Source of the DNA: Massalongia carnosa
Taxonomy: Eukaryota
DNA: 64,000 nt
Direction of reading: 5' to 3'
NCBI GenBank assembly: GCA_965645245.1
Contig: OZ287084.1
Location: 930,001-994,000, forward strand
Shown: piece after piece, positions 1 to 64,000 of the stretch
Numbering within the stretch: the first letter of the stretch is position 1
Layout of the letters: each line of letters begins with the position of its first letter
Program-made: the position numbers and the translations under genes
Notes under the pieces: generated by a model
Told to the model about the DNA's origin: nothing
Database searches by the model: none
Seen by the model: only the letters and a program-made list of their open reading frames with translations

Positions 1-1316
1 TAATTTATGCCTATGGTTCTATGTGAGAGTAAAAGTAGACTAAGACTCAAAATCAAATAATGTTGACGGTGATAAAATTTGATGCTAATAATGTGCACTG
101 GAGCTTAAAGGAACAAAAAACTTTTTCTACGCTATCAAATGTGTATCGCGGCAGCAACAAAACACGCTAGAGCAACGCTATCTTAGAGCTCAAACGACAA
201 CAAAAGTCAACGACATTAACCGTTTTTTCTTTTAAACAATTTGGGAAATGAACAGCAAGTTGCTCTGAAGTGTTCTACTTTCATCGTACTGTTGTTATCA
301 TTCTCTGGTCTATCAATGATAACTTAAATCTATTGGTTGTTGTCTTTTGCGTCCACGCCCGTTCCAGAGAGTATTTTTAAAGCTTTGTAATCACAAAGCA
401 CAAATCGTCAAGATTACAGTATTATTCTGATATCCTTCATAGCTTAGATATTGTTGTTTTTTATTTTTTCGTGTTTTAATTGCAAATTCACAGCTGTACA
501 ATAGTTCACCAGAACGTTGGGCATTATTAACAAGTGGCCAATGATTGTTCCAGCGATCGTTTAAAGGAGGAGCACAAAAACGAATATGTAAAATAGACGG
601 GGTGAAGCATTCTGCTGATTATTCTTCGATGTAGACTTTTGTCACCGTACCCACAGCAAGTCTTTGCCGCTGGACCACTGGCTGCAAGGCCCAATAAGTG
701 GTATGCAAAATTTTGTCTACGGTAAAGCCAAAGAAACATGCATCAGGGATACTAGAACCCATGAAAACAGATTTTTTCGTTTTTAAAAGGTGGTGAAGTT
801 GAATTCCTGCTGTTTGCTGAGGATGAGAAAGCCGGCCCGGCCAAAGATTATCATGGTAGAGATGGTAGAGACATCAATCTTCTCTTCATTGTCCAAGATG
901 TTGCAGTCAACTGGCTGGTTGAAGATATTCGGGGGTTATAGATTGCACAATCAAAGTCAATTTTATTACAGTGGTCCTAGGGTTGACAAGTGTTCAATTA
1001 GAATAGGTAGTTGAGCATCCTCAAGACATTTTTTCATAAGGACTGCAAATGTCATCATTTGATTCGGATAATGTTTCTTCCGCTAGTTATCAGGACCCGA
1101 AAGCGTAGGGCTTCTAGATAAATTCTAGTTGTCAGTCCTAGAATATAACAATCGACTCAACCACGGCTCAGGAACGGCTACATACTGATCTTAGGGTCAA
1201 TTCTGTCGCTCTTGAAAATGACAATCTACTCGCCTGGCTGCGTCAGTGCCTTGGGTTTCCGATTACTAGGCGAATAGTGGTAGAAACCTAGTGGGATCGG
1301 GTGGCGTGAAACAAGT

Positions 1317-4300
1317 ATGGGCTCAAGGCTTGAAGCGAACTCCTCAGCTGTTCGTAAGAGGATTGAGAAGCATAAGTTTGACAGTGAGGAAGGGGAAGAG
1401 TATGGGTCGTCAAGGTTTGGCGGTTTTACAGACTATTTCCGCCGGAAGAAGATCAAGCTTCAGAACCTTGATGCGGAACTGCGATCCTCGTCTTCGAACA
1501 ACCCTCCAATTTTCCGAGGTGTCGTTGCGCATGTCAATGGCTACACACAACCATCGCTGAACGATCTACATACGTTGATTGTCAGCTATGGGGGAGGGTT
1601 TCAACAATATTTGGATGGCAAGACCGCTGTTACGCATATAATTGCAAGCGCTCTAACGCCAAAGAAAAAAATCGAGTTCCGACGATATCGAATCGTGAAG
1701 CCGGCATGGGTGGTTGATAGCGTGAAAGCAGGAAAATTACTACCTTGGAATGCGTATAGGGTTGTCGATGAAGGAATAGGACAAAACGTACTGGCATTTG
1801 AGAATGGAAGTGTCATCAGCCAACTGAACACGCAAACAGTCGGCTATAGGGAGCAAACGGACAATAGCTGGTATACAAAGAAGTTTAACAATGAGCTAAA
1901 TAGCGGAACGCTTGAGCCCTCGTTCTCAAGCGCTCAGCCACAACCTATTGACGATGAAGATGACGATGATGATGATGATGATGACGATGACGATGAAACT
2001 TTTCGACCTGAGCAAGATAATGCACAAGGTTATGACTCATCGCTTTTAAACATAGCAGAGCAACCTTCAGATACTTATAAATCTCATAACCCATTTAAGG
2101 GCCACGCCGTTTCACGACGAAACACGTTACGAGTAGATGAATCTGAAATTACCCCTGAGTCCGATCTATATATTTCATATGATACAATCAGCAGAGGAGA
2201 AGGTCAGGAAAATGCTGAGTATATGGATGATTCATATGCATTTCAAGATGAGAATATTCAAGAGAACAATATGGACTCACTCTTCGTTAATGACGAGGTT
2301 GCTAAAGTTAACGATAATAATAAGCAAACAAAAGTTAAATCCGAGATGACCGCTGAGGGCCATAACGCTGCTCTCTTGGCAGATCCAAGGATATGGAAGT
2401 CTACAGTAGTCAATCCTGGGTTTTTAAAGCAGTATTACGAAGAGTCCCGACTGCATCATCTTTCTACGTGGAAAGCGGATCTTAAATCACAACTCCAGGC
2501 TTTGGCGGCGGAAAAATCGTCTTCACAAAAATTGCGGGAAAAGCGAGTCCCAGGGTCCAGACGATATATCCTTCACGTCGACTTCGATAGTTTCTTCGCT
2601 GCCGTGTCCCTCAAGAAATCCCCTGAATATGTCGACAAGCCAGTTGCTGTGGCGCATGGCGGAGGCTCGGGGTCCGAGATTGCCAGTTGCAACTATCCTG
2701 CCAGGAAATTCGGAGTAAAGAACGGCATGTGGATGAAGGCCGCCCAACAACTATGTCCCGATCTCAAAGTCTTACCGTATGACTTCAAAGCCTATGAAGA
2801 GGCTAGTAGAGATTTCTATGAAGCTATTATGGATACCGGAGGGATTGTGCAAAGTGTCAGTGTGGATGAAGCGTTAGTGGATGTTAGTTCACTGTGTGTT
2901 GTAGAAGGCAGCCATGACGGTAAGGGCGTTTCTGAGGGGAGTATTTGGCAAGAACAAGCTAAGGCCGATGATATTGCTAAGGGTCTTCGTAGGGAGATCA
3001 AGCAGAAAACAGGCTGTGCCGTTTCAATAGGGGTTGGGGGGAACATACTTCTGGCCAAAGTTGCGCTGAGAAAAGCAAAGCCCGCGGGCCAGTATCATAT
3101 CAAACCGGAAGAGGTACTCGAGTTTATAGGCGATTTGCTGGTACAAGATCTTCCGGGAGTTGCGCATAGCATCGGAGGTAAGTTGAAGGAGATTGGTGTG
3201 AAGTTTGTCAAAGATGTGCGTGGACTTTCCAAGGAACGGCTGATGTCGACACTTGGACCCAAGACAGGTGAAAAGATGTGGGATTATTCGCAAGGCATAG
3301 ATCGCGTCGAGGTGGGCGAGCAGGTCGTACGCAAGTCCGTCTCCGCTGAGGTCAACTGGGGAATACGATTTGTAACCCAAGAGCAAGCGGATGAATTCGT
3401 CCAAAGTTTATGCGAGGAGCTACATAAACGCTTACTTGCAGAGAAAGTCAAAGGCCGGCAACTTACTCTGAAAATCATGAGACGTGCGGCAGATGCTCCG
3501 CTAGATCCACCTAAGCATCTGGGTCATGGGAAGTGTGATACCTATAACAAAAGTGTTATTCTAGGTGTTGCAACGGACGACAAGGAAGTTCTTGGTCGAG
3601 AAGCCATCTCAATCATGCGGGGCTGGGGCTTTTCTCCAGGGGAGCTTCGGGGCATTGGCTTGCAAGTGACAAAACTTGAACCGCTCAAGGGATCGTTGCA
3701 AAGCCCATCATTTAGCAGCCAGAAGCGTCTTCAATTTAAGATTTTTGAACCCTCCAAGGTTCTCACCCGCCGAGAGGAATTAGTTGACGACGTAGACAGC
3801 CCTCCGAAGCCGCGAGCCCCTCTTCCACATCCAGCCGCTGTACATTCGTTGGAAATGTCTCCGAGCGGGAGGCCCCGTCAACCCCTTAATACTCTCGGAA
3901 CCCAGTTTGTGCTTCCCACCCAAGTGGATCCAGATGTGCTTGCCGAGCTTCCCGAGGATGTGAGATCCAAGGTTGTGCCTCAAAACCCCCACAAGGTGCC
4001 ATTTCAGTTAAGCGCAGACCCGTTCACCGAGTCACGCTCGAACTCTCCTGCCTTGCCTCCGAATCTGTTGCCTGCTCAATCCCAGCTGGATCCAGAATCT
4101 CTGGATGCTCTTCCTGAGGACGTTCGTGCGGAAATTCTCGCATTCTACCACACATCTCCCAAGAAGGCTTCGGCGAAAGGGCTCCTACCTCAATCGCCCC
4201 GGAAGATCCGCTCCATTAAGCCCATCAACCGGAAAACCACAACACCGACGAAAAAGCGAGGAGGTCTACGTTCTCGTGGCCGCTATGGCATCAAAGCCAC

Positions 4301-4880
4301 CACGAGCTCAACTCTGACGCAGTCCAATTTCGTCGCCAGTCGTGCTCTCGATCCCGGGGACGATGATCCCGGGGAAGTTTCCGCCGAGTTTCTCTCGGCA
4401 CTACCCGAGGATATCCGCCGCGAAGTGCTCGACCAAGCGCGGCGTGACCGTCTCAAGAAGCGGGGGGGCATCGATCTCGTCACGAAAAAGCCCAGCCGAG
4501 CCACTCGCCCCACTCGCCCCCCACCTGGGCAGCGCGTTCTCCAACTTCCGCCACGGCCACCACGACCCACGTTCACGGCGGAGAGATTGAGCCGGCTGCC
4601 CGATCTACGAGACGCCGTTCATGCTTGGTTTGCGGAGTTCATGGACGACGGACCGTATGGCGAGGATGTGGAGGCGTTGGTGAAGTACTTGAGCAAGGTG
4701 GTCGGGGAGGAGGGTGACATGAGCAAAGCGGTGAGCGTGGCGAAGTGGCTGGGATGGGTGATTGACGATGCGGGAGGCGCGGGCAAGGGAGTGGCGGCGT
4801 GGAAGGAAGCACAGGCGCAAGTCGAGGAGGGGATCCAGGGAGCCATCCAGGCCAGGGGTTTAGCGAGGGTGGAATTCTAA
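1317..4880 (+). CDS. REV1: DNA repair protein Rev1 (Y-family deoxycytidyl transferase)
   Basis: Intronless 1187-aa ORF. N-terminal BRCT (VAHVNGYTQPS...KPAWVVDS), SRLHHLSTWK, Y-family motifs HVDFDSFFAAV, SCNYPARKFG and SVDEA, three UBM-like LPED(V/I)R repeats, C-terminal helical domain. Confidence 0.97.
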   Translation: MGSRLEANSSAVRKRIEKHKFDSEEGEEYGSSRFGGFTDYFRRKKIKLQNLDAELRSSSSNNPPIFRGVVAHVNGYTQPSLNDLHTLIVSYGGGFQQYLDGKTAVTHIIASALTPKKKIEFRRYRIVKPAWVVDSVKAGKLLPWNAYRVVDEGIGQNVLAFENGSVISQLNTQTVGYREQTDNSWYTKKFNNELNSGTLEPSFSSAQPQPIDDEDDDDDDDDDDDDETFRPEQDNAQGYDSSLLNIAEQPSDTYKSHNPFKGHAVSRRNTLRVDESEITPESDLYISYDTISRGEGQENAEYMDDSYAFQDENIQENNMDSLFVNDEVAKVNDNNKQTKVKSEMTAEGHNAALLADPRIWKSTVVNPGFLKQYYEESRLHHLSTWKADLKSQLQALAAEKSSSQKLREKRVPGSRRYILHVDFDSFFAAVSLKKSPEYVDKPVAVAHGGGSGSEIASCNYPARKFGVKNGMWMKAAQQLCPDLKVLPYDFKAYEEASRDFYEAIMDTGGIVQSVSVDEALVDVSSLCVVEGSHDGKGVSEGSIWQEQAKADDIAKGLRREIKQKTGCAVSIGVGGNILLAKVALRKAKPAGQYHIKPEEVLEFIGDLLVQDLPGVAHSIGGKLKEIGVKFVKDVRGLSKERLMSTLGPKTGEKMWDYSQGIDRVEVGEQVVRKSVSAEVNWGIRFVTQEQADEFVQSLCEELHKRLLAEKVKGRQLTLKIMRRAADAPLDPPKHLGHGKCDTYNKSVILGVATDDKEVLGREAISIMRGWGFSPGELRGIGLQVTKLEPLKGSLQSPSFSSQKRLQFKIFEPSKVLTRREELVDDVDSPPKPRAPLPHPAAVHSLEMSPSGRPRQPLNTLGTQFVLPTQVDPDVLAELPEDVRSKVVPQNPHKVPFQLSADPFTESRSNSPALPPNLLPAQSQLDPESLDALPEDVRAEILAFYHTSPKKASAKGLLPQSPRKIRSIKPINRKTTTPTKKRGGLRSRGRYGIKATTSSTLTQSNFVASRALDPGDDDPGEVSAEFLSALPEDIRREVLDQARRDRLKKRGGIDLVTKKPSRATRPTRPPPGQRVLQLPPRPPRPTFTAERLSRLPDLRDAVHAWFAEFMDDGPYGEDVEALVKYLSKVVGEEGDMSKAVSVAKWLGWVIDDAGGAGKGVAAWKEAQAQVEEGIQGAIQARGLARVEF

Positions 4881-5685
4881 GGGGATCAGGCGAGGAGCGT
4901 TTGCCATGTGTTTGGGTGGTCATGTCCACGATATTCCCCATGCTGCATATTACCGTCCGAGTGTTCTTGTTGTGAGGGGGGGATCCCCAGGATCGTAGTT
5001 TACTCCGACGTTGGTATATTATAGTCCATAAGTCGGCCAGTTGATGGACCGAATCCCGGGAATCAACGTCTTTCGAAGAGCATGACCGAGTTTCCTCGGT
5101 GGCTTGGCTCTTGGTACGTCGATGGGTTTAGTTTCCATGGAATGACTCCGAAACACGCAACCCGATCTGTTCCGGAAACCATCCGATTTGCTTCATCCCC
5201 ATTCAAGCAACGATTGGCTCTGATCCGCTGACGCTCGTTTAGTGTTTCCCTCTTTGTTGACGCTTAGACCTTCTCCTGTCGGCTATCGTTGCCCGCTCGT
5301 AGTGTTTGCCGTTCTCGAAACGGAATGCGCACACGAATGCGGTCAGCCACGATCTGCATCCGTGACAGCCTCCAAGCTGAGTTGAGACGAAAGCGTCTTT
5401 CTCGATTTGCTGTTCTGATTGGTGGCATTGAACGGACGGAAAAGGAATTGGGCTTGCGCGGGGATGAACGAAAGCACAACAAGGGGGGAGTGCCCGAGTA
5501 CAAGCGTTGGCATTCTGGGATCCCTTCCTTCTCGTCCTTTTATTTACTTTCTGACTCATCATCTTTCATCTTCAATCTTCAATCTTCAATCTCCATCTCC
5601 ATCTCCATCTCCATGATTGAATCACGCGGGCGATGACCTTGTCGATGCATCTTCCCGAACCATCTCGGCTCCCCGGCCCCACGTC

Positions 5686-6882
5686 ATGTCGCTCACCGTC
5701 AAGCACCTAAACGACGACTCGACCTTCCTCCTCACCTTCTCCCCCCTCGAAGTCCCCTCTCGCCATGGCTCTCACCAGCTCCAACCACCACCAGGCACAT
5801 TCTCCATCCTCGTGGACCCATGGATCACTGGGCCCTCGTTGATGTGGCATTCGAAATTCCTCCTCTCCCGACACACGGTCCCACCATGCATCCAGCACCT
5901 CTCCCACATCCCGCCTCCAAACGTCGTGCTCGTCTCACAAGACAAACCCGATCACTGTCACGAAACGACCTTGCGCCAACTGGACGCGAACTCACGCCTT
6001 ACTACCATTCTCGCCGAACCGGCCGCGGCGAAGAAGATTCGAGCCATGAAGCACTTCAACCCATCGCAAATACACGCTCTCCCCGTCTACTCGGAGCGAA
6101 AGCCGGAATCGGTCGTCCGCTTCCTCGTTCCGCCGTTATCGCCAGCCGGAACACCGGGCGAAGTGACCATGGCATTCATCCCCGCCAAACTGGACGTGTC
6201 CGGCTTGCATAACGCCGTTGGCATCACCTACCGCCCCCCAACTGCTGCCTACATACCACCCGCCAGCCATCTCTTCACGCCTCCCCTCTCGATTTCATCG
6301 CTCCAACAAACGTTGGATCACTCGAACTTTTCGCAAAACCTCCCTCCAACCCCTCCAGATTCCCCCAACCTTCTCCTTCGCAGCACAACGACGACGACGA
6401 CAACGACCACCGCCTCCACCGTCCCTTCCACCCCGCCCGCCTCGCATCCATCTCCCTCCCTCTCCATATCCTCCACCTCCTCCTCCACCTTCTCCCCTCC
6501 CGTCTCCGCCAAAACCCTATCGGTGATCTACTCCCCTCATGGTGCCCCCCTTCCCCTAATCCTCAATTATGCAACCTACCATCTCGTACCTCTCGCCGCC
6601 CTCCCTTTGACCGCGCTCCTGCACTCCCTCGATCGGGTGCAGAACCCCTGGTGGCTGGGCGGAAACATCAATGCCGGGCTTCCTGGTGGGGTGGAGATCG
6701 CCCGCGCGCTGATGGCCCGGTGTTGGATTGGCGCGCACGACGAGGAGAAGGAGAATAGCGGGGTCAGCGTGATGAAGGTGGTGACGAGGAAGTTTTCAAG
6801 AGAGGAGGTGAGGGGTTTGGTGGGTCGGGAGACGCAGGTGGAGGTGTTGGGCGTTGGGGAGGAGCTGGCGTTGAGAACCTGA
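5686..6882 (+). CDS. Conserved fungal protein with metallo-beta-lactamase-like fold
   Basis: Long ORF; first ATG at 5686 (the track start is TTG). Motifs HLNDDSTFLL, ILVDPW, SQDKPDHCH, YSPHG and WIGAHDE, with an S/T/P-rich insert. Confidence 0.7.
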   Translation: MSLTVKHLNDDSTFLLTFSPLEVPSRHGSHQLQPPPGTFSILVDPWITGPSLMWHSKFLLSRHTVPPCIQHLSHIPPPNVVLVSQDKPDHCHETTLRQLDANSRLTTILAEPAAAKKIRAMKHFNPSQIHALPVYSERKPESVVRFLVPPLSPAGTPGEVTMAFIPAKLDVSGLHNAVGITYRPPTAAYIPPASHLFTPPLSISSLQQTLDHSNFSQNLPPTPPDSPNLLLRSTTTTTTTTTASTVPSTPPASHPSPSLSISSTSSSTFSPPVSAKTLSVIYSPHGAPLPLILNYATYHLVPLAALPLTALLHSLDRVQNPWWLGGNINAGLPGGVEIARALMARCWIGAHDEEKENSGVSVMKVVTRKFSREEVRGLVGRETQVEVLGVGEELALRT

Positions 6883-7348
6883 GGAGTCCTCTACGGCGTA
6901 CATATTAGGCGTTTGGGTGATCCATGGGGGTTGTGTTGTGGTATCAAACAAGGGGTTCCACCGCACCCGGGCATGATGAAAATGGGTCTGCTTCCGGGAG
7001 CTTCCCTGTGGGTGGGCCGAGAGAACACTGGCGTTGGTTGGGGGAAGGCACCGGGTGAGAATCGGCAAGCGTAGGGCCGTACGGATGGAGGGAGGGATGG
7101 GTTGGTTGGAAGTACAGGCATTTCGCCGAATCTATTCCTTTCTAATTTAATTTAATTCTCTTTATATAACCCCTTTTTTATTTTATTTTGTGGCTTCCGG
7201 GTCCTCAAAAACCCAACCCGATTCTGCGTCCGTCCCTACGTACTTCTCTCCTCTAATATACTTGATCTGCTAGATAGGCGTGCGGTATACCAATATAGGT
7301 ACGTATTTAAACCCCCCCCCCCCCCGGTTTGAGCAGCCTTTCGAGTAA

Positions 7349-7375
7349 TCCAATCCAATCCAATCCAATCCAATC
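7349..7375. repeat. (CCAAT)n microsatellite
   Basis: About five tandem CCAAT units. Confidence 0.85.
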
Positions 7376-7999
7376 CCTAGGCTTCCCCCTTCCACTCCAG
7401 CCAAAAAAGCGCATTCCGTCAAGTGTTGACAAAGTCGGAGAAAAGAGGAAACATTGAGCAAAATCCCGTAAAAGTACTTTCCCTTCTCCCCAAATAGCAG
7501 CCAACATAACCACTGTAGTGATACGAGATGAGAAATCAACGCGTTCCCCCCCACGTCCGATACACCAAAGCAGTTTCAAGTTCCCCCTCCCCCCCCCAAT
7601 TTAGTCCTTTTCCTCTCCACTTCCCCTTAGTCCCATCGTCGGTTTTCTCGTGTTACTGCCGCTCCCCCGGGCAGCCAGGGTATATATATATACAGTAGGT
7701 ATATAGAAAATATTTAAAAAAAAAAAAGGCCCGCTTCTCCCCTCCGACTGCCGCAACCAAGGTATTCAGAGCGTGGTGCTATCGAGGATGTTGCCGAGCG
7801 AGGTGTATACATCTCCAACGGGGTCCGTCGCAGACGAATGGATATGACATTACATCTATTGTGTTTTAATTGACCCCCGCCGACATGATTGGGCCGGCGC
7901 TGCGTAAAATACGCAGAACCAAGGGGCAGGCGTACCGACGACACGCCAAGACGTAACCGTTTTCCCTAGCACTCCCATCCTCCTGTCCGCAAAGAGAAA

Positions 8000-9169
8000 T
8001 CAAAACGGCATCGCGAAACTCGGCAAGCCCTGCGCGTCCAGAGCCCGCCCGTGGGCATCCGACCCCGCCTCCGCCCCCGATCCAAGCAAGCCGCACCGTC
8101 GCAGCCGCGCCCGATCCCACATGCACCAACCCCACTGCAGGAAGCAGCTCCGCTGTGCCTGGCCGGCCTGGAGATGCTTCGCCTGCGCAACCGACGTGTT
8201 CGCTCGAGCGGTGCGCGAGCAGGCATCGCGCCACTGAATCAACGGCGCGGCCCGGGACGAGAACACCCAGATTCGATTGCCGAGGTTCCGGCCAAAGGGA
8301 AGGTCCTCGTGGGGATCCACATGACTGCCGGGGCCGGGCAGCCGGTCGAGCAAGCGATGGACAAACTTCAGCTCCCGCGGTACGATACGGTCAGCAGCGG
8401 CAGCGGTCCCGGCCGAGTGGCGAAAGGCGTCGAGACGCCTCCTCTCAGCGCAGAGGTGGTTCCGGACGGCCTCCAGCTCGTCGCACTCCCAGTCGCAGAA
8501 GTGAGAGAGGAAGGCGCGCAGGCGATCGGCGCCGCCATCGCGAGCCTGGCGAGACACGCGGAAGAACGCCGCGGGGTCGGCGGTGGCGCTCCGCTGGAGA
8601 TCGGCCACTAGGCGGTCAATGCGGTGGAAGAGCTCGCAGTAGAGCTTCACGCGCCAGAAGGCGCGGTGGACGCGGTGTAGCTCCGTCCACGTGGCGGGCT
8701 CATGGGCCATGCCTTCCATCGAGCTGGGGCGGATGAGTCGGGCCTGGACGAAGGATCCCACGGCGCTGTCGATGTCAGCGCATACGTTGGCGAGCCGGTG
8801 CAGCGCGAAGAGCGGACAGAGCGGGGGGGGAATGAAAGCCCGCACGAACGCGACGGGGCACATCGCCTCCCGGGTTTCCAGATGTCGCCGGTAGAACCGG
8901 TCGATGTGCGTCAGACGCTGGAAGCGGAACGCCTGCACGCTCATGGTGGCTATGAGCAGCTGCTGCAGCTCCTGCGGCATGGCGGCTCGGAGGACGGGAA
9001 CGAGGATCTCCGCATGGTATTTCCGGTACAGGTCCCGAACCCAGGGATAGCCGGAGATGAAGTCTCGAAGCGTGCTCGGCGTGGACATGTTCTTCATCAG
9101 TTCGATGAGCAGCTCCGCGGGCAGGTCGGTAATGTTGGTCCTGCCGCGTTGAGGTGGTAGGTTCGCCAT
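8000..9169 (-). CDS. Putative F-box-like domain protein
   Basis: GC-rich ORF of ~390 aa. N-terminal ITDLPAELLIELMKNM resembles an F-box; TELHRVHRAFWR and WGWCMWDRARL resemble motifs of fungal F-box-associated hypothetical proteins. Confidence 0.6.
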   Translation of the reverse strand: MANLPPQRGRTNITDLPAELLIELMKNMSTPSTLRDFISGYPWVRDLYRKYHAEILVPVLRAAMPQELQQLLIATMSVQAFRFQRLTHIDRFYRRHLETREAMCPVAFVRAFIPPPLCPLFALHRLANVCADIDSAVGSFVQARLIRPSSMEGMAHEPATWTELHRVHRAFWRVKLYCELFHRIDRLVADLQRSATADPAAFFRVSRQARDGGADRLRAFLSHFCDWECDELEAVRNHLCAERRRLDAFRHSAGTAAAADRIVPRELKFVHRLLDRLPGPGSHVDPHEDLPFGRNLGNRIWVFSSRAAPLIQWRDACSRTARANTSVAQAKHLQAGQAQRSCFLQWGWCMWDRARLRRCGLLGSGAEAGSDAHGRALDAQGLPSFAMPF

Positions 9170-9793
9170 AGCGGACTTAGAGGCGGGAATTTTGGGGTTC
9201 AAAATGTAGGTATAGAAGGAAGAGAGTTACAGTCTATAAGAAGGTACTGTTCCTGAAGAAATGCATTTATATAATATATAAGGGAACGTCAGCAAGAGAA
9301 GTTGCCCATGAAGCAAGCGAAATGACAACTGAAGGAGAATAGAAATAGTAAAAGCCTTCCATGAAAAGCACATGCAAGGTGCAGTTCTATATCCCCAGTT
9401 TGTACATATAGCAGGAGCGAGATCTCGCCAAGAATTTAGCACAAGATAACGTGCATGTGGAAGGGGAAAGCGCGATTGGGTCTCAGGAAGGAGAGTTCCA
9501 TGTGAAGATGATGGTCTAGAATAGGATTAGGCTATGAGTGGGTACCCTTTTGCCCGCAGAACCCATCGGTCTTGCTCAATATATATATTTTCTGAAATGG
9601 AACGGCTCCGACTTCCTCGCTAACCTACCGTCCTTTCGGCTGGGGTGCCCTTGGGTCTTCATTGGGTTTCTGGATCCTCATCATTCGCCGGCCGGATTAT
9701 ACATAGACCTAACGCCAAATATCCCTCAATTGCTCGGCGATCAGCGAACCAACGGAGAATTTAAGCCATTCTGGAACGTTGAGTTTCGGGTGC

Positions 9794-10626
9794 TCAACTG
9801 GCTTTCCTAACCCAGCCTTCAACCACCTCCCTACCCTCCTTCACCCCCTCCTCCACCGCTCTCCGGACCCGCGCGTATGCAGCCCTACTCTCTTTCACCC
9901 CGTCCTCAATCGCTCCTCTTATCCGCAAGTGATTCATCGATATGACCGGCACTTTCTCCTCGTACGTCCACACCAGGTCATTCACGTTCCGCATCGTCAC
10001 CGGTAGGACCACCCACGCTGCCCCTAGACCCACAGCGGCAGGCACGGTAGCTCTCAGAAGAACGTTTCGGTTCCGCGATACGATGGATCCCGCCATCGCG
10101 GCTACGAGCACGTAGAGACTCCCGGGCAGGAGGCGTTCGTGAGACTCGGGCGGGGGCGCCAGCGAAGCTATTGTTTGTGTGAACGCACGCTCGTGATGTA
10201 AGGCGGAAGACATGAAGGCATTCAGGCCGTCTTCGGTAGCGACGGTGTGCGCGTAGAGGAATAGACGCGCGCGGCGAACTTCTGCTGCAAAACGATCCGT
10301 GAGGGTGGGAGAGGCGGTTTCTGATGAAGGTGTAGGGCTGGGTTTTGGGGGGCGGCGGGTAGTGGAGTGGATATCATAGATGGGTTTGCGCGATGGCTAG
10401 AAGAAATAAAATTAGACGGGGCCTGTGGGTAATGCGGTACGAGGCTCGCCTTTAGGTCGGAAGGTGCTTCGGTGTATATAGTTGATCTGGGATAGATATT
10501 GACCGCTGCCAAAGCGGCCAACACCGAGATGGGGTTTCGCTGCGTTCACAGTTAATTAGACAATTATACACATGTTTTAGCTCGAGCAATCAGACTCACG
10601 CTCTTCCTTAAGTGCTTGGATGCCAT
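9794..10626 (-). CDS. MICOS complex subunit Mic26/Mic27 (ApoO family), spliced
   Basis: ATG at 10626 with two introns. Reconstructed RKPIYD, TLTDRFAAEVRRARLFL, ERLLPGSLYVLVAAMAGSIVSRNRN and LPVTMRN, typical of the ApoO/MICOS family. Confidence 0.85.
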
Positions 10627-10700
10627 TGGAGGGAGAGGTTTGAATGTAACTGTCGCTGAAGATGAAAGTTCCATTTCCAGCTCCATTGAGCGCGTTGAAA

Positions 10701-10764
10701 CCACGTGATGAAATCGAGGACGGACCGCCTTTCTTATTTAAGTCATGTGATCAAGTCATGTGAT
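10701..10764. promoter_or_regulatory. Cluster of E-box-like sites upstream of the MICOS gene
   Basis: CCACGTGA plus a direct repeat of AAGTCATGTGAT within ~140 bp of the ATG. Confidence 0.3.
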
Positions 10765-12094
10765 ACCTAATTATGCTAGAATAGTATTAAGTTGTCCTCT
10801 TGGATGCCCATTCCCCATTGACAACTCTTCTCCCCTTGAAATGTCGGTTTCTGGACTCCTTACTCCGTACATCTGTTTTTTGCGGCTAAAAAGCTAGGTC
10901 TTCCGAAAATAACATCAAGGCTGGCGGAAGAAACTGAATATTCCATCAGGCTCGCCAACCTGACACTTCAATGTTCAGGCTGGGACTGCCCTAGACTGCT
11001 TGGAAAATGCTTCACTCGTTTATGTAACTCTTCCCCGCATTTTCATCCAAGCTTTTAGCTTGGATCCGCGTGGAGTGATCTTTTGTTGCTATCCTTTGTC
11101 AGGCATATTGGATGGTGAAGCACTGCGTTTGACCACAGCCTTTCCAACATCGCCTCCAAGCCAATCCTATCCCACCCACTTTACCGACCTCCATGTATGG
11201 GGATTACCTGGATGAAAACCCTCGTTTCATGGATTTGAACTCAGAGCGAATGGCGGCGAAGTGGCTGCTTATGACTGTTAAAATGGAATTGACACGTGGA
11301 TTTCCCTGAAGCCGAAGACTCGGCTATTGTGTGTTGAAGGTCGAAACTACTGATGAAGAGTGGATATATTGTTGATAGTAGTTTGGTGAGCTTGAAGCGA
11401 CCGATTATATCTCGCATACCTAGGTTTTTTACCGCTTAAACCACGATGTCTTAGCTAAACGCCGAAAATTCCAGTTGATAACGATGCTGCACGGTCAAAA
11501 ACAATAGCTCTGGGACAGCCTCGAGCGCGGCATGCTCCATTTTCTCCATGAACGAGCGTGTTTATTACTACCGTGCCACACGAGCGGGAAGAGCAAAACG
11601 CATCCCTCGACGCATGACACATCCAAAACCATGGCTTGCTGGCTTTGCCGCAGCCACTGTGTTTGAACTCCGCATTTAGCGTTCAGGTATATTTTGCATC
11701 TGCGTGAACTCGTTGATGGTCTTTTGGGGTCCGTATTTGCATTCGGTTGAATATGTACGCAAGTGCCGTTGACAGGCTGTGCTCCTAGCAGCCCTGAGAT
11801 TTATTATTATTCAAGCCATCAGGCTGCGTAGATAACAGGTTCTTGGATCATAGCTTTTTTCCTATTGCAATCGAGTTTGGATAAGTTACAGATGCTGCAT
11901 GTTCTGCGGCATGCACATGGTTATAGTGTTGGTTATGCGGCTTGAACATCAATAGTATTGAGATGGTTTAATTAATCCCTTATAAAAGGACAATGGCCAC
12001 ACGGGCTGAAGAAAATCAGATTGGCTGCAATCTCCATTTTCTGCTTCTGCTTCTGCTTCTGCTCGAGCTACATGCGAACTCCTGACTTTCAAGA

Positions 12095-14312
12095 ATGCAT
12101 CACTTGCTGCTTCGAAGCAGCTTGGTAAACATACTTGTCTTCTCCTTTGGCTTCGCAGATGCTCGTTTCAACGTTCTAAACCATATCTTCTCACGATCTG
12201 ACTTGGCTTCAAGCAAGGCAGTCACCCTTCCATAAGAGAAGCACGAAGGACGCATGCTGCGGGCGGCGCAATTAACGTCAGACCTCAGGCCTCGCAGTAT
12301 ACAGGAGACTCTCAGACATGACCATGAGCTGCGCTATCTTGATGGTGGGTCTCAGTACTATAAAATAGTGCGTTTAGCTATTGCTTTTCGGTATCTTTCG
12401 ATTTTAATGTTCAACTCCCAGAGTCACTCCATGGAACATCTGCCCAATTTGCGGCGCGATTGAGCATGATCTCGAAAGAACCAACGCTAGTTCTTGAAGA
12501 AATCGAGGAGCACCTCAAAACGATTGAGTGTAACGGAACCCAAATTGAACTAGGGTTTGACACCGCAGAAAGCCTAGCTCTAGCTTTTGAAGAATATAGA
12601 GCGGCTGGTCAATTCTTTCTCATCACATCGCACGACGGTTGCACTAATGACGGAGCAAGAAATGCTCATCTGTAGGTATGAACCTTACTAGAAAAGTTCA
12701 ACGTTTGACAACCTCAGGGTTTCGGAGGTCGCTATCCTCGAGACTGAAAAGCGGATGGTTCTTTTCGTCTCCCGCTTACCTTGGAAAGATGCTTTCCATT
12801 CCATGACAGTGGATTTTGGAGGAAGCAATGCAGAATATGAACTCCGTCGACACGATGGCTTACGGAAACGAGCGCAACCTACAGCATCCACATCCGCCTA
12901 CCTGGCTGCGTCTACCTCGATTTCGTTCCCAATACCGCCATCCGGGAGCCCAGTACCCAAAGGATTTTCTGCTCAAGGCTATGTTGGCTTCCAGTATCTG
13001 GATACTAGTATTTTACCTCCCAATATTCCAGGAGTCGATAATGTAGCGCTACATGGCCCTTTTGTGTGGGTCTGGAGCAATCTGATTGTGTATGCAAATT
13101 TTGCTGATATCTTGATAGACCACAAGGACCCACTATCAAATGTAAGAATTGTACAACGCGAGGAACGATCGATCTTATTCAAGGATCCTTTACCTTGGGC
13201 CAGACGAACGGCACGTCGAACGGCACGGAAAATGTCATACAGTTTTTCCAAAACTGTTACATGGAGCTTCGGGTGGATGACTTTGCGGCTCATATTGAAC
13301 TGGAAAGTTCCATACAGCCATCCGCATCGTTAACACTCTATACTGTTCCTCTACCTGAAATCGGCCTCCCGGGTTTTCAGGTGCTTCTTTCGGTGGGAGT
13401 GTTGTTATCATAAACGCTGACTCGGAAGTTTAGATACCTGGCATAGCTGTTGTTGGTCCATATTCAATCCAAAAATAACGATGGGGACACAGCTAAACTC
13501 AGTGTTTGATTTCATCTATGGCTTTGACGTGATGGTATGATTGTTATCTAACACCAGCAAAAAGAAAGCTGACACAACGCGCAGGTGCCGAAGAACTCGT
13601 CCATTATCATTAACATAGGAAATGTTACCAATTCCTCCATTACAGGCTTGTTAGTTCTTTCCTTGCTTCCAAGTCTAATATCACACACTAACAACCCAGA
13701 CAGCCCCGATACCAAGATATCAGCGATCCCTTTTCAAGCTGCATTTGACAGCATCTCCCTGTCCTTGTCTACATCCTTCACCCCAGAACTCCTTCTCGGC
13801 ATCTCTGTCTTCGACGGCCTCGGCACTGCCGGCGCTGGGGTCATCTTCGACCTTCCCACTGTGAAAGCCACCGTCTCCCAGGTTGCGCATGTGAACTCTA
13901 AATGCGACCCCGTCGCCAACTCTACAGACGGAAAGCTTCTCGACGACGTCTTCGACAGCCTCACGAACATCGTCCCCGAAGTGGGCTTCGACCTTGGCCT
14001 CATTACGCAGGCAGACATTCAAGCGGGGCCGTTCACCGTCGGTGGCAGTGAAAGGTGGACGGCTGTCAGCACGGCGTTTCACTGCCAACGGTCTGTATGA
14101 GTTTCAATGCCGCGGCGAAAACTTTCGGGGTGGCTACGGTGAGCGCCTCTCCTACCGCTACGGGCAAGGGGCACGGCGAGGGATTGGGGAAGAAAAATGC
14201 AGCTGCGGCTAGTAGCACGAATCCGTTCACGCAGCTTATTCACCACTTTGGAAGGCTAGACACATCGACGGTTCTGCTCGCGATCGTTCTAGGCTGCATC
14301 CTGAGTCTGTAA
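12095..14312 (+). pseudogene. Multi-exon secreted, probably GPI-anchored protein gene with disabling lesions
   Basis: Signal peptide MHHLLLRSSLVNILVFSFGFADA, several GT-AG introns, motifs LITSHDGC and IKCKNC, hydrophobic C-terminus. In-frame TAA at 12233 and apparent frameshifts near 13460 and 14080. Confidence 0.7.
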
Positions 14313-14897
14313 ATCCTCTTCAGATTCAAGAGATTATAGGAGCGGGAAAACGCAATAGTCACGACCACTCTCCCAGTGTTTTCATGCGCACGTTCTACGA
14401 CTCCACCACGAGAAACGGGATATTGAGGGTTTCGGCCAGGTTATGACTGGCCAACGAGTGCTTCTCATGCGGGGGATTTCCTTTGAAAGAGTGTTTCTCT
14501 AATTCGCAGCCTCGCGTCGTCTATCTCATTAAACGAATATCACACAACTTTCTGTCTACTTTTCATCTTCCCCTATCTGTCCTTCCCTCCCAATCTCCAG
14601 CCTGTATCCCACGCTTCCTTTACACTTTACAAAGGACATTGTTACAACATCCAGTCTAAATTCCAATAAATCCCTTCCCCAAATGCCAGCCTTCTGCCTT
14701 GAACAGATTATGCCCTCCTGATTGGTTTCATAGAAAATGGCAAGTTAGGACATTTCCCTTCACTTTGGCGCCCTCGCGGGCTTTATTACCCATGTTGAAT
14801 CACCTCTCTGTGTGTTTATCTTTGAAAGAGTAGAGATGGGAAATACATTTTGGACATGCTCTTTCAGAGTGAAGGGTTATACGATGATGGACAATAG

Positions 14898-14997
<100 letters not shown>

Positions 14998-15247
14998 TAT
15001 TGTTATTTTCTATGATAAATATTGGCAGGGTAGTTAGATACATGACAAATCCTCCATCCTCCACCATCCACCAATCCCCATCATCTTACCACTGCTCACC
15101 CCATCCGGGAAAAGGGAAAGTCAATCTACATATCTACATATCTATTTATTTCGTTCGTTCGCTCGCTGGTCAAAGTCAGCAAGCACAGCAAAACAAGCAA
15201 TTGGTTATCAACCAAGATAGATGTCTTCATGTCCCTAGATACCTTAA

Positions 15248-15293
15248 GGGTGGTTGGGGGTTTTCGGACATGGTCTTGGAATGGTCTCAAGAT
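15248..15293 (+). repeat. Left terminal inverted repeat
   Basis: 46 bp, 6 mismatches against 24898-24943. Confidence 0.9.
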
Positions 15294-16161
15294 CCCGGAC
15301 ATGTCTTCGCTAAACTAGGTACACCGGAAGGTTCCCGGTTTGTATGTTTTTTTGAGCGCTTTGCTGATTGAGATGATTCAACATTGTCCTGCACGTGTAA
15401 GATAGCTTAAAATTCTGCTTCTGTTTGGTGAGAAATATCTGCAGATCATATAGAGTCTGATATCATTTGGAAAATACGATAGTCTTGAAAAGGATATATC
15501 TTAGTAAACATTCATATTGGTATGAACAGTGCTTTGCATTAAAGAGCATCTGACAATGATTTGAAGATCGTCTCAGTTTTGAAAAGATCTCAAGACCTTC
15601 AAGATCTTGTTCTGGATAAAACGATCAGAAAACAATCCTATAAAAGAGATATCACATCCATCCAACCTCGTTACAGCTGAGTTGTATTCGAGTTCACATG
15701 CTGTATTCGCCCAAATGATGATTAGGGAAACAAGTTATTGATTTAGTGACAGCTTCTAATTTACAGCTCTATGAATGCTATCATCCTCATGCCATGTTTC
15801 CTGTTCTCGTTGCTGTCTCGCACGATCTAGTCTTGAATGGCTCCATCGAGTCATTCCCGTACCTCCTCTCACAACATGTATGAAACCGATGAAACAACGC
15901 AGACAAGAGACGTGCCTTGAGGACCTGAAGAATAAGACTGTTAGCTTGAATTGCAATATGCGCAGAGAAGACAACGTACCAAGCGACCATGGAGAAGAAA
16001 GGCAGCCTGACGCAACAAAAAATTTAGTCTCAGTTCTTTCATACAAGTTTGAATGGGATAGATCAAGCACCGAATTTATGATGGAGAGTGTCGGCAAAAC
16101 TCAGCTGTTTTGACCTGACAAACCCTTCTCGCCTGAGGATATTCCAGAGGAGATTTCTAAG

Positions 16162-16256
16162 ACGGCCTTCTCGGAAACGGCCTTCTCGGAGACGTCCTCC
16201 TTGGAAACGGCCTTCTCGGAGACGTCCTTCTCGGAAATGGCCTTCTCCAAGAAAGC
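16162..16256. repeat. 15-bp tandem repeat (encodes EKAVS/EKDVS on the minus strand)
   Basis: About six copies of GACGGCCTTCTCGGA-like units. Confidence 0.8.
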
Positions 16257-16336
16257 CTGCTTTGGCATGACTCTAGGTTCTCTATCGTCTGTCAGCTGTA
16301 GTTGCATCATCAATGTCAGCAGAATGGGAAGAACTC

Positions 16337-19173
16337 TCACAAAACTCCAGCAGCATTGAGTATGCTCAAACATTGCTTGACATGTTGTTCTTCCACCTGC
16401 AATTTAGCTTTGATAGCATTCGACACTTTGCTTGGTAATTTATCGTAAGTGACGTGAGGACTAATCCTCATATATTGCTGATCTTGACCAAACCGAGCAT
16501 GAAAGAGTAGCCTCAACGCTCGATCAAGTATTTCAACGTCGTTTAAATCCTCGACAGTGTAGATTCTTGTCGATAACAAGCTCAACAAGTATTGCAAGTT
16601 CACTTCATCTTGATTGTATTGCTCCTGCTCGATTGAAGTTAGTTTGCTGTAATTTTGTCTCAACTTCTTGGTCGTTATCGTCTCCAAAACAATATCTTTC
16701 AAGGCAGTTATCTCATCTCCGTCTTCATCACTTTGAAAAGCATCATCACTATCATCCGATGTCACGTCGGATTCTTCATCATAGTTCTCCTCTTCGTTCT
16801 CACTGGCCTTAAATGATGAGTCTTCCTCAAATCGATCTGAAATTTCTTCATCCACATCTTCGTCCATGGATGCTTTGCCCTTCAACTTACGGCGCTTACC
16901 TTGACCATACTCTTGATAAAAATCATCTTGCAGCATTGTATCCGCGAATCTATCAGGTCTCTAACGTTTTCGGGATGCAGGATTCGTGACTGTATTTCGA
17001 GATCAATGTCCATTGAATCTTGCACCGTGATAGCTAATCTACCGCCGGTCTCCTCGTCAACTCGACATTCATCGGGTTATTTGAACCCTCTGTGGGAAGA
17101 AAATTCGTTTCCTTCAGAATCTCGTGTCCTCTCTGACTCTCGTGTGCCTCTTTGACGTATTTATTCGACTCATTCAATAAGTCGACAAGCAGGTTCTGCA
17201 CCTCTGACGAAAAGGATCGACTTTGCAGTCTCCGATGAGGGTACAAACGCTTCTGTCAAGCAGCTGTGCTTGACCGTGCTTGGAAATGAACTTCATGCCG
17301 AGTATTATCTTGCAGATAGCAATAGGTGGACCGGTCTGTGATGCGCTGTCTGTAAAAGCGTTTTGAATGTCGAAAAATCGTTTGAGATCATGAACGGAAA
17401 CGGGCTTTTCAAGACATGTTAGAGCCAACTTCAAACTGATATGAGATTGAATAAATACCTCAGCTGAGAGAAGTGCGGTCTCGCTATCAGTTTGAGCTTG
17501 TTGTAGCTCTTCTCGTACCTTTCTATTGAGCTTCAAGATACTATTATCCTTCAAAGCCTTGCGCATCTGACCGCAGACTTTGTCCAGTACATGATGTTGC
17601 CAGCGTAGCAGACCTTCTTCGGTAAAAACATCGAAGTTTTCATGGTATAGAAGCATTTCCGAGTGTTGCTTTGAGTCAAAATATGACTGCGGAATGGCTT
17701 TTTTCCGCGCAATCGTGGAATCACTAGATAAAAATTGCTGCAGTTTGCAAAGACCGCGAATAGGGTTCTTTCATTAAGCTAGAGTCCATGTTTTCTGAGT
17801 CATTTTGCATTGGCATAGTGTCCTCGAGCGTTTGTGACGTTTGTGATATCTTCTCGACAGCTTCATCAATAGATTGCGTGCTCACTAGATTGACCACAGA
17901 TCTCACAGCTACATCGTTATCTTCCGTCACCTAAATGTCTTTCAGAATTGCCAAGAGTGGTCCATCATGCTCATAGTCAAAGTCTTCATGCTCCTCAATG
18001 ACATGCAGAGTATAAGAGAATATGAACTCGTCCACATCCTTTTTGGCAAGAAATTCCAGGACCTCCGATCAGGAAGCTGCAGTAGAGGGGTGATTTAGGT
18101 CGTAGATCAACAACTCTCGTATCGGTATGTCTGTATTTCTTACACTAAGACTCATTGTCAAGAAGTCTACACAAAGTTGTTCAAAGTGGAGCTGTCGGCG
18201 CAGAGTATCTCGCCACATCTCACCAGTTGGATATGCACGTGGATCTCGCCCTACTTGCACATTGCTCTCGGGAAGGCGTAAACCATTGAACACGATAAAC
18301 TCCTGAACATGCTTGTCAAGCTTTGAACTGAATTCGGTCTTCTGATGACGATCCAGATACAATATGAAAGATTTTCGTATCAATTCGGTTGGCTTGACAG
18401 AAGCAATAGTAATAGAAAGATCATCTTGCGACTCCTCAGGCCGCATCCAAGAGGGTATCATGTCAGCAGAGATCAAAGTGGATGCGTATAGTGAGCTTTT
18501 TGCCTTGACGAATGTTTCCCTCCACTTTGTTGGCGCGAGGACACATTGTAAAGTCTTTAAAATCGAGTTGGTCCGGCTATACCTTTCTAACTCGTCTTCT
18601 TTGAACTTTTGCAAGGGACCCAGTTTGGGATACTGTATGACAGTGTCATTGTATGCGGGAATCTTGATATTCGGTATATTCGAACTTAGAATTTGTTCAG
18701 ATCGGTTTGAAGCCGCTCTGTGTCTTTCAACATCATAAGATCTAGTGGATGAGGCTTCATCAATGGCTTCTGCGAGCCGAAAAAGTATGGCGGCATATAG
18801 ATAGTCTCTGCTATCATTGTTTTGACGCCTGTTGGCCCTATCATCCTGATCTGTAATGGGATATTTTGAAAGAAGCTGACCTAAGTCAGCTGGAAAAGCA
18901 TCTGACAGGTCAGGAAGATCTCGAAGAAGCGCCAGAGGAGTTTTGACACTTCTCTGTTGACAGTTTTGATGGTATGGAATATACCATTCCAGTACAACAT
19001 TACTGAACCGAAACTTTCTATATTCGGCGACATCGCTGTATCATAAATAAGCGGCTGTCTTTGGTTCATTCTTGAAAAACTTGGCATGAGTGTCCAAGTT
19101 CTCATTCGTCATCTTCTTATCTATATCCTTCTTTACTGCTCTCCTCGTTTTTCTAGGCGTGATCGGGATCGTC
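16337..19173 (-). pseudogene. Fragmented large passenger gene of the transposon, unknown function
   Basis: Collinear minus-strand ORFs 18069-18614, 17724-17930, 17174-17656, 17034-17246 and 16337-16936 join through single stops or frameshifts into ~900+ codons with an acidic C-terminal tract. Confidence 0.6.
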
Positions 19174-19555
19174 TGAAAAAAGGTAAGTTAAAAGCTTTAG
19201 ATGAAGATATCATAAGAAATAAACATTTTCTTCCATGATGTGGATAAGTAGAGGCTGAAACCTGTGATAGTAATGTGAGATGAGGTTGTATCTCAAAATC
19301 AAGTCAGGCGATCATTCCAGTTTAAGAACTGATGATCGAGAAGAGATCGATAGTAGTACTCAGATGGAGAAGGAATGAGCAACAGGATTGGAAGAACAAA
19401 TCAATGACGGATGGGAAGGAAGGTAAAGATGAGAAGAAAGGTAAAGATGAAAGAGGATAGATGAAGTAAAATGAAGATCAACGTTGATCTTTGGGGCTAG
19501 CGAAAGTGTTGTCCTAAATTCACACAATATCAGTTCAGTCGTTATGACAATTTTT

Positions 19556-22500
19556 TTACAAAAAGTTGACTCTCCATGTACAATGTAAAAAATCCATATC
19601 TGATTCTTTGTTACTGTTTGAACTTATTGTCGACACGACATGTGAGGATACTGGCTCATTGAGCGTACGATTAACAGGAACAATGTAGATCTTATCTGGA
19701 TCAACAAAGAATAACGGGATCACTCTATCCGTGTCTGTCAGTTGAAAGATGCTCAAATTTAGGACCTCGTCTTTATAGGAAGCGGTCTTTAGCGGTCGAA
19801 TCCAAAGGAACAATCGCTGAATATTCTCAAATGGTAGACAGTGAGTATAAATTTGTCGAAGCTGAGCATATGTGCCAGAGCGGAATCGAAGAAAGTCGCC
19901 AATATGCAATGAGAAACGTTTGCCGGTTGACCTGACAGTAAAGGGGCATTGTTCATACTAGTACAAAGGCTTGTTTCCCCATTGAACGCCATTAAGGCCA
20001 TACCCGGTCATAGCAGTCTGCATCAGTTGCCTAAATCGGAGCTCTGTGGAGTCGGTTATTCTGGTAGGAAGACCTTGATTTTGTACATAGGAAATTTTGA
20101 GCTCTCCCCGCACTGTAGTTTTTATATATGAGTGAGATTCTAATAGACAATTATTTGTCGACTCCTGATCGTCTGTTTGTGAGCGATCCCCGTGGAATAA
20201 TAGATTTTCAAGAAGAGCTGGGCAGTTCCGCTTCAAACGAATCATTTGCAGAGTGATCTCCGGATCGGTATGACGAAATGAGCCATTCAAAAGAGCGACG
20301 ACAGTGAAGAGGATAGCGGCTTTCACTAAAAGCTGTCGCTCTGGCTTTCGATGATTTGTTGACAATACGGCTTTCTTAAAAAAGCGATGTTTGTCTTCTC
20401 CAAAGAGAACATTAACGTTCCAGAGAATACCATACTCCTGCATGACTCTTTCGAAATGCATACCGATATGAAAGTTTGGCAGCTTATCGGCCTCGCCATT
20501 CCGAGTAGTCACTGATGCAGAAAGTCTCATGTCGGGATCTGACACAAGATTATCAACGGACGTCTCTTCAAATGGAGTTTCCGTATCACCAATAAGGGAG
20601 TTTATGGATGTTTCAGAAATAGATGCTCGTCTACAACAGGAAGATAACTCTTCAGTGACAGACTCACTTTTCTCGTTGTCTTTCTTTTTTCCTCGTCGTT
20701 TTGGATTTTGTGCTGCATTCATCAAACCTAGAAAACATTGTCGAGCATTGACGATTTGACTGTGAAATTCTTGACGATCTTTGAGGGATAATTCGAAAGA
20801 CGAGATTAACGTGTTACTCCATGCGAGTCTCCCAAAGCAAAACACTATCAAATCTTCATCTGAAGCGCAATGGCGACGTTCTTTAGGAAACTGAACTTTC
20901 AATCCATTTCGAAAAGGCTGTCGTACATGATGGTTTCTTAACCAACAGCGAAGAAGTAGAGGTATTACGACTGAGGCACGAGCGCATTCGCTCATACTCC
21001 ACGAGGCCATATGAATAGCCGGAGACTGTATTCGGCCCCAGCCAGGTGGAAACGGAAAACAGTGCAAGGCAGCTGTAAACTCTTCAGCAGCCCGTTTCGT
21101 GAGTATTTTCGTGTAAAGAAGAGGGTACAATCTTCGTACCAGTCCATAATACTTGCTATGAGCCGGATCCGGTGGATAACTCATGATAAGATCAAGCGCC
21201 GACGTTAATGTCTGAAGCGCAGAAGATTCGGGTTTGAGCCCATTTCGTGTAAGATATGCCAGTCTCTTTGTCTTTCCTTTTATTGCTAGGCTTTTTTTTC
21301 GTATAGCCAACACCTCATGATGATAACGACTATGAAGTAGAATGTCCCGCTGCAAATCTCCTCGATTATGGAGGCCCGCATCACAAAAGCGACAACAATA
21401 GTTGGCACGTGGCCCAAGAAACCCTCCGGAGGCTTGCTGCTGCTTCATATCATCAAGATATGCTAGAATCGGGGCCCAAGCCGCTTGTTTCTGTCCATTG
21501 ATTTCAAGAATGCAACCACGATCCATGTTTCCCAAACTGGTTTGAAGACAGTTCATCACATCGTTAAACTCGGATCCGTGCGGGCCAAGAGCAATGGTGT
21601 AAGCATTAAACTCTTTTGACGTTCCGAGGCGGGCAAGCCTGCTGGCATGGCATAGACACCAGTGATGGAACGATACATGTTTCGATATAACCCGAAATCG
21701 TCGATGAAAATGACAAGGGGATATGATTGAACTCCTTTAATTAGCTGTGAGATTAGGTACTCTCGACCAAAGACTTCTAATTCTAATTCCGCTCGAATCG
21801 GGGATGAAAGATTGATTGATCTAAGATCTCCTCGCGTGACGTTGAGTATCTGACGAATTAAGACAGGCGTTGTAGACCGTACCTGATCATTCCTACAAAT
21901 TGCAATATCGAAACGGCGAGCTAGAACATGCTCGGATAAGACATCTTGATCCGCGTCTTCTATCAAAAGCAACTGATCTTCGGGCCAGTCAAACGTGACT
22001 GGAACTGGATATTCGTTGACGTTCTTTCTACTTATCAAAGGACGAATCCTGACAAGAGTTTGACCTGGGGTCAAAGATCGCGATCTTTGATCACGTCTAA
22101 AAAAAATGAACTGTGCGCAGTGACTATCATGAATAATCCCACATTTATCATTGCCACAGCGATACTGCACAATGTCAGAGGGAAAAATAGGAGATGAAAC
22201 GGGAAATCTCGCAAAATCAGTGGAACATGTACGAATAGAAGAACCCCAACTGTTTGAATGCCAGTATTCCGAAGGACTATCAACGATCTCTGCCATACCG
22301 ATATGAATGTTTCGTTGAGTTGTGGCTGAAAGTAAGATACTGATAATAGTTCGAGCATCGAAGTAATAGACGTTGGCTTGAGCCGGTCTTGGTGTTCCGG
22401 TGGGTTGTTTTTCTCGTCGTACTGATGCCGTTGCCTTCTGAATGGATGGAAGAGGAAGGCGCTTACGGCACCAGGAGTGCAAAGTTGATAGTCGCTTTGG

Positions 22501-23178
22501 CAAATTTCGCACTTCATGAGTGTCTAGCAATTGCAAAACTTCGAGCAGGCCATCATAGGTGCGTCGCTTGATGCCTTCTTTATCACACCAGAGACCGAGA
22601 GCCAGGCAGAAACCCGATATTTCTCCTCGTACTGGGTAGGAGGGCACCCGGATCTCATCATCAATCGTGCTTTCAGGAGCAGAAGGGGCAAACTCGTTGA
22701 AAGACTCAGCGGTGTCTGTGCTTTCTATATCAAAGTCCGCGAGCTGATTGGATGGCAATTTTATGATAGCATTTGAAGAAATTAAGCTGACAGCAAAGGC
22801 CGATGTATCAGCTATTGAAGCAGGCCGAGTATGAACGTTTTGAAACTCTTCATCAGTTTCCCGCTCATAATCACTATTTTTATCGAAGACCGTCTCTATA
22901 TCGGCTGGCAAATTGTCTTGAACGTGTTGTTCAGGAACTTGGTTAGACGATGGTTGGATTTTATTGAGATTCTCTATGGTTCGCTTCTTATGCGCCATTG
23001 TCATTCGTTCTGAACTCTGGGTCTGCTTTTGGTTCTCATGAATATGTACAGAATTGTGTTGATATGAAGAACCGGCTTGCGTAGACCCATGGCCAGGGGA
23101 GTCTATCGGTTGACTTTTGGAAGGCAGTGGGTTGGCCCGTGGGACACTGCTCTGAACAGTGGATGCTGGAACAATCAA
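19556..23178 (-). pseudogene. DDE transposase, CMC (CACTA/Mirage/Chapaev)/Plavaka-like, disrupted
   Basis: Motifs IFIDDFGLYRNMYRSITGVY, YLDDMKQ, CRFC (C2C), DPAH (DxxH), HIGMH (H3H) and FGEDKHRFFK. A frameshift near 21610 joins ORFs 21556-23178 and 19958-21559. The TAG at 19958-60 is in frame with ORF 19556-19909. Confidence 0.8.
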
Positions 23179-23559
23179 TGCCTTTTCCTCAAGACGAGGA
23201 CCCTGAAAACTGAAATCATCAAGCTCGGGTTTATTCAGACTGATATGAAGAAGGCTTACTGCTGGAACGGTTGAAGCAGTGTCGATGGTTTATGCTTTCT
23301 TCTCTTTCTCAAAACATGACTTTCGTCGAGCATAATATTCTCCGTCGCATCATCCTGATATACGCAACGAGGCATCTTGTCTCATAACTGAGTTTAATTC
23401 TGTGCGCAGGTGAGGTATTCTCATGAAGAATCACTTGTGCGTTGATATTTTAGTTCTTAGGGCTTTAGCACACTATTTCAGAACATTAGCATTCGTCTTT
23501 ACTGCTTCGCGCTTTCTTCCGATTGCACTATCATTAATGCTGATATCACAAATACAATC

Positions 23560-24478
23560 ATGAACGTATCACCGTCAAATGAAGAGGTCCTTGAACCTTT
23601 AACGCAAGCCGAAACACAATTAGGATCAATAGCGGCAGAAATATCAACCAAAAAGACGCGGAGAAGACAGGCCATTACCTCCGAATGGAAAGTAATAGCC
23701 ATGCGAATGGAGGCTTCTTTGCGGCCATTTGCGCTGCGTTATGGCAAGCTGGACGCAGATCAAATAGCGCACATCGTTCGAAATGCAATAAGAGAAGACG
23801 TAGATGAGGAAGACATATATTTCAGGAAGGGAGTCACCAAGGCGCAATCCAACGTTTCAACGTGGAAACATCGCTCTCTAGAGTGTATGAAAGTATGTAG
23901 CTTGCTATTAGCGTTTATACTCGACTTCTAACTGTTTTTAGGACTACATACAGTCTGCTATCATGAGAGACAACCTAGGGCTGCTGGAATCCGAGCATGA
24001 CTCGAGCAGGCTATTCAAAGCCTTTGCACAGCAATATGATCACCATGATGCTGAGACAGTGCTTCCATGGGTAGCCAAAACTTTGATGTTCCACGAGTCT
24101 TCAAAGAAGGGTGCAATGCCTCGAGGGCCCTATTGGATTAATGGTAAGTGACAAGCATACGAGAACTGATGGAATTTACGTATTGATATGAAACAAGTAT
24201 ATTTTTTAAATCTCGCTGTCAAGCCGAAATTGTACTTAGACGCACACAGAGCCGAAGCCACAAATCGAACCTCTCTTTTAGAGTTTTACGATACATTTCC
24301 TCAAATGGCAAAATATCAAAACATTAAGCCACATCATTTCAAATTGAAACCAGCTCGGGCAAAATGCCTAAGAAAGGAATCGTCGAATAATCCAGAGATG
24401 GAGGAATTTGGCGCTATCATGGATGAAATGGAGGTCACCGAGGCCGAGGACGAAGATGAGGACGGTTTTAGTTCCTGA
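23560..24478 (+). CDS. Three-exon transposon passenger gene, unknown function (271 aa)
   Basis: Exons 23560-23892, 23942-24143 and 24198-24478 joined by GT-AG introns give an open 816-nt frame with an acidic tail. Transcribed divergently from the transposase. Confidence 0.65.
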
Positions 24479-24897
24479 ATATTTGCTTTTTGTACTAGTA
24501 TGAAGAAAAGATGTTTTACTTAGAGTTGTTGGTGCAGCCACATTTAGCCTCAGGTTTGTTCCAGATAGCTGATAGCTTGATCGAAGAAAATGTTTTATTT
24601 GCACTCGGCTCTAACACAAATAAAAACTTGAGATCATGTCGACCAAATATTACCCTGTCACCCTGTTTAAAGCACTCCTGACTCAGAAGAATCTTGAGCT
24701 AGTCTGATGAAAATCTTCAAACCATGATCCTCTTGAGATTCTGTTGTTAGAAACATGCGTTCCACGTTATAAGATATTTTACTTATGATAAAGTCATGAG
24801 ATTGTCTTTAAAATAAAATATCCGAACACTGTTTGCTTTCTTGACTGACGTAGTCACTTAGTAGATAGACTATGACAAGAACGTTCTAGTGGATAAT

Positions 24898-24943
24898 ATC
24901 TTGAGACTATCTCAAGACCATGTCCGAATATCCCCAACCGCCC
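24898..24943 (-). repeat. Right terminal inverted repeat
   Basis: Reverse complement of the left TIR. Confidence 0.9.
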
Positions 24944-27655
24944 TTAAGGTAGGTAGGCAGGCAGGCAGAGAGGAAGGAGAGTCTTGCTAGGCGGAACTGG
25001 ACTGAACTGAACTGAACTCGAAATGATTCTGAGAAGGGATTATGTTATAGCAAAGAAAGGGAAAAGAAAAGAGAAGGCGAGAAAGGAGACGAATGATTTC
25101 TTTTCCAACTTTCTTCCTCATCGTCATCGTCATCGTCTCCTCTCCGATTTCTTCGTTCCCGTTGTTTTTCTCTTTTCCTTGCTCCTCCTATCCCCCTTCC
25201 CTCTTCTCTCCCCTTCCCCATCGCCATCTTTCTCAACCATTCATCTCTCATCTTGATTCTCGCCCCGTTCTCCTCATCCTTCATCCTCGTAAACCATACA
25301 AATGAGGAAATGAACGAAACAGAACGGGCGAATACATACATACAACGCAGAATCGTCTCCTTCGCCCTCCATATCCATACCCGTACATACATAACTGCCC
25401 CATATATCCGCCCCTTCCCCCGCTTTTCCAAAGAGACGGCCAAACGCATCTAGAAAACGCCCTCCCTCCCCTCTTACAACGCAAGACCGGTTAGCTAGCC
25501 AGGAGAAGAAGGTAGGTCAAAGAAGGAATAGAAAAGTATAGAAAGGAAAGACCTTACGTACTCCGTACAGAACCCTCCCCCTGGAGATACTTGCTCGCTC
25601 GCTCGTGTGTTTATTTATTCACTCATTCATTTATTACATATGTTCATCCTCTTCTCTCCCTTCCCCTTTTTTGTTAAAAAAATAAAAAAAACCCCATCCC
25701 AGCAACATCCCAACAACAACAATAATAAAACCCCCCCCGCGGGACCGTCTCGACGTACATACATAAATACAAGCATAAGATCCATACCAACATACCTACA
25801 TCGCTCCTCCTCGCTACCCTGTTATTTTCCCCTTGATGCACCTCCCTTCCTCCAGCAGGTAGCGACCTTTCCACCCCTTTGCCCGCATATTCTCAGCGCT
25901 GTCTCGTGCATGTGCTGGGCCTAACATTAACCGCTTGGGTAGAAACGCTTTTTGTGGGTTTAATAAAGTATAGTTGGCTCTGTATGTGGACCGGGGATCT
26001 TCCAAAAAAAAATATGGGGGGGGGAGGTTTGTTATTGGGGAGGATGGCTGTGGTGGTGGATGGATGGTAGTTAACTAGAACAGATTAGGGGGGGGTCTTG
26101 CAAGAGGAGAGAAAACAACATGTGCATTCTGCGGAAGGGGTGAAAAAGAGTTGGTAAGTGAGTGAGGGGAAAGGCACTCGGTTGGTAGAGACGAGTAAGT
26201 TAATTAAACTAGTAATTATTTGATTGGCAATCATCGAGCTGATAAGAATGGAAAGCTGGTGATAGGGGGGCTTGGTAATGGTGGGGGGGGGTGCTTCTTG
26301 ATGGATGGATCTAGTGTCTTGGGGAGAAGGAAGGGAGGATCAGGTTATGTGGGGTCCGAGGTGGAGATGGAGTTGGTGATACATATTTCTTTTGTATATT
26401 TAAACTTACATTTATTTTGGAAATGGGGGTTTAGAGGGGAAACGTTGCCGACGTGCCTGGCTAAGCCCCATCCGGATTAGCCTTACTGAACGTTAAGCCT
26501 CTTCAGGTTAACAGACTGACTATGTACGTAACTTATCTGTAGCACCAGCCACGCTAGTCAGCTGAGACGCTAATCCGAAGGAGCTCGAAGAGCCACGCAC
26601 ATCTGAGGTGCTGGGGCAATGGAAACGAGGATACTGGCTGCTTAGGCGGATAGGGGCTGGCGGCGAGAAATAGGTAAGCTGATCGAATTTATCAGCGGGG
26701 TAAGTTGGTGCTTAGTGGAGGAGGGATGAGGTATGCTTTGGGGGTTCTTAACACTTGCGCTGGTTGGGACAGAAAGGGAGGGAGGGGGTCTGCTGGATGT
26801 GATTTGAGGTGAAGATGGAAGAGTGTTATTTCTTATTTCGGGGGTTGGGGGGGCTGGAGAGGTGAGATTGCTAGGGGTTAGGGCAGAGGGCATAAATGAA
26901 GTTAGGGGATGGATTGGACGGAGCAAATGAAGGAGTCGAATGACGTGAAGGTGGAAGGAGATTCAGAGTAGGCATGGGAAATGTTGAGAAGGAGAAGGGA
27001 AAGAGCAAGATGAAGCAAGTGTGAGAGGCAGTGACGGGAATCATAAAGTAGAGGTGAGAAGATAGGAGGAAATCTCGGACAAACGTCATGATGGTGATGA
27101 GTTAGAAGTGACGAAGCTGGTGTCTTTCGGAAACAAATGGCTAGAATGATCTACTGTTGAGTGATCGTGATCTTGACTAAACCATCCCCTTCCACATGAG
27201 CTGTTAGCGGATCTTGGACTTTTATTTACAGCCAAAACCCTTGCAACCCTTGCAACCCAAGGTTTTGAAACACTCTGCCGCGAGCCTGGGGGTAACCGGC
27301 TCTTAGCGAAACCGGAGGAAGGACGTGCGTTTTGGTCGGGATTTCTTCCGGACGATTAGCGGTGCATGTGTTCGGTAGTCTGCATGGTGGGTTGGTCCAG
27401 CATCGATCTAGTGCCTGCACAGGCTGTGATGTGGATCCACGTCTCATTGGCGCTGGCGAAAAAGTTAAATCCAACTTCTCTGATTGTAAGTTGATCACAT
27501 TCATAACATTCTCCCTCATCTTTCTGCCCTCGTGCTTGTTCTGGTGCGCTAGCTTGAGAAATTGTTGAACAAAAACCAACTAGGCATACGGCAGCGGGAT
27601 GCAGGAGAAGAGGATCTAGGCTATCAAGGATAGGCAAAGAGAAGTGCTTGGCAAG

Positions 27656-27706
27656 CGTGACACAAGTACTCCGTGACACAAGTACTCCGTGACACAAGTA
27701 CTCCGT
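27656..27706. repeat. 16-bp tandem repeat x3 (CGTGACACAAGTACTC)
   Basis: Three perfect copies. Confidence 0.9.
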
Positions 27707-27719
27707 ATTTCCAGTGAAG

Positions 27720-29350
27720 ATACTCCAAATTTAGCTATCTGCTGAACTGAATTCTGAACGACTGAATAGCTAAATTACATGAGGAATCACCGCCTCGTTA
27801 TACTGCTTGAAGGCCTCCATCTCGGCCTATATCAAATGCATGAACCTGCTTCCTTTGAACTTTTTCAGCCGGGCAAAATACACCTTATTGCTGACCGGAG
27901 ACAACGAGACACTCAGTGATCATGAACACCTGAATTGCCTCCGAAATGTAGCATTTTTGCTGCATACCTTTGCCTCCTCGTAGTTGCCGAAGTCGTGCCG
28001 ATATCTGAAGCTTTTCGCATATACGAGTAGCATATGATTGCCTAATCTGGAAATTAGTAAGCAGGAGGCAAAAGAACCTCGGTCGCAAATATTCAGAATC
28101 TCGGCAAATTCCAATAAGAATCACGACAAGCCATAAGCTTATTTGACCCTCCCCACGTTCACAATCTCTACGCTCTATAAGCAGTTGCTATTCGTAAGTG
28201 ACACGGATGAACGTCTTGTCTGAAGACAGCTTATGGCCCTGTTTCCGCTGACTGGCAGAGCTAAGGTTGCTAGAGAGTGCGATGGGGTCTTGTGGGGGTG
28301 GGTTTTTTTCGCGATGATGTTGGAGCTAGCTGGATGGATTGGGTGTGTTGAGATGGTTGTTGGTATTAGGTTTGGAGTCGATGATGTCTTTGCTGCCGAC
28401 GTTGGAGTGGCATTGATTTTGGGCTTCGATAGTTTAGATTGCCGTTTCAGATGATCGCTTAGGCATAACTGCCGTGTTGGTGGTGTAGATTGAAAGATGA
28501 CACTTGGAAAGAGAGTTGTTGGAGCACCCTTTTGGGGAATTCCAGCTCTATGGTATCAGGATTAGAGGTCAAGATGACTAGCATCAAGGTTTTGCATGTA
28601 AAAATGCCTTAGCGGGAAAATCATCGCGGAGTTTTAATTGCGGCGTATTTTCATGGGGCTGTGAGAGGGAAGCTGAGAATGCGCTTTGTCAGGCGGGCAG
28701 TGATGCCGAACCGTTTCGAGAGACTGACATGGAAGTGCTTCATGTTGGAAAACCACGTTTTAAGCGGTGCTCAAGATAACCATCGTTACCAAAAAAATTC
28801 CCTATCGCGCGAACGCCTATGTTGTCACCAATTCTATGATGTCTCATTATTCACCGCCTTTACACATCCAGGTTGGTTGGAATGAAACCGCTATAGGCTG
28901 CAGGGCATCTGGAAATCGAGATTTGCTGTAGGGAAGTCATGAACCGATCGTAAAGAGAAACCAAGCGGGTGAGAAATGCCTTTATTCCATCAGGGTTCGA
29001 AAGCAATGAACCCAAACATGTAATTCTGGAAAACACACATTGAAGTTAGGGGTTCCTTCGTCACCTCGTCTATCCGGAATAGATAGAATCTGTAACTATC
29101 GTATAATTGAAACCTCCAGAGAACCGTAAGAGGTGAATCAGCAAAAGCTGTTAGTCGACGGGATTCCTTCCAAAGTGAGGTGAAACCGCTAAGTGAAGTA
29201 TTCATGAGATTTACACTTGAGTTTTGCCAGATTTCGACCGTGGCTGGAAGCGTCGCATGCGACATACGTAGGATCAAGAAAGGTGCATCAGCGTTGGAGG
29301 CGTAGCTTTGGAAAAGCTGTGGTGGGACAACTTCCGCATATCTGAATCGC
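27720..29350 (-). pseudogene. Possible decayed gene relic
   Basis: Protein-like minus-strand fragments (28990-29277, an S/T/P-rich frame near 28200-28540, 27920-28114) broken by several stops. No family recognised. Confidence 0.3.
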
Positions 29351-29601
29351 TTCCTGCCAGTCGCATAGAAATACCTTTAAGAGCATGAAGATCAGGTAGA
29401 TTGCGAAGTAGATGATAAATGTATCGGACCAGCGATTCAAACCTAGTTAATGCATGCTTGCTATGCGGAACCTAAGTCTGCTTCATGCTTCCCGAGCAAT
29501 CGCTGTTCTGAAGTGTGCTCAGGGCCAGTGAAATGTATTGGTCAGTAGATATCTGCTGGGTGCTGCAGACTATACACTGATTGTAAGAGCAGGACTCTTG
29601 G

Positions 29602-31577
29602 TTGACCGGATTCAACCTAATCATGCACTACCCACCCCCAAACGGAGTATGGTCGCTCACAGACACGGTAAGCGGCGCCTTTGGCATCAGTCGTGGCATG
29701 GTGGAGGCTGCAACCAGCGACAATATCAGCCCCTTAACCTTGATGAGCTGCGAGAACTTTGGATCCACCATACCCACGTGTATTGAGACACGCGTCAAGA
29801 TCGAACAGCTCGCACGGCGAAGCCATAGTTCCCACGTATTCAAGTTCGTCAAAACTCAAGTAGGGTGGAGGAATGGCGACTCGGTCGAGCTACTTTCTCG
29901 CAGCGATGGCGGGATCCGATTCTTGTGCCTCGCGGCGGCCCTCTGCACTTTAAGTAAATATGAAGCCGCAGTTCGATTAGACGGGCTGCTTCAGGAGACG
30001 CAAAAAGATGCACAGTTAAGACCGACAATCAGCCAGCTTCACTCCATGATGGTCATTCTGGAGTCGAAACTTGCTCTTTCGAGCTTCGCCAACAACGTTG
30101 CCGGATGGGAGATCTGGTTCCGAAGCCAACTTGCTCATATTCAAGATCCGAGGTATCGGATTGAGTTTACCGCAATACCTCCAAAGAAGGCCTTTCAAGA
30201 CATGGTTCTGTTCATCAGCGAACATAGCAGGTTGGGTCAAAAGTCATACCTAAGTTTAAAGATGGGTTCACAAATAGTACCATGGTGTATTGCATTCATT
30301 AAGTGGCTCTTCGGGCTCCCACCTCTTGTGCGGCTTGTGACCGGAAAAATTCTTTTGGATCAGGAGGACGCCTCAATTCTCATAGAAATTCTTCCCCAAC
30401 CACCAGCAGCCACAAGCGGAAAATGGACGGATGGGGGGTATGGTTCGAGCCACCAGTTCGAGGTGACGACATCTTGTCGTATCAAAACAGATCAAAGAAG
30501 AGTCTTTGGCTACGAAGGTTCAAAACGAGACTTTGCCCTCCAAGGGGCAAGGAATACCTTCGATTGGACAAAGCATCGAATTAAGGGATTTTCTGGCATT
30601 TTACAGGACAATGCGACTATAAAAAGCGCTGTCGGCCAAGTGCTGGTCTTCATTGTTGTATATTTGCCATGCTGGTTGTTGGTTGAAAACAACACGTTTG
30701 TTGAAGTGCCAGGACAAGTTAGTCAGGTGGGCCATGAAAGACGTTTTAGCACTTCAAGGCATTTTTCGGCTTTTCCTTGGACGCATCCCAGGAACAAGCT
30801 TCCTGAAACAATTCTTGGAACAGCTCTGCATCTCATTCAACTGTATTCGAGTCTATTCATTATTCTCGATCGATCTGAGCTGCTCGAGTCCGCCCAGAGG
30901 CTTGTCCTGAATATCGAAACTCGACTAGCGTTAGATCGGCAGCAGGCCTCCGTTATGCTGGTAGAAAGTGTTCTTCTAAAGTGCAGCATTTTTACCGTGA
31001 GAATGGCAATAGCTCTACTGAGCTCTTCATATTTCCCTATTTGTGCCACGCTTATAATTTCGTTTTGTTCCTAATGTCTGAACCTGACAGCTTTTAGACA
31101 CAGCTTGTATGCACTGATGGCCGCAACTTTAAACTTACCTACGACAAAATATGCACGGCTCCGTCTTAGCTATTGGTGATGGCCTTGGATGAATGCGGCT
31201 TTGAATGGTTTTGTTTCTAGCATGTGGAAAATTTGAGGCTGGCTTCAAACCTTGTGGATCAAGAAAGTTAGTTCGACTATCATGTAATGTTCCTCTCAGA
31301 GAGGGGATGCTCTATCTCAAAATCATCTATGAAAACCCAAATTTTAGAGCCCGAAGCACTAAAATTCTCAGTGGATAAGAAAGGAAAAGAAGACGAGAAA
31401 GAATGGTACTTGTATCTGAATCACCGGCAAATGGTGAAAGAACTCCGCCTACGAGCGAGAGGATTAGTATCTGAAAAGAGGCTTGAATATAGATCACCTG
31501 TGTTTTCATCGACGAAGTTTTCAAGGCTCTGCGATCTGATTTGGAATGGAAGTCTCGGTGTTGAATCTATTGCTTGA
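29602..31577 (+). pseudogene. Fungal hypothetical protein, probably degenerating at the 3' end
   Basis: 490-codon ORF with GWRNGDSVELLSRSDGGIRFLCLAAAL and PWCIAFIKWLFGLPP, resembling ascomycete hypothetical proteins. Becomes atypical after ~30750 and is followed by fragment 31287-31577. Confidence 0.5.
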
Positions 31578-32258
31578 AGAGAACACCAATCTTCACGTGA
31601 AAATGGAAGTCCAGTATTAACGCTCCTTGAAGCCTGCGACCAGCTTCCGCCACCATGGCGATCGTATGCCCTGTGTACGGCATGGGCTAAGATAGATAAG
31701 GCAAAACCAGACAGAAGAAGAAGACAGGCTGCAAGCTCAGCCACCTGGAATCTCGCCGTTAGACCGGTTAGACCGAAGAAGTTGCCACGTTATGATGGAA
31801 ATCATACTACATATGCTCCGTTATGCACATGCTATTCGCGCGATGAATGAAAGCAGACTGGCACGTGACCGGAAGTCGGGATGACGGCAAACGGTTGACT
31901 CGCGCTTGAACAAGATTGGAATAGTGTTAGAGCTAAACTGTAAGCGACCAATCAATTTGCCTTCAGCACACAAAATGACAAGTGGCTACTTTTTACTCAT
32001 GACTAAATTTCCAAAGAGGACACGGTATGTTGAACGTCGTTGACAAAAGCTTCAAATACTCAACCCAAAGACCCTATTCTAGTATCTCAATCTGAACATC
32101 CCTCCTCCGTCTTTCCTCTCTCATCCGCTTCCTCAATCCTCCGCCCCCCAATCCAACTCTCACTGCTTGTAAAAGCAAGCTTGAGGTACTAATAAAGTAA
32201 TATTTGTGGGCTTCGTTTCCACTTGTCTAATTTTTATTTCGCCACACACCCAAAGAAG

Positions 32259-34521
32259 ATGGCTAGGCGATCACGGGGAGGCTCTTTTCCCTTCGCAATG
32301 TCAAGCATCTTCTACATTTTCCTTGTCTTCATCGCTACTTTCGCTCTGGTACATCCTACCAACGCACAAGAAGATGAGCAGGCCCCTTTACGGGAGGACC
32401 TTGGAACGGTCATTGGTATTGATCTCGGGACCACCTATTCGTACGTCCTTGCTAAGTCAATCAAGCGACAACGTGTATGTGCTAACACGTAGCTGCAGTT
32501 GTGTTGGTGTGATGCAGAATGGAAAAGTCGAGATCCTGGTCAATGATCAAGGGAACAGAATAACGCCCTCCTATGTGGCCTTCACTGATGAGGAACGATT
32601 GGTGGGAGACGCAGCAAAGAATCAATATGCTGCTAACCCTCAAAGAACTATCTATGATATCAAGTGAGTATCTCCTTGACAAGCCTCTTGTTTCTATCCG
32701 AGATCAAATGCTAAGATTTGGGACTTAGGCGCTTGATTGGCCGTAAGTTTTCAGACAAGGATGTCCAGGCCGATATGAAGCATTTCCCTTTCAAAGTCAC
32801 AAACAACGATGGTAAACCCGCTGTTACAGTCGAGGTGGCTGGCAAAGATCGGTCGTTCTCGCCCGAGGAGGTCTCGGCCATGGTCCTCGGAAAGATGAAG
32901 GAGATCGCCGAGAGTTATCTTGGAAAGAAAGTGGAAAACGCTGTCGTCACCGTTCCAGCATATTTCAACGATAACCAAAGACAAGCTACCAAAGACGCCG
33001 GCATAATCGCAGGTCTGAATGTTCTCCGCGTCGTCAATGAGCCCACTGCGGCTGCTATTGCTTATGGTTTGGACAAGACTGGTGACGAGCGCCACATCAT
33101 CGTTTATGACTTGGGAGGAGGAACCTTTGACGTGTCCCTTCTCACAATCGATAACGGCGTGTTTGAGGTTCTGGCAACAGCCGGTGATACTCATTTGGGA
33201 GGTGAGGATTTCGATCAGCGAATCATTAACTACTTCGCCAAGCAGTACAACAAACAACACAACGTCGACATTACCAAGGACTTGAAGACAATGGGTAAAC
33301 TCAAGCGTGAGGTCGAAAAAGCTAAACGTACCCTGTCCTCCCAAATGTCTACACGCATTGAAATCGAGTCTTTTTTCAAGGGCAAGGATTTCTCCGAGAC
33401 GCTTACCCGGGCGAAGTTTGAAGAGCTTAATTTGGACCTCTTCAAGAAGACCCTGAAGCCAGTTGAGCAAGTGCTCAAGGACGGAAAGAAGAAGAAGACC
33501 GAGATCAACGATATTGTTCTTGTCGGTGGATCTACCCGTATTCCCAAGGTTCAATCGTTGTTGGAAGACTATTTCGGTGGCAAGAAAGCTAGCAAGAACA
33601 TCAACCCTGATGAAGCTGTTGCCTTTGGTGCCGCCGTCCAAGGCGGTGTTCTGTCTGGAGCTGAGGGAACCAAGGAGATCATTCTCATGGACGTCAATCC
33701 ATTGACCTTGGGTATCGAAACCACTGGAGGCGTGATGACCAAATTGATTCCCCGCGGCACCAGCATCCCCACTCGCAAGAGCCAGATTTTCTCGACGGCT
33801 GCTGATAACCAGCCTGTGGTCCTCATTCAAGTTTGTAGGTTCATCGAAATCTCCTATCAATATATACCTTTGCTAATAAAATACTAGTCGAGGGTGAGCG
33901 AGCCATGACCAAGGACAACAACTTACTGGGTAAATTCGACCTCACTGGCATTCCTCCCGCTCCTCGTGGTGTACCTCAGATCGAAGTCTCGTTTGAACTG
34001 GACGCCAACGGAATTCTGAAAGTGACCGCCGGTGATAAGGGCACAGGCAAAGCCGAGTCTATCACCATCACTAATGACAAGGGACGCCTGTCTCAGGAAG
34101 AGATTGATCGCATGATTGCCGAGGCTCAGGAATTCGCCGAAGAAGATAAAGCTACATCCGAGAAGATCGCCGCTCGAAATGGACTTGAGAATTACGCCTT
34201 TAGCTTGAAGAATCAGGTAGCTGACGAGGAGGGTCTTGGTGGGAAGATCGACGAGGATGACAAGGAAGCTGTAAGTTCCGTTAAACTAGTACATGTAGCT
34301 GCATTCTGCTGATGTACTACTCGTAGCTTTTGGACGCTGTCAAGGAAGCCACCGAATGGCTCGAGGAGAACGCTGCTACCGCTACCACCGAAGACTTCGA
34401 GGAGCAGAAGGAGAAGCTGAGCAACGTAGCGTACCCAATTACCAGCAAGCTTTACAGTGGTGGGGAGGCGCCCCCCACCGAGGAGGATGACGGTGAGCCC
34501 GGCGGACATGATGAGCTATAG
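32259..34521 (+). CDS. KAR2: ER Hsp70 chaperone BiP
   Basis: Signal peptide, [20 protein letters not shown] and C-terminal HDEL. Introns 32441-32498, 32664-32728, 33835-33887 and 34271-34326 restore the frame. Confidence 0.98.
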
Positions 34522-34689
34522 AAGGTGGTCTCGCATTTCCCTGGGGTTTTCATTTAAAGTGTCTGGAGATAGATAGAAAGGCGTATGTTCTGCACTTCAT
34601 CCTTTAGCAATCTCTCCAGTAAAGAGACAAATGTAGATTAGAAGTGTAAAGAATCTATTTTGCGGTCCAAACGATGGCGCATGCAGCTA

Positions 34690-37600
34690 TCTATATAGTA
34701 CTGAAAGAGTTACCCTGCTACTTTGGGCAACACTACCTCATTCGGTTAGATCAAACCTCATGCGGTTAGATTTAACCCGAAAAAGGGAACGCAAGTAACA
34801 ATAATCGGGGGAGGACCGTCGTGCGGACAGGACCGAAAACTCCCCTCTTGCCTCCACCGTACCGGACCGTTTCACTTCGTCAAACTTTGTAGAGTCATGG
34901 ATCATGATGATATCAATAAGTATCGTGAAATCTACGTTCTTTTACGCCCGTTGTGGGTCGAGAAAGGTGGTCGGCTTTCGCGTTTTTCATGGTTTGATGT
35001 TCCGGAAAACCGCGCTAAATCCGTCCGTTCGACGAACCCGCAAGAAACCTCGATTTGGTTTAAAGCAAACTTAATTGAGTTTACGATGACTTTTACAACA
35101 ACGCGTTATTTGATATTTTTTTGATTTGCAATAAACAATCATCTGAAGCTTTGGCAATAGCTGCAACGACCACAATCATGTCTCTACAGCCTAACGCTTC
35201 TCCGCGAGAAGTTCTTTCTCGACTTCTCATTCCTTTACGACAATCGGGTTCTCCCCGCAGATCGCATAACGAAGTGGATTCTTCGGAAAATCCTCCTGCC
35301 AAGCGCGTTCGTCTTATTTTGCGACCACCGAAACGTCCTGTACGTCTTTTTCTGCGTCCACCTGCTCCCCCGAAAAGTCCGATTATATCTGCTGTCGCTT
35401 CTACGTCTTTACAGAGTCCGCTTGACAGTTCAGTTGGGGGGTCCGTTTCTCCCGTATCATCGGCTTTTCATTCGCCAATCTCGCCAAACCGGAATGATTT
35501 GGAATTGGAAAACTCAAACATTTGGGAAGAAATGCTGCTCAACGAAGCAGAAGCGGGTCAGAACAACGATCTCGATCGTGGATCCGTAAGGTCGAGTTCC
35601 GAATATCTTTCTCCATCCGTTGCAAGTTCGAGAGCTGTTTCTCCACTTGCTAATCATCAAGAGCCACGAGGAAATCGTCAAACACGTCGTCACGAGCGTA
35701 CTGTTACAGCCCGTAGGCGTGCGACTGCACATCGTGACTTTCCTGCGACATTTAAAAGTCAATACACATTGGAATCCGCGATACGACGAATTCAACACAT
35801 GACCGATCATTGCAGACACTGCGGTGCATGGCATTGGGAAGCGGAAGCCGTTCGGAGCTCTTCTAATGGAGTATACGAAACCTGTTGCAAGCGAGGCGAT
35901 GTCGTGTTGCCACCGTTTCAGCCTCCCCCCGATTTTTTACAGCGGTTGTTAATTGGTGACGATACTAGAAGCCGTACATTCCGCAAAAACCTGCGAAAAT
36001 ATAACTCCGCGCTAACGTTTACCTCCGTAAACTATAAACCCGATCGCCGACTTCCTCGCAACGGTCGTGGACCGATATGTTTTTAAATTCACGGAGAATT
36101 ATATCATTTGCAAGGTCTTCTTGACCCCGTTGATGATTCTCCTCGATTTGCTCAATTGTTTTTTTACGATCCCGCCGAGGCAACCGCGATTCGTACTCGA
36201 CAACACGAAGAATTAAATCCGGATATTGTGCGACGATTGACAGAAATGTTGCATGATCTAAATCCCTTTATCGGACTCTACAAGACCGTCAGCGAGGCCC
36301 TGCGAGAAATACGGCTACCATCAATGACTTGCGAATTGTTCTTAATCCGCAAATGCGATTAATAATGGAGGCGGGAGCGGATCGACGACGAAGCAATCTT
36401 CCCACCAGTGACGAGATTGCCGGTATTATTCCCGATGAATACGGAGAACCTTGTAAACGCGATATTGTGTTAACGGAACGTGTTGCGGGAGTTACGGGAA
36501 CTTCATTAAAACGAATTGATCAAAATCATGCGGCCTATATGCCTTTGCATTACGTTCTTTTTTTTTCCGCATGGCGAACATGGCTGGGACTGGAGTATGC
36601 GACTTCGGTCCAATGCCAGAGCGAGACAACGAGATCGTTTATGTCAACTGGCGTTTTACAGGTATCGTTTACACACCCGTCGAAATGAATTTTCTATTAT
36701 GCATCACTGTCAGCGATTGTTTCAGCAATATTTAGTTGATGCATGGTCCAGCTGCGATCTTAACAAACTGCAATGGCTTCGAGAAAATCAAAAAACGATC
36801 AGAGCGGAGCTGTATAGCGGACTTGCGGATAGTTTGCGACGGGATGAAGTTGATTCTGCGGCCACCTTAGGAAAAAGATTTATTCTTCCTTCTACATATA
36901 CGGGTGGTGATCGATTTATGCAGCAATTGTTTCAGGACAGTATGGCCTTGGTTCGTCATTTCGGACGCCCGGATTTGTTTATCACGTTTACTGCAAATCC
37001 CAATTGGTCGGAAATCAAAGAAGCCTGAAAGACTTTCCCGGGCAGACCGCAACGGATCGTCCTGATATCGTGGCCCGCGCTTTTCGTTTACGGCAGAGCA
37101 GTTTGTTGCAGGAGTTGAAAAATATTCGGACGGCCGCGAGCTGTTATATCAAGATTTTCCGAATAGCTACGTTTGGGAAGCTAAGAAAAATGCTGGCAAC
37201 CCCGTCAACGCGGATTTGCAGTTGGCCGTATTTATGCCTGCAGCCCCATGGCGGGTGAGAAATATTATTTACGGATGCTTTTGACCATTGTTCCGGGGCC
37301 GCAGTCTTTTGAGGATCTGCGCACTGTTGATGGAGTAGTTTGTTCAACCTTTCAGGCCGCTTGCAGTGCTCGAGGTTTACTGGAAGATGATCAAGAATGG
37401 ATCAGTTGTTTTGCGGAAGCGGTGCGATTTTCTTCTGGACACGCGTTGCGGGCGTTATTCGGAACGGCTTTAGTTCACGGTCATGTTACGGACTCCACGG
37501 CCTTATGGATTCGATACGCAAATGATATATGTGACGATTTGCCGCATCGATTACGATCAATGACTGATGTTCCTGACGATTTAACGACTCCGCATTTGGA

Positions 37601-39570
37601 TTACGGTCTGTATTTATTAAACGAAGTTCTTTCGGATCTGGGGAAATGTCTGCAGGACTATAATATGCCTTTGTTTACACACGATTGGGGTCGGAGTACT
37701 GGAAATCCTTTAATTGCAAATGAAATGACTTACGATTTTAACGAAGAAACGTCTTTACGAAATGAACGATATACTCAGCTGAATGCGGATCAGAAACATT
37801 GTTTTGATACCATTGTTGCGGGAATTACGGGGCATCCTAGATCGGCGCATTTTTTTGTTCACGGACCTGCAGGAACAGGTAAGCCCTTTTTATATAAGAC
37901 TCTCTGCAATCATTTTCGGGCGGAAAACAAAATAGTTTTATGCGTTGCATCTTCTGGCATTGCGGCTTTACTTCTTCCTGGCGGACAGACTTCGCATTCC
38001 CGTTTTAAAATTCCATTGATTTTAAACGAAGATAGCGTTTGTAACATCACCCGCAACACGCATTTATACGGTCTTTTGCAACGCACGACGTTGATTATTT
38101 GGGATGAGGTGCCGATGCAACATAAACAATGTTTCATGGCCGTGCATCGCACTTTTACGGATCTTTTAGGCAACGACGATCTTTTCGGAGGCATTCCGAT
38201 GGTGTTGGGAGGCGATTTCGCTCAAATCTTGCCCGTTGTCCCTCGCGGAAACCGTGAAGCTGTCGTTGCGGCGAACATTCAAAAGACCTTCCTGTGGTCG
38301 CGCTTTCAAAAACTGTTTCTGCGTTCAAATATGCGAATTCGTAATGGGGTCGCCAACGAAGCGTTTGCGGACTGGATCGGGAAAATGTCTTACGATCCTG
38401 CTTTTTATGGTCGGATTCAGTTGCCGAAACAGGTCAATCAATTGAACAACTTAGACAGTTTCGTGGACACTGTCTTTCCTCCGGATCGCATGCGGCAAGC
38501 TCATCTGGACCCGGGTTTTTTTGCGAGTCGAGCAATCTTAACTTTGCGAAACGATATCGTCGCGGATTTAAACGATTCAATACTGAACAGATTGCAGGGC
38601 GATTCGCACATCTTGAATTCCGTTGATCAAATCGAGAACGATACGGCGCAGGAACGAGGAGACTTTCTTCCTCCCGAGTTTTTACGGACCTTGCAAACAC
38701 CGTCTTTGCCTCCTTCACAATTGCAATTAAAACTTGGAGCTCCGGTTATATTGATGCGGAATTTATATCCCAAACTTTGTCTCTGCAACGGCACAAGATT
38801 ACGTCTTACTCACATTTCGCGGACCTGTCTGGAGGGAAAGATTCTGGGAGGAGAATTCGACGGCGAAACGCGATTAGTCCCCCGCATTCTTCTCAATACC
38901 ACCGAAGGCGAGCTGCCTTGGATCGTAAGTAGTAAACAATTTCTGATACGATTATGCTTTGCTATGACTGTAAACAAGTCGCAAGGACAATCATTAGACA
39001 CGGTAGGAGTTGATTTGCGAGCTTCGCCTTTTACTCACGGTCAGTTGTATGTGGCATTATCTCGAGTTACGGATGTGTCGCGATTGTGTGTGTTGTTTCC
39101 GGAACGGGGCGATGGGAAAACTGACAACATTGTGTATCCGGAAGTAATCCTGCGACCCGAATATGAAGCTGAATCTTGAATTTCTTAAATATTCGTTGCA
39201 ACTTATTCAAATATTAGCGAGACATGTCATGTACAACTGCAATCAAAACATGAATGGAAATCGATTTATTGAAAACTAATTAAACTATGTTCCGGTATCT
39301 TTGCAGGTCTTTACTGATTGTATCGAGCTGCAAACTCATCATCAGAGGTCAAGAAGTTCTGATCATCATTATCTTCGCATGCCTGCGACTCAACCTCAAA
39401 AAGATGTGCGAGGGCCTCGAAATGAAGACTAAGATGCTTAGAACGAGTTGTTCGTATTAAATCGTCAGCTACTACGATTCGTATGTAATATATAATTTCG
39501 CGAGTTTTCGCAACCGTAATTTGTAAAGAAATTACTCGAAACATCTCAGATCTGAGATGGCACGGTCTCG
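34690..39570 (+). mobile_element. Helitron unit 1 (RepHel-bearing, defective)
   Basis: Starts A|TCTATATAGTACTGAAAG and ends with the palindrome CATCTCAGATCTGAGATG + GCACGGTCTCG. Contains RepHel. Confidence 0.92.
35178..39179 (+). pseudogene. Helitron RepHel (Zn-binding N-terminus, partial Rep, Pif1-type SF1 helicase)
   Basis: Motifs CRHC...CCKRG, FAQLFFYDP, PDLFITFTANPNW, EKYYLRMLL, GPAGTGK, IIWDEVPM, GGDFAQILPV, AMTVNKSQGQS and HGQLYVALSR. Stop at 36084 and frameshifts; HUH/Y2 core absent at ~37122. Confidence 0.95.
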
Positions 39571-42500
39571 TCTATATAGTACTGAAAGAGTTACCCTGCT
39601 ACTTTGGGGCAACACTACCTTATTCGGTTAGATTGAACCCGGAAAAGGGAACGCGGCTTGCGGAACAGTACTGAATTATCAAATAATGCGGGGAGGACCT
39701 CCCTGCGGACAGGACCAAAAATTCCCCTCTTGCCTCGACCGTACCGGACCGTTTCACTTCGTCAAACTTCGGAGATCAACTGATCCTGTTGATATCAGTC
39801 CGTATCGCGAAAACTACGTTCTTTTACGTTCGTTGTGGGCCGCGAGAGGTGGTCGTTGTTCGCGTTTTTCATGTTTTGATGTTCCCGAAAACTGCGCTAA
39901 ATCCGTCCGTTCAATGAACCTGCGAAAACCCTCGATTCGGTTTAACGTAGTCTTAATTGGGTTTAGCATTAACAATTATCTGATCTCTTCGCAACAACAG
40001 CAACGACTACCGCTATATCTTTGCACTTCTCCTCGAGAAATCGTTTCTCGACTTCCCATTCCGTTACGACAATGGTGTTCTCTCCGTAGACCGCATAATA
40101 AAGTGAATTCTCCGGAAAATCCTCCCGCAAAACGCGTTCGTCTAATCTTACGACCACCGAAAACGTTGTTAGTCTTTTCCTGCGTCCGCCTGCTCCTCCA
40201 AGAAGTTCGATTGTATCTCCTGTCACTCTTCTATCTTTGCAGAGTTCGCCTAACAGTTCAATAACGAATTCCGTTTCTCCCGTATCGTCGGCTTTCCACT
40301 CGCCAAGCCCGCCAAATCGAAATGATTTGCAGTTGGAAAATCCGAACATTTGGGAAGAAATGCTGCTCAACGAAGCAGAAGCGGGTCAGTACAATCACAA
40401 CCGAGCTCGCGGTTTCGTAAGGTCGAGTTTCGGACATATTTCTCCATCCATTGCGAGTTCCAGACCTGTTTCTCCACCTGTTAATCATCGTGAGTCACGA
40501 AGAAATCGTCGAACACGTCGTCGCGACCGTACTGTTGAAGCCCGTGACCATGCGGCTGCAAATCGTAACTTTCCTGCCGCATTTAAAAGTCAGTACACTT
40601 TAGAATCCGCGATACAACGAATTCAACACATGACAGATCATTGCAGAAACTTGCGGTGCGTGGCATTGGGAAACGGAAGCTGTTCAGAGTGACAGAAGAC
40701 GAGATCGAGTATACAAATCCTGTTGCAAGCGAGGTGGTGTCGTGTTGCCACCGTTTCAGCCTCCTCCTGATTATTTACGGCAACTGTTAATTGGTGACGA
40801 TATTAGAACCCGCACATTTCGCAAAAACCTCCGAAAATATAATTCCACGTTGACGTTCACCTCCGTAAACTACAAACCCGATCGCCGACTTCCTCGCAAC
40901 GGTCGTGGACCGGTATGTTTTCAAAATCACGGAGAACTGTATCACCTGCAAGGTCCTTTGGATCCCGTCGACGATTCTCCTCGCTTTGCTCAACTGTTTT
41001 TTACGATCCCGACGAAGCAACCGCGATTCGTACTCGACAACATACAGAATTGGATCCCGATATTGTACGACGTTTAACAGAGATGTTGCACAATATGAAT
41101 CCCTTTATCAGCCTTTACAAATGCGCCAGCGAGGCTTTGCGGGAGAATGCGGCCACAACCGATGATCGTCGTGTTACGGATCCTACGGCCTTATGGAATC
41201 GATACGCAAATGATATATATGACGATTTACCGCATCGATTACGATCAATGACTGATGTTCCTGACGATTTAATGAGTCCGCATTTAGATTACGGCCTTTA
41301 TTTGTTAAACGGAGGTCTTTCGGATTTAGGAAAACGATTAGAGGATTAGAATATGCCGCTGTTTACATACGATTGGGGTCGGAGTACTGGAAATCCGTTG
41401 ATCGCAAATGAAATTGTGACGAAGCGAGAAGTAAATAGATTTCTACCATTGCGCCATCTGTCCTCCCGACCAAAAGGCACAATACTTAGTCCGCAGACCA
41501 AGCTCTATTCTACTATAACTGGGACTCCTGCTTTGTTCGCTGTAGGTCCTGCCGTCCGCACCACGCATGGTCGAACCGTTACAGAAATGACTTACGATTT
41601 CAACGAAGAAACGACGTTACGAAATGAACGATATACTCAATTGAATGCGGATCAGAAATACTGTTTTGATACCATTGTTGCGGGAGTTAGAGATTATCCT
41701 AGAATGGCGCATTTTTTTGTTCACGGACCTGCAGGAACAGGTAAGACTTTTTTATATTAGACTCTTTGCAATGATATTCGGGCGGAGAATAAAATCATTC
41801 TTTGCGTTGCGTCTCCCGGCATTGCGGCTTTACTTCTTCCTAGCGGACAGACTTCACATTCCCGGTTGAAAATTCCTTTGATTTTAAATGAGGACAGCAT
41901 GTGTAATATCACCCGCAACACGCATTTACACTGTCTTTTGCAACGCACAGCCTTAATCATTGGGGATGAGGTGCCGATGCAACACAAACAATGCTTCATG
42001 GCCGTACATCGCACTTTTACGGACCTTTTAGGTAATGACGACCTTTCGGAGTTATTCCGATGGTGTTAGGCGGAGATTTCGCTCAAATCTTGCCCGTTGT
42101 TCCCCGTGGAAATCGGGAAGCCATCGTTGCGGCGAACATTCAAAACACCTTCTGTGGCCGCGATTTCAAAAACTGTTTTTGCGTCAAATCATGCGAATTC
42201 GTAACGAAGTCGCCAATGAGGCGTTTGCGGACTGGATCGGGAAAATGTCTTATGATCCTGCTTTTTCCGGTCGTGTTCAGCTACCGGAACAAGTCAATCA
42301 ACTGAACAACTTAGACAGTTTCGTGGACACCGTTTTTCCTTCCGATCGCATGCGGCAAGTTCATCTGGATGCGGATTCTTTCGCAAGTCGAGCAATTTTG
42401 ACTTTGCGGAACGATATCGTCGCAGAGTTAAACGGTGCAGTACTGAATAAATTGCAGGGCGGTTCGCACACCTTGAACTCCGTTGCTCAAATAGAGAACG

Positions 42501-43371
42501 ATACGGCGCAGGAACGAGGAGACTTTCTTCCTCCCGAGTTTTTACAACCCTTGCAAACATCGTCTATACAACCTTCACAATTGCAACTGAAACTTGGAGC
42601 CCGAATCATTTTTTTGCGGAATTTGTATCCCAAACTTGGTCTCTGTAACGGCACCCGATTACGTCTTACTCACATTTCGCGGACCTGTCTAGAGGGAAAG
42701 ATTTTGGGATAAGAATTCAACGGTGAAACGCGATTAATTCCCCGGATTCTTCTTAATACCACGGAAGGCGAGTTGCCCTGGATCATAAGTCGCAAACAAT
42801 TTCCGATACGATTGTGCTTTGCTATGACTGTCAACAAGTCGCAAGGTCAATCATTGGACACGATAGGAGTCGATTTGCGAGCTCCTCCTTTTACTCATGG
42901 TCAGTTATATGTGGCATTATCTCGAGTTATGGATGTGTCTCGATTGTGTATGTTGTTTCCGGAACGAAATGACTGGAAAACGGATAACATTGTATATCCG
43001 GAAGTAATTCTGCGATCGCAACATGACATGATAACTCATGTTCCTCCGAATCCTGCTGTAAGTTTATGATGATATAGGGTATCATGTCACTTAGAAAATG
43101 TATTCAATTGCAAAATAGACAGCAAGTTTATTGTGTTATCAAAAATTTATCGTCCGGGTCATCAAGTGTGACATTTTCCGCTAATTTCGCAAGTCGTAAG
43201 TTTTAGAAAATTTAAGAAAAGTTTTCAATTTTTCGATTTCAATCCTGAAATTAAATAGATAATTTTTTTATTGCATACGTGGTTTTAAATTTACAACCTT
43301 TTACGAATTGCATCGATCGTAAAAACTTGAAACCGGTTCCAAAATCTCAGTTCTGAGATGGCACGGTCTCG
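39571..43371 (+). mobile_element. Helitron unit 2 (diverged, internally deleted RepHel copy)
   Basis: Same termini as unit 1 and homologous to it, with a large deletion at ~41168 and several stops/frameshifts in the helicase (e.g. 41758, 42710). Confidence 0.92.
41415..41583. mobile_element. Solo LTR-like insertion (169 bp)
   Basis: TGTGACG...CGTTACA termini with 5-bp TSD GAAAT (41410-14, 41584-88). Absent from the homologous site in unit 1 (~37722). Confidence 0.85.
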
Positions 43372-43804
43372 TCTATATAGTACTGAAGTAGTAATAATGC
43401 GGAGAGGACGTCGTGCGGACAGGACCAAAAACTCACCTCTTGCCTCCACCGTACCGGACCGTTTCACTTCGTCAAACTTGGTAGTTCAACTGATCCTGTG
43501 GATATCAATCCGTATCGCGAAAACTACGTTCTTTTACGCCCGTTGTGGGCCGTGAGAGGTGGTCGTTATTTGAGGTTTTCATGTTTTGATGTTCCCGAAA
43601 ACCGCGCTAAATCCGTCCGTCTAACAAACTTGCAAAAAACCTCGATTCGGTTTAACGTTGACTCGATGTAGTTTAGTGTCGATTATGTCAACATTATAAT
43701 TTTTTTGTTAACGCGTTGCTACTTCATCATTTACTTCATCATCTGCTTCATCTATTTCATAATTTATTTCAATCATTATTAATTACTGGCTATTCAATGA
43801 TGTT

Positions 43805-45100
43805 AGTGGTAGACACAATGTGGTCTGGCAGGTAGACAAAAGGTGGTCTGGGTGAGGGACAAAAGGAGGTCTGGGTAATAGACAAAAGACAGTCTGGCAG
43901 GTAGACAAAAGGTAGTCTGGGTGATAGACAAAAGGTGGTCTGGGTGGCTGGGTGATGGACAAAAGTTGGTCGGGCAGGTGGTCTGGCAGGTGGTCTGGAG
44001 GATGATCAAAAGGTGATGTAAGTGATAGACAAAAGTTGGTCTGGCTGGTGGACAAAAGGTGATATTAGCGGTAGACAAAAGGTGATCTGGCAGGTAGGAA
44101 AAAGGTGGTCTGGGTGATAGACAAAAGGTGGTCTGGCAGGTGATCTGGATTATAATCAAAAGTTGATATGAGGGATGGACAAAGGTGGTCTGGCAGGTGG
44201 ACAAAAGGTAGTCTGGCAGGTGGTCTGGCAGGTGGTCTGGCAGGTGGACAAAAGGTAGCCTGGCAGGTGGTCTGGCAGGTGGTCTGGACGATGATCAAAA
44301 GGTGATATGAGGGGTAGACAAAAGGTGCTCTGGCAGGTGGACAAAATGTGGCCTGACAGGTGGACAAAAGGTTATATTAGTAGTGGACAAAAGGTGGTCT
44401 AGATGATGGACAGAAGGTTGTCAAAAGGTGGTCAAAAGGTGGTCAAAAGGTGGTCAAAAGGTGGGCTAGACGATGGACAAAAGGTGATCTAGGTGATGAA
44501 CAAAAGTTGGCCTGACAGGTGAAAAAAAGGTTATTAGTGGTGGACCAAAGATGGTCTGGGTTATGATCAGAAGTTGGTCAAGACGATGAACAAAAGATGA
44601 TATGGACGATGGACAAAGGATGATATAGACGATGGACAAAAGATAATCTGACAGGTGGGCAAAAGATGATCTGACAGGTGGACAAAAGATGATATGGGAG
44701 GTGGAAAAAAGGGGATCTGAATAGTGATCAAAAGGTAGTCTGAGTGAAGGTAAAAAGGTGGTCTTGCAGGTGGACAAAATATGATATGAACGTTGGTCAA
44801 TAGATGATATGAGTGATGGACAAAAGATGATATGAATAGTGGTCAAAGAGGGTCTGAATGATGGACAAAAGGTGATCTTGGTGATGATTAAAAGGTGGTC
44901 TGGATGATGATCTGTCAGTTGATCTGGACGATGGACAGAAGATAGTCTGGAGGGTGGACAAAAAGTAATACGGGTGACAATCAAAGTGTGATCAGGGTAG
45001 TGGTCAAAAGGTGGTCAGGACGGTGATCAAGAGATGGTTTGGATGATTGACAAAAGGTGGTCTAGATGGTAGATAAACGGTGTTCTGGGTAGCAGACAAA
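43805..45100. repeat. Complex minisatellite (GGTGGTCTGGCA / GACAAAAGGT units)
   Basis: Dozens of degenerate 11-23-bp units inside Helitron unit 3. Confidence 0.9.
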
Positions 45101-45352
45101 AAAAATGTCGAGGTGGAATTTTCAGGGAAAAAAGGGAGGTTATTTGAAAAGTGGCAGAGACTATTTGAAGGCTATTTAGGAGCTAGATGTGGGGCCTTAT
45201 TACAATCAGCGGAGGCTATCTGGGAGACTATTTGAAAGATGCTTTGACAGATACTTTGGCGGGTGTCAAGGAGGAGATGGCGCAGGGCCGTTGCGGAGCG
45301 AAGCGGAGCAGGTCCGGAGCAGAAATCCGAGATATTTTGAGATTCGCATGAA

Positions 45353-45406
45353 AAAATAGCAAGCCAAATAGCAAGCCAAATAGCAAGCCAAATAGCAAGC
45401 CAAATA
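45353..45406. repeat. 12-bp tandem repeat (AAATAGCAAGCC)
   Basis: About 4.5 copies, against ~1.5 at the homologous position in unit 4. Confidence 0.85.
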
Positions 45407-45463
45407 GTAAGAAAATGAAAAGTAGTAGCAAATTAATCTCAGGTCTGAGATGGCACAGTCTCG

Positions 45464-46982
45464 TCTATATAGTACTGAAAGAGTTCCCCTGCTACTTTGG
45501 GCAACACTACCTCATTCGGTTAGATCCAACCTCATGCGGTTAGGTTTAACCCGAAAAAGGGAACGCGGCTTGCGGAACAGTACTGAGTTATCAAATAATG
45601 CGGAGAGGACGCCGTACGGAAAGGACCAAAAAGAGGCACCTCATTGCGAGCATGCATTTCATCGTATGATATCGTAAAACTTTGCAGACCTACTAATCAC
45701 ATCAACCATAGTCGATATCTCGAAACTTGCGTGCTTTTTCGCCCGTTTGCGGTGGGGGGAGGAGGTCTCTTTGCGAAGCATCAGATTTTCTTTGAAATCG
45801 TCCATAAGAGATTTAGCGCGGACTCGATTGGGTTTACGGTGCTTTTCGTGTTATTTACCTATCATCGCAGCTCTTTTCATCCTAGCCTTTTCATCGCAGC
45901 TCCTTTCACCGCTGAATATCAACGTGAACTCGATACAGGAATATTAACGGAAGATACTTTGACGAAAAAAATTGACGATGATATAGATAAGACTCGAGAC
46001 GGACGAGCTTATAATCACGTCAAACGATATATAATAGAAAATCGGGTTGGAAGGGAGAAAACGGAGTCGATTAATTTTACGCTTCTAGAGTGTCTCATTA
46101 TCGACAGCTTCGAGAAAATAGACGAATTCAAGATGCACGAGACCAAAAAGCTAAAGAAGCTATGCGAAAAGCGGCGGAAAAAGAAAATTGATAACGAGGG
46201 AGATAGATATTGAGGCTATTCAAGAGGCTATCTGATAGCTATTTGGGAAATTATTTGGGAGACTATTTGAAAGGCTATTTGAAAAGCAGCGGAGATTATC
46301 TGGGAGACTATTTGGGAGGCTAATTGGAAAGCTATTTGGGAGGCTATTTGGGATATTATTTGATAGCTAAGCAGAATATCTGGAAGGCTATTTGGGAGGC
46401 TATTTGGAAGACTATTTGAAAGCGGTGAAGATTATCTAGGAGGCTATTTGGGAGGCTTTATGCGAGGCTTTATGCAAGGCTATTTGAGATACTATCTGAA
46501 AAGCAGCGGAGACTATTTGGGAGGCTATTTGATAGCTATTTGGGGGAATATTTGGGAGACTATTTGGGAGATATTTGAGAGATACTTGGAAGATAATTGA
46601 AAGGCTATTTGGGAGGCTATTTGAGAGGCTTTTTGGGAGGCTTTTGGGAGGCTTTTGGGAGGCTATCTGGGAGACTATTTGAAAAGCAGCGGAGACTATT
46701 TGAAAGGCTATTTAGGGGCTAGATGTGGGGCCTTATAAAAATCAGCGGAGGCTATCTGGGAGACTATTTGGAAGATGCTTTGACAGATGCTTTGGCGGGT
46801 GCCAAGGAGGAGATAGCGTAGGGCCGTTGCGGAGCGAAGCGAAGCATGTCCGGAGCAGAAATCAGAGATATTTTTGAGATTCGCATGAAAAAATAGCAAG
46901 CCAAATAGTAAGTAAATGAAAAGTAGTAGTAAATTAGATTTTTTCATTCGAAACATCTCAGGTCTGAGATGGCACTGTCTTG
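45464..46982 (+). mobile_element. Helitron unit 4 (non-autonomous)
   Basis: The 5' ~140 bp match units 1/2 and the 3' ~290 bp match unit 3. Ends CATCTCAGGTCTGAGATGGCACTGTCTTG|T. Confidence 0.88.
46213..46775. repeat. 12-bp minisatellite (GGCTATTTGGGA-like)
   Basis: Degenerate tandem copies inside unit 4. Confidence 0.88.
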
Positions 46983-47182
46983 TCTAACGTATTGGGTCAA
47001 TGTAACCGATTGATCCATTCTCAAATTCTCCTCCTTTACGTTTGTCTGTTGGGTCACAATCGTCTGTAAATGTCTTTGGTGTTAGGTATTTCCAGGGGAA
47101 GGTTCCTCCGCCTGCAGGGCCCGGTTTCCCGACGCTCAAAAACAGTCACGTCTTTAGCTCTATCACGAACTGCCACTTAGAA

Positions 47183-47234
47183 ACGCGCCAAGAATTGAAC
47201 CACGCGTTGGATGGTATAAAACCCCCCTTCGCGT
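47183..47234. promoter_or_regulatory. MCB-like (ACGCG/ACGCGT) cluster upstream of UNG1
   Basis: ACGCG at 47183, ACGCGT at 47202 and CGCGT at 47230, all within 200 bp of the ATG. Confidence 0.45.
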
Positions 47235-47372
47235 ATTGCCTTATTCTTCTCATCGCTTCATCCAGTCCCACTAACCTCCCTCCCTCCATTCATTCACGCC
47301 TGGCTACCTCTTCCAAAGAATCAAAGAGAGTCCAGAGAAGGAGAAAAACAGGAGCACTGCCGGTACAGAACA

Positions 47373-48614
47373 ATGTCTGCCCCACTGAAACGCAAAGCCC
47401 CCGGCCTCGCGGCCCCCGTGAAAAAACAAAAGGCAAACGCAAGCATCACGTCTTTCTTCTCCTCTCCTTCCTCTACCGCACCTCTCCCCTCCGCTACTTC
47501 TATTTCCGCCACCCTGGGCAGCCCTGGATCCACCCTCTCAGCCACCACTTCTATAAACCCGGCGCCTCCACCGCCAAAGTTTGACAAAGAGAAATGGGCG
47601 GCCAAGCTCACACCTGAGCAGCGCTCACTCCTTTCCTTGGAGATTGCAACCTTGCATGAAAGCTGGTTCTCAGCGCTGCGGGATGAGCTAGTCAGCACGG
47701 AGTTTTTGGATCTCAAGCGGTTTTTGGAGAAGGAGAAGGAGGCTGGGAAAGCGATTTTTCCGCCGGAGAAGGAAATTTATACTTGGTGAGTGCTTGCAGC
47801 TTCTTCGAGCGGGTTTTGAAGATTGGGTTGGGAGCGGTTGAGACCCATTGAGTGCTGGACAAAGATGAAATTCCGTTCGTTCATCATTGCCGAAGTAGCT
47901 AACTAAACCTTTCCACCCCTATCAGGTCTCAACACACCCCTCTCCCTACAGTCAAAGCCGTCATCCTGGGCCAAGACCCCTACCACAACGTCAACCAAGC
48001 CCATGGTCTCTGCTTCTCCGTACGCCCACCTACCAAGGCTCCATCGTCACTATTGAACATGTATATTGCACTCAAGAAGGACTACCCATCTTTCCAACCC
48101 CCGCCTAACAACGGCGGGCTCTTAACCCCCTGGGCCGATCGCGGTGTACTCCTGCTGAATACGTGCTTAACTGTGCGCGCGCACGAGCCGAACAGCCATG
48201 CGAAAAAGGGCTGGGAGCGCTTCACGCAGAAGGTCATCGATGTGGTGGCGAAGACACGGTCGAGGGGCGTAGTGTTTTTGGCATGGGGAACGCCGGCCGG
48301 AAAGAGGGTGGCGAAGGTGGATAAGGTGCGGCATTGCATTCTGCAAAGCGTACATCCTAGTCCGTTAAGCGCTTCCAGGGGTTTTGTAAGTTGTTTCTTT
48401 CTCTTCGTCCCCTTTGCATGCAGGTCGGGCTGGAAGATTAGGATAACTTAACGTGATCGAGAACGGGGCGGCTAACGACCTCGTGTTTTCCAACCCCGTC
48501 TAGTTCGACTGCGGCCATTTCAAGAAGACCAACGAGTGGCTGAAACAGCGATACGGCGACAATGGCGAAATCGATTGGGACCTCAACGTCCCTCCTGCTG
48601 AGGCGGGGGTGTGA
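47373..48614 (+). CDS. UNG1: Uracil-DNA glycosylase
   Basis: GQDPYH, GVLLLN and HPSPLS motifs, plus PIP-like QKANASITSFF. Introns 47786-47925 and 48386-48503. Confidence 0.97.
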
Positions 48615-49139
48615 AAGAGCAAAAGATCATCGAGTACTCCATTTTTCCTTTGGGCGGTCTATCGATCTGGCAGGACATATTCCGGTTCATGAATCTCTCC
48701 TTTTTTCATAATCTTTACCTTTTTTTCTTTCCATTGTCGTTCGGCAATTCTAGCGAGAATCTCACTTAACTGCGATTTCCTGACGAGGAGGATATTTCCC
48801 TAGAGTAACGAAAAGAAACCGCAAGCGAGTTACTCCGTAGTTACAAAGTTGCATGTGTCGTTCGTTCGCTGTTTAAAAAAAAAAAACAGCCCTCGTACAA
48901 GCTTCTCCTCCCCTGTCCAGTGTAGCTAGCAGAATAAATCAGGGGGAGGAATAGGAATTGATAGAATATCGAGAGATCTTTGGCTATATCTTATTTCATT
49001 ATATTCATCTCCGCTGATCCACCAATCCATCAATCGATCCCCCCATTGATCCCTCCACCCCAACAACAATTCCTCACAGCATCCCTTCCTCCGTTCCCGG
49101 AATGTGGATTGCTGGATCCGGCCCGTAAGTGTGGAGTGT

Positions 49140-49144
<5 letters not shown>

Positions 49145-49228
<84 letters not shown>
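49145..49228. repeat. (GAGGGT)14 microsatellite
   Basis: Perfect hexamer run. Confidence 0.97.
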
Positions 49229-49230
<2 letters not shown>

Positions 49231-49520
49231 ATGGGTGGGAGTGTGAACGGGAGAGTCTGAATGTAAGAATGTATGTATAGTTAGTTGGTGCTCGGGGTAG
49301 GTTAGGTGGGATGGGTGGTGGCTGGTTGTGGGGGGAGGGCGATTGGCTGAGTCTCTGGGTAGGGCGGGTGTGTGGATGGATGTTATGATAATGATAATGA
49401 TGATTTGGTTGGTCGCTGGCTGGGTATAGACTATAGATACGGAACAGAGGGGGGAGCGAGAACAACACGACGCATCTCAACCCCCCCACGACGCTGCTGT
49501 TGCTACTACCACAATTACTA

Positions 49521-50783
49521 CTACTTCTTCTTTCCCTCACGCTCCTGCATCTCCCGCATCGCCGCCCTCGCGCTCCGGCTGCCGCCCAGCTTCGGCCCCT
49601 TGGGGCGCTCCTCGACCTTGAGGCCTTGGGCCTTGGCCTTGGCCATCTTGGCCGCGTGGCTGGTGCGCTGGCGGCGCGAGGAGATGGCGTCCAGGAAATC
49701 GCGCCGGAATTGCTCCGCGATGCGGTCGTCGGCGGCTTCTTGGCTGTCGAGCCCCGGGGGGAGGTCCGGCTCGTCGTAAATTTCGACTGGACGGGGGGGG
49801 AGGAAAGGTGGGGTTGTTAGCGCGGGAACTGGGGGTTATTGTCCGGGGAAGGGGATGTTGGTAGGAAGTTTGGGTAGAAAGAGAGGTAGGAGATAGAGTT
49901 GAGGGACTTACGTCGACTTTCCCGCATTACCTCTTCGACAAGTTTATCCCTCTTCATATCCTCACTGTTCCTCCGTCTCCTCCCGCGCCAGGGTTTCCCA
50001 TCGCGTCTTAGCCTTACCTTCCCACCAAGCTTTTCTTCCGCCTCGACCTCCTCCCCACCTTCCAGCCTGCGCTTTGCGGCTTCCGTCCTCGCGATGTTCC
50101 TTAGAGTAGCATCAGGGCCGAGGTCAATCTCAAGCAGCCTCCCCAGCGCAGCGGGTTGCCTGTTCAGCCCCGCATCGATGAGAGATCCGTTAACGGAGAG
50201 ATTCCCGTCACCACTGCCTCCGTGGCCATTTGGACTAAATTCATCGTGGCCTTGACGACGTTTGGCTAATTCGGAATCTATATATGCCATCCTTACTCCG
50301 TTAGTAATATGCATCTATATAATTCTTGAGTTGACGACAGCAAATCGTGAGGGCGGGCAAGGCCTACATGTGCTTATCCACATCAGCAACCTGGCCGGTT
50401 TGTGGCGCAAAGCGGTCCACCACCGTTTTGATCTCTAGCGTTGTATGATCTTCTTTTTCAGTCGTCGCATCGCTGCTCTCAAGTGAAAGTTCCAGAGCAT
50501 TGCGGACGTTAACCGCCGCGGTGAATTCGATGCCTCCCCGCCGTCGCGGCGCAGCTTTGCGTTGGCGGAGAACTTCTGCTGCAGAAACTGGTTTACTTTC
50601 AGCTTCTAGGATCTGGTTGTGTCCGTGATGGGTTATAAGTTCTTGTATAGTGAGTGGCTTTGATTCCGAGTTGTCGGGGATTTGGTCCTCATCCTCTCCG
50701 CGTTTGCGATAGAACTTCCGTCTTTTCAATGGACGAGTATTTAGATCCAAGGATCCGTCCTCTCTATATGTCTGTATCTCCAT
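49521..50783 (-). CDS. Tls1/C9orf78 (HCA59)-like splicing factor, spliced
   Basis: RFAPQTGQVADVDKHM|MAYIDSEL, LLEIDLGPDATLRNIARTE and C-terminal GPKLGGSRSARAAM across three exons. Confidence 0.8.
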
Positions 50784-51156
50784 TGCTGGCAACTGATTAC
50801 GATTCTAAGGACTATGTCTGGGGAAAAGCCGTGGGAATCGGCTTCACCAAGGCCTAGTCACGTGGCCTACGTTACATAGTACCGAGATATATTACATAAT
50901 CCAAATTAAGCGCAAAGAATGACATAGGGGCGCTGGGGGACTCGGGTTTCTACCAGAAGAATATGTAGGGGGACGAAATCCTGCGTATTTCTCACAAAAC
51001 TTTACTCGACTTTGTGCCATTTCATGTTAACCACCAACTATCGCTGTCATGCACTCATGTCGTTGTCGCTGATCCAGAAACACCCCCAGTTTCCTCTATC
51101 ATTTACATCCCACACCCCAACCATCGACTTGGTACCTTCTCAATTTGAGTATTCCA

Positions 51157-54019
51157 TTATTCCAATAACCCCGCTGCAATCGTCTCGCCGCCTGCTCTCA
51201 AAACAATCCTCCCAGGAGCCTCCAATGGTACAGCCTCCTCCAACTCCACGACAACTTTAGCTACACTGCCCGGCTGCACCAAACGTGGTTTTTTCTTAAG
51301 CACTGCTCCACTTCCTTTGTCCAGCACGGCTACCAGTGCTATGATACGCCCAGGGGTGTGTAACCGTCCCCGATGAACTTCTACATGCATCGGTATGACA
51401 TGGCCAAAGGCTAGTATTTTGGTCGTAAAAGTGGCAATGTTCTTTACAGGAGCTGTCGGCGTGCAAATTACATCGCCCGATTTGATGAACTTGGCGTCAA
51501 TATCTGCAAGGTGAAGCGTTGCATTTTGGCCTGCAACGGCCCAGTCTGCCAGCGCCGCATCGACTTCAATGGCTTTGATCAGAGCGGTTTCAGCACTAGG
51601 CATTGCAACGATCGTATCCCCTGTTTGAACGCTGCCAGAGTCGATGCGTCCGGCAATGGAAAGTGGGTGTGTGACGCCACCGCGGAAGATGTCATTCACG
51701 GTCAGGCGTAGGGGTTTCTCCAGGGCTCGGGTAAAGGGCTCAGAGGCGTCAAGAAGGGTGAGCAGCGGAGGGCCTTGATACCAAGATGTGAGGAGAGAAT
51801 TCAGGGACGGTTGCACAATGTTTTCACCTGTGAGGCCAGAGCAAGGTACGAAGGCTAGGTTTTTGGCGAGAAAACCGGCAGCAGTCAGGAAAGCCGATAT
51901 TTGGGTGGATATTTCCAAGAAGCGTTCCTGGGACCAGTTGACAGTATCCAGTTTGTTTACGGCGACAATGAGACGTACGACTCCCATACTGCGGACCAGA
52001 AGAGCGTGTTCTTTCGTTTGGCCTTTCAGGCCAGACTCGAAACTACCAGTGCTAGCATCGATGACGAGGACAGCGAAGTCCGCTTGGCTGGCGCCAGCAA
52101 TCATGTTCGGGATGAAATCTCGATGGCCTGGGGCATCAAGTATGGTGAAATTGGTCTTTGCGGTCTCAAACTTATTTGTGGCTATATCAACTGTGACGCC
52201 TCGATTTCGCTCCTCCGTACCTTGATCTAAGACCCAGGCCAGAGCGAAAGATGATTTGCCGATATTTTCAGCTTCTCTTCGATATTTATCAATAGTCCTT
52301 TGATCGACGACATTGAGGTCGTACAGGAGACGTCCCATAAGCGTGCTTTTTCCGGCATCGACGTGGCCTGTAGGAAATGAGTCAAAGCCTCAGCGATGAA
52401 CCCGGGAGAGGGCTACCGATTACAACAAAGCTTGCAGAATTCTTTGCATCTGATTTCTCAAATTCGGCAACTACATCCAGGTTCTTGCTTTTTGCTTTGA
52501 GTATATCCTCCAATGCCACTGTACTTACACCCTGTGTTACGTCGTTAATAGATTTGTCCACATTCTGTGGTCTCGATGTTCCCTTGCTTTGTTTTAAGCC
52601 TGGCCAGTTTTTAGAATTATTCGTATATGAGTGAATCTTTAAGACTAACCTTTAGTGCTCTGCGCCTTTTGGACGATGTCATCGGGGCTCGGTCCTGCAA
52701 ATGGATTGAATTCAGTATAAGACTGTGGTCCTTGCGGTAAAGGAAACATCATTGTCTTCAGTCTCTTGGTAGAAGGTTCTTGCAGTGTATTCGAAATGCC
52801 AAATATTGTCCTAGCGAACATCGACGGAGGTGCCATAAGCGGTGATTTTAGGCCAAACTTGTCTATCTTGGGGGTGGGCCATGTCCGTGGGTTCTTGACG
52901 TCTTCTTTTACCTTAGGTAACACGTCTAAGTTTTTCCGTTTTTTTGTCGTGTCGAATAGAGTTTGAGATGCTGAAACAGGTTCAAAGCTTGAGGCGGCTA
53001 GATCTGTTTCTCTAAAGCTCCTTTGGGGATCATCATTGCAGGGACTTTTGGGAGTTGTTCTCGGGCCAAGCTTATCGAGAAGCGTTGCTGCTGCAGTTGA
53101 TGTTTGATATGAGGCGTCTTGATTTTTCTCCTTTTCTTTTCTCTTACGAGCTGCAGTTAACGCAGCCAGCTTCGAAACTTTAATTGCTTGTGGAGGAGAA
53201 CCTCCCAGTAATCTGCCTGGGGGATACAATGGCTTAATTAAAATCTCTCCCCGGCGATCCTCTGGTACATTAAGCCATGGCGAATCCTGGAAAAAGCCTG
53301 TATCCGCTAGGGCACTGTAGCAAGGTCTTACTCTCGCCGATGGGTTCCACGGTATCAACAAACCTACTTGGAATCTCCTTAGCGACGAGTCCAAGAATCG
53401 TTTGTTGCTGCCACATACCAATAGAAAGCACCAAATACTCCTTTTCATGGCAATACCTCCACCGGGCGGCGGGCAAAAAAAAAGTCCGTGAAATAAAAGA
53501 AAAGTAAGACTTACTATTTGAGTTCTTCAGTCCACCGGTTTCCTTTCTACGTTTTGATATTTTCGGCTGAGAGGTCTTTTGATCTGCTAAAACTTAATAA
53601 GAAACCTCAAGGACAGCAAACGGCATCAAAGCAATACTTAATATGTAATTGATAGTCTTTGCCACGTCGTAATAATAATGCCATAAAGACTCTTGAATTT
53701 CCTCATCCGTAACGGAGATATCTGAACCTAAGATGCTCCGTACTTTAACGGTGCCGTCTTGGAGTTGCTCTAAGATTCAAATGCTTTCGAGTCAGTCCTG
53801 CTCTAAACGCTCACAGGCCCTTGAAACTTGTAGTATTTCATACCTTTGTCTTCGGCGCTAAGTTCTGTCAACGTTATTAGCTTGAGTGTCTTCCGTCAAA
53901 ACTGGGGATGTAGGCGCGCTACCATCTGCCTCCTCCGAATCATTATAATTCGCACCTCCATCAAAATCATCCAACTCGTTAGCGAAATTGAGCGTCTTAA
54001 CTAATTTGTGTCGCGACAT
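51157..54019 (-). CDS. HBS1: Hbs1 translational GTPase (HBS1/SKI7 locus), multi-exon
   Basis: MSRHKLVK start, HBS1-N domain (IQESLWHYYYDVAKTINYI), GHVDAGKSTLMG, DAPGHRDF and NKLD. Extra exon carries SKLAAL and PSPDDIV. Confidence 0.93.
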
Positions 54020-54373
54020 GAATTAGATTTTTGTACTCTGTATATGCAATGTAAGTTCTTAAAGTTAGTAGATGTTCCTGCTTGTTATATACAGAATATG
54101 GAGTGCTTCGTAGATGAAATAAGTTGAGTGTTAAGAGGAAGTTATTGAGGTATAAATGTACGGCCTAAATGAACATGATTTCAGTTTATTGCATAGTCCT
54201 GTATATGCCATAACTCTTTAACATGTGCCAACACAATGCCGCCAAATCAGGTTAAGCGTAAGTGGAACATCCGTTTTATTATGTTTTGTTACAAGCGTTA
54301 CAGAGTATACTATTAATACTTTCCTTTAAATCTGTCCGTATCCTTGTGAATAGCTAACCACATCTAGTATCAA

Positions 54374-55126
54374 ATGGCTCTTCAACCTACAAAACTCATC
54401 CTACATCGAGTCAATCCATTGTGCAGCAGCGCTAAAGTCCGTATTGCTGCTTGTCTAAAAAGCATCCCACTCACTATAAGAACTTATGAACTGAACGGTC
54501 CGGACCGACGCCAATTTAAGGCTACAATACCCGGTCTTGTCAGATTTCCTACACTGGAAGTGATATACCCCAATGGCGAATCAAGTTACATCTCGCATTC
54601 TCTCGCCATGCTAGATTTTCTCGACGAAACATACCCTGACACGATGCAACTCACTCCTCCTGTTACCGACATGATTGCCCGATTTCAGGCTAGGGAAATA
54701 GCAGCGAAGGTTTCTATTTACATGCAACCACAACGTAATTCCCGGATGAGCTTACTGGTCGGAAAACAAGGAATCAAAAGGTTTTGGCGGAGGAACGATA
54801 AGCTATATGTAGGACTCCATACTATCGATAAAATGATTACAACTTCTGCCGGAACGTTTTCTGTGGGGGATCGGATCTCAATCGCAGATGTGTGCCTGGT
54901 GCCTATGGTACAAGAAGCAAGGAGGCTTGGGATATGGCGGGGATTGCAGAACATATTTCGAACGGTGCATAAGGTATTTGACAAATGTGAGCAGCTTGAG
55001 GCATTTCAACCAAAAGTGGAAACCGAGAAACTACATCCCCCATACAAGAACTTTGATTTGACCATAGAAGGCTTCGTGTCTAAAGAAGGCAAGGTTGTCC
55101 TCCCAACAGGATGGCGGGACAACTAG
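54374..55126 (+). CDS. Glutathione S-transferase, zeta/maleylacetoacetate isomerase-like
   Basis: CSSAKVRIA, FPTL, SLAMLDFLDETYP, MQP and FSVGDRISIADVCLVP. Confidence 0.75.
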   Translation: MALQPTKLILHRVNPLCSSAKVRIAACLKSIPLTIRTYELNGPDRRQFKATIPGLVRFPTLEVIYPNGESSYISHSLAMLDFLDETYPDTMQLTPPVTDMIARFQAREIAAKVSIYMQPQRNSRMSLLVGKQGIKRFWRRNDKLYVGLHTIDKMITTSAGTFSVGDRISIADVCLVPMVQEARRLGIWRGLQNIFRTVHKVFDKCEQLEAFQPKVETEKLHPPYKNFDLTIEGFVSKEGKVVLPTGWRDN

Positions 55127-55203
55127 TCGAAAATGATAATCTGAACCTGTTACTATACAACCAAGAATCAACAGCGGCAAAACACCCAAAATTGTCCAAA
55201 ATC

Positions 55204-57523
55204 TTAAAGCTCAATTAAACTTTCTTCAACAGGTTTAGTTATAGGCTGATGCTGGGGGGCTGTAGGAAATGCGTTTTGGGTATATAAGTTCATTGACGAA
55301 GAGGGGACATTTAGTGGGGCATCAACAAGCGTTTGCTGAGCTGAAGAAATATCCTGTTGACGTTGCGGTTGAGGTTGTGGCCAATGGCCGGGCTGCTGTT
55401 GCCGAGTGTGGTGGTTCGGTTGTACGGTTGAATGTTGGAAGTTTATATGAGGCGAGACTTGTTGTGACGGTGATTGTGGTTGCTGGACCTGTCCCAGATG
55501 GGTCTGTTCAGCCAAGTGACCTACTGATATATCTTGCGCTGGCTGGTAACTCTGAAGTTGGCTGGCATGTGGATAGGGTATATCTTGGCTCCTAGCTGGG
55601 GACTGGGGATAGCTCTGGAGGTTAGCTGGAGGTGGTGAGAGTTGACCGTTTTGGTGTGTATTATGTGCGGCCGTTAGAGGTGTTGATTCATAGCGTGGCA
55701 TATTGATAAGACTCCCTCTTTCATGCAATGAGTGGGGCGAACGATTACCATACTGAACCGGTTGCAGTCGAGCGTACCGGTTATTTTGCAGTTGTGAGTT
55801 GGCGTCGTAGAAGCTTTCCACCCCACCCTGGCGATTTACAACATCGGAAGGAATTGAAGGATAGATGTCGGACGACTGGCGTATATTTGATCCATAGCCC
55901 CTCAAGGAGTGTTGGCCATAGGTATTCGAAAGTCGGTCTTCCAGCATTCGATCATAGTAGCGCACGACAGTCGCCAGCTTAGAATGTAAATCAAGTAGCG
56001 CGTCTGCATGGGTTAGTACATTTCAGCGGCTAGTTCAGTTATGGCCCATACCATGTTTGCTCATTGTCTCTCCATAAGACCTTGCAAGCTTTGGCCTAAG
56101 CGTCCCTATGCTTTCATAGAGTTCTTGAATCTGTGGTTCTCTCAAAATTGTTCCGGGCGAATGATGCTGTAAGCGATCAACTAAGGTTGAGAATAGATTG
56201 ATATTCTCGGCTTCAACGGCGGTGAGCTCGTAATCTTTTTTGGGAATGATGAATTCCGACCTCGAAGGAGCCGGATTACTGGATGCTTCATGTTTCAAAT
56301 TTGCTGCATGCTTCTTCTTTTGCTCCTCCATTTCTTTGATTGATGCAGCAATCGCAGCTGTCAGCTCGGAATCCTCTTCCTCGGTTTGAGGTTTCACTTT
56401 TACGGTCGATCCGTTGGAGATTGAAGAAGTCCGCTGAGACAGAATTTGGGCTTGTGATACATAACCTGAGCCAGAATGCCCTTTTACTTCTTCGAGACTC
56501 ATTTCCAAAGCTCTCCTGAGATCATCATCATAACCATCCTCAACTCGTGCATCGCGAGGCTGCATTGAGCTTCGATGTCTAATAATGCTTGCATTTCCCC
56601 TGGCTAGTGACCGTTCCACTTGTAAGGGATTGCTGCGAGCTTTCTCAGTTAACTTAGCATAACAGCCGTCATCTACTCTAACGGGTTGGATGATTCCTAA
56701 ATGCGGTAATGGTATTGATTTGGTAGAACATTGGCCATCAAAGACGTTTCCACAGTTCCTGCAATGATGCTTCCGATTGGTAAAACTAAAAGACGTACGG
56801 CACCGCATACAAACATCTGAGTCAATCCATTCTGGAGGCTATGCTCGGCATTAGAAGACCCCATATACGAAAAAGGTTGAAAGGTAAACTTACCGCGCTG
56901 CTATCTAGCATATTCCTCGATATCTCAACTCTTGGGGGAAAGCGATAGCTCTCACGTTGTAGTGTTCTATAAGTCTCACCCACATATGATAGGTCGCTCC
57001 GACCTTCTGTTGCGCTGGCCCAAACCTGGATCAGCTCAAGTATTTTGCTCTTCACCTCATCATTTGGTGCTGCGACGCCGTAGAATTTAAGCAAAGACAC
57101 AAGATTATCCATAAACTCTCTTGAAGCAATCTCGGCCAAGAAATGTGAACCTCCATTCTTGACACATGTATCCGTAAGCTAATTTCAAAAATTAGCAAGC
57201 GGTCTCAACAAGACTATGAGAAACTCTAGAGCGTTAATAATGTACCTTGAGTGCCGCCAACTGAATATTGGGATTTTTGTGCCCTATTCGCCGTTTCAAA
57301 GATCTCATAGCCTCCCTCGGTTGAACGCTTTTTGACCGTATGACATCGGAAATTTCGAGACTCAGTGCTATATCCTCTCTACCATATGTCAGTTTTAGTG
57401 AAATAGTACTATACAAGTGAAAGAATATTTTAACGGAAAGATCTCAGCATACAAGCTCGAGGAAGTGGCTCGTTCGATCTGTTCATCAAGGGCAGAATTT
57501 GACGCAAACCAGCCGGTCATCAT
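55204..57523 (-). CDS. VPS27: ESCRT-0 subunit Vps27
   Basis: VHS exons ([27 protein letters not shown]), FYVE ([15 protein letters not shown]), two UIMs ([18 protein letters not shown]) and a C-terminal LIEL clathrin box. Confidence 0.95.
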
Positions 57524-58260
57524 ATTTGCTGAGGGAACCCCAGCCACTTTTAGAAGCTCAAGGATTGACAACAGTACATATGATCTTCCGTTAGATATTT
57601 TTGTGGCGTTTGAAAGAGGTTGACCGCTACCTAAATTAGGTACGAGGTACTGAGTAGAGAGTACGAGCAATGCAGCGATTAGAGGCGAGTGAAAGTCACT
57701 TTTGCAGAGCCTCAAGCCCAATGACGAATTAGTGCGCATCTAAAGTTGTTAGCGCACTAGCTCCCGCTAGAAAGAAAGTGACGCCTCCAACAACGAAGGT
57801 ACTCGATGATCAGTACAAGTTACCCACCGAGGCAAATATTTCTTCCCACCGGCGAGCACGTTGAGTATCGTATAAATAGACGATATCAGATTTCTCTAAG
57901 TTTTTCATATTTATTTGTACCTAGAGAAGAACGACCACAGCTTCGTCGTGGATCAAAAACGCAGAGATCCATAGGTACTTTTTCATATTTCAAGCACCTT
58001 CTTCTCACTTCGAATAGTGACCGCCGAGCAAAAGATTCTACCTCTGTACTAGCAGCGAGGGAATGAGAATAGCTCAAACGTCCTATCGTAGGTCCCTTCA
58101 ACTCAGATTGGCTCGTTGGAGTATCGAAGAGAGATTTCAGATACTTGAAGCCATGGTTCAGTCGTGAACCTTGACTTCTGCCCCTCCCTGACCGTTGGGT
58201 ATGAGAGTTACTCACCAATCCGCTGGCTATGTCAATCCATTGCTGCAGAGCTCAGTGGTC

Positions 58261-61200
58261 ATGAACGGACACGCCGCTGCTCATACGAAGATGAACGGCT
58301 CACCTGGAAGTCATAGAACAACTAGCATCGTCGGTGGAGAGCTATCAATGCAACCCCGCTATCCACATATCAAGGACCTGCTGGCCAAATCTAACACTAT
58401 AACTAGAGAACTCGAAGCCTCCATTCCAGTAGGTGCCTATTTTCTTACATTATTGCTGTTATTATGCTATCTGGAATGCACTTCTAACGGTAAACGAGCA
58501 CCACAGGTCCGTACCCTCTTAGGCCGTGCGCAACAATCCGTAAACCAAGCGAGTACAGATGTTAGTTTCAAAAGGCCAGATCGGGGCTATGTGGAATACC
58601 TAGTGAGCTCTGAAATACTGTTGAATCTTATTCCTCACCATAAAGATTACCCTGCTTTGTACTCAGATCGGAGGAACGGAGAATGGGGTCGAATTTATAA
58701 ATCATTGATCAAGGTTAGTACTTGATGCATCTTTGTTGGTAAAATTTAGAGCCGCAAGGATGGGATGGGGATTTTTGAGATACATTATCTAAGATATTTC
58801 TGAACTCCGCTGAATATTAGATAGCAAAATAACGCTCAGCATAAGATGTTTGAGGAAATCCATGGCATGATAGTCGACGACAACAAAAGAACTGGGTTGA
58901 GGCCGATGCTACAAGATCCATTACAAAATCTGGCCCGAGAAAGCAGACCTCAGGGCCAGCAACTATCTAACTCCAATACACGCCCACTCTCATTTCCAGA
59001 GACATACACTTCTCGTCTGCCCCAGGCGGATGAATCGCACAAAAGTTCTTCACCGAGGTACTCATCTCCTGTCTTGACTCCGGATTCATGGCCGCTGCCC
59101 AATGAACATCAACTGCAAAGGGAACATGCATTTAGAAATCAACGCCCAGTCATTTCTCCCAAGCCTGCAGGACTTCACGTACGCTCAGAAATAGTCAATG
59201 AAGCGGCAAATATAGCTTCCAACAACATACTGGAGGAGCGATTCTCTCAGCTCAGAGTCCAGCGTAGAGCAGTTGCAGGTCCACAGAATGTGGAACTTAA
59301 GAGCGATCTTGTCGAAATGCCATCCCCCACTCAGTACACCCCCCCATCATCAGATAGTTCCCCTTCGCGGAATTACCGAGCCTTGCCAGAGCAACGGGCA
59401 TCCTCGCCTAATGGAAGACCGTCTGGACCACGCGATATGCCTCCTCCGCCCCAGAATCCACCTCATCCACCGAAAATACTACTCGATTCAAGGCCAGAAC
59501 TTACTTTTCCCCGCACTCCCAGTCCGGCTTATAACCCTTCAAGAAACATTGCGACGTCAAATGTATCGCCTCATATCAGCAGGAAAAGAAGTATAGTTGG
59601 AATAGATGTGAATGAAAGGTCACCCCAAACCGGTATCAGCGCATTCAAACAGGCTTCGAAGCCCAATGGAAACATGCAGCAACAATCATTAAGAACTACC
59701 AGCAGCGGAACAAGGCCTACAAGCACATTATCTACAGATATTCCCTATGCCACTACAATTACAGTAGATGATCTATACGATCGTCTTCGAGAATACAATA
59801 TTCTAATAATTGATGTTCGTAGGCGTGAAGATTATGATCAAGGACATATTTTTGCTCAAGCTATTATGTGTATTGAACCTTTAGAACTCAGGTCTGGGGT
59901 CTCAGCCGAGGAGCTGGAAGATAGGCTTGTCATTTCGCCTGCAACAGAGCTTGCTCTCTTTGAGCGAAGAAACGAGTTTGACCTCGTCGTATACTATGAC
60001 CAGAGAACAATGTCGGACGGATTTCTTGCAGGGCCGCCAACAGCCACCGAGGGCTTTGCCCTACGGGCTTTGTATGATACTCTTTATGAGTTTAACGCTT
60101 ACAAGCCATTACATCGACCCCCAGCCGTACTGATTGGAGGAATAGATGCCTGGACTGATCTGGTTGGATCTCAGGCACTACAAGTTTCAAATACAGCAGC
60201 TTTCATCAACTCAACGAGGCGTCGGGCTCCGGTTCCCAAACCCGGTCGGCCTATCGGGAGGGTACCTATGGCTAGCTCAAATTCAAGCCTAGAGGTCCGC
60301 AAGCGTAGACTCAGGGAGTATTGTCCTCTAGATGCCGAAGAGGACAAAACCTGGCGCCAGAGAGCTCGTGAAGAGGAGGTTGAGGCCTCCGAGTATCATG
60401 GTGCACAGAGTGATGATGAGACAGATTCGAATTATTCCCGCTCCGATCAGCCGATTTCTCCACTAGTTCATAGCTATGAGGAATTTCTTAGGAAATTCCC
60501 GGAGCCTTCAGGAGGAAAACAGTCAATGATGATATCTCCACGACCTCCAAGACCTCCTCCTTCATTACCAAATATCCCGTCTCGGCCTCCGCCCGCCGTC
60601 CCTCGGCCTAGCTATAGCGGAGTATCAGAAAGAGAGTCAAGCCAGCTCTCCCCAACCTCTAGGCAGCCATCCTCTGCACAGCCTCCGCTCTATACTTCGA
60701 GGGCCATTTCTCAATATTTCAAGCTTCCCCGCACAGGCCTAATTAACTTTAGCGTGACATGCTATATGAATGCTACGATACAATGCCTTCTCGCTACCAT
60801 TCCTTTATCGCAGTTCTTCCTTGACAACAGGTGGCGTGACTTTACTCAAAAGAACTGGAAAGGCTCTAATGGAATAATGCCAGAAATATTCGCCAACTTG
60901 ATACGTAGTCTTTGGCGAAATGACGTGCAGGCTGTGCGTCCTACATCCCTCCGCAATTTTTGCGCTCGCCTCAATCGCGAATGGGGCGTCGACAGACAAC
61001 AGGACGCCAAGGAATACCTTGATTTCCTGCTTGATTGCCTTCATGAAGATCTCAATTTTAAATGGCAAAATACACCCTTGCGACCGCTCAGCCACCGAGA
61101 AGAAATGGTACGCGAAGGGATGCCAGTCCGCCAGGTATCCAAAGTCGAGTGGGACCGCTACTCGCACCGTGAATCCTCGTTCATTTCTAGCCTGTTTGCG

Positions 61201-61848
61201 GGCCAGCACGCCAGCCGCCTGCGCTGCACGACATGCAAAAACACTTCGACCACCTACGAAGCATTCTATAGTATTAGCGTTGAAATCCCTCGTTCCGGCC
61301 GCGGCGACATCCACGAATGCCTGCGTAGCTACTGTCAAGAAGAAATGCTGAGCGGTGATGAGGTTTGGAAATGCTCGTATTGTAAATGCGAGAGGGAAGC
61401 CACAAAGCAGATCATCATTACACGCACCCCCCAATTCCTTGTCGTACATTTCAAACGCTTCTCCGCCTCTAAGACTGAGTCCGCTCGAAAGGTTCATACG
61501 CCGATCAATTTTCCCCTTCACGGCTTGAACATCGAACCGTACATCATTCCTTCTGCAACTGCAGCAAGCGATTATCAACACCCGTCAGCGGCGAACAGTG
61601 ATCAAATCATTGACGCCGCAATCACGCCGCCCTATATCTATGACGCATACGCTGTCATGCGCCATCTCGGCCAATCAGGAAACGGGGGCCATTACATTTC
61701 CCTTGTGCGGGACTCGGCGCGCGGTTGCTGGCGCAAATTCGACGACGAGAAGGTTACGGATTTTGACCCCAGCAAACTGCGGCCGGAGCACAGGCTACAA
61801 AACGAGCAAGCTTACCTGGTCTTTTACGGAAGGGCGGCTGCGAGATAG
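58261..61848 (+). CDS. DOA4: Ubiquitin carboxyl-terminal hydrolase Doa4/Ubp4
   Basis: Rhodanese domain (IIDVRRREDYDQGHI), USP Cys box GLINFSVTCYMNA, QQDAKEY and His box GGHY. Two 5' introns. Confidence 0.92.
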
Positions 61849-62428
61849 GTTACCTTTTTTTATTCACCCTGCTTTCAGACCTGGTTTTAACTGGCAGATC
61901 TAAAGTAAACGTTTCCACCCTTTTTAGCGGCCGCTATGACTGTAGAATTTGGTGGCTTTCTAGCAGATTCATACAATGACTCATTGTATGTATGCGTAAA
62001 TAATCTTTCTTGGCGGCATCTGATAACCTTTTATCTCCATGCATTTGCAGTTGGCGTATTGATCTGATGCATTGCAGCTGGCGTTGTATTATAAACTTTC
62101 TCTTATAGAGATTTGTGGTTTGGGAATCGGAATTGGATGGGATAGGATGCGAGAACAGGCTTCAGATGGTTTTATTTGTGAACGGGAAGACCATTGAGGG
62201 TCAAAAGAGTATATGCATCAGCCCTGTCATTGAGTAGCTAGAACCTTTCTGAAAAACGAGTTATTGGAGTGAAGGGGATGAATCATTCCCTAGTATGTCT
62301 GAAGCCTCTGAATGCGTCCTGTATATATCCCTATACTTAGGTAAGGACATAAATGAAGCAGGCTAAATTGTTTCCTCTCTTCCAAGCAAGCAAATCGAAC
62401 TCTGAAAGTAATGAGGGATGCTTTCTAT

Positions 62429-63982
62429 CTACCTTGCTCGCCCGCCTCCGATGTCCTGGCCCAGCTGTAATACACGCATACTTATTAGCGAAGGGGAGTT
62501 TTCATCGTGGACCGCTTTAATAGTGCCAGGGTATAGTAGGAAGAAAGGGAAAGACAGTGGCGGTTAAGATGGATAAACCGGCTTCCTCTAGTGAGCAAGA
62601 CAAAAGGGGTATAAGCTTATGAGAAAAAGAAAGAACCCCGAAGGAGAATATTAAGAAGAAGCGGCCACGTACCCGATAACCACCAATCTTCTCCCACTCA
62701 ACCTTCTGCCTCGTAATTGGCAAGTGCCTCCTGAGCGCCTTAAACTCTCCCTCGCTAAGGCTCGAGAACCCCCGGTTCAGCTGCTCATGGTATTTGTTCT
62801 CCGTAGCCGCGATGGTTCTTGCAATCGCGGTAGCGGTTGCGGTGTTCGTCATGGATGAAGAACAAGAAGGAGAAATGGTAGTTGAGGGGAGGGATTTGGA
62901 GGTTATAAGGCGGACATTACCGTCTTCGTAGTAGTGAACGTCACAATTTAGGGTTCCAGCGAGGGAAGAAGTCGTAGGGGTGAAGTGATAGGTTGTCCGG
63001 AAACGGCCGTTCCTGTAACATTAGGTTAGAGTTGCTGTGATGGACATTGAGAATTTGTGAGCCGGATAGGGGGAAGGAGGGGGGAACTGATTTCAAGAGA
63101 GAAAGAAGGGAAGGAGAATCACCAGAAATTCGAGGGAGAGTATTTGTTGGCTACGAGGAGAAGAACGATGGTCGAGTCGGAGGATGTGGGAACCACGGCG
63201 ATGGTGGAAGAGGGGTAGTGTTCGCGTGAGTGCGCGGAGAAGGATTTATGGAGATTGGTTCTGTGAGGAAAAAGAAAGGATTTTAGAGAATAATTTGATT
63301 TCTTTCAAGGATTCTTTGCGAGAAAGGGCCAAGAGAAGGATACGGAAGAACTATTTAGACAAGATAGGTGGGAACGTACATGAGGTCGAGATGCTGCGAG
63401 TTCAGGGTGTAAGGCTGCACCGCCGACGCTTTCTGCATTCTATGGTTAACCACTGCTACCGCTTGTCGTTGGGCCGGCCAGGTAGCTCAAATCTTACCTG
63501 GGAGATGTGGTCGAACGCAAAAGAGCTTCTGCTCTCAACATCGTAATACCTACCCTCGCCTAGCGAGTTATACGAACTGACGAGGACCTATACCCCCCAT
63601 TCCTCGTCAGCCCCTGCCAACATGCGATGCTCCCCGACTGCCAAGGCAAACCCATCACTAACGCTTTTGCCACTCCCAGGTAGCTTGACAGTTGTCAACT
63701 GCTCCTCATTGTACCTTTGAAAGGCGGGCCTGGAGGATTCGAGAAGAGTGGGGTCATCAGTGATGAGGGTTTTAACATCTAAAGAGCGCGTTAGTTCCGC
63801 TGGTGATTTTGACTTCAAAGCAGAATCTCAAGATTGGCCTGATATACCTGCTACGACATCGGCGAGCTGGTGGGTTGTAAGATAGGGATCTGCGCTATGA
63901 ATTCTTGGAGGGGAATACCTACCTCGCCAGGTGGTGCGCCTTCCACAAATGCAGAGACGGCTGCGACGTTGGCAGAAGTCAT
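62429..63982 (-). CDS. CAP1: F-actin capping protein alpha subunit, multi-exon
   Basis: FVEGAPPGE, NKYSPSNFW|NGRFR, VHYYEDGNVRL, FKALRRHLPITRQKVEW and last exon LGQDIGGGRAR. Confidence 0.95.
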
Positions 63983-64000
63983 TTCAAGACTGACTGAATG

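Follow-up and report, generated by a model that had tools for sequence, protein, structure and literature searches.

Beyond the A-T dinucleotide, little is understood of how Helitrons choose their targets, and arrays of these elements in head-to-tail order are usually ascribed to rolling-circle concatemers. In the bacterial HUH transposons IS91 and IS608 end cleavage and target choice are achieved by the same recognition, carried out by a single-strand HUH nuclease on targets that are short tetranucleotides; both are prokaryotic and they serve here as an analogy for the origin of a stack, not as a class to which the elements described below belong. Helentrons (Helitron2) are characterized by asymmetric terminal inverted repeats, a T-T target and, often, an endonuclease domain.

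The stacked arrangement of unlike Helitrons is already known (PMC2267711, PMC5148889). A precise head-to-tail joint of unlike Helitrons was described in maize in 2008, and the authors explained it by consecutive insertions, considering both arrival orders including an insertion at the boundary of a host A and a resident T (PMC2267711). As described in passages of that paper the maize pair is like our array in that unlike Helitrons abut precisely at a G/T joint from which a host A is missing, and differs from it in consisting of two units with CTAG ends where ours has four with CTYG ends, and in having occupancy established by PCR from several lines where ours is contig-based and all-or-none only. 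The closest fungal case is Metarhizium acridum, in which three Helitron copies lie in tandem (Chellapan et al. 2016, PMC5148889), the likeness of the three copies not being given in passages of that study. Multiple 5' termini were also reported there, and the FoHeli termini and target (TNAT/A) are non-canonical, unlike those of our array (PMC5148889). HELPO2 of Pleurotus ostreatus, compared by description, begins with T[C/G], carries a subterminal hairpin, inserts at A-T and has the same CTTG 3' end as one of our units, but unlike in our locus stacking goes unmentioned in passages of PMC4289320 (Castanera et al. 2014). CTTG ends are also known for maize and for de novo Helraiser ends (PMC4778049). 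According to passages of the same Helraiser study cleavage occurs exactly at flank/TC with determinants in the terminal 40 nt, the circle joint is a transposase substrate and the bias in target choice peaks on the 3' side (PMC4778049). IS608 integration is described as site-specific (PMC5876387).

Anatomy of the array and its units

The window (the whole 64-kb stretch of DNA that was analysed) contains an array of four Helitron units on the same (+) strand, E1 (34690-39570), E2 (39571-43371), E3 (43372-45463) and E4 (45464-46982), with zero spacer between adjacent units and three identical 22-nt joints. The sequence GTCTCGTCTATATAGTACTGAA has three copies in the window and no more, all on the + strand (39565, 43366 and 45458), compared with an expectation of 0.00 in 100 shuffles, which places the joints at 39570/1, 43371/2 and 45463/4; the spacer-free abutment at identical junctions claimed in an earlier note on this DNA proved exact. 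The outer left edge at 34689/90 reads gcagcta/TCTATATAG and the outer right edge at 46982/3 reads GTCTTG/tctaacg, the flanks GCTA and TCTAACG agreeing with an A/T insertion without target-site duplication. The array starts 168 bp downstream of the stop codon (34519-34521) of a KAR2-like Hsp70 gene on the + strand, whose GGHDEL-stop end (34501-34521) was recognized from a Pfam Hsp70 match and translation of the last exon, and it lies upstream of a UDG gene represented by a UDG-domain ORF (Pfam, 47903-48451). An intergenic placement between KAR2 and UNG1 had been proposed and is borne out by the HDEL-ending Hsp70 on one side and the UDG-domain ORF on the other.

All four units begin with TCTATATAG, a TC-initial 5' end as in canonical Helitrons, and carry the 16-mer left terminus (LTS) TCTATATAGTACTGAA as four exact + strand matches (34690-34705, and from 39571, 43372 and 45464). 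The right terminus (RTS), located at 46955-46982 on the + strand in E4 with equivalents ending at 39570, 43371 and 45463, contains in 4/4 units the palindromic hairpin that canonical Helitrons have about 10-15 nt before the 3' end, here with a 5-7-bp stem and a 4-nt loop 11-12 nt from the end (fold z-scores of -1.0 to -2.3), and closes with CTCG three times and CTTG once rather than the canonical CTRR. Only the 16-nt LTS and this hairpin-bearing RTS of about 28 nt ending in CTYG are common to all four units. With up to 3 mismatches allowed, the LTS and a 20-nt right terminus each have four copies in the window, all within the array. No terminal inverted repeats were found, the sole inverted repeat reported being internal (30 nt, 73%). 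The Rep and Pif1-type helicase domains of E1 are those of a canonical Helitron RepHel, and the lack of a terminal inverted repeat, the A/T target and Pfam matches to Rep and helicase only do not agree with a Helentron.

E1 (4881 bp) contains a defective RepHel gene, examined with Pfam, tblastn and a six-frame motif scan, which keeps the N-terminal region, Rep motif I and a complete Pif1-type helicase (Helitron_like_N at 2e-38 over profile positions 1-129 of 191, PIF1 at 3.1e-66). The stretch with the HUH and tyrosine motifs is gone, an in-frame stop is located at 36084-36086 and there are frameshifts. In the relative P0001 these motifs are GLPHAH and KYMFKY, both inside residues 446-733, and precisely these residues were unmatched when P0001 was compared with E1 by tblastn, with frame 1 resuming by eye near residue 705. 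No HUH or Y..KY motif is present in any of the six frames of the array. The closest full-length relative of the RepHel is 51% identical.

E2 (3801 bp) is a deletion derivative from a diverged subfamily, 82.8% identical to E1 (2947 matches and 614 mismatches, the latter comprising 396 transitions and 218 transversions). The substitution spectrum is symmetric, and RIP-like mutation was for this reason rejected as the source of the divergence. E1 positions 1641-2790, which form the Rep region, have no counterpart in E2, and the helicase reading frame of this unit is disrupted. The earlier note had described two RepHel carriers; both E1 and E2 do carry RepHel remnants, but neither is able to encode an active nuclease, and the intact HUH and tyrosine motifs in one open frame that define an autonomous Helitron are found in neither. 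Relative to E1 there is also a 169-bp insertion in E2 (41415-41583, from the E1/E2 alignment), at which many public-run contigs start or stop with heterogeneous flanks (loose ends at 41415, 41430, 41464 and 41583). The data suggest that this insert is a separate small repeat; neither an Rfam family nor a tRNA accounted for it when the array and the window were scanned.

The two shorter units are non-autonomous. E3 (2092 bp) has a 5' region 87% identical to E2 positions 97-396 and a minisatellite with a 23-bp repeat at about 43806-45068. E4 (1519 bp), the unit with the CTTG end, has 97% identity to E1 over the first 103 nt and 92% identity to E3 over 244 nt of the 3' region, and a 12/24-bp minisatellite repeat lies at 46210-46681. 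As the earlier note had claimed, the units are therefore not copies of one another, E1 and E2 being only 82.8% identical and E3 and E4 sharing parts only. The monotonic fall in size noted earlier is correct as far as the sizes go; such an order arises by chance in 2 of 24 arrangements and is no general feature of the related stacks described below.

Occupancy of the locus in public runs

In run X1, a lichen metagenome, one contig of 41,965 nt matches 34000-34689 and 47092-47600 of the window with 167 letters of its own between them, against 109 nt in the window between the array end and 47092, and differs from the window at 3 and 2 positions in these flanks (5 of 1199 positions). As both flanks lie 167 nt apart, the array is absent on this contig of another strain, an insertion polymorphism. 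Among the pieces listed this is the sole array-free contig; it resumes at 47092, where the reconstructed empty site predicts 46983, and among the same pieces, which are the longest ones, none from X1 covers 46983-47091. X1 has none of the units and, to judge from the contigs, the runs of organism A have the full set of four. Nested presence across isolates (4, 3-4 or 2-4), which the earlier note had named as a check, was not seen in the four runs, occupancy being only all-or-none. E2-E4 had a summed contig depth well above that of the flanks, and much of E1 had about double the depth, depth not being equal to copy number. Exact scans with the right terminus ATCTCAGNTCTGAGATGGCACNGTCTYG gave no match in metagenome_contigs, genome_contigs or viral_contigs, from which we take the window's Helitron family to be absent from these three collections.

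Stacks and right-edge flanks in a related family

Related Helitrons were available from 79 metagenome loci (783,861 nt), chosen for RepHel, with RepHel proteins 43-57% identical. The termini of the window gave no meaningful match in these loci at up to 3 or up to 5 mismatches and the termini of the related family were therefore found de novo. This yielded 98 right termini, 97 of them on the RepHel strand, and one was dropped as a false match inside an ORF to leave 97. A left terminus TC..ATGTACTG directly abuts 71 of the 97 (69, plus 2 with variant left ends), so that heterogeneous head-to-tail stacking is found both at the three joints of the window and at most right termini of the related family. 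Neighbours were unlike in 65 of 66 pairs (at least 400 nt), and near-identical RepHel units were found with different right partners in L013 and L014 (99.965% over 2820 nt) and in L052 and L053 (99.6% over 5491 nt). The RTS-LTS joint of the window is of the same type as the Helraiser circle joint, but circles and concatemers join an element to itself, as described in passages of PMC4778049 and PMC5876387, whereas in the window and in these 65 pairs the partners are unlike. In these loci a RepHel unit may form the left edge, the interior or the right edge of a stack, and L018, L048, L060, L065 and L068 are examples with apparently complete units. Loci with different stack content have host flanks in common in only one allelic pair (L068/L071). 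At the left edges 7 of 16 are preceded by G and not A, and some of these apparent edges are therefore probably joints with unrecognized right termini.

Right-edge flanks of the related stacks resemble the elements' own left terminus. A GTAC starts at +7 to +10 in 8 of 25 unique flanks compared with 1.39% of AT sites (binomial 1.2e-9), in a test of the motif framed after the flanks had been seen. The score test with the 8-mer was specified in advance, and here the best match to ATGTACTG, taken at its natural offsets, had a mean of 4.64 at right edges against 3.48 in the background (Mann-Whitney 1.3e-6), with shifted offsets giving background-like values at the same flanks. By eye, there was no mimicry of the right terminus at left-edge flanks in this family. 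These statistics describe the related family, the window's own family providing one right flank only. That flank, TCTAACGTATTGGG (46983-46996, + strand), resembles the LTS in having TCTA followed by GTATTG, which matches 5/6 of the GTACTG core with a spacer 2 nt shorter than in the LTS, and none of the other 7116 AT sites in the window combines TCTA with a 5/6 core. A separate reading of the right flank as a decayed fifth unit was rejected, the 109 nt beyond the array being unlike Helitron 5' regions and 66-299 of 300 shuffles scoring equally well.

The earlier note had proposed a self-like target in the form of a preference for A/TCTA. Resemblance of the target to the element's own 5' end held up, in the 8 of 25 flanks with GTAC and in the right flank of the window; the A/TCTA rule itself was not supported, with C at +2 in 1 of 25 flanks, a rarity to be read with the scoring rule in mind since flanks starting with TC and containing the core would count as joints. 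In general, the choice of targets by likeness to the element's own LTS is supported.

Origin of the array

We lean towards reading the stack as a set of non-autonomous Helitrons from a single fungal family, all four derived separately, mobilized in trans and each probably integrated 5' of LTS-like sequence. An active RepHel encoded elsewhere would mobilize the units, as no frame of the array holds the HUH and tyrosine motifs whereas P0001 has both. The insertion point of each unit would lie directly 5' of DNA taken by the transposase for a left terminus, which for the first arrival would be the host pseudo-terminus TCTAACGTATTG and for later arrivals the genuine left terminus of a resident unit. 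The CTYG 3' end of the newcomer would then be joined to the TC 5' end of the resident, giving a joint as in a Helitron circle and keeping a single orientation. Nicking of terminus-like targets by the transposase and a one-by-one arrival of the units are our inferences. The order of the units need not be chronological because every LTS in the stack, as well as the pseudo-terminus at the right edge, is a possible target.

A stricter version of such stepwise self-like targeting, and the one put forward in the earlier note, admits newcomers only at the boundary of host A and LTS, making E4 the oldest unit and E1 the youngest. The canonical A/T rule favours the left edge in that the left flank of the array is A and the internal joints and right edge are G/T, Helraiser having used non-AT sites in 46 of 1751 insertions (PMC4778049), and the terminus mimicry does lie on the 3' side of insertion points. 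Set against this, the four runs hold no nested state, and in the related loci RepHel units occupy left edges, interiors and right edges alike. The nearest-copy identities of adjacent RepHel units in related stacks, a noisy measure that is biased by the choice of loci for RepHel, show no gradient, with the closer copy on the right three times, on the left three times and equal twice; the two maize elements are likewise without an arrival order in passages of PMC2267711. We regard strict left-edge growth as unlikely. We are similarly doubtful that a composite built elsewhere was inserted once, whether by read-through of three internal terminators from the LTS of E1 to the RTS of E4 or by integration of a mixed-element circle, even though occupancy is all-or-none and one event is for that reason cheaper than four at this locus. 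Helraiser is known to bypass terminators and to form circles (PMC4778049), and the related loci L058 and L074 share one block made up of a RepHel unit and 2.35 kb of its right neighbour at 96-97%. Among the pieces listed, the difference between X1 and the window spans 34690-47091, beyond the array end at 46982, as would fit a transduced 3' tail, but there is no CTYG end at 47091. An X3 contig follows 39050-39573 without difference and then continues for 688 nt without a listed match to E2, which hints at the 3' part of E1 occurring without E2, although unlisted pieces are possible. The composite would in any case still need joints between unlike elements, so that a single event merely shifts the question.

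Concatemers do yield head-to-tail joints, and one true tandem is present in the related locus L070, where two 2097-nt units are 100% identical. A homogeneous rolling-circle concatemer has near-identical units, and in the window the best whole-unit pair reaches 82.8%. The remaining reading of this kind is that a concatemer of a single element formed long ago and that its copies have since diverged and lost segments at the locus. Divergence between units is 13-21% in the alignable parts and the rest is unalignable, yet the flanks of the array-free contig differ at only 5 of 1199 positions, and pairwise similarities between units are very uneven, ranging from 97% to none. This explanation is close to refuted, and the comparisons support the units as independent family members and not diverged copies from a concatemer. 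A repeat-rich region mis-joined at shared termini during assembly is also very improbable. The three internal joints do sit in repeated sequence and are not bridged by 31 nt in any listed short-read contig, and in a T run around 36558 the window differs at at least one base from every X2 short-read contig aligned there. An X3 contig (46951-47600) nevertheless crosses the right outer boundary, reaching 32 nt into E4, the left one is almost crossed (28 nt) in both X2 and X3, and 71 joints of this type are present in metagenome contigs that were assembled independently.

The KAR2-UNG1 locus is in itself an ordinary example of a documented arrangement. Together with the 71 joints of the related family it indicates that arrays in one fungal clade are mostly mixtures of unlike elements, and for annotation it means that stacks are easily taken for single long elements with multiple termini. 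If the rule of an A at -1 also holds at mimic targets, growth would proceed at the left edge only and the order of arrival would be recorded. More broadly, and as a tentative proposal, Helitrons of this fungal clade may pick targets that mimic their own LTS and nick 5' of DNA resembling T-N6-8-GTAC(TG), which would make resident elements the best landing sites and gather most copies into mixed stacks of one orientation, safe havens that propagate themselves. The LTS-imitating DNA at the right edges of stacks offers a concrete rule for target choice and could explain Helitron clustering.

Structure and coding capacity of the array

The 22-nt string GTCTCG/TCTATATAGTACTGAA (the slash marking the joint) stands at exactly three places on the + strand of the window, 39565, 43366 and 45458, with none expected. 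These joints and the two outer edges, gcagcta/TCTATATAG at 34689/90 and GTCTTG/tctaacg at 46982/3, delimit four same-strand Helitron units of 4881, 3801, 2092 and 1519 bp (E1, 34690-39570; E2, 39571-43371; E3, 43372-45463; E4, 45464-46982), confirming the observation in an earlier note of four units abutting at identical joints. The left terminus of 16 nt is invariant across E1-E4, and the right terminus of ~28 nt common to them consists of a 5-7-bp hairpin followed by 11-12 nt and then CTCG in three units and CTTG in E4. No left or right terminus was found outside the array in the 64 kb with up to 3 mismatches allowed, and BLAST returned no further copy of this Helitron family in the window. 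An Hsp70 gene (Pfam, exon translation), its last exon ending in GGHDEL, has its stop codon 168 bp before the array start, and the array in turn sits upstream of a UDG-domain ORF. The labels KAR2 and UNG1 given earlier to the flanking genes are therefore reasonable. An uninterrupted REV1-type ORF of 1198 aa (1284-4880; domains BRCT, IMS, UBM and REV1_C), alongside genes for Hsp70, an EF-Tu-like GTPase and UCH, places the array in ordinary fungal-type gene-rich DNA.

In E1, Helitron_like_N is matched over positions 1-129 of the 191 in the profile, and the PIF1 helicase is complete. Of 1.84 billion representatives searched, the full-length protein closest to E1 is the 1389-aa RepHel protein P0001, 51% identical across the helicase. 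By tblastn there is no E1 counterpart of P0001 residues 446-733, a stretch that includes GLPHAH (the HUH motif) and KYMFKY (the tyrosine motif), and E1 frame 1 picks up again near residue 705 as judged by eye. The E1 reading frame is broken by an in-frame stop (36084-36086) and by frameshifts, one of which, at a T run (36550-36566), may be a homopolymer or assembly error in the window because all short-read contigs of public run X2 are one base shorter there, at 36558. This base is also missing in part of the depth of runs X1, X3 and X5, and dropping one base at the run would fuse ORFs 36257-36685 and 36510-37025.

Identity between E1 and E2 is 82.8% (2947 matches and 614 mismatches, the substitutions being symmetric with 396 transitions and 218 transversions). 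E2 lacks 1150 bp of E1 including the Rep region and shows a 174-column insertion in the alignment. A 169-bp insertion relative to E1 lies at 41415-41583, where many contigs of X1, X2, X3 and X5 begin or end with heterogeneous flanks, suggestive of a separate small repeat; Rfam and tRNA scans gave no match for it. Both E3 and E4 are short and non-autonomous, differ in their minisatellites and have only parts in common with the other units. At its 5' end (43372-43410) E3 seems to have lost sequence by a deletion running from the terminal AGTACTGAA to a second, internal copy of this motif; E2 and E4 carry such an internal copy ~105-125 nt from the unit start. A junction from 34789 to 43393 in one contig each of X1, X2 and X3 fits undeleted relatives elsewhere. 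An HUH or Y..KY motif is absent from every frame of the whole array and, taken with the loss of Rep from E2 and the non-autonomous E3 and E4, this coding content indicates that all four units rely on a transposase encoded elsewhere.

Occupancy of the locus in public runs

The stretch was found in five public sequencing runs and contigs of four (X1, X2, X3 and X5) were compared with the window. A 41,965-nt contig of X1, a lichen metagenome, matches 34000-34689 with 3 differences and 47092-47600 with 2, with just 167 letters of its own in between; the array is absent and the left break coincides exactly with its predicted 5' boundary. The empty site reconstructed in the earlier note was not confirmed, since among the pieces listed this contig picks up at 47092 instead of 46983. 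In organism A, whose runs hold all four units as far as the contigs show, contigs span the outer boundary on the right (46951-47600) and come close to spanning the one on the left (28 nt), and among the contigs listed none spans an internal joint.

A concatemer that diverged in place is all but excluded, because E1 and E2 differ by 17% while the flanks differ at only 5/1199 positions. Insertion of a pre-built composite in one event stays a live rival because the site is seen either empty or fully occupied; none of the four runs compared shows a partial set of units.

A 1212-nt contig of X3 matches 39050-39573 without difference, the match ending 3 nt (TCT) beyond E1, and its 688 further letters have no E2 match among the pieces listed; it may be a second copy of the 3' part of E1 at another locus, with a flank also starting TCT. 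Contigs from other loci show, at an X5 loose end at window position 46976, a right-terminus variant running into TCTGAGGTACTGAGG... and, at X2 joints from 45579 to 45464 and from 34755 to 45464, fragments of a 5' region (116 and 66 nt) behind which a new left terminus starts. Insertions of Helitrons beside and inside Helitrons seem common in the genomes of these runs.

Mixed stacks in a related family

The array family's own right terminus was absent from three contig collections (metagenome, genome and viral). A protein-based scan yielded 79 metagenome loci (783,861 nt) of a related family with RepHel 43-57% identical, left termini TC..ATATGTACTG... similar to TCTATATAGTACTGAA of the window and canonical right termini with a hairpin and CTAG. 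Using a library of 34 right-terminus variants observed at joints, 98 right termini were found, of which 97 share the strand of RepHel; one was discarded as a false match within an ORF. A left terminus follows directly in 69/97, plus 2 slightly mutated cases (L037 and L075), and other DNA follows the remaining 26, of which 25 are unique. Neighbours are unlike in 65/66 pairs with both members of at least 400 nt. With 71/97 right termini at joints and nearly all pairs unlike, the mixed four-unit stack of the window is typical of the clade. RepHel units of L013 and L014 are 99.965% identical over 2820 nt and those of L052 and L053 99.6% over 5491 nt, each with different right partners, and joints have therefore formed repeatedly and recently. 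The only concatemer-like tandem observed among these loci is in L070 (4474-8668), where two 2097-nt units, 100% identical and ending ...CCAG, lie head to tail. In L068 a solo RepHel unit lies between similar 25-nt stretches (5300-5347, GTACCGTGGGAGCTGCTTGATTCGG on the left; 11106-11146, GTACTATGGGAGCTGCCTGATTCGG on the right) and may have inserted in a short tandem of terminus-like repeats.

Such arrangements have precedents. Du et al. 2008 describe two unlike maize Helitrons abutting head to tail at a G/T joint, conclude that they are consecutive insertions, and leave undecided the two orders considered, which include insertion between a host A and a resident T; they also report perfect head-to-tail joints in bats from Pritham and Feschotte (PMC2267711). 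Chellapan et al. 2016 discuss a fungal example, with three Helitron copies arrayed in tandem in Metarhizium acridum (PMC5148889). Dong et al. 2011 cite a preference of maize Helitrons for inserting near or inside other Helitrons (PMC3288121), and HELPO2 of Pleurotus has a CTTG 3' end (PMC4289320). For Helraiser, cleavage is exact between the flank and TC and its determinants lie in the terminal 40 nt, the circle joints are the same as those of the window array, and the target bias is greatest on the 3' side (PMC4778049, PMC5876387). A search of open-access text found no account of Helitron targets that imitate the left terminus.

Left-terminus mimicry and target choice

In the related family, GTA[CA] begins at position 8-10 in 68/69 true left termini. 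Among its 25 unique right-edge flanks T stands at +1 in 25/25, GTAC starts at +7..+10 in 8/25, the rate over all AT sites of these loci being 1.39% (binomial 1.2e-9), and [GA][TC]AC is present in 16/25 against a background of 5.4%. A mimicry score, set beforehand as the best match to ATGTACTG at natural offsets, averaged 4.64 in these flanks versus 3.48 at 116,157 background sites (Mann-Whitney 1.3e-6), with values of 3.3-3.6 at shifted offsets. The flanks have no other homology to Helitron 5' regions and are mostly unique within the related data set. With C at +2 in just 1/25, they are not remnants of genuine termini; they are imitations. At left-edge flanks nothing resembling the right terminus was seen by eye, and there the preceding base is A in 9/16 and G in 7/16 (15 edges on the + strand, 1 minus); at least one G case (L018) is a variant right terminus with hairpin and CTTG. 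The right flank of the window array, TCTAACGTATTG, has TCTA and 5/6 letters of the GTACTG core, features that individually mark ~1.4-1.5% of the other AT sites of the window and jointly 0/7116.

The simplest account is target choice through left-terminus recognition. The transposase would select targets by the same recognition as for its own left terminus and insertion would occur just 5' of terminus-like DNA, making resident elements the best targets, so that mixed stacks of single orientation would accumulate. The mimicry at right edges in the related family vindicates the core of the earlier interpretation, a self-like target regenerated by each insertion, and the scarcity of C at +2 leaves its specific TCTA rule unsupported. 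The strictly leftward, chronological growth proposed in the earlier note stays a hypothesis: internal left termini and the right-edge pseudo-terminus are also candidate targets, unless a requirement for A at -1 bars them, none of the four runs shows nested occupancy, and a crude nearest-copy measure gave no gradient along the related stacks. The four-unit stack belongs to an already known arrangement, and the terminus mimicry is the part worth following up.
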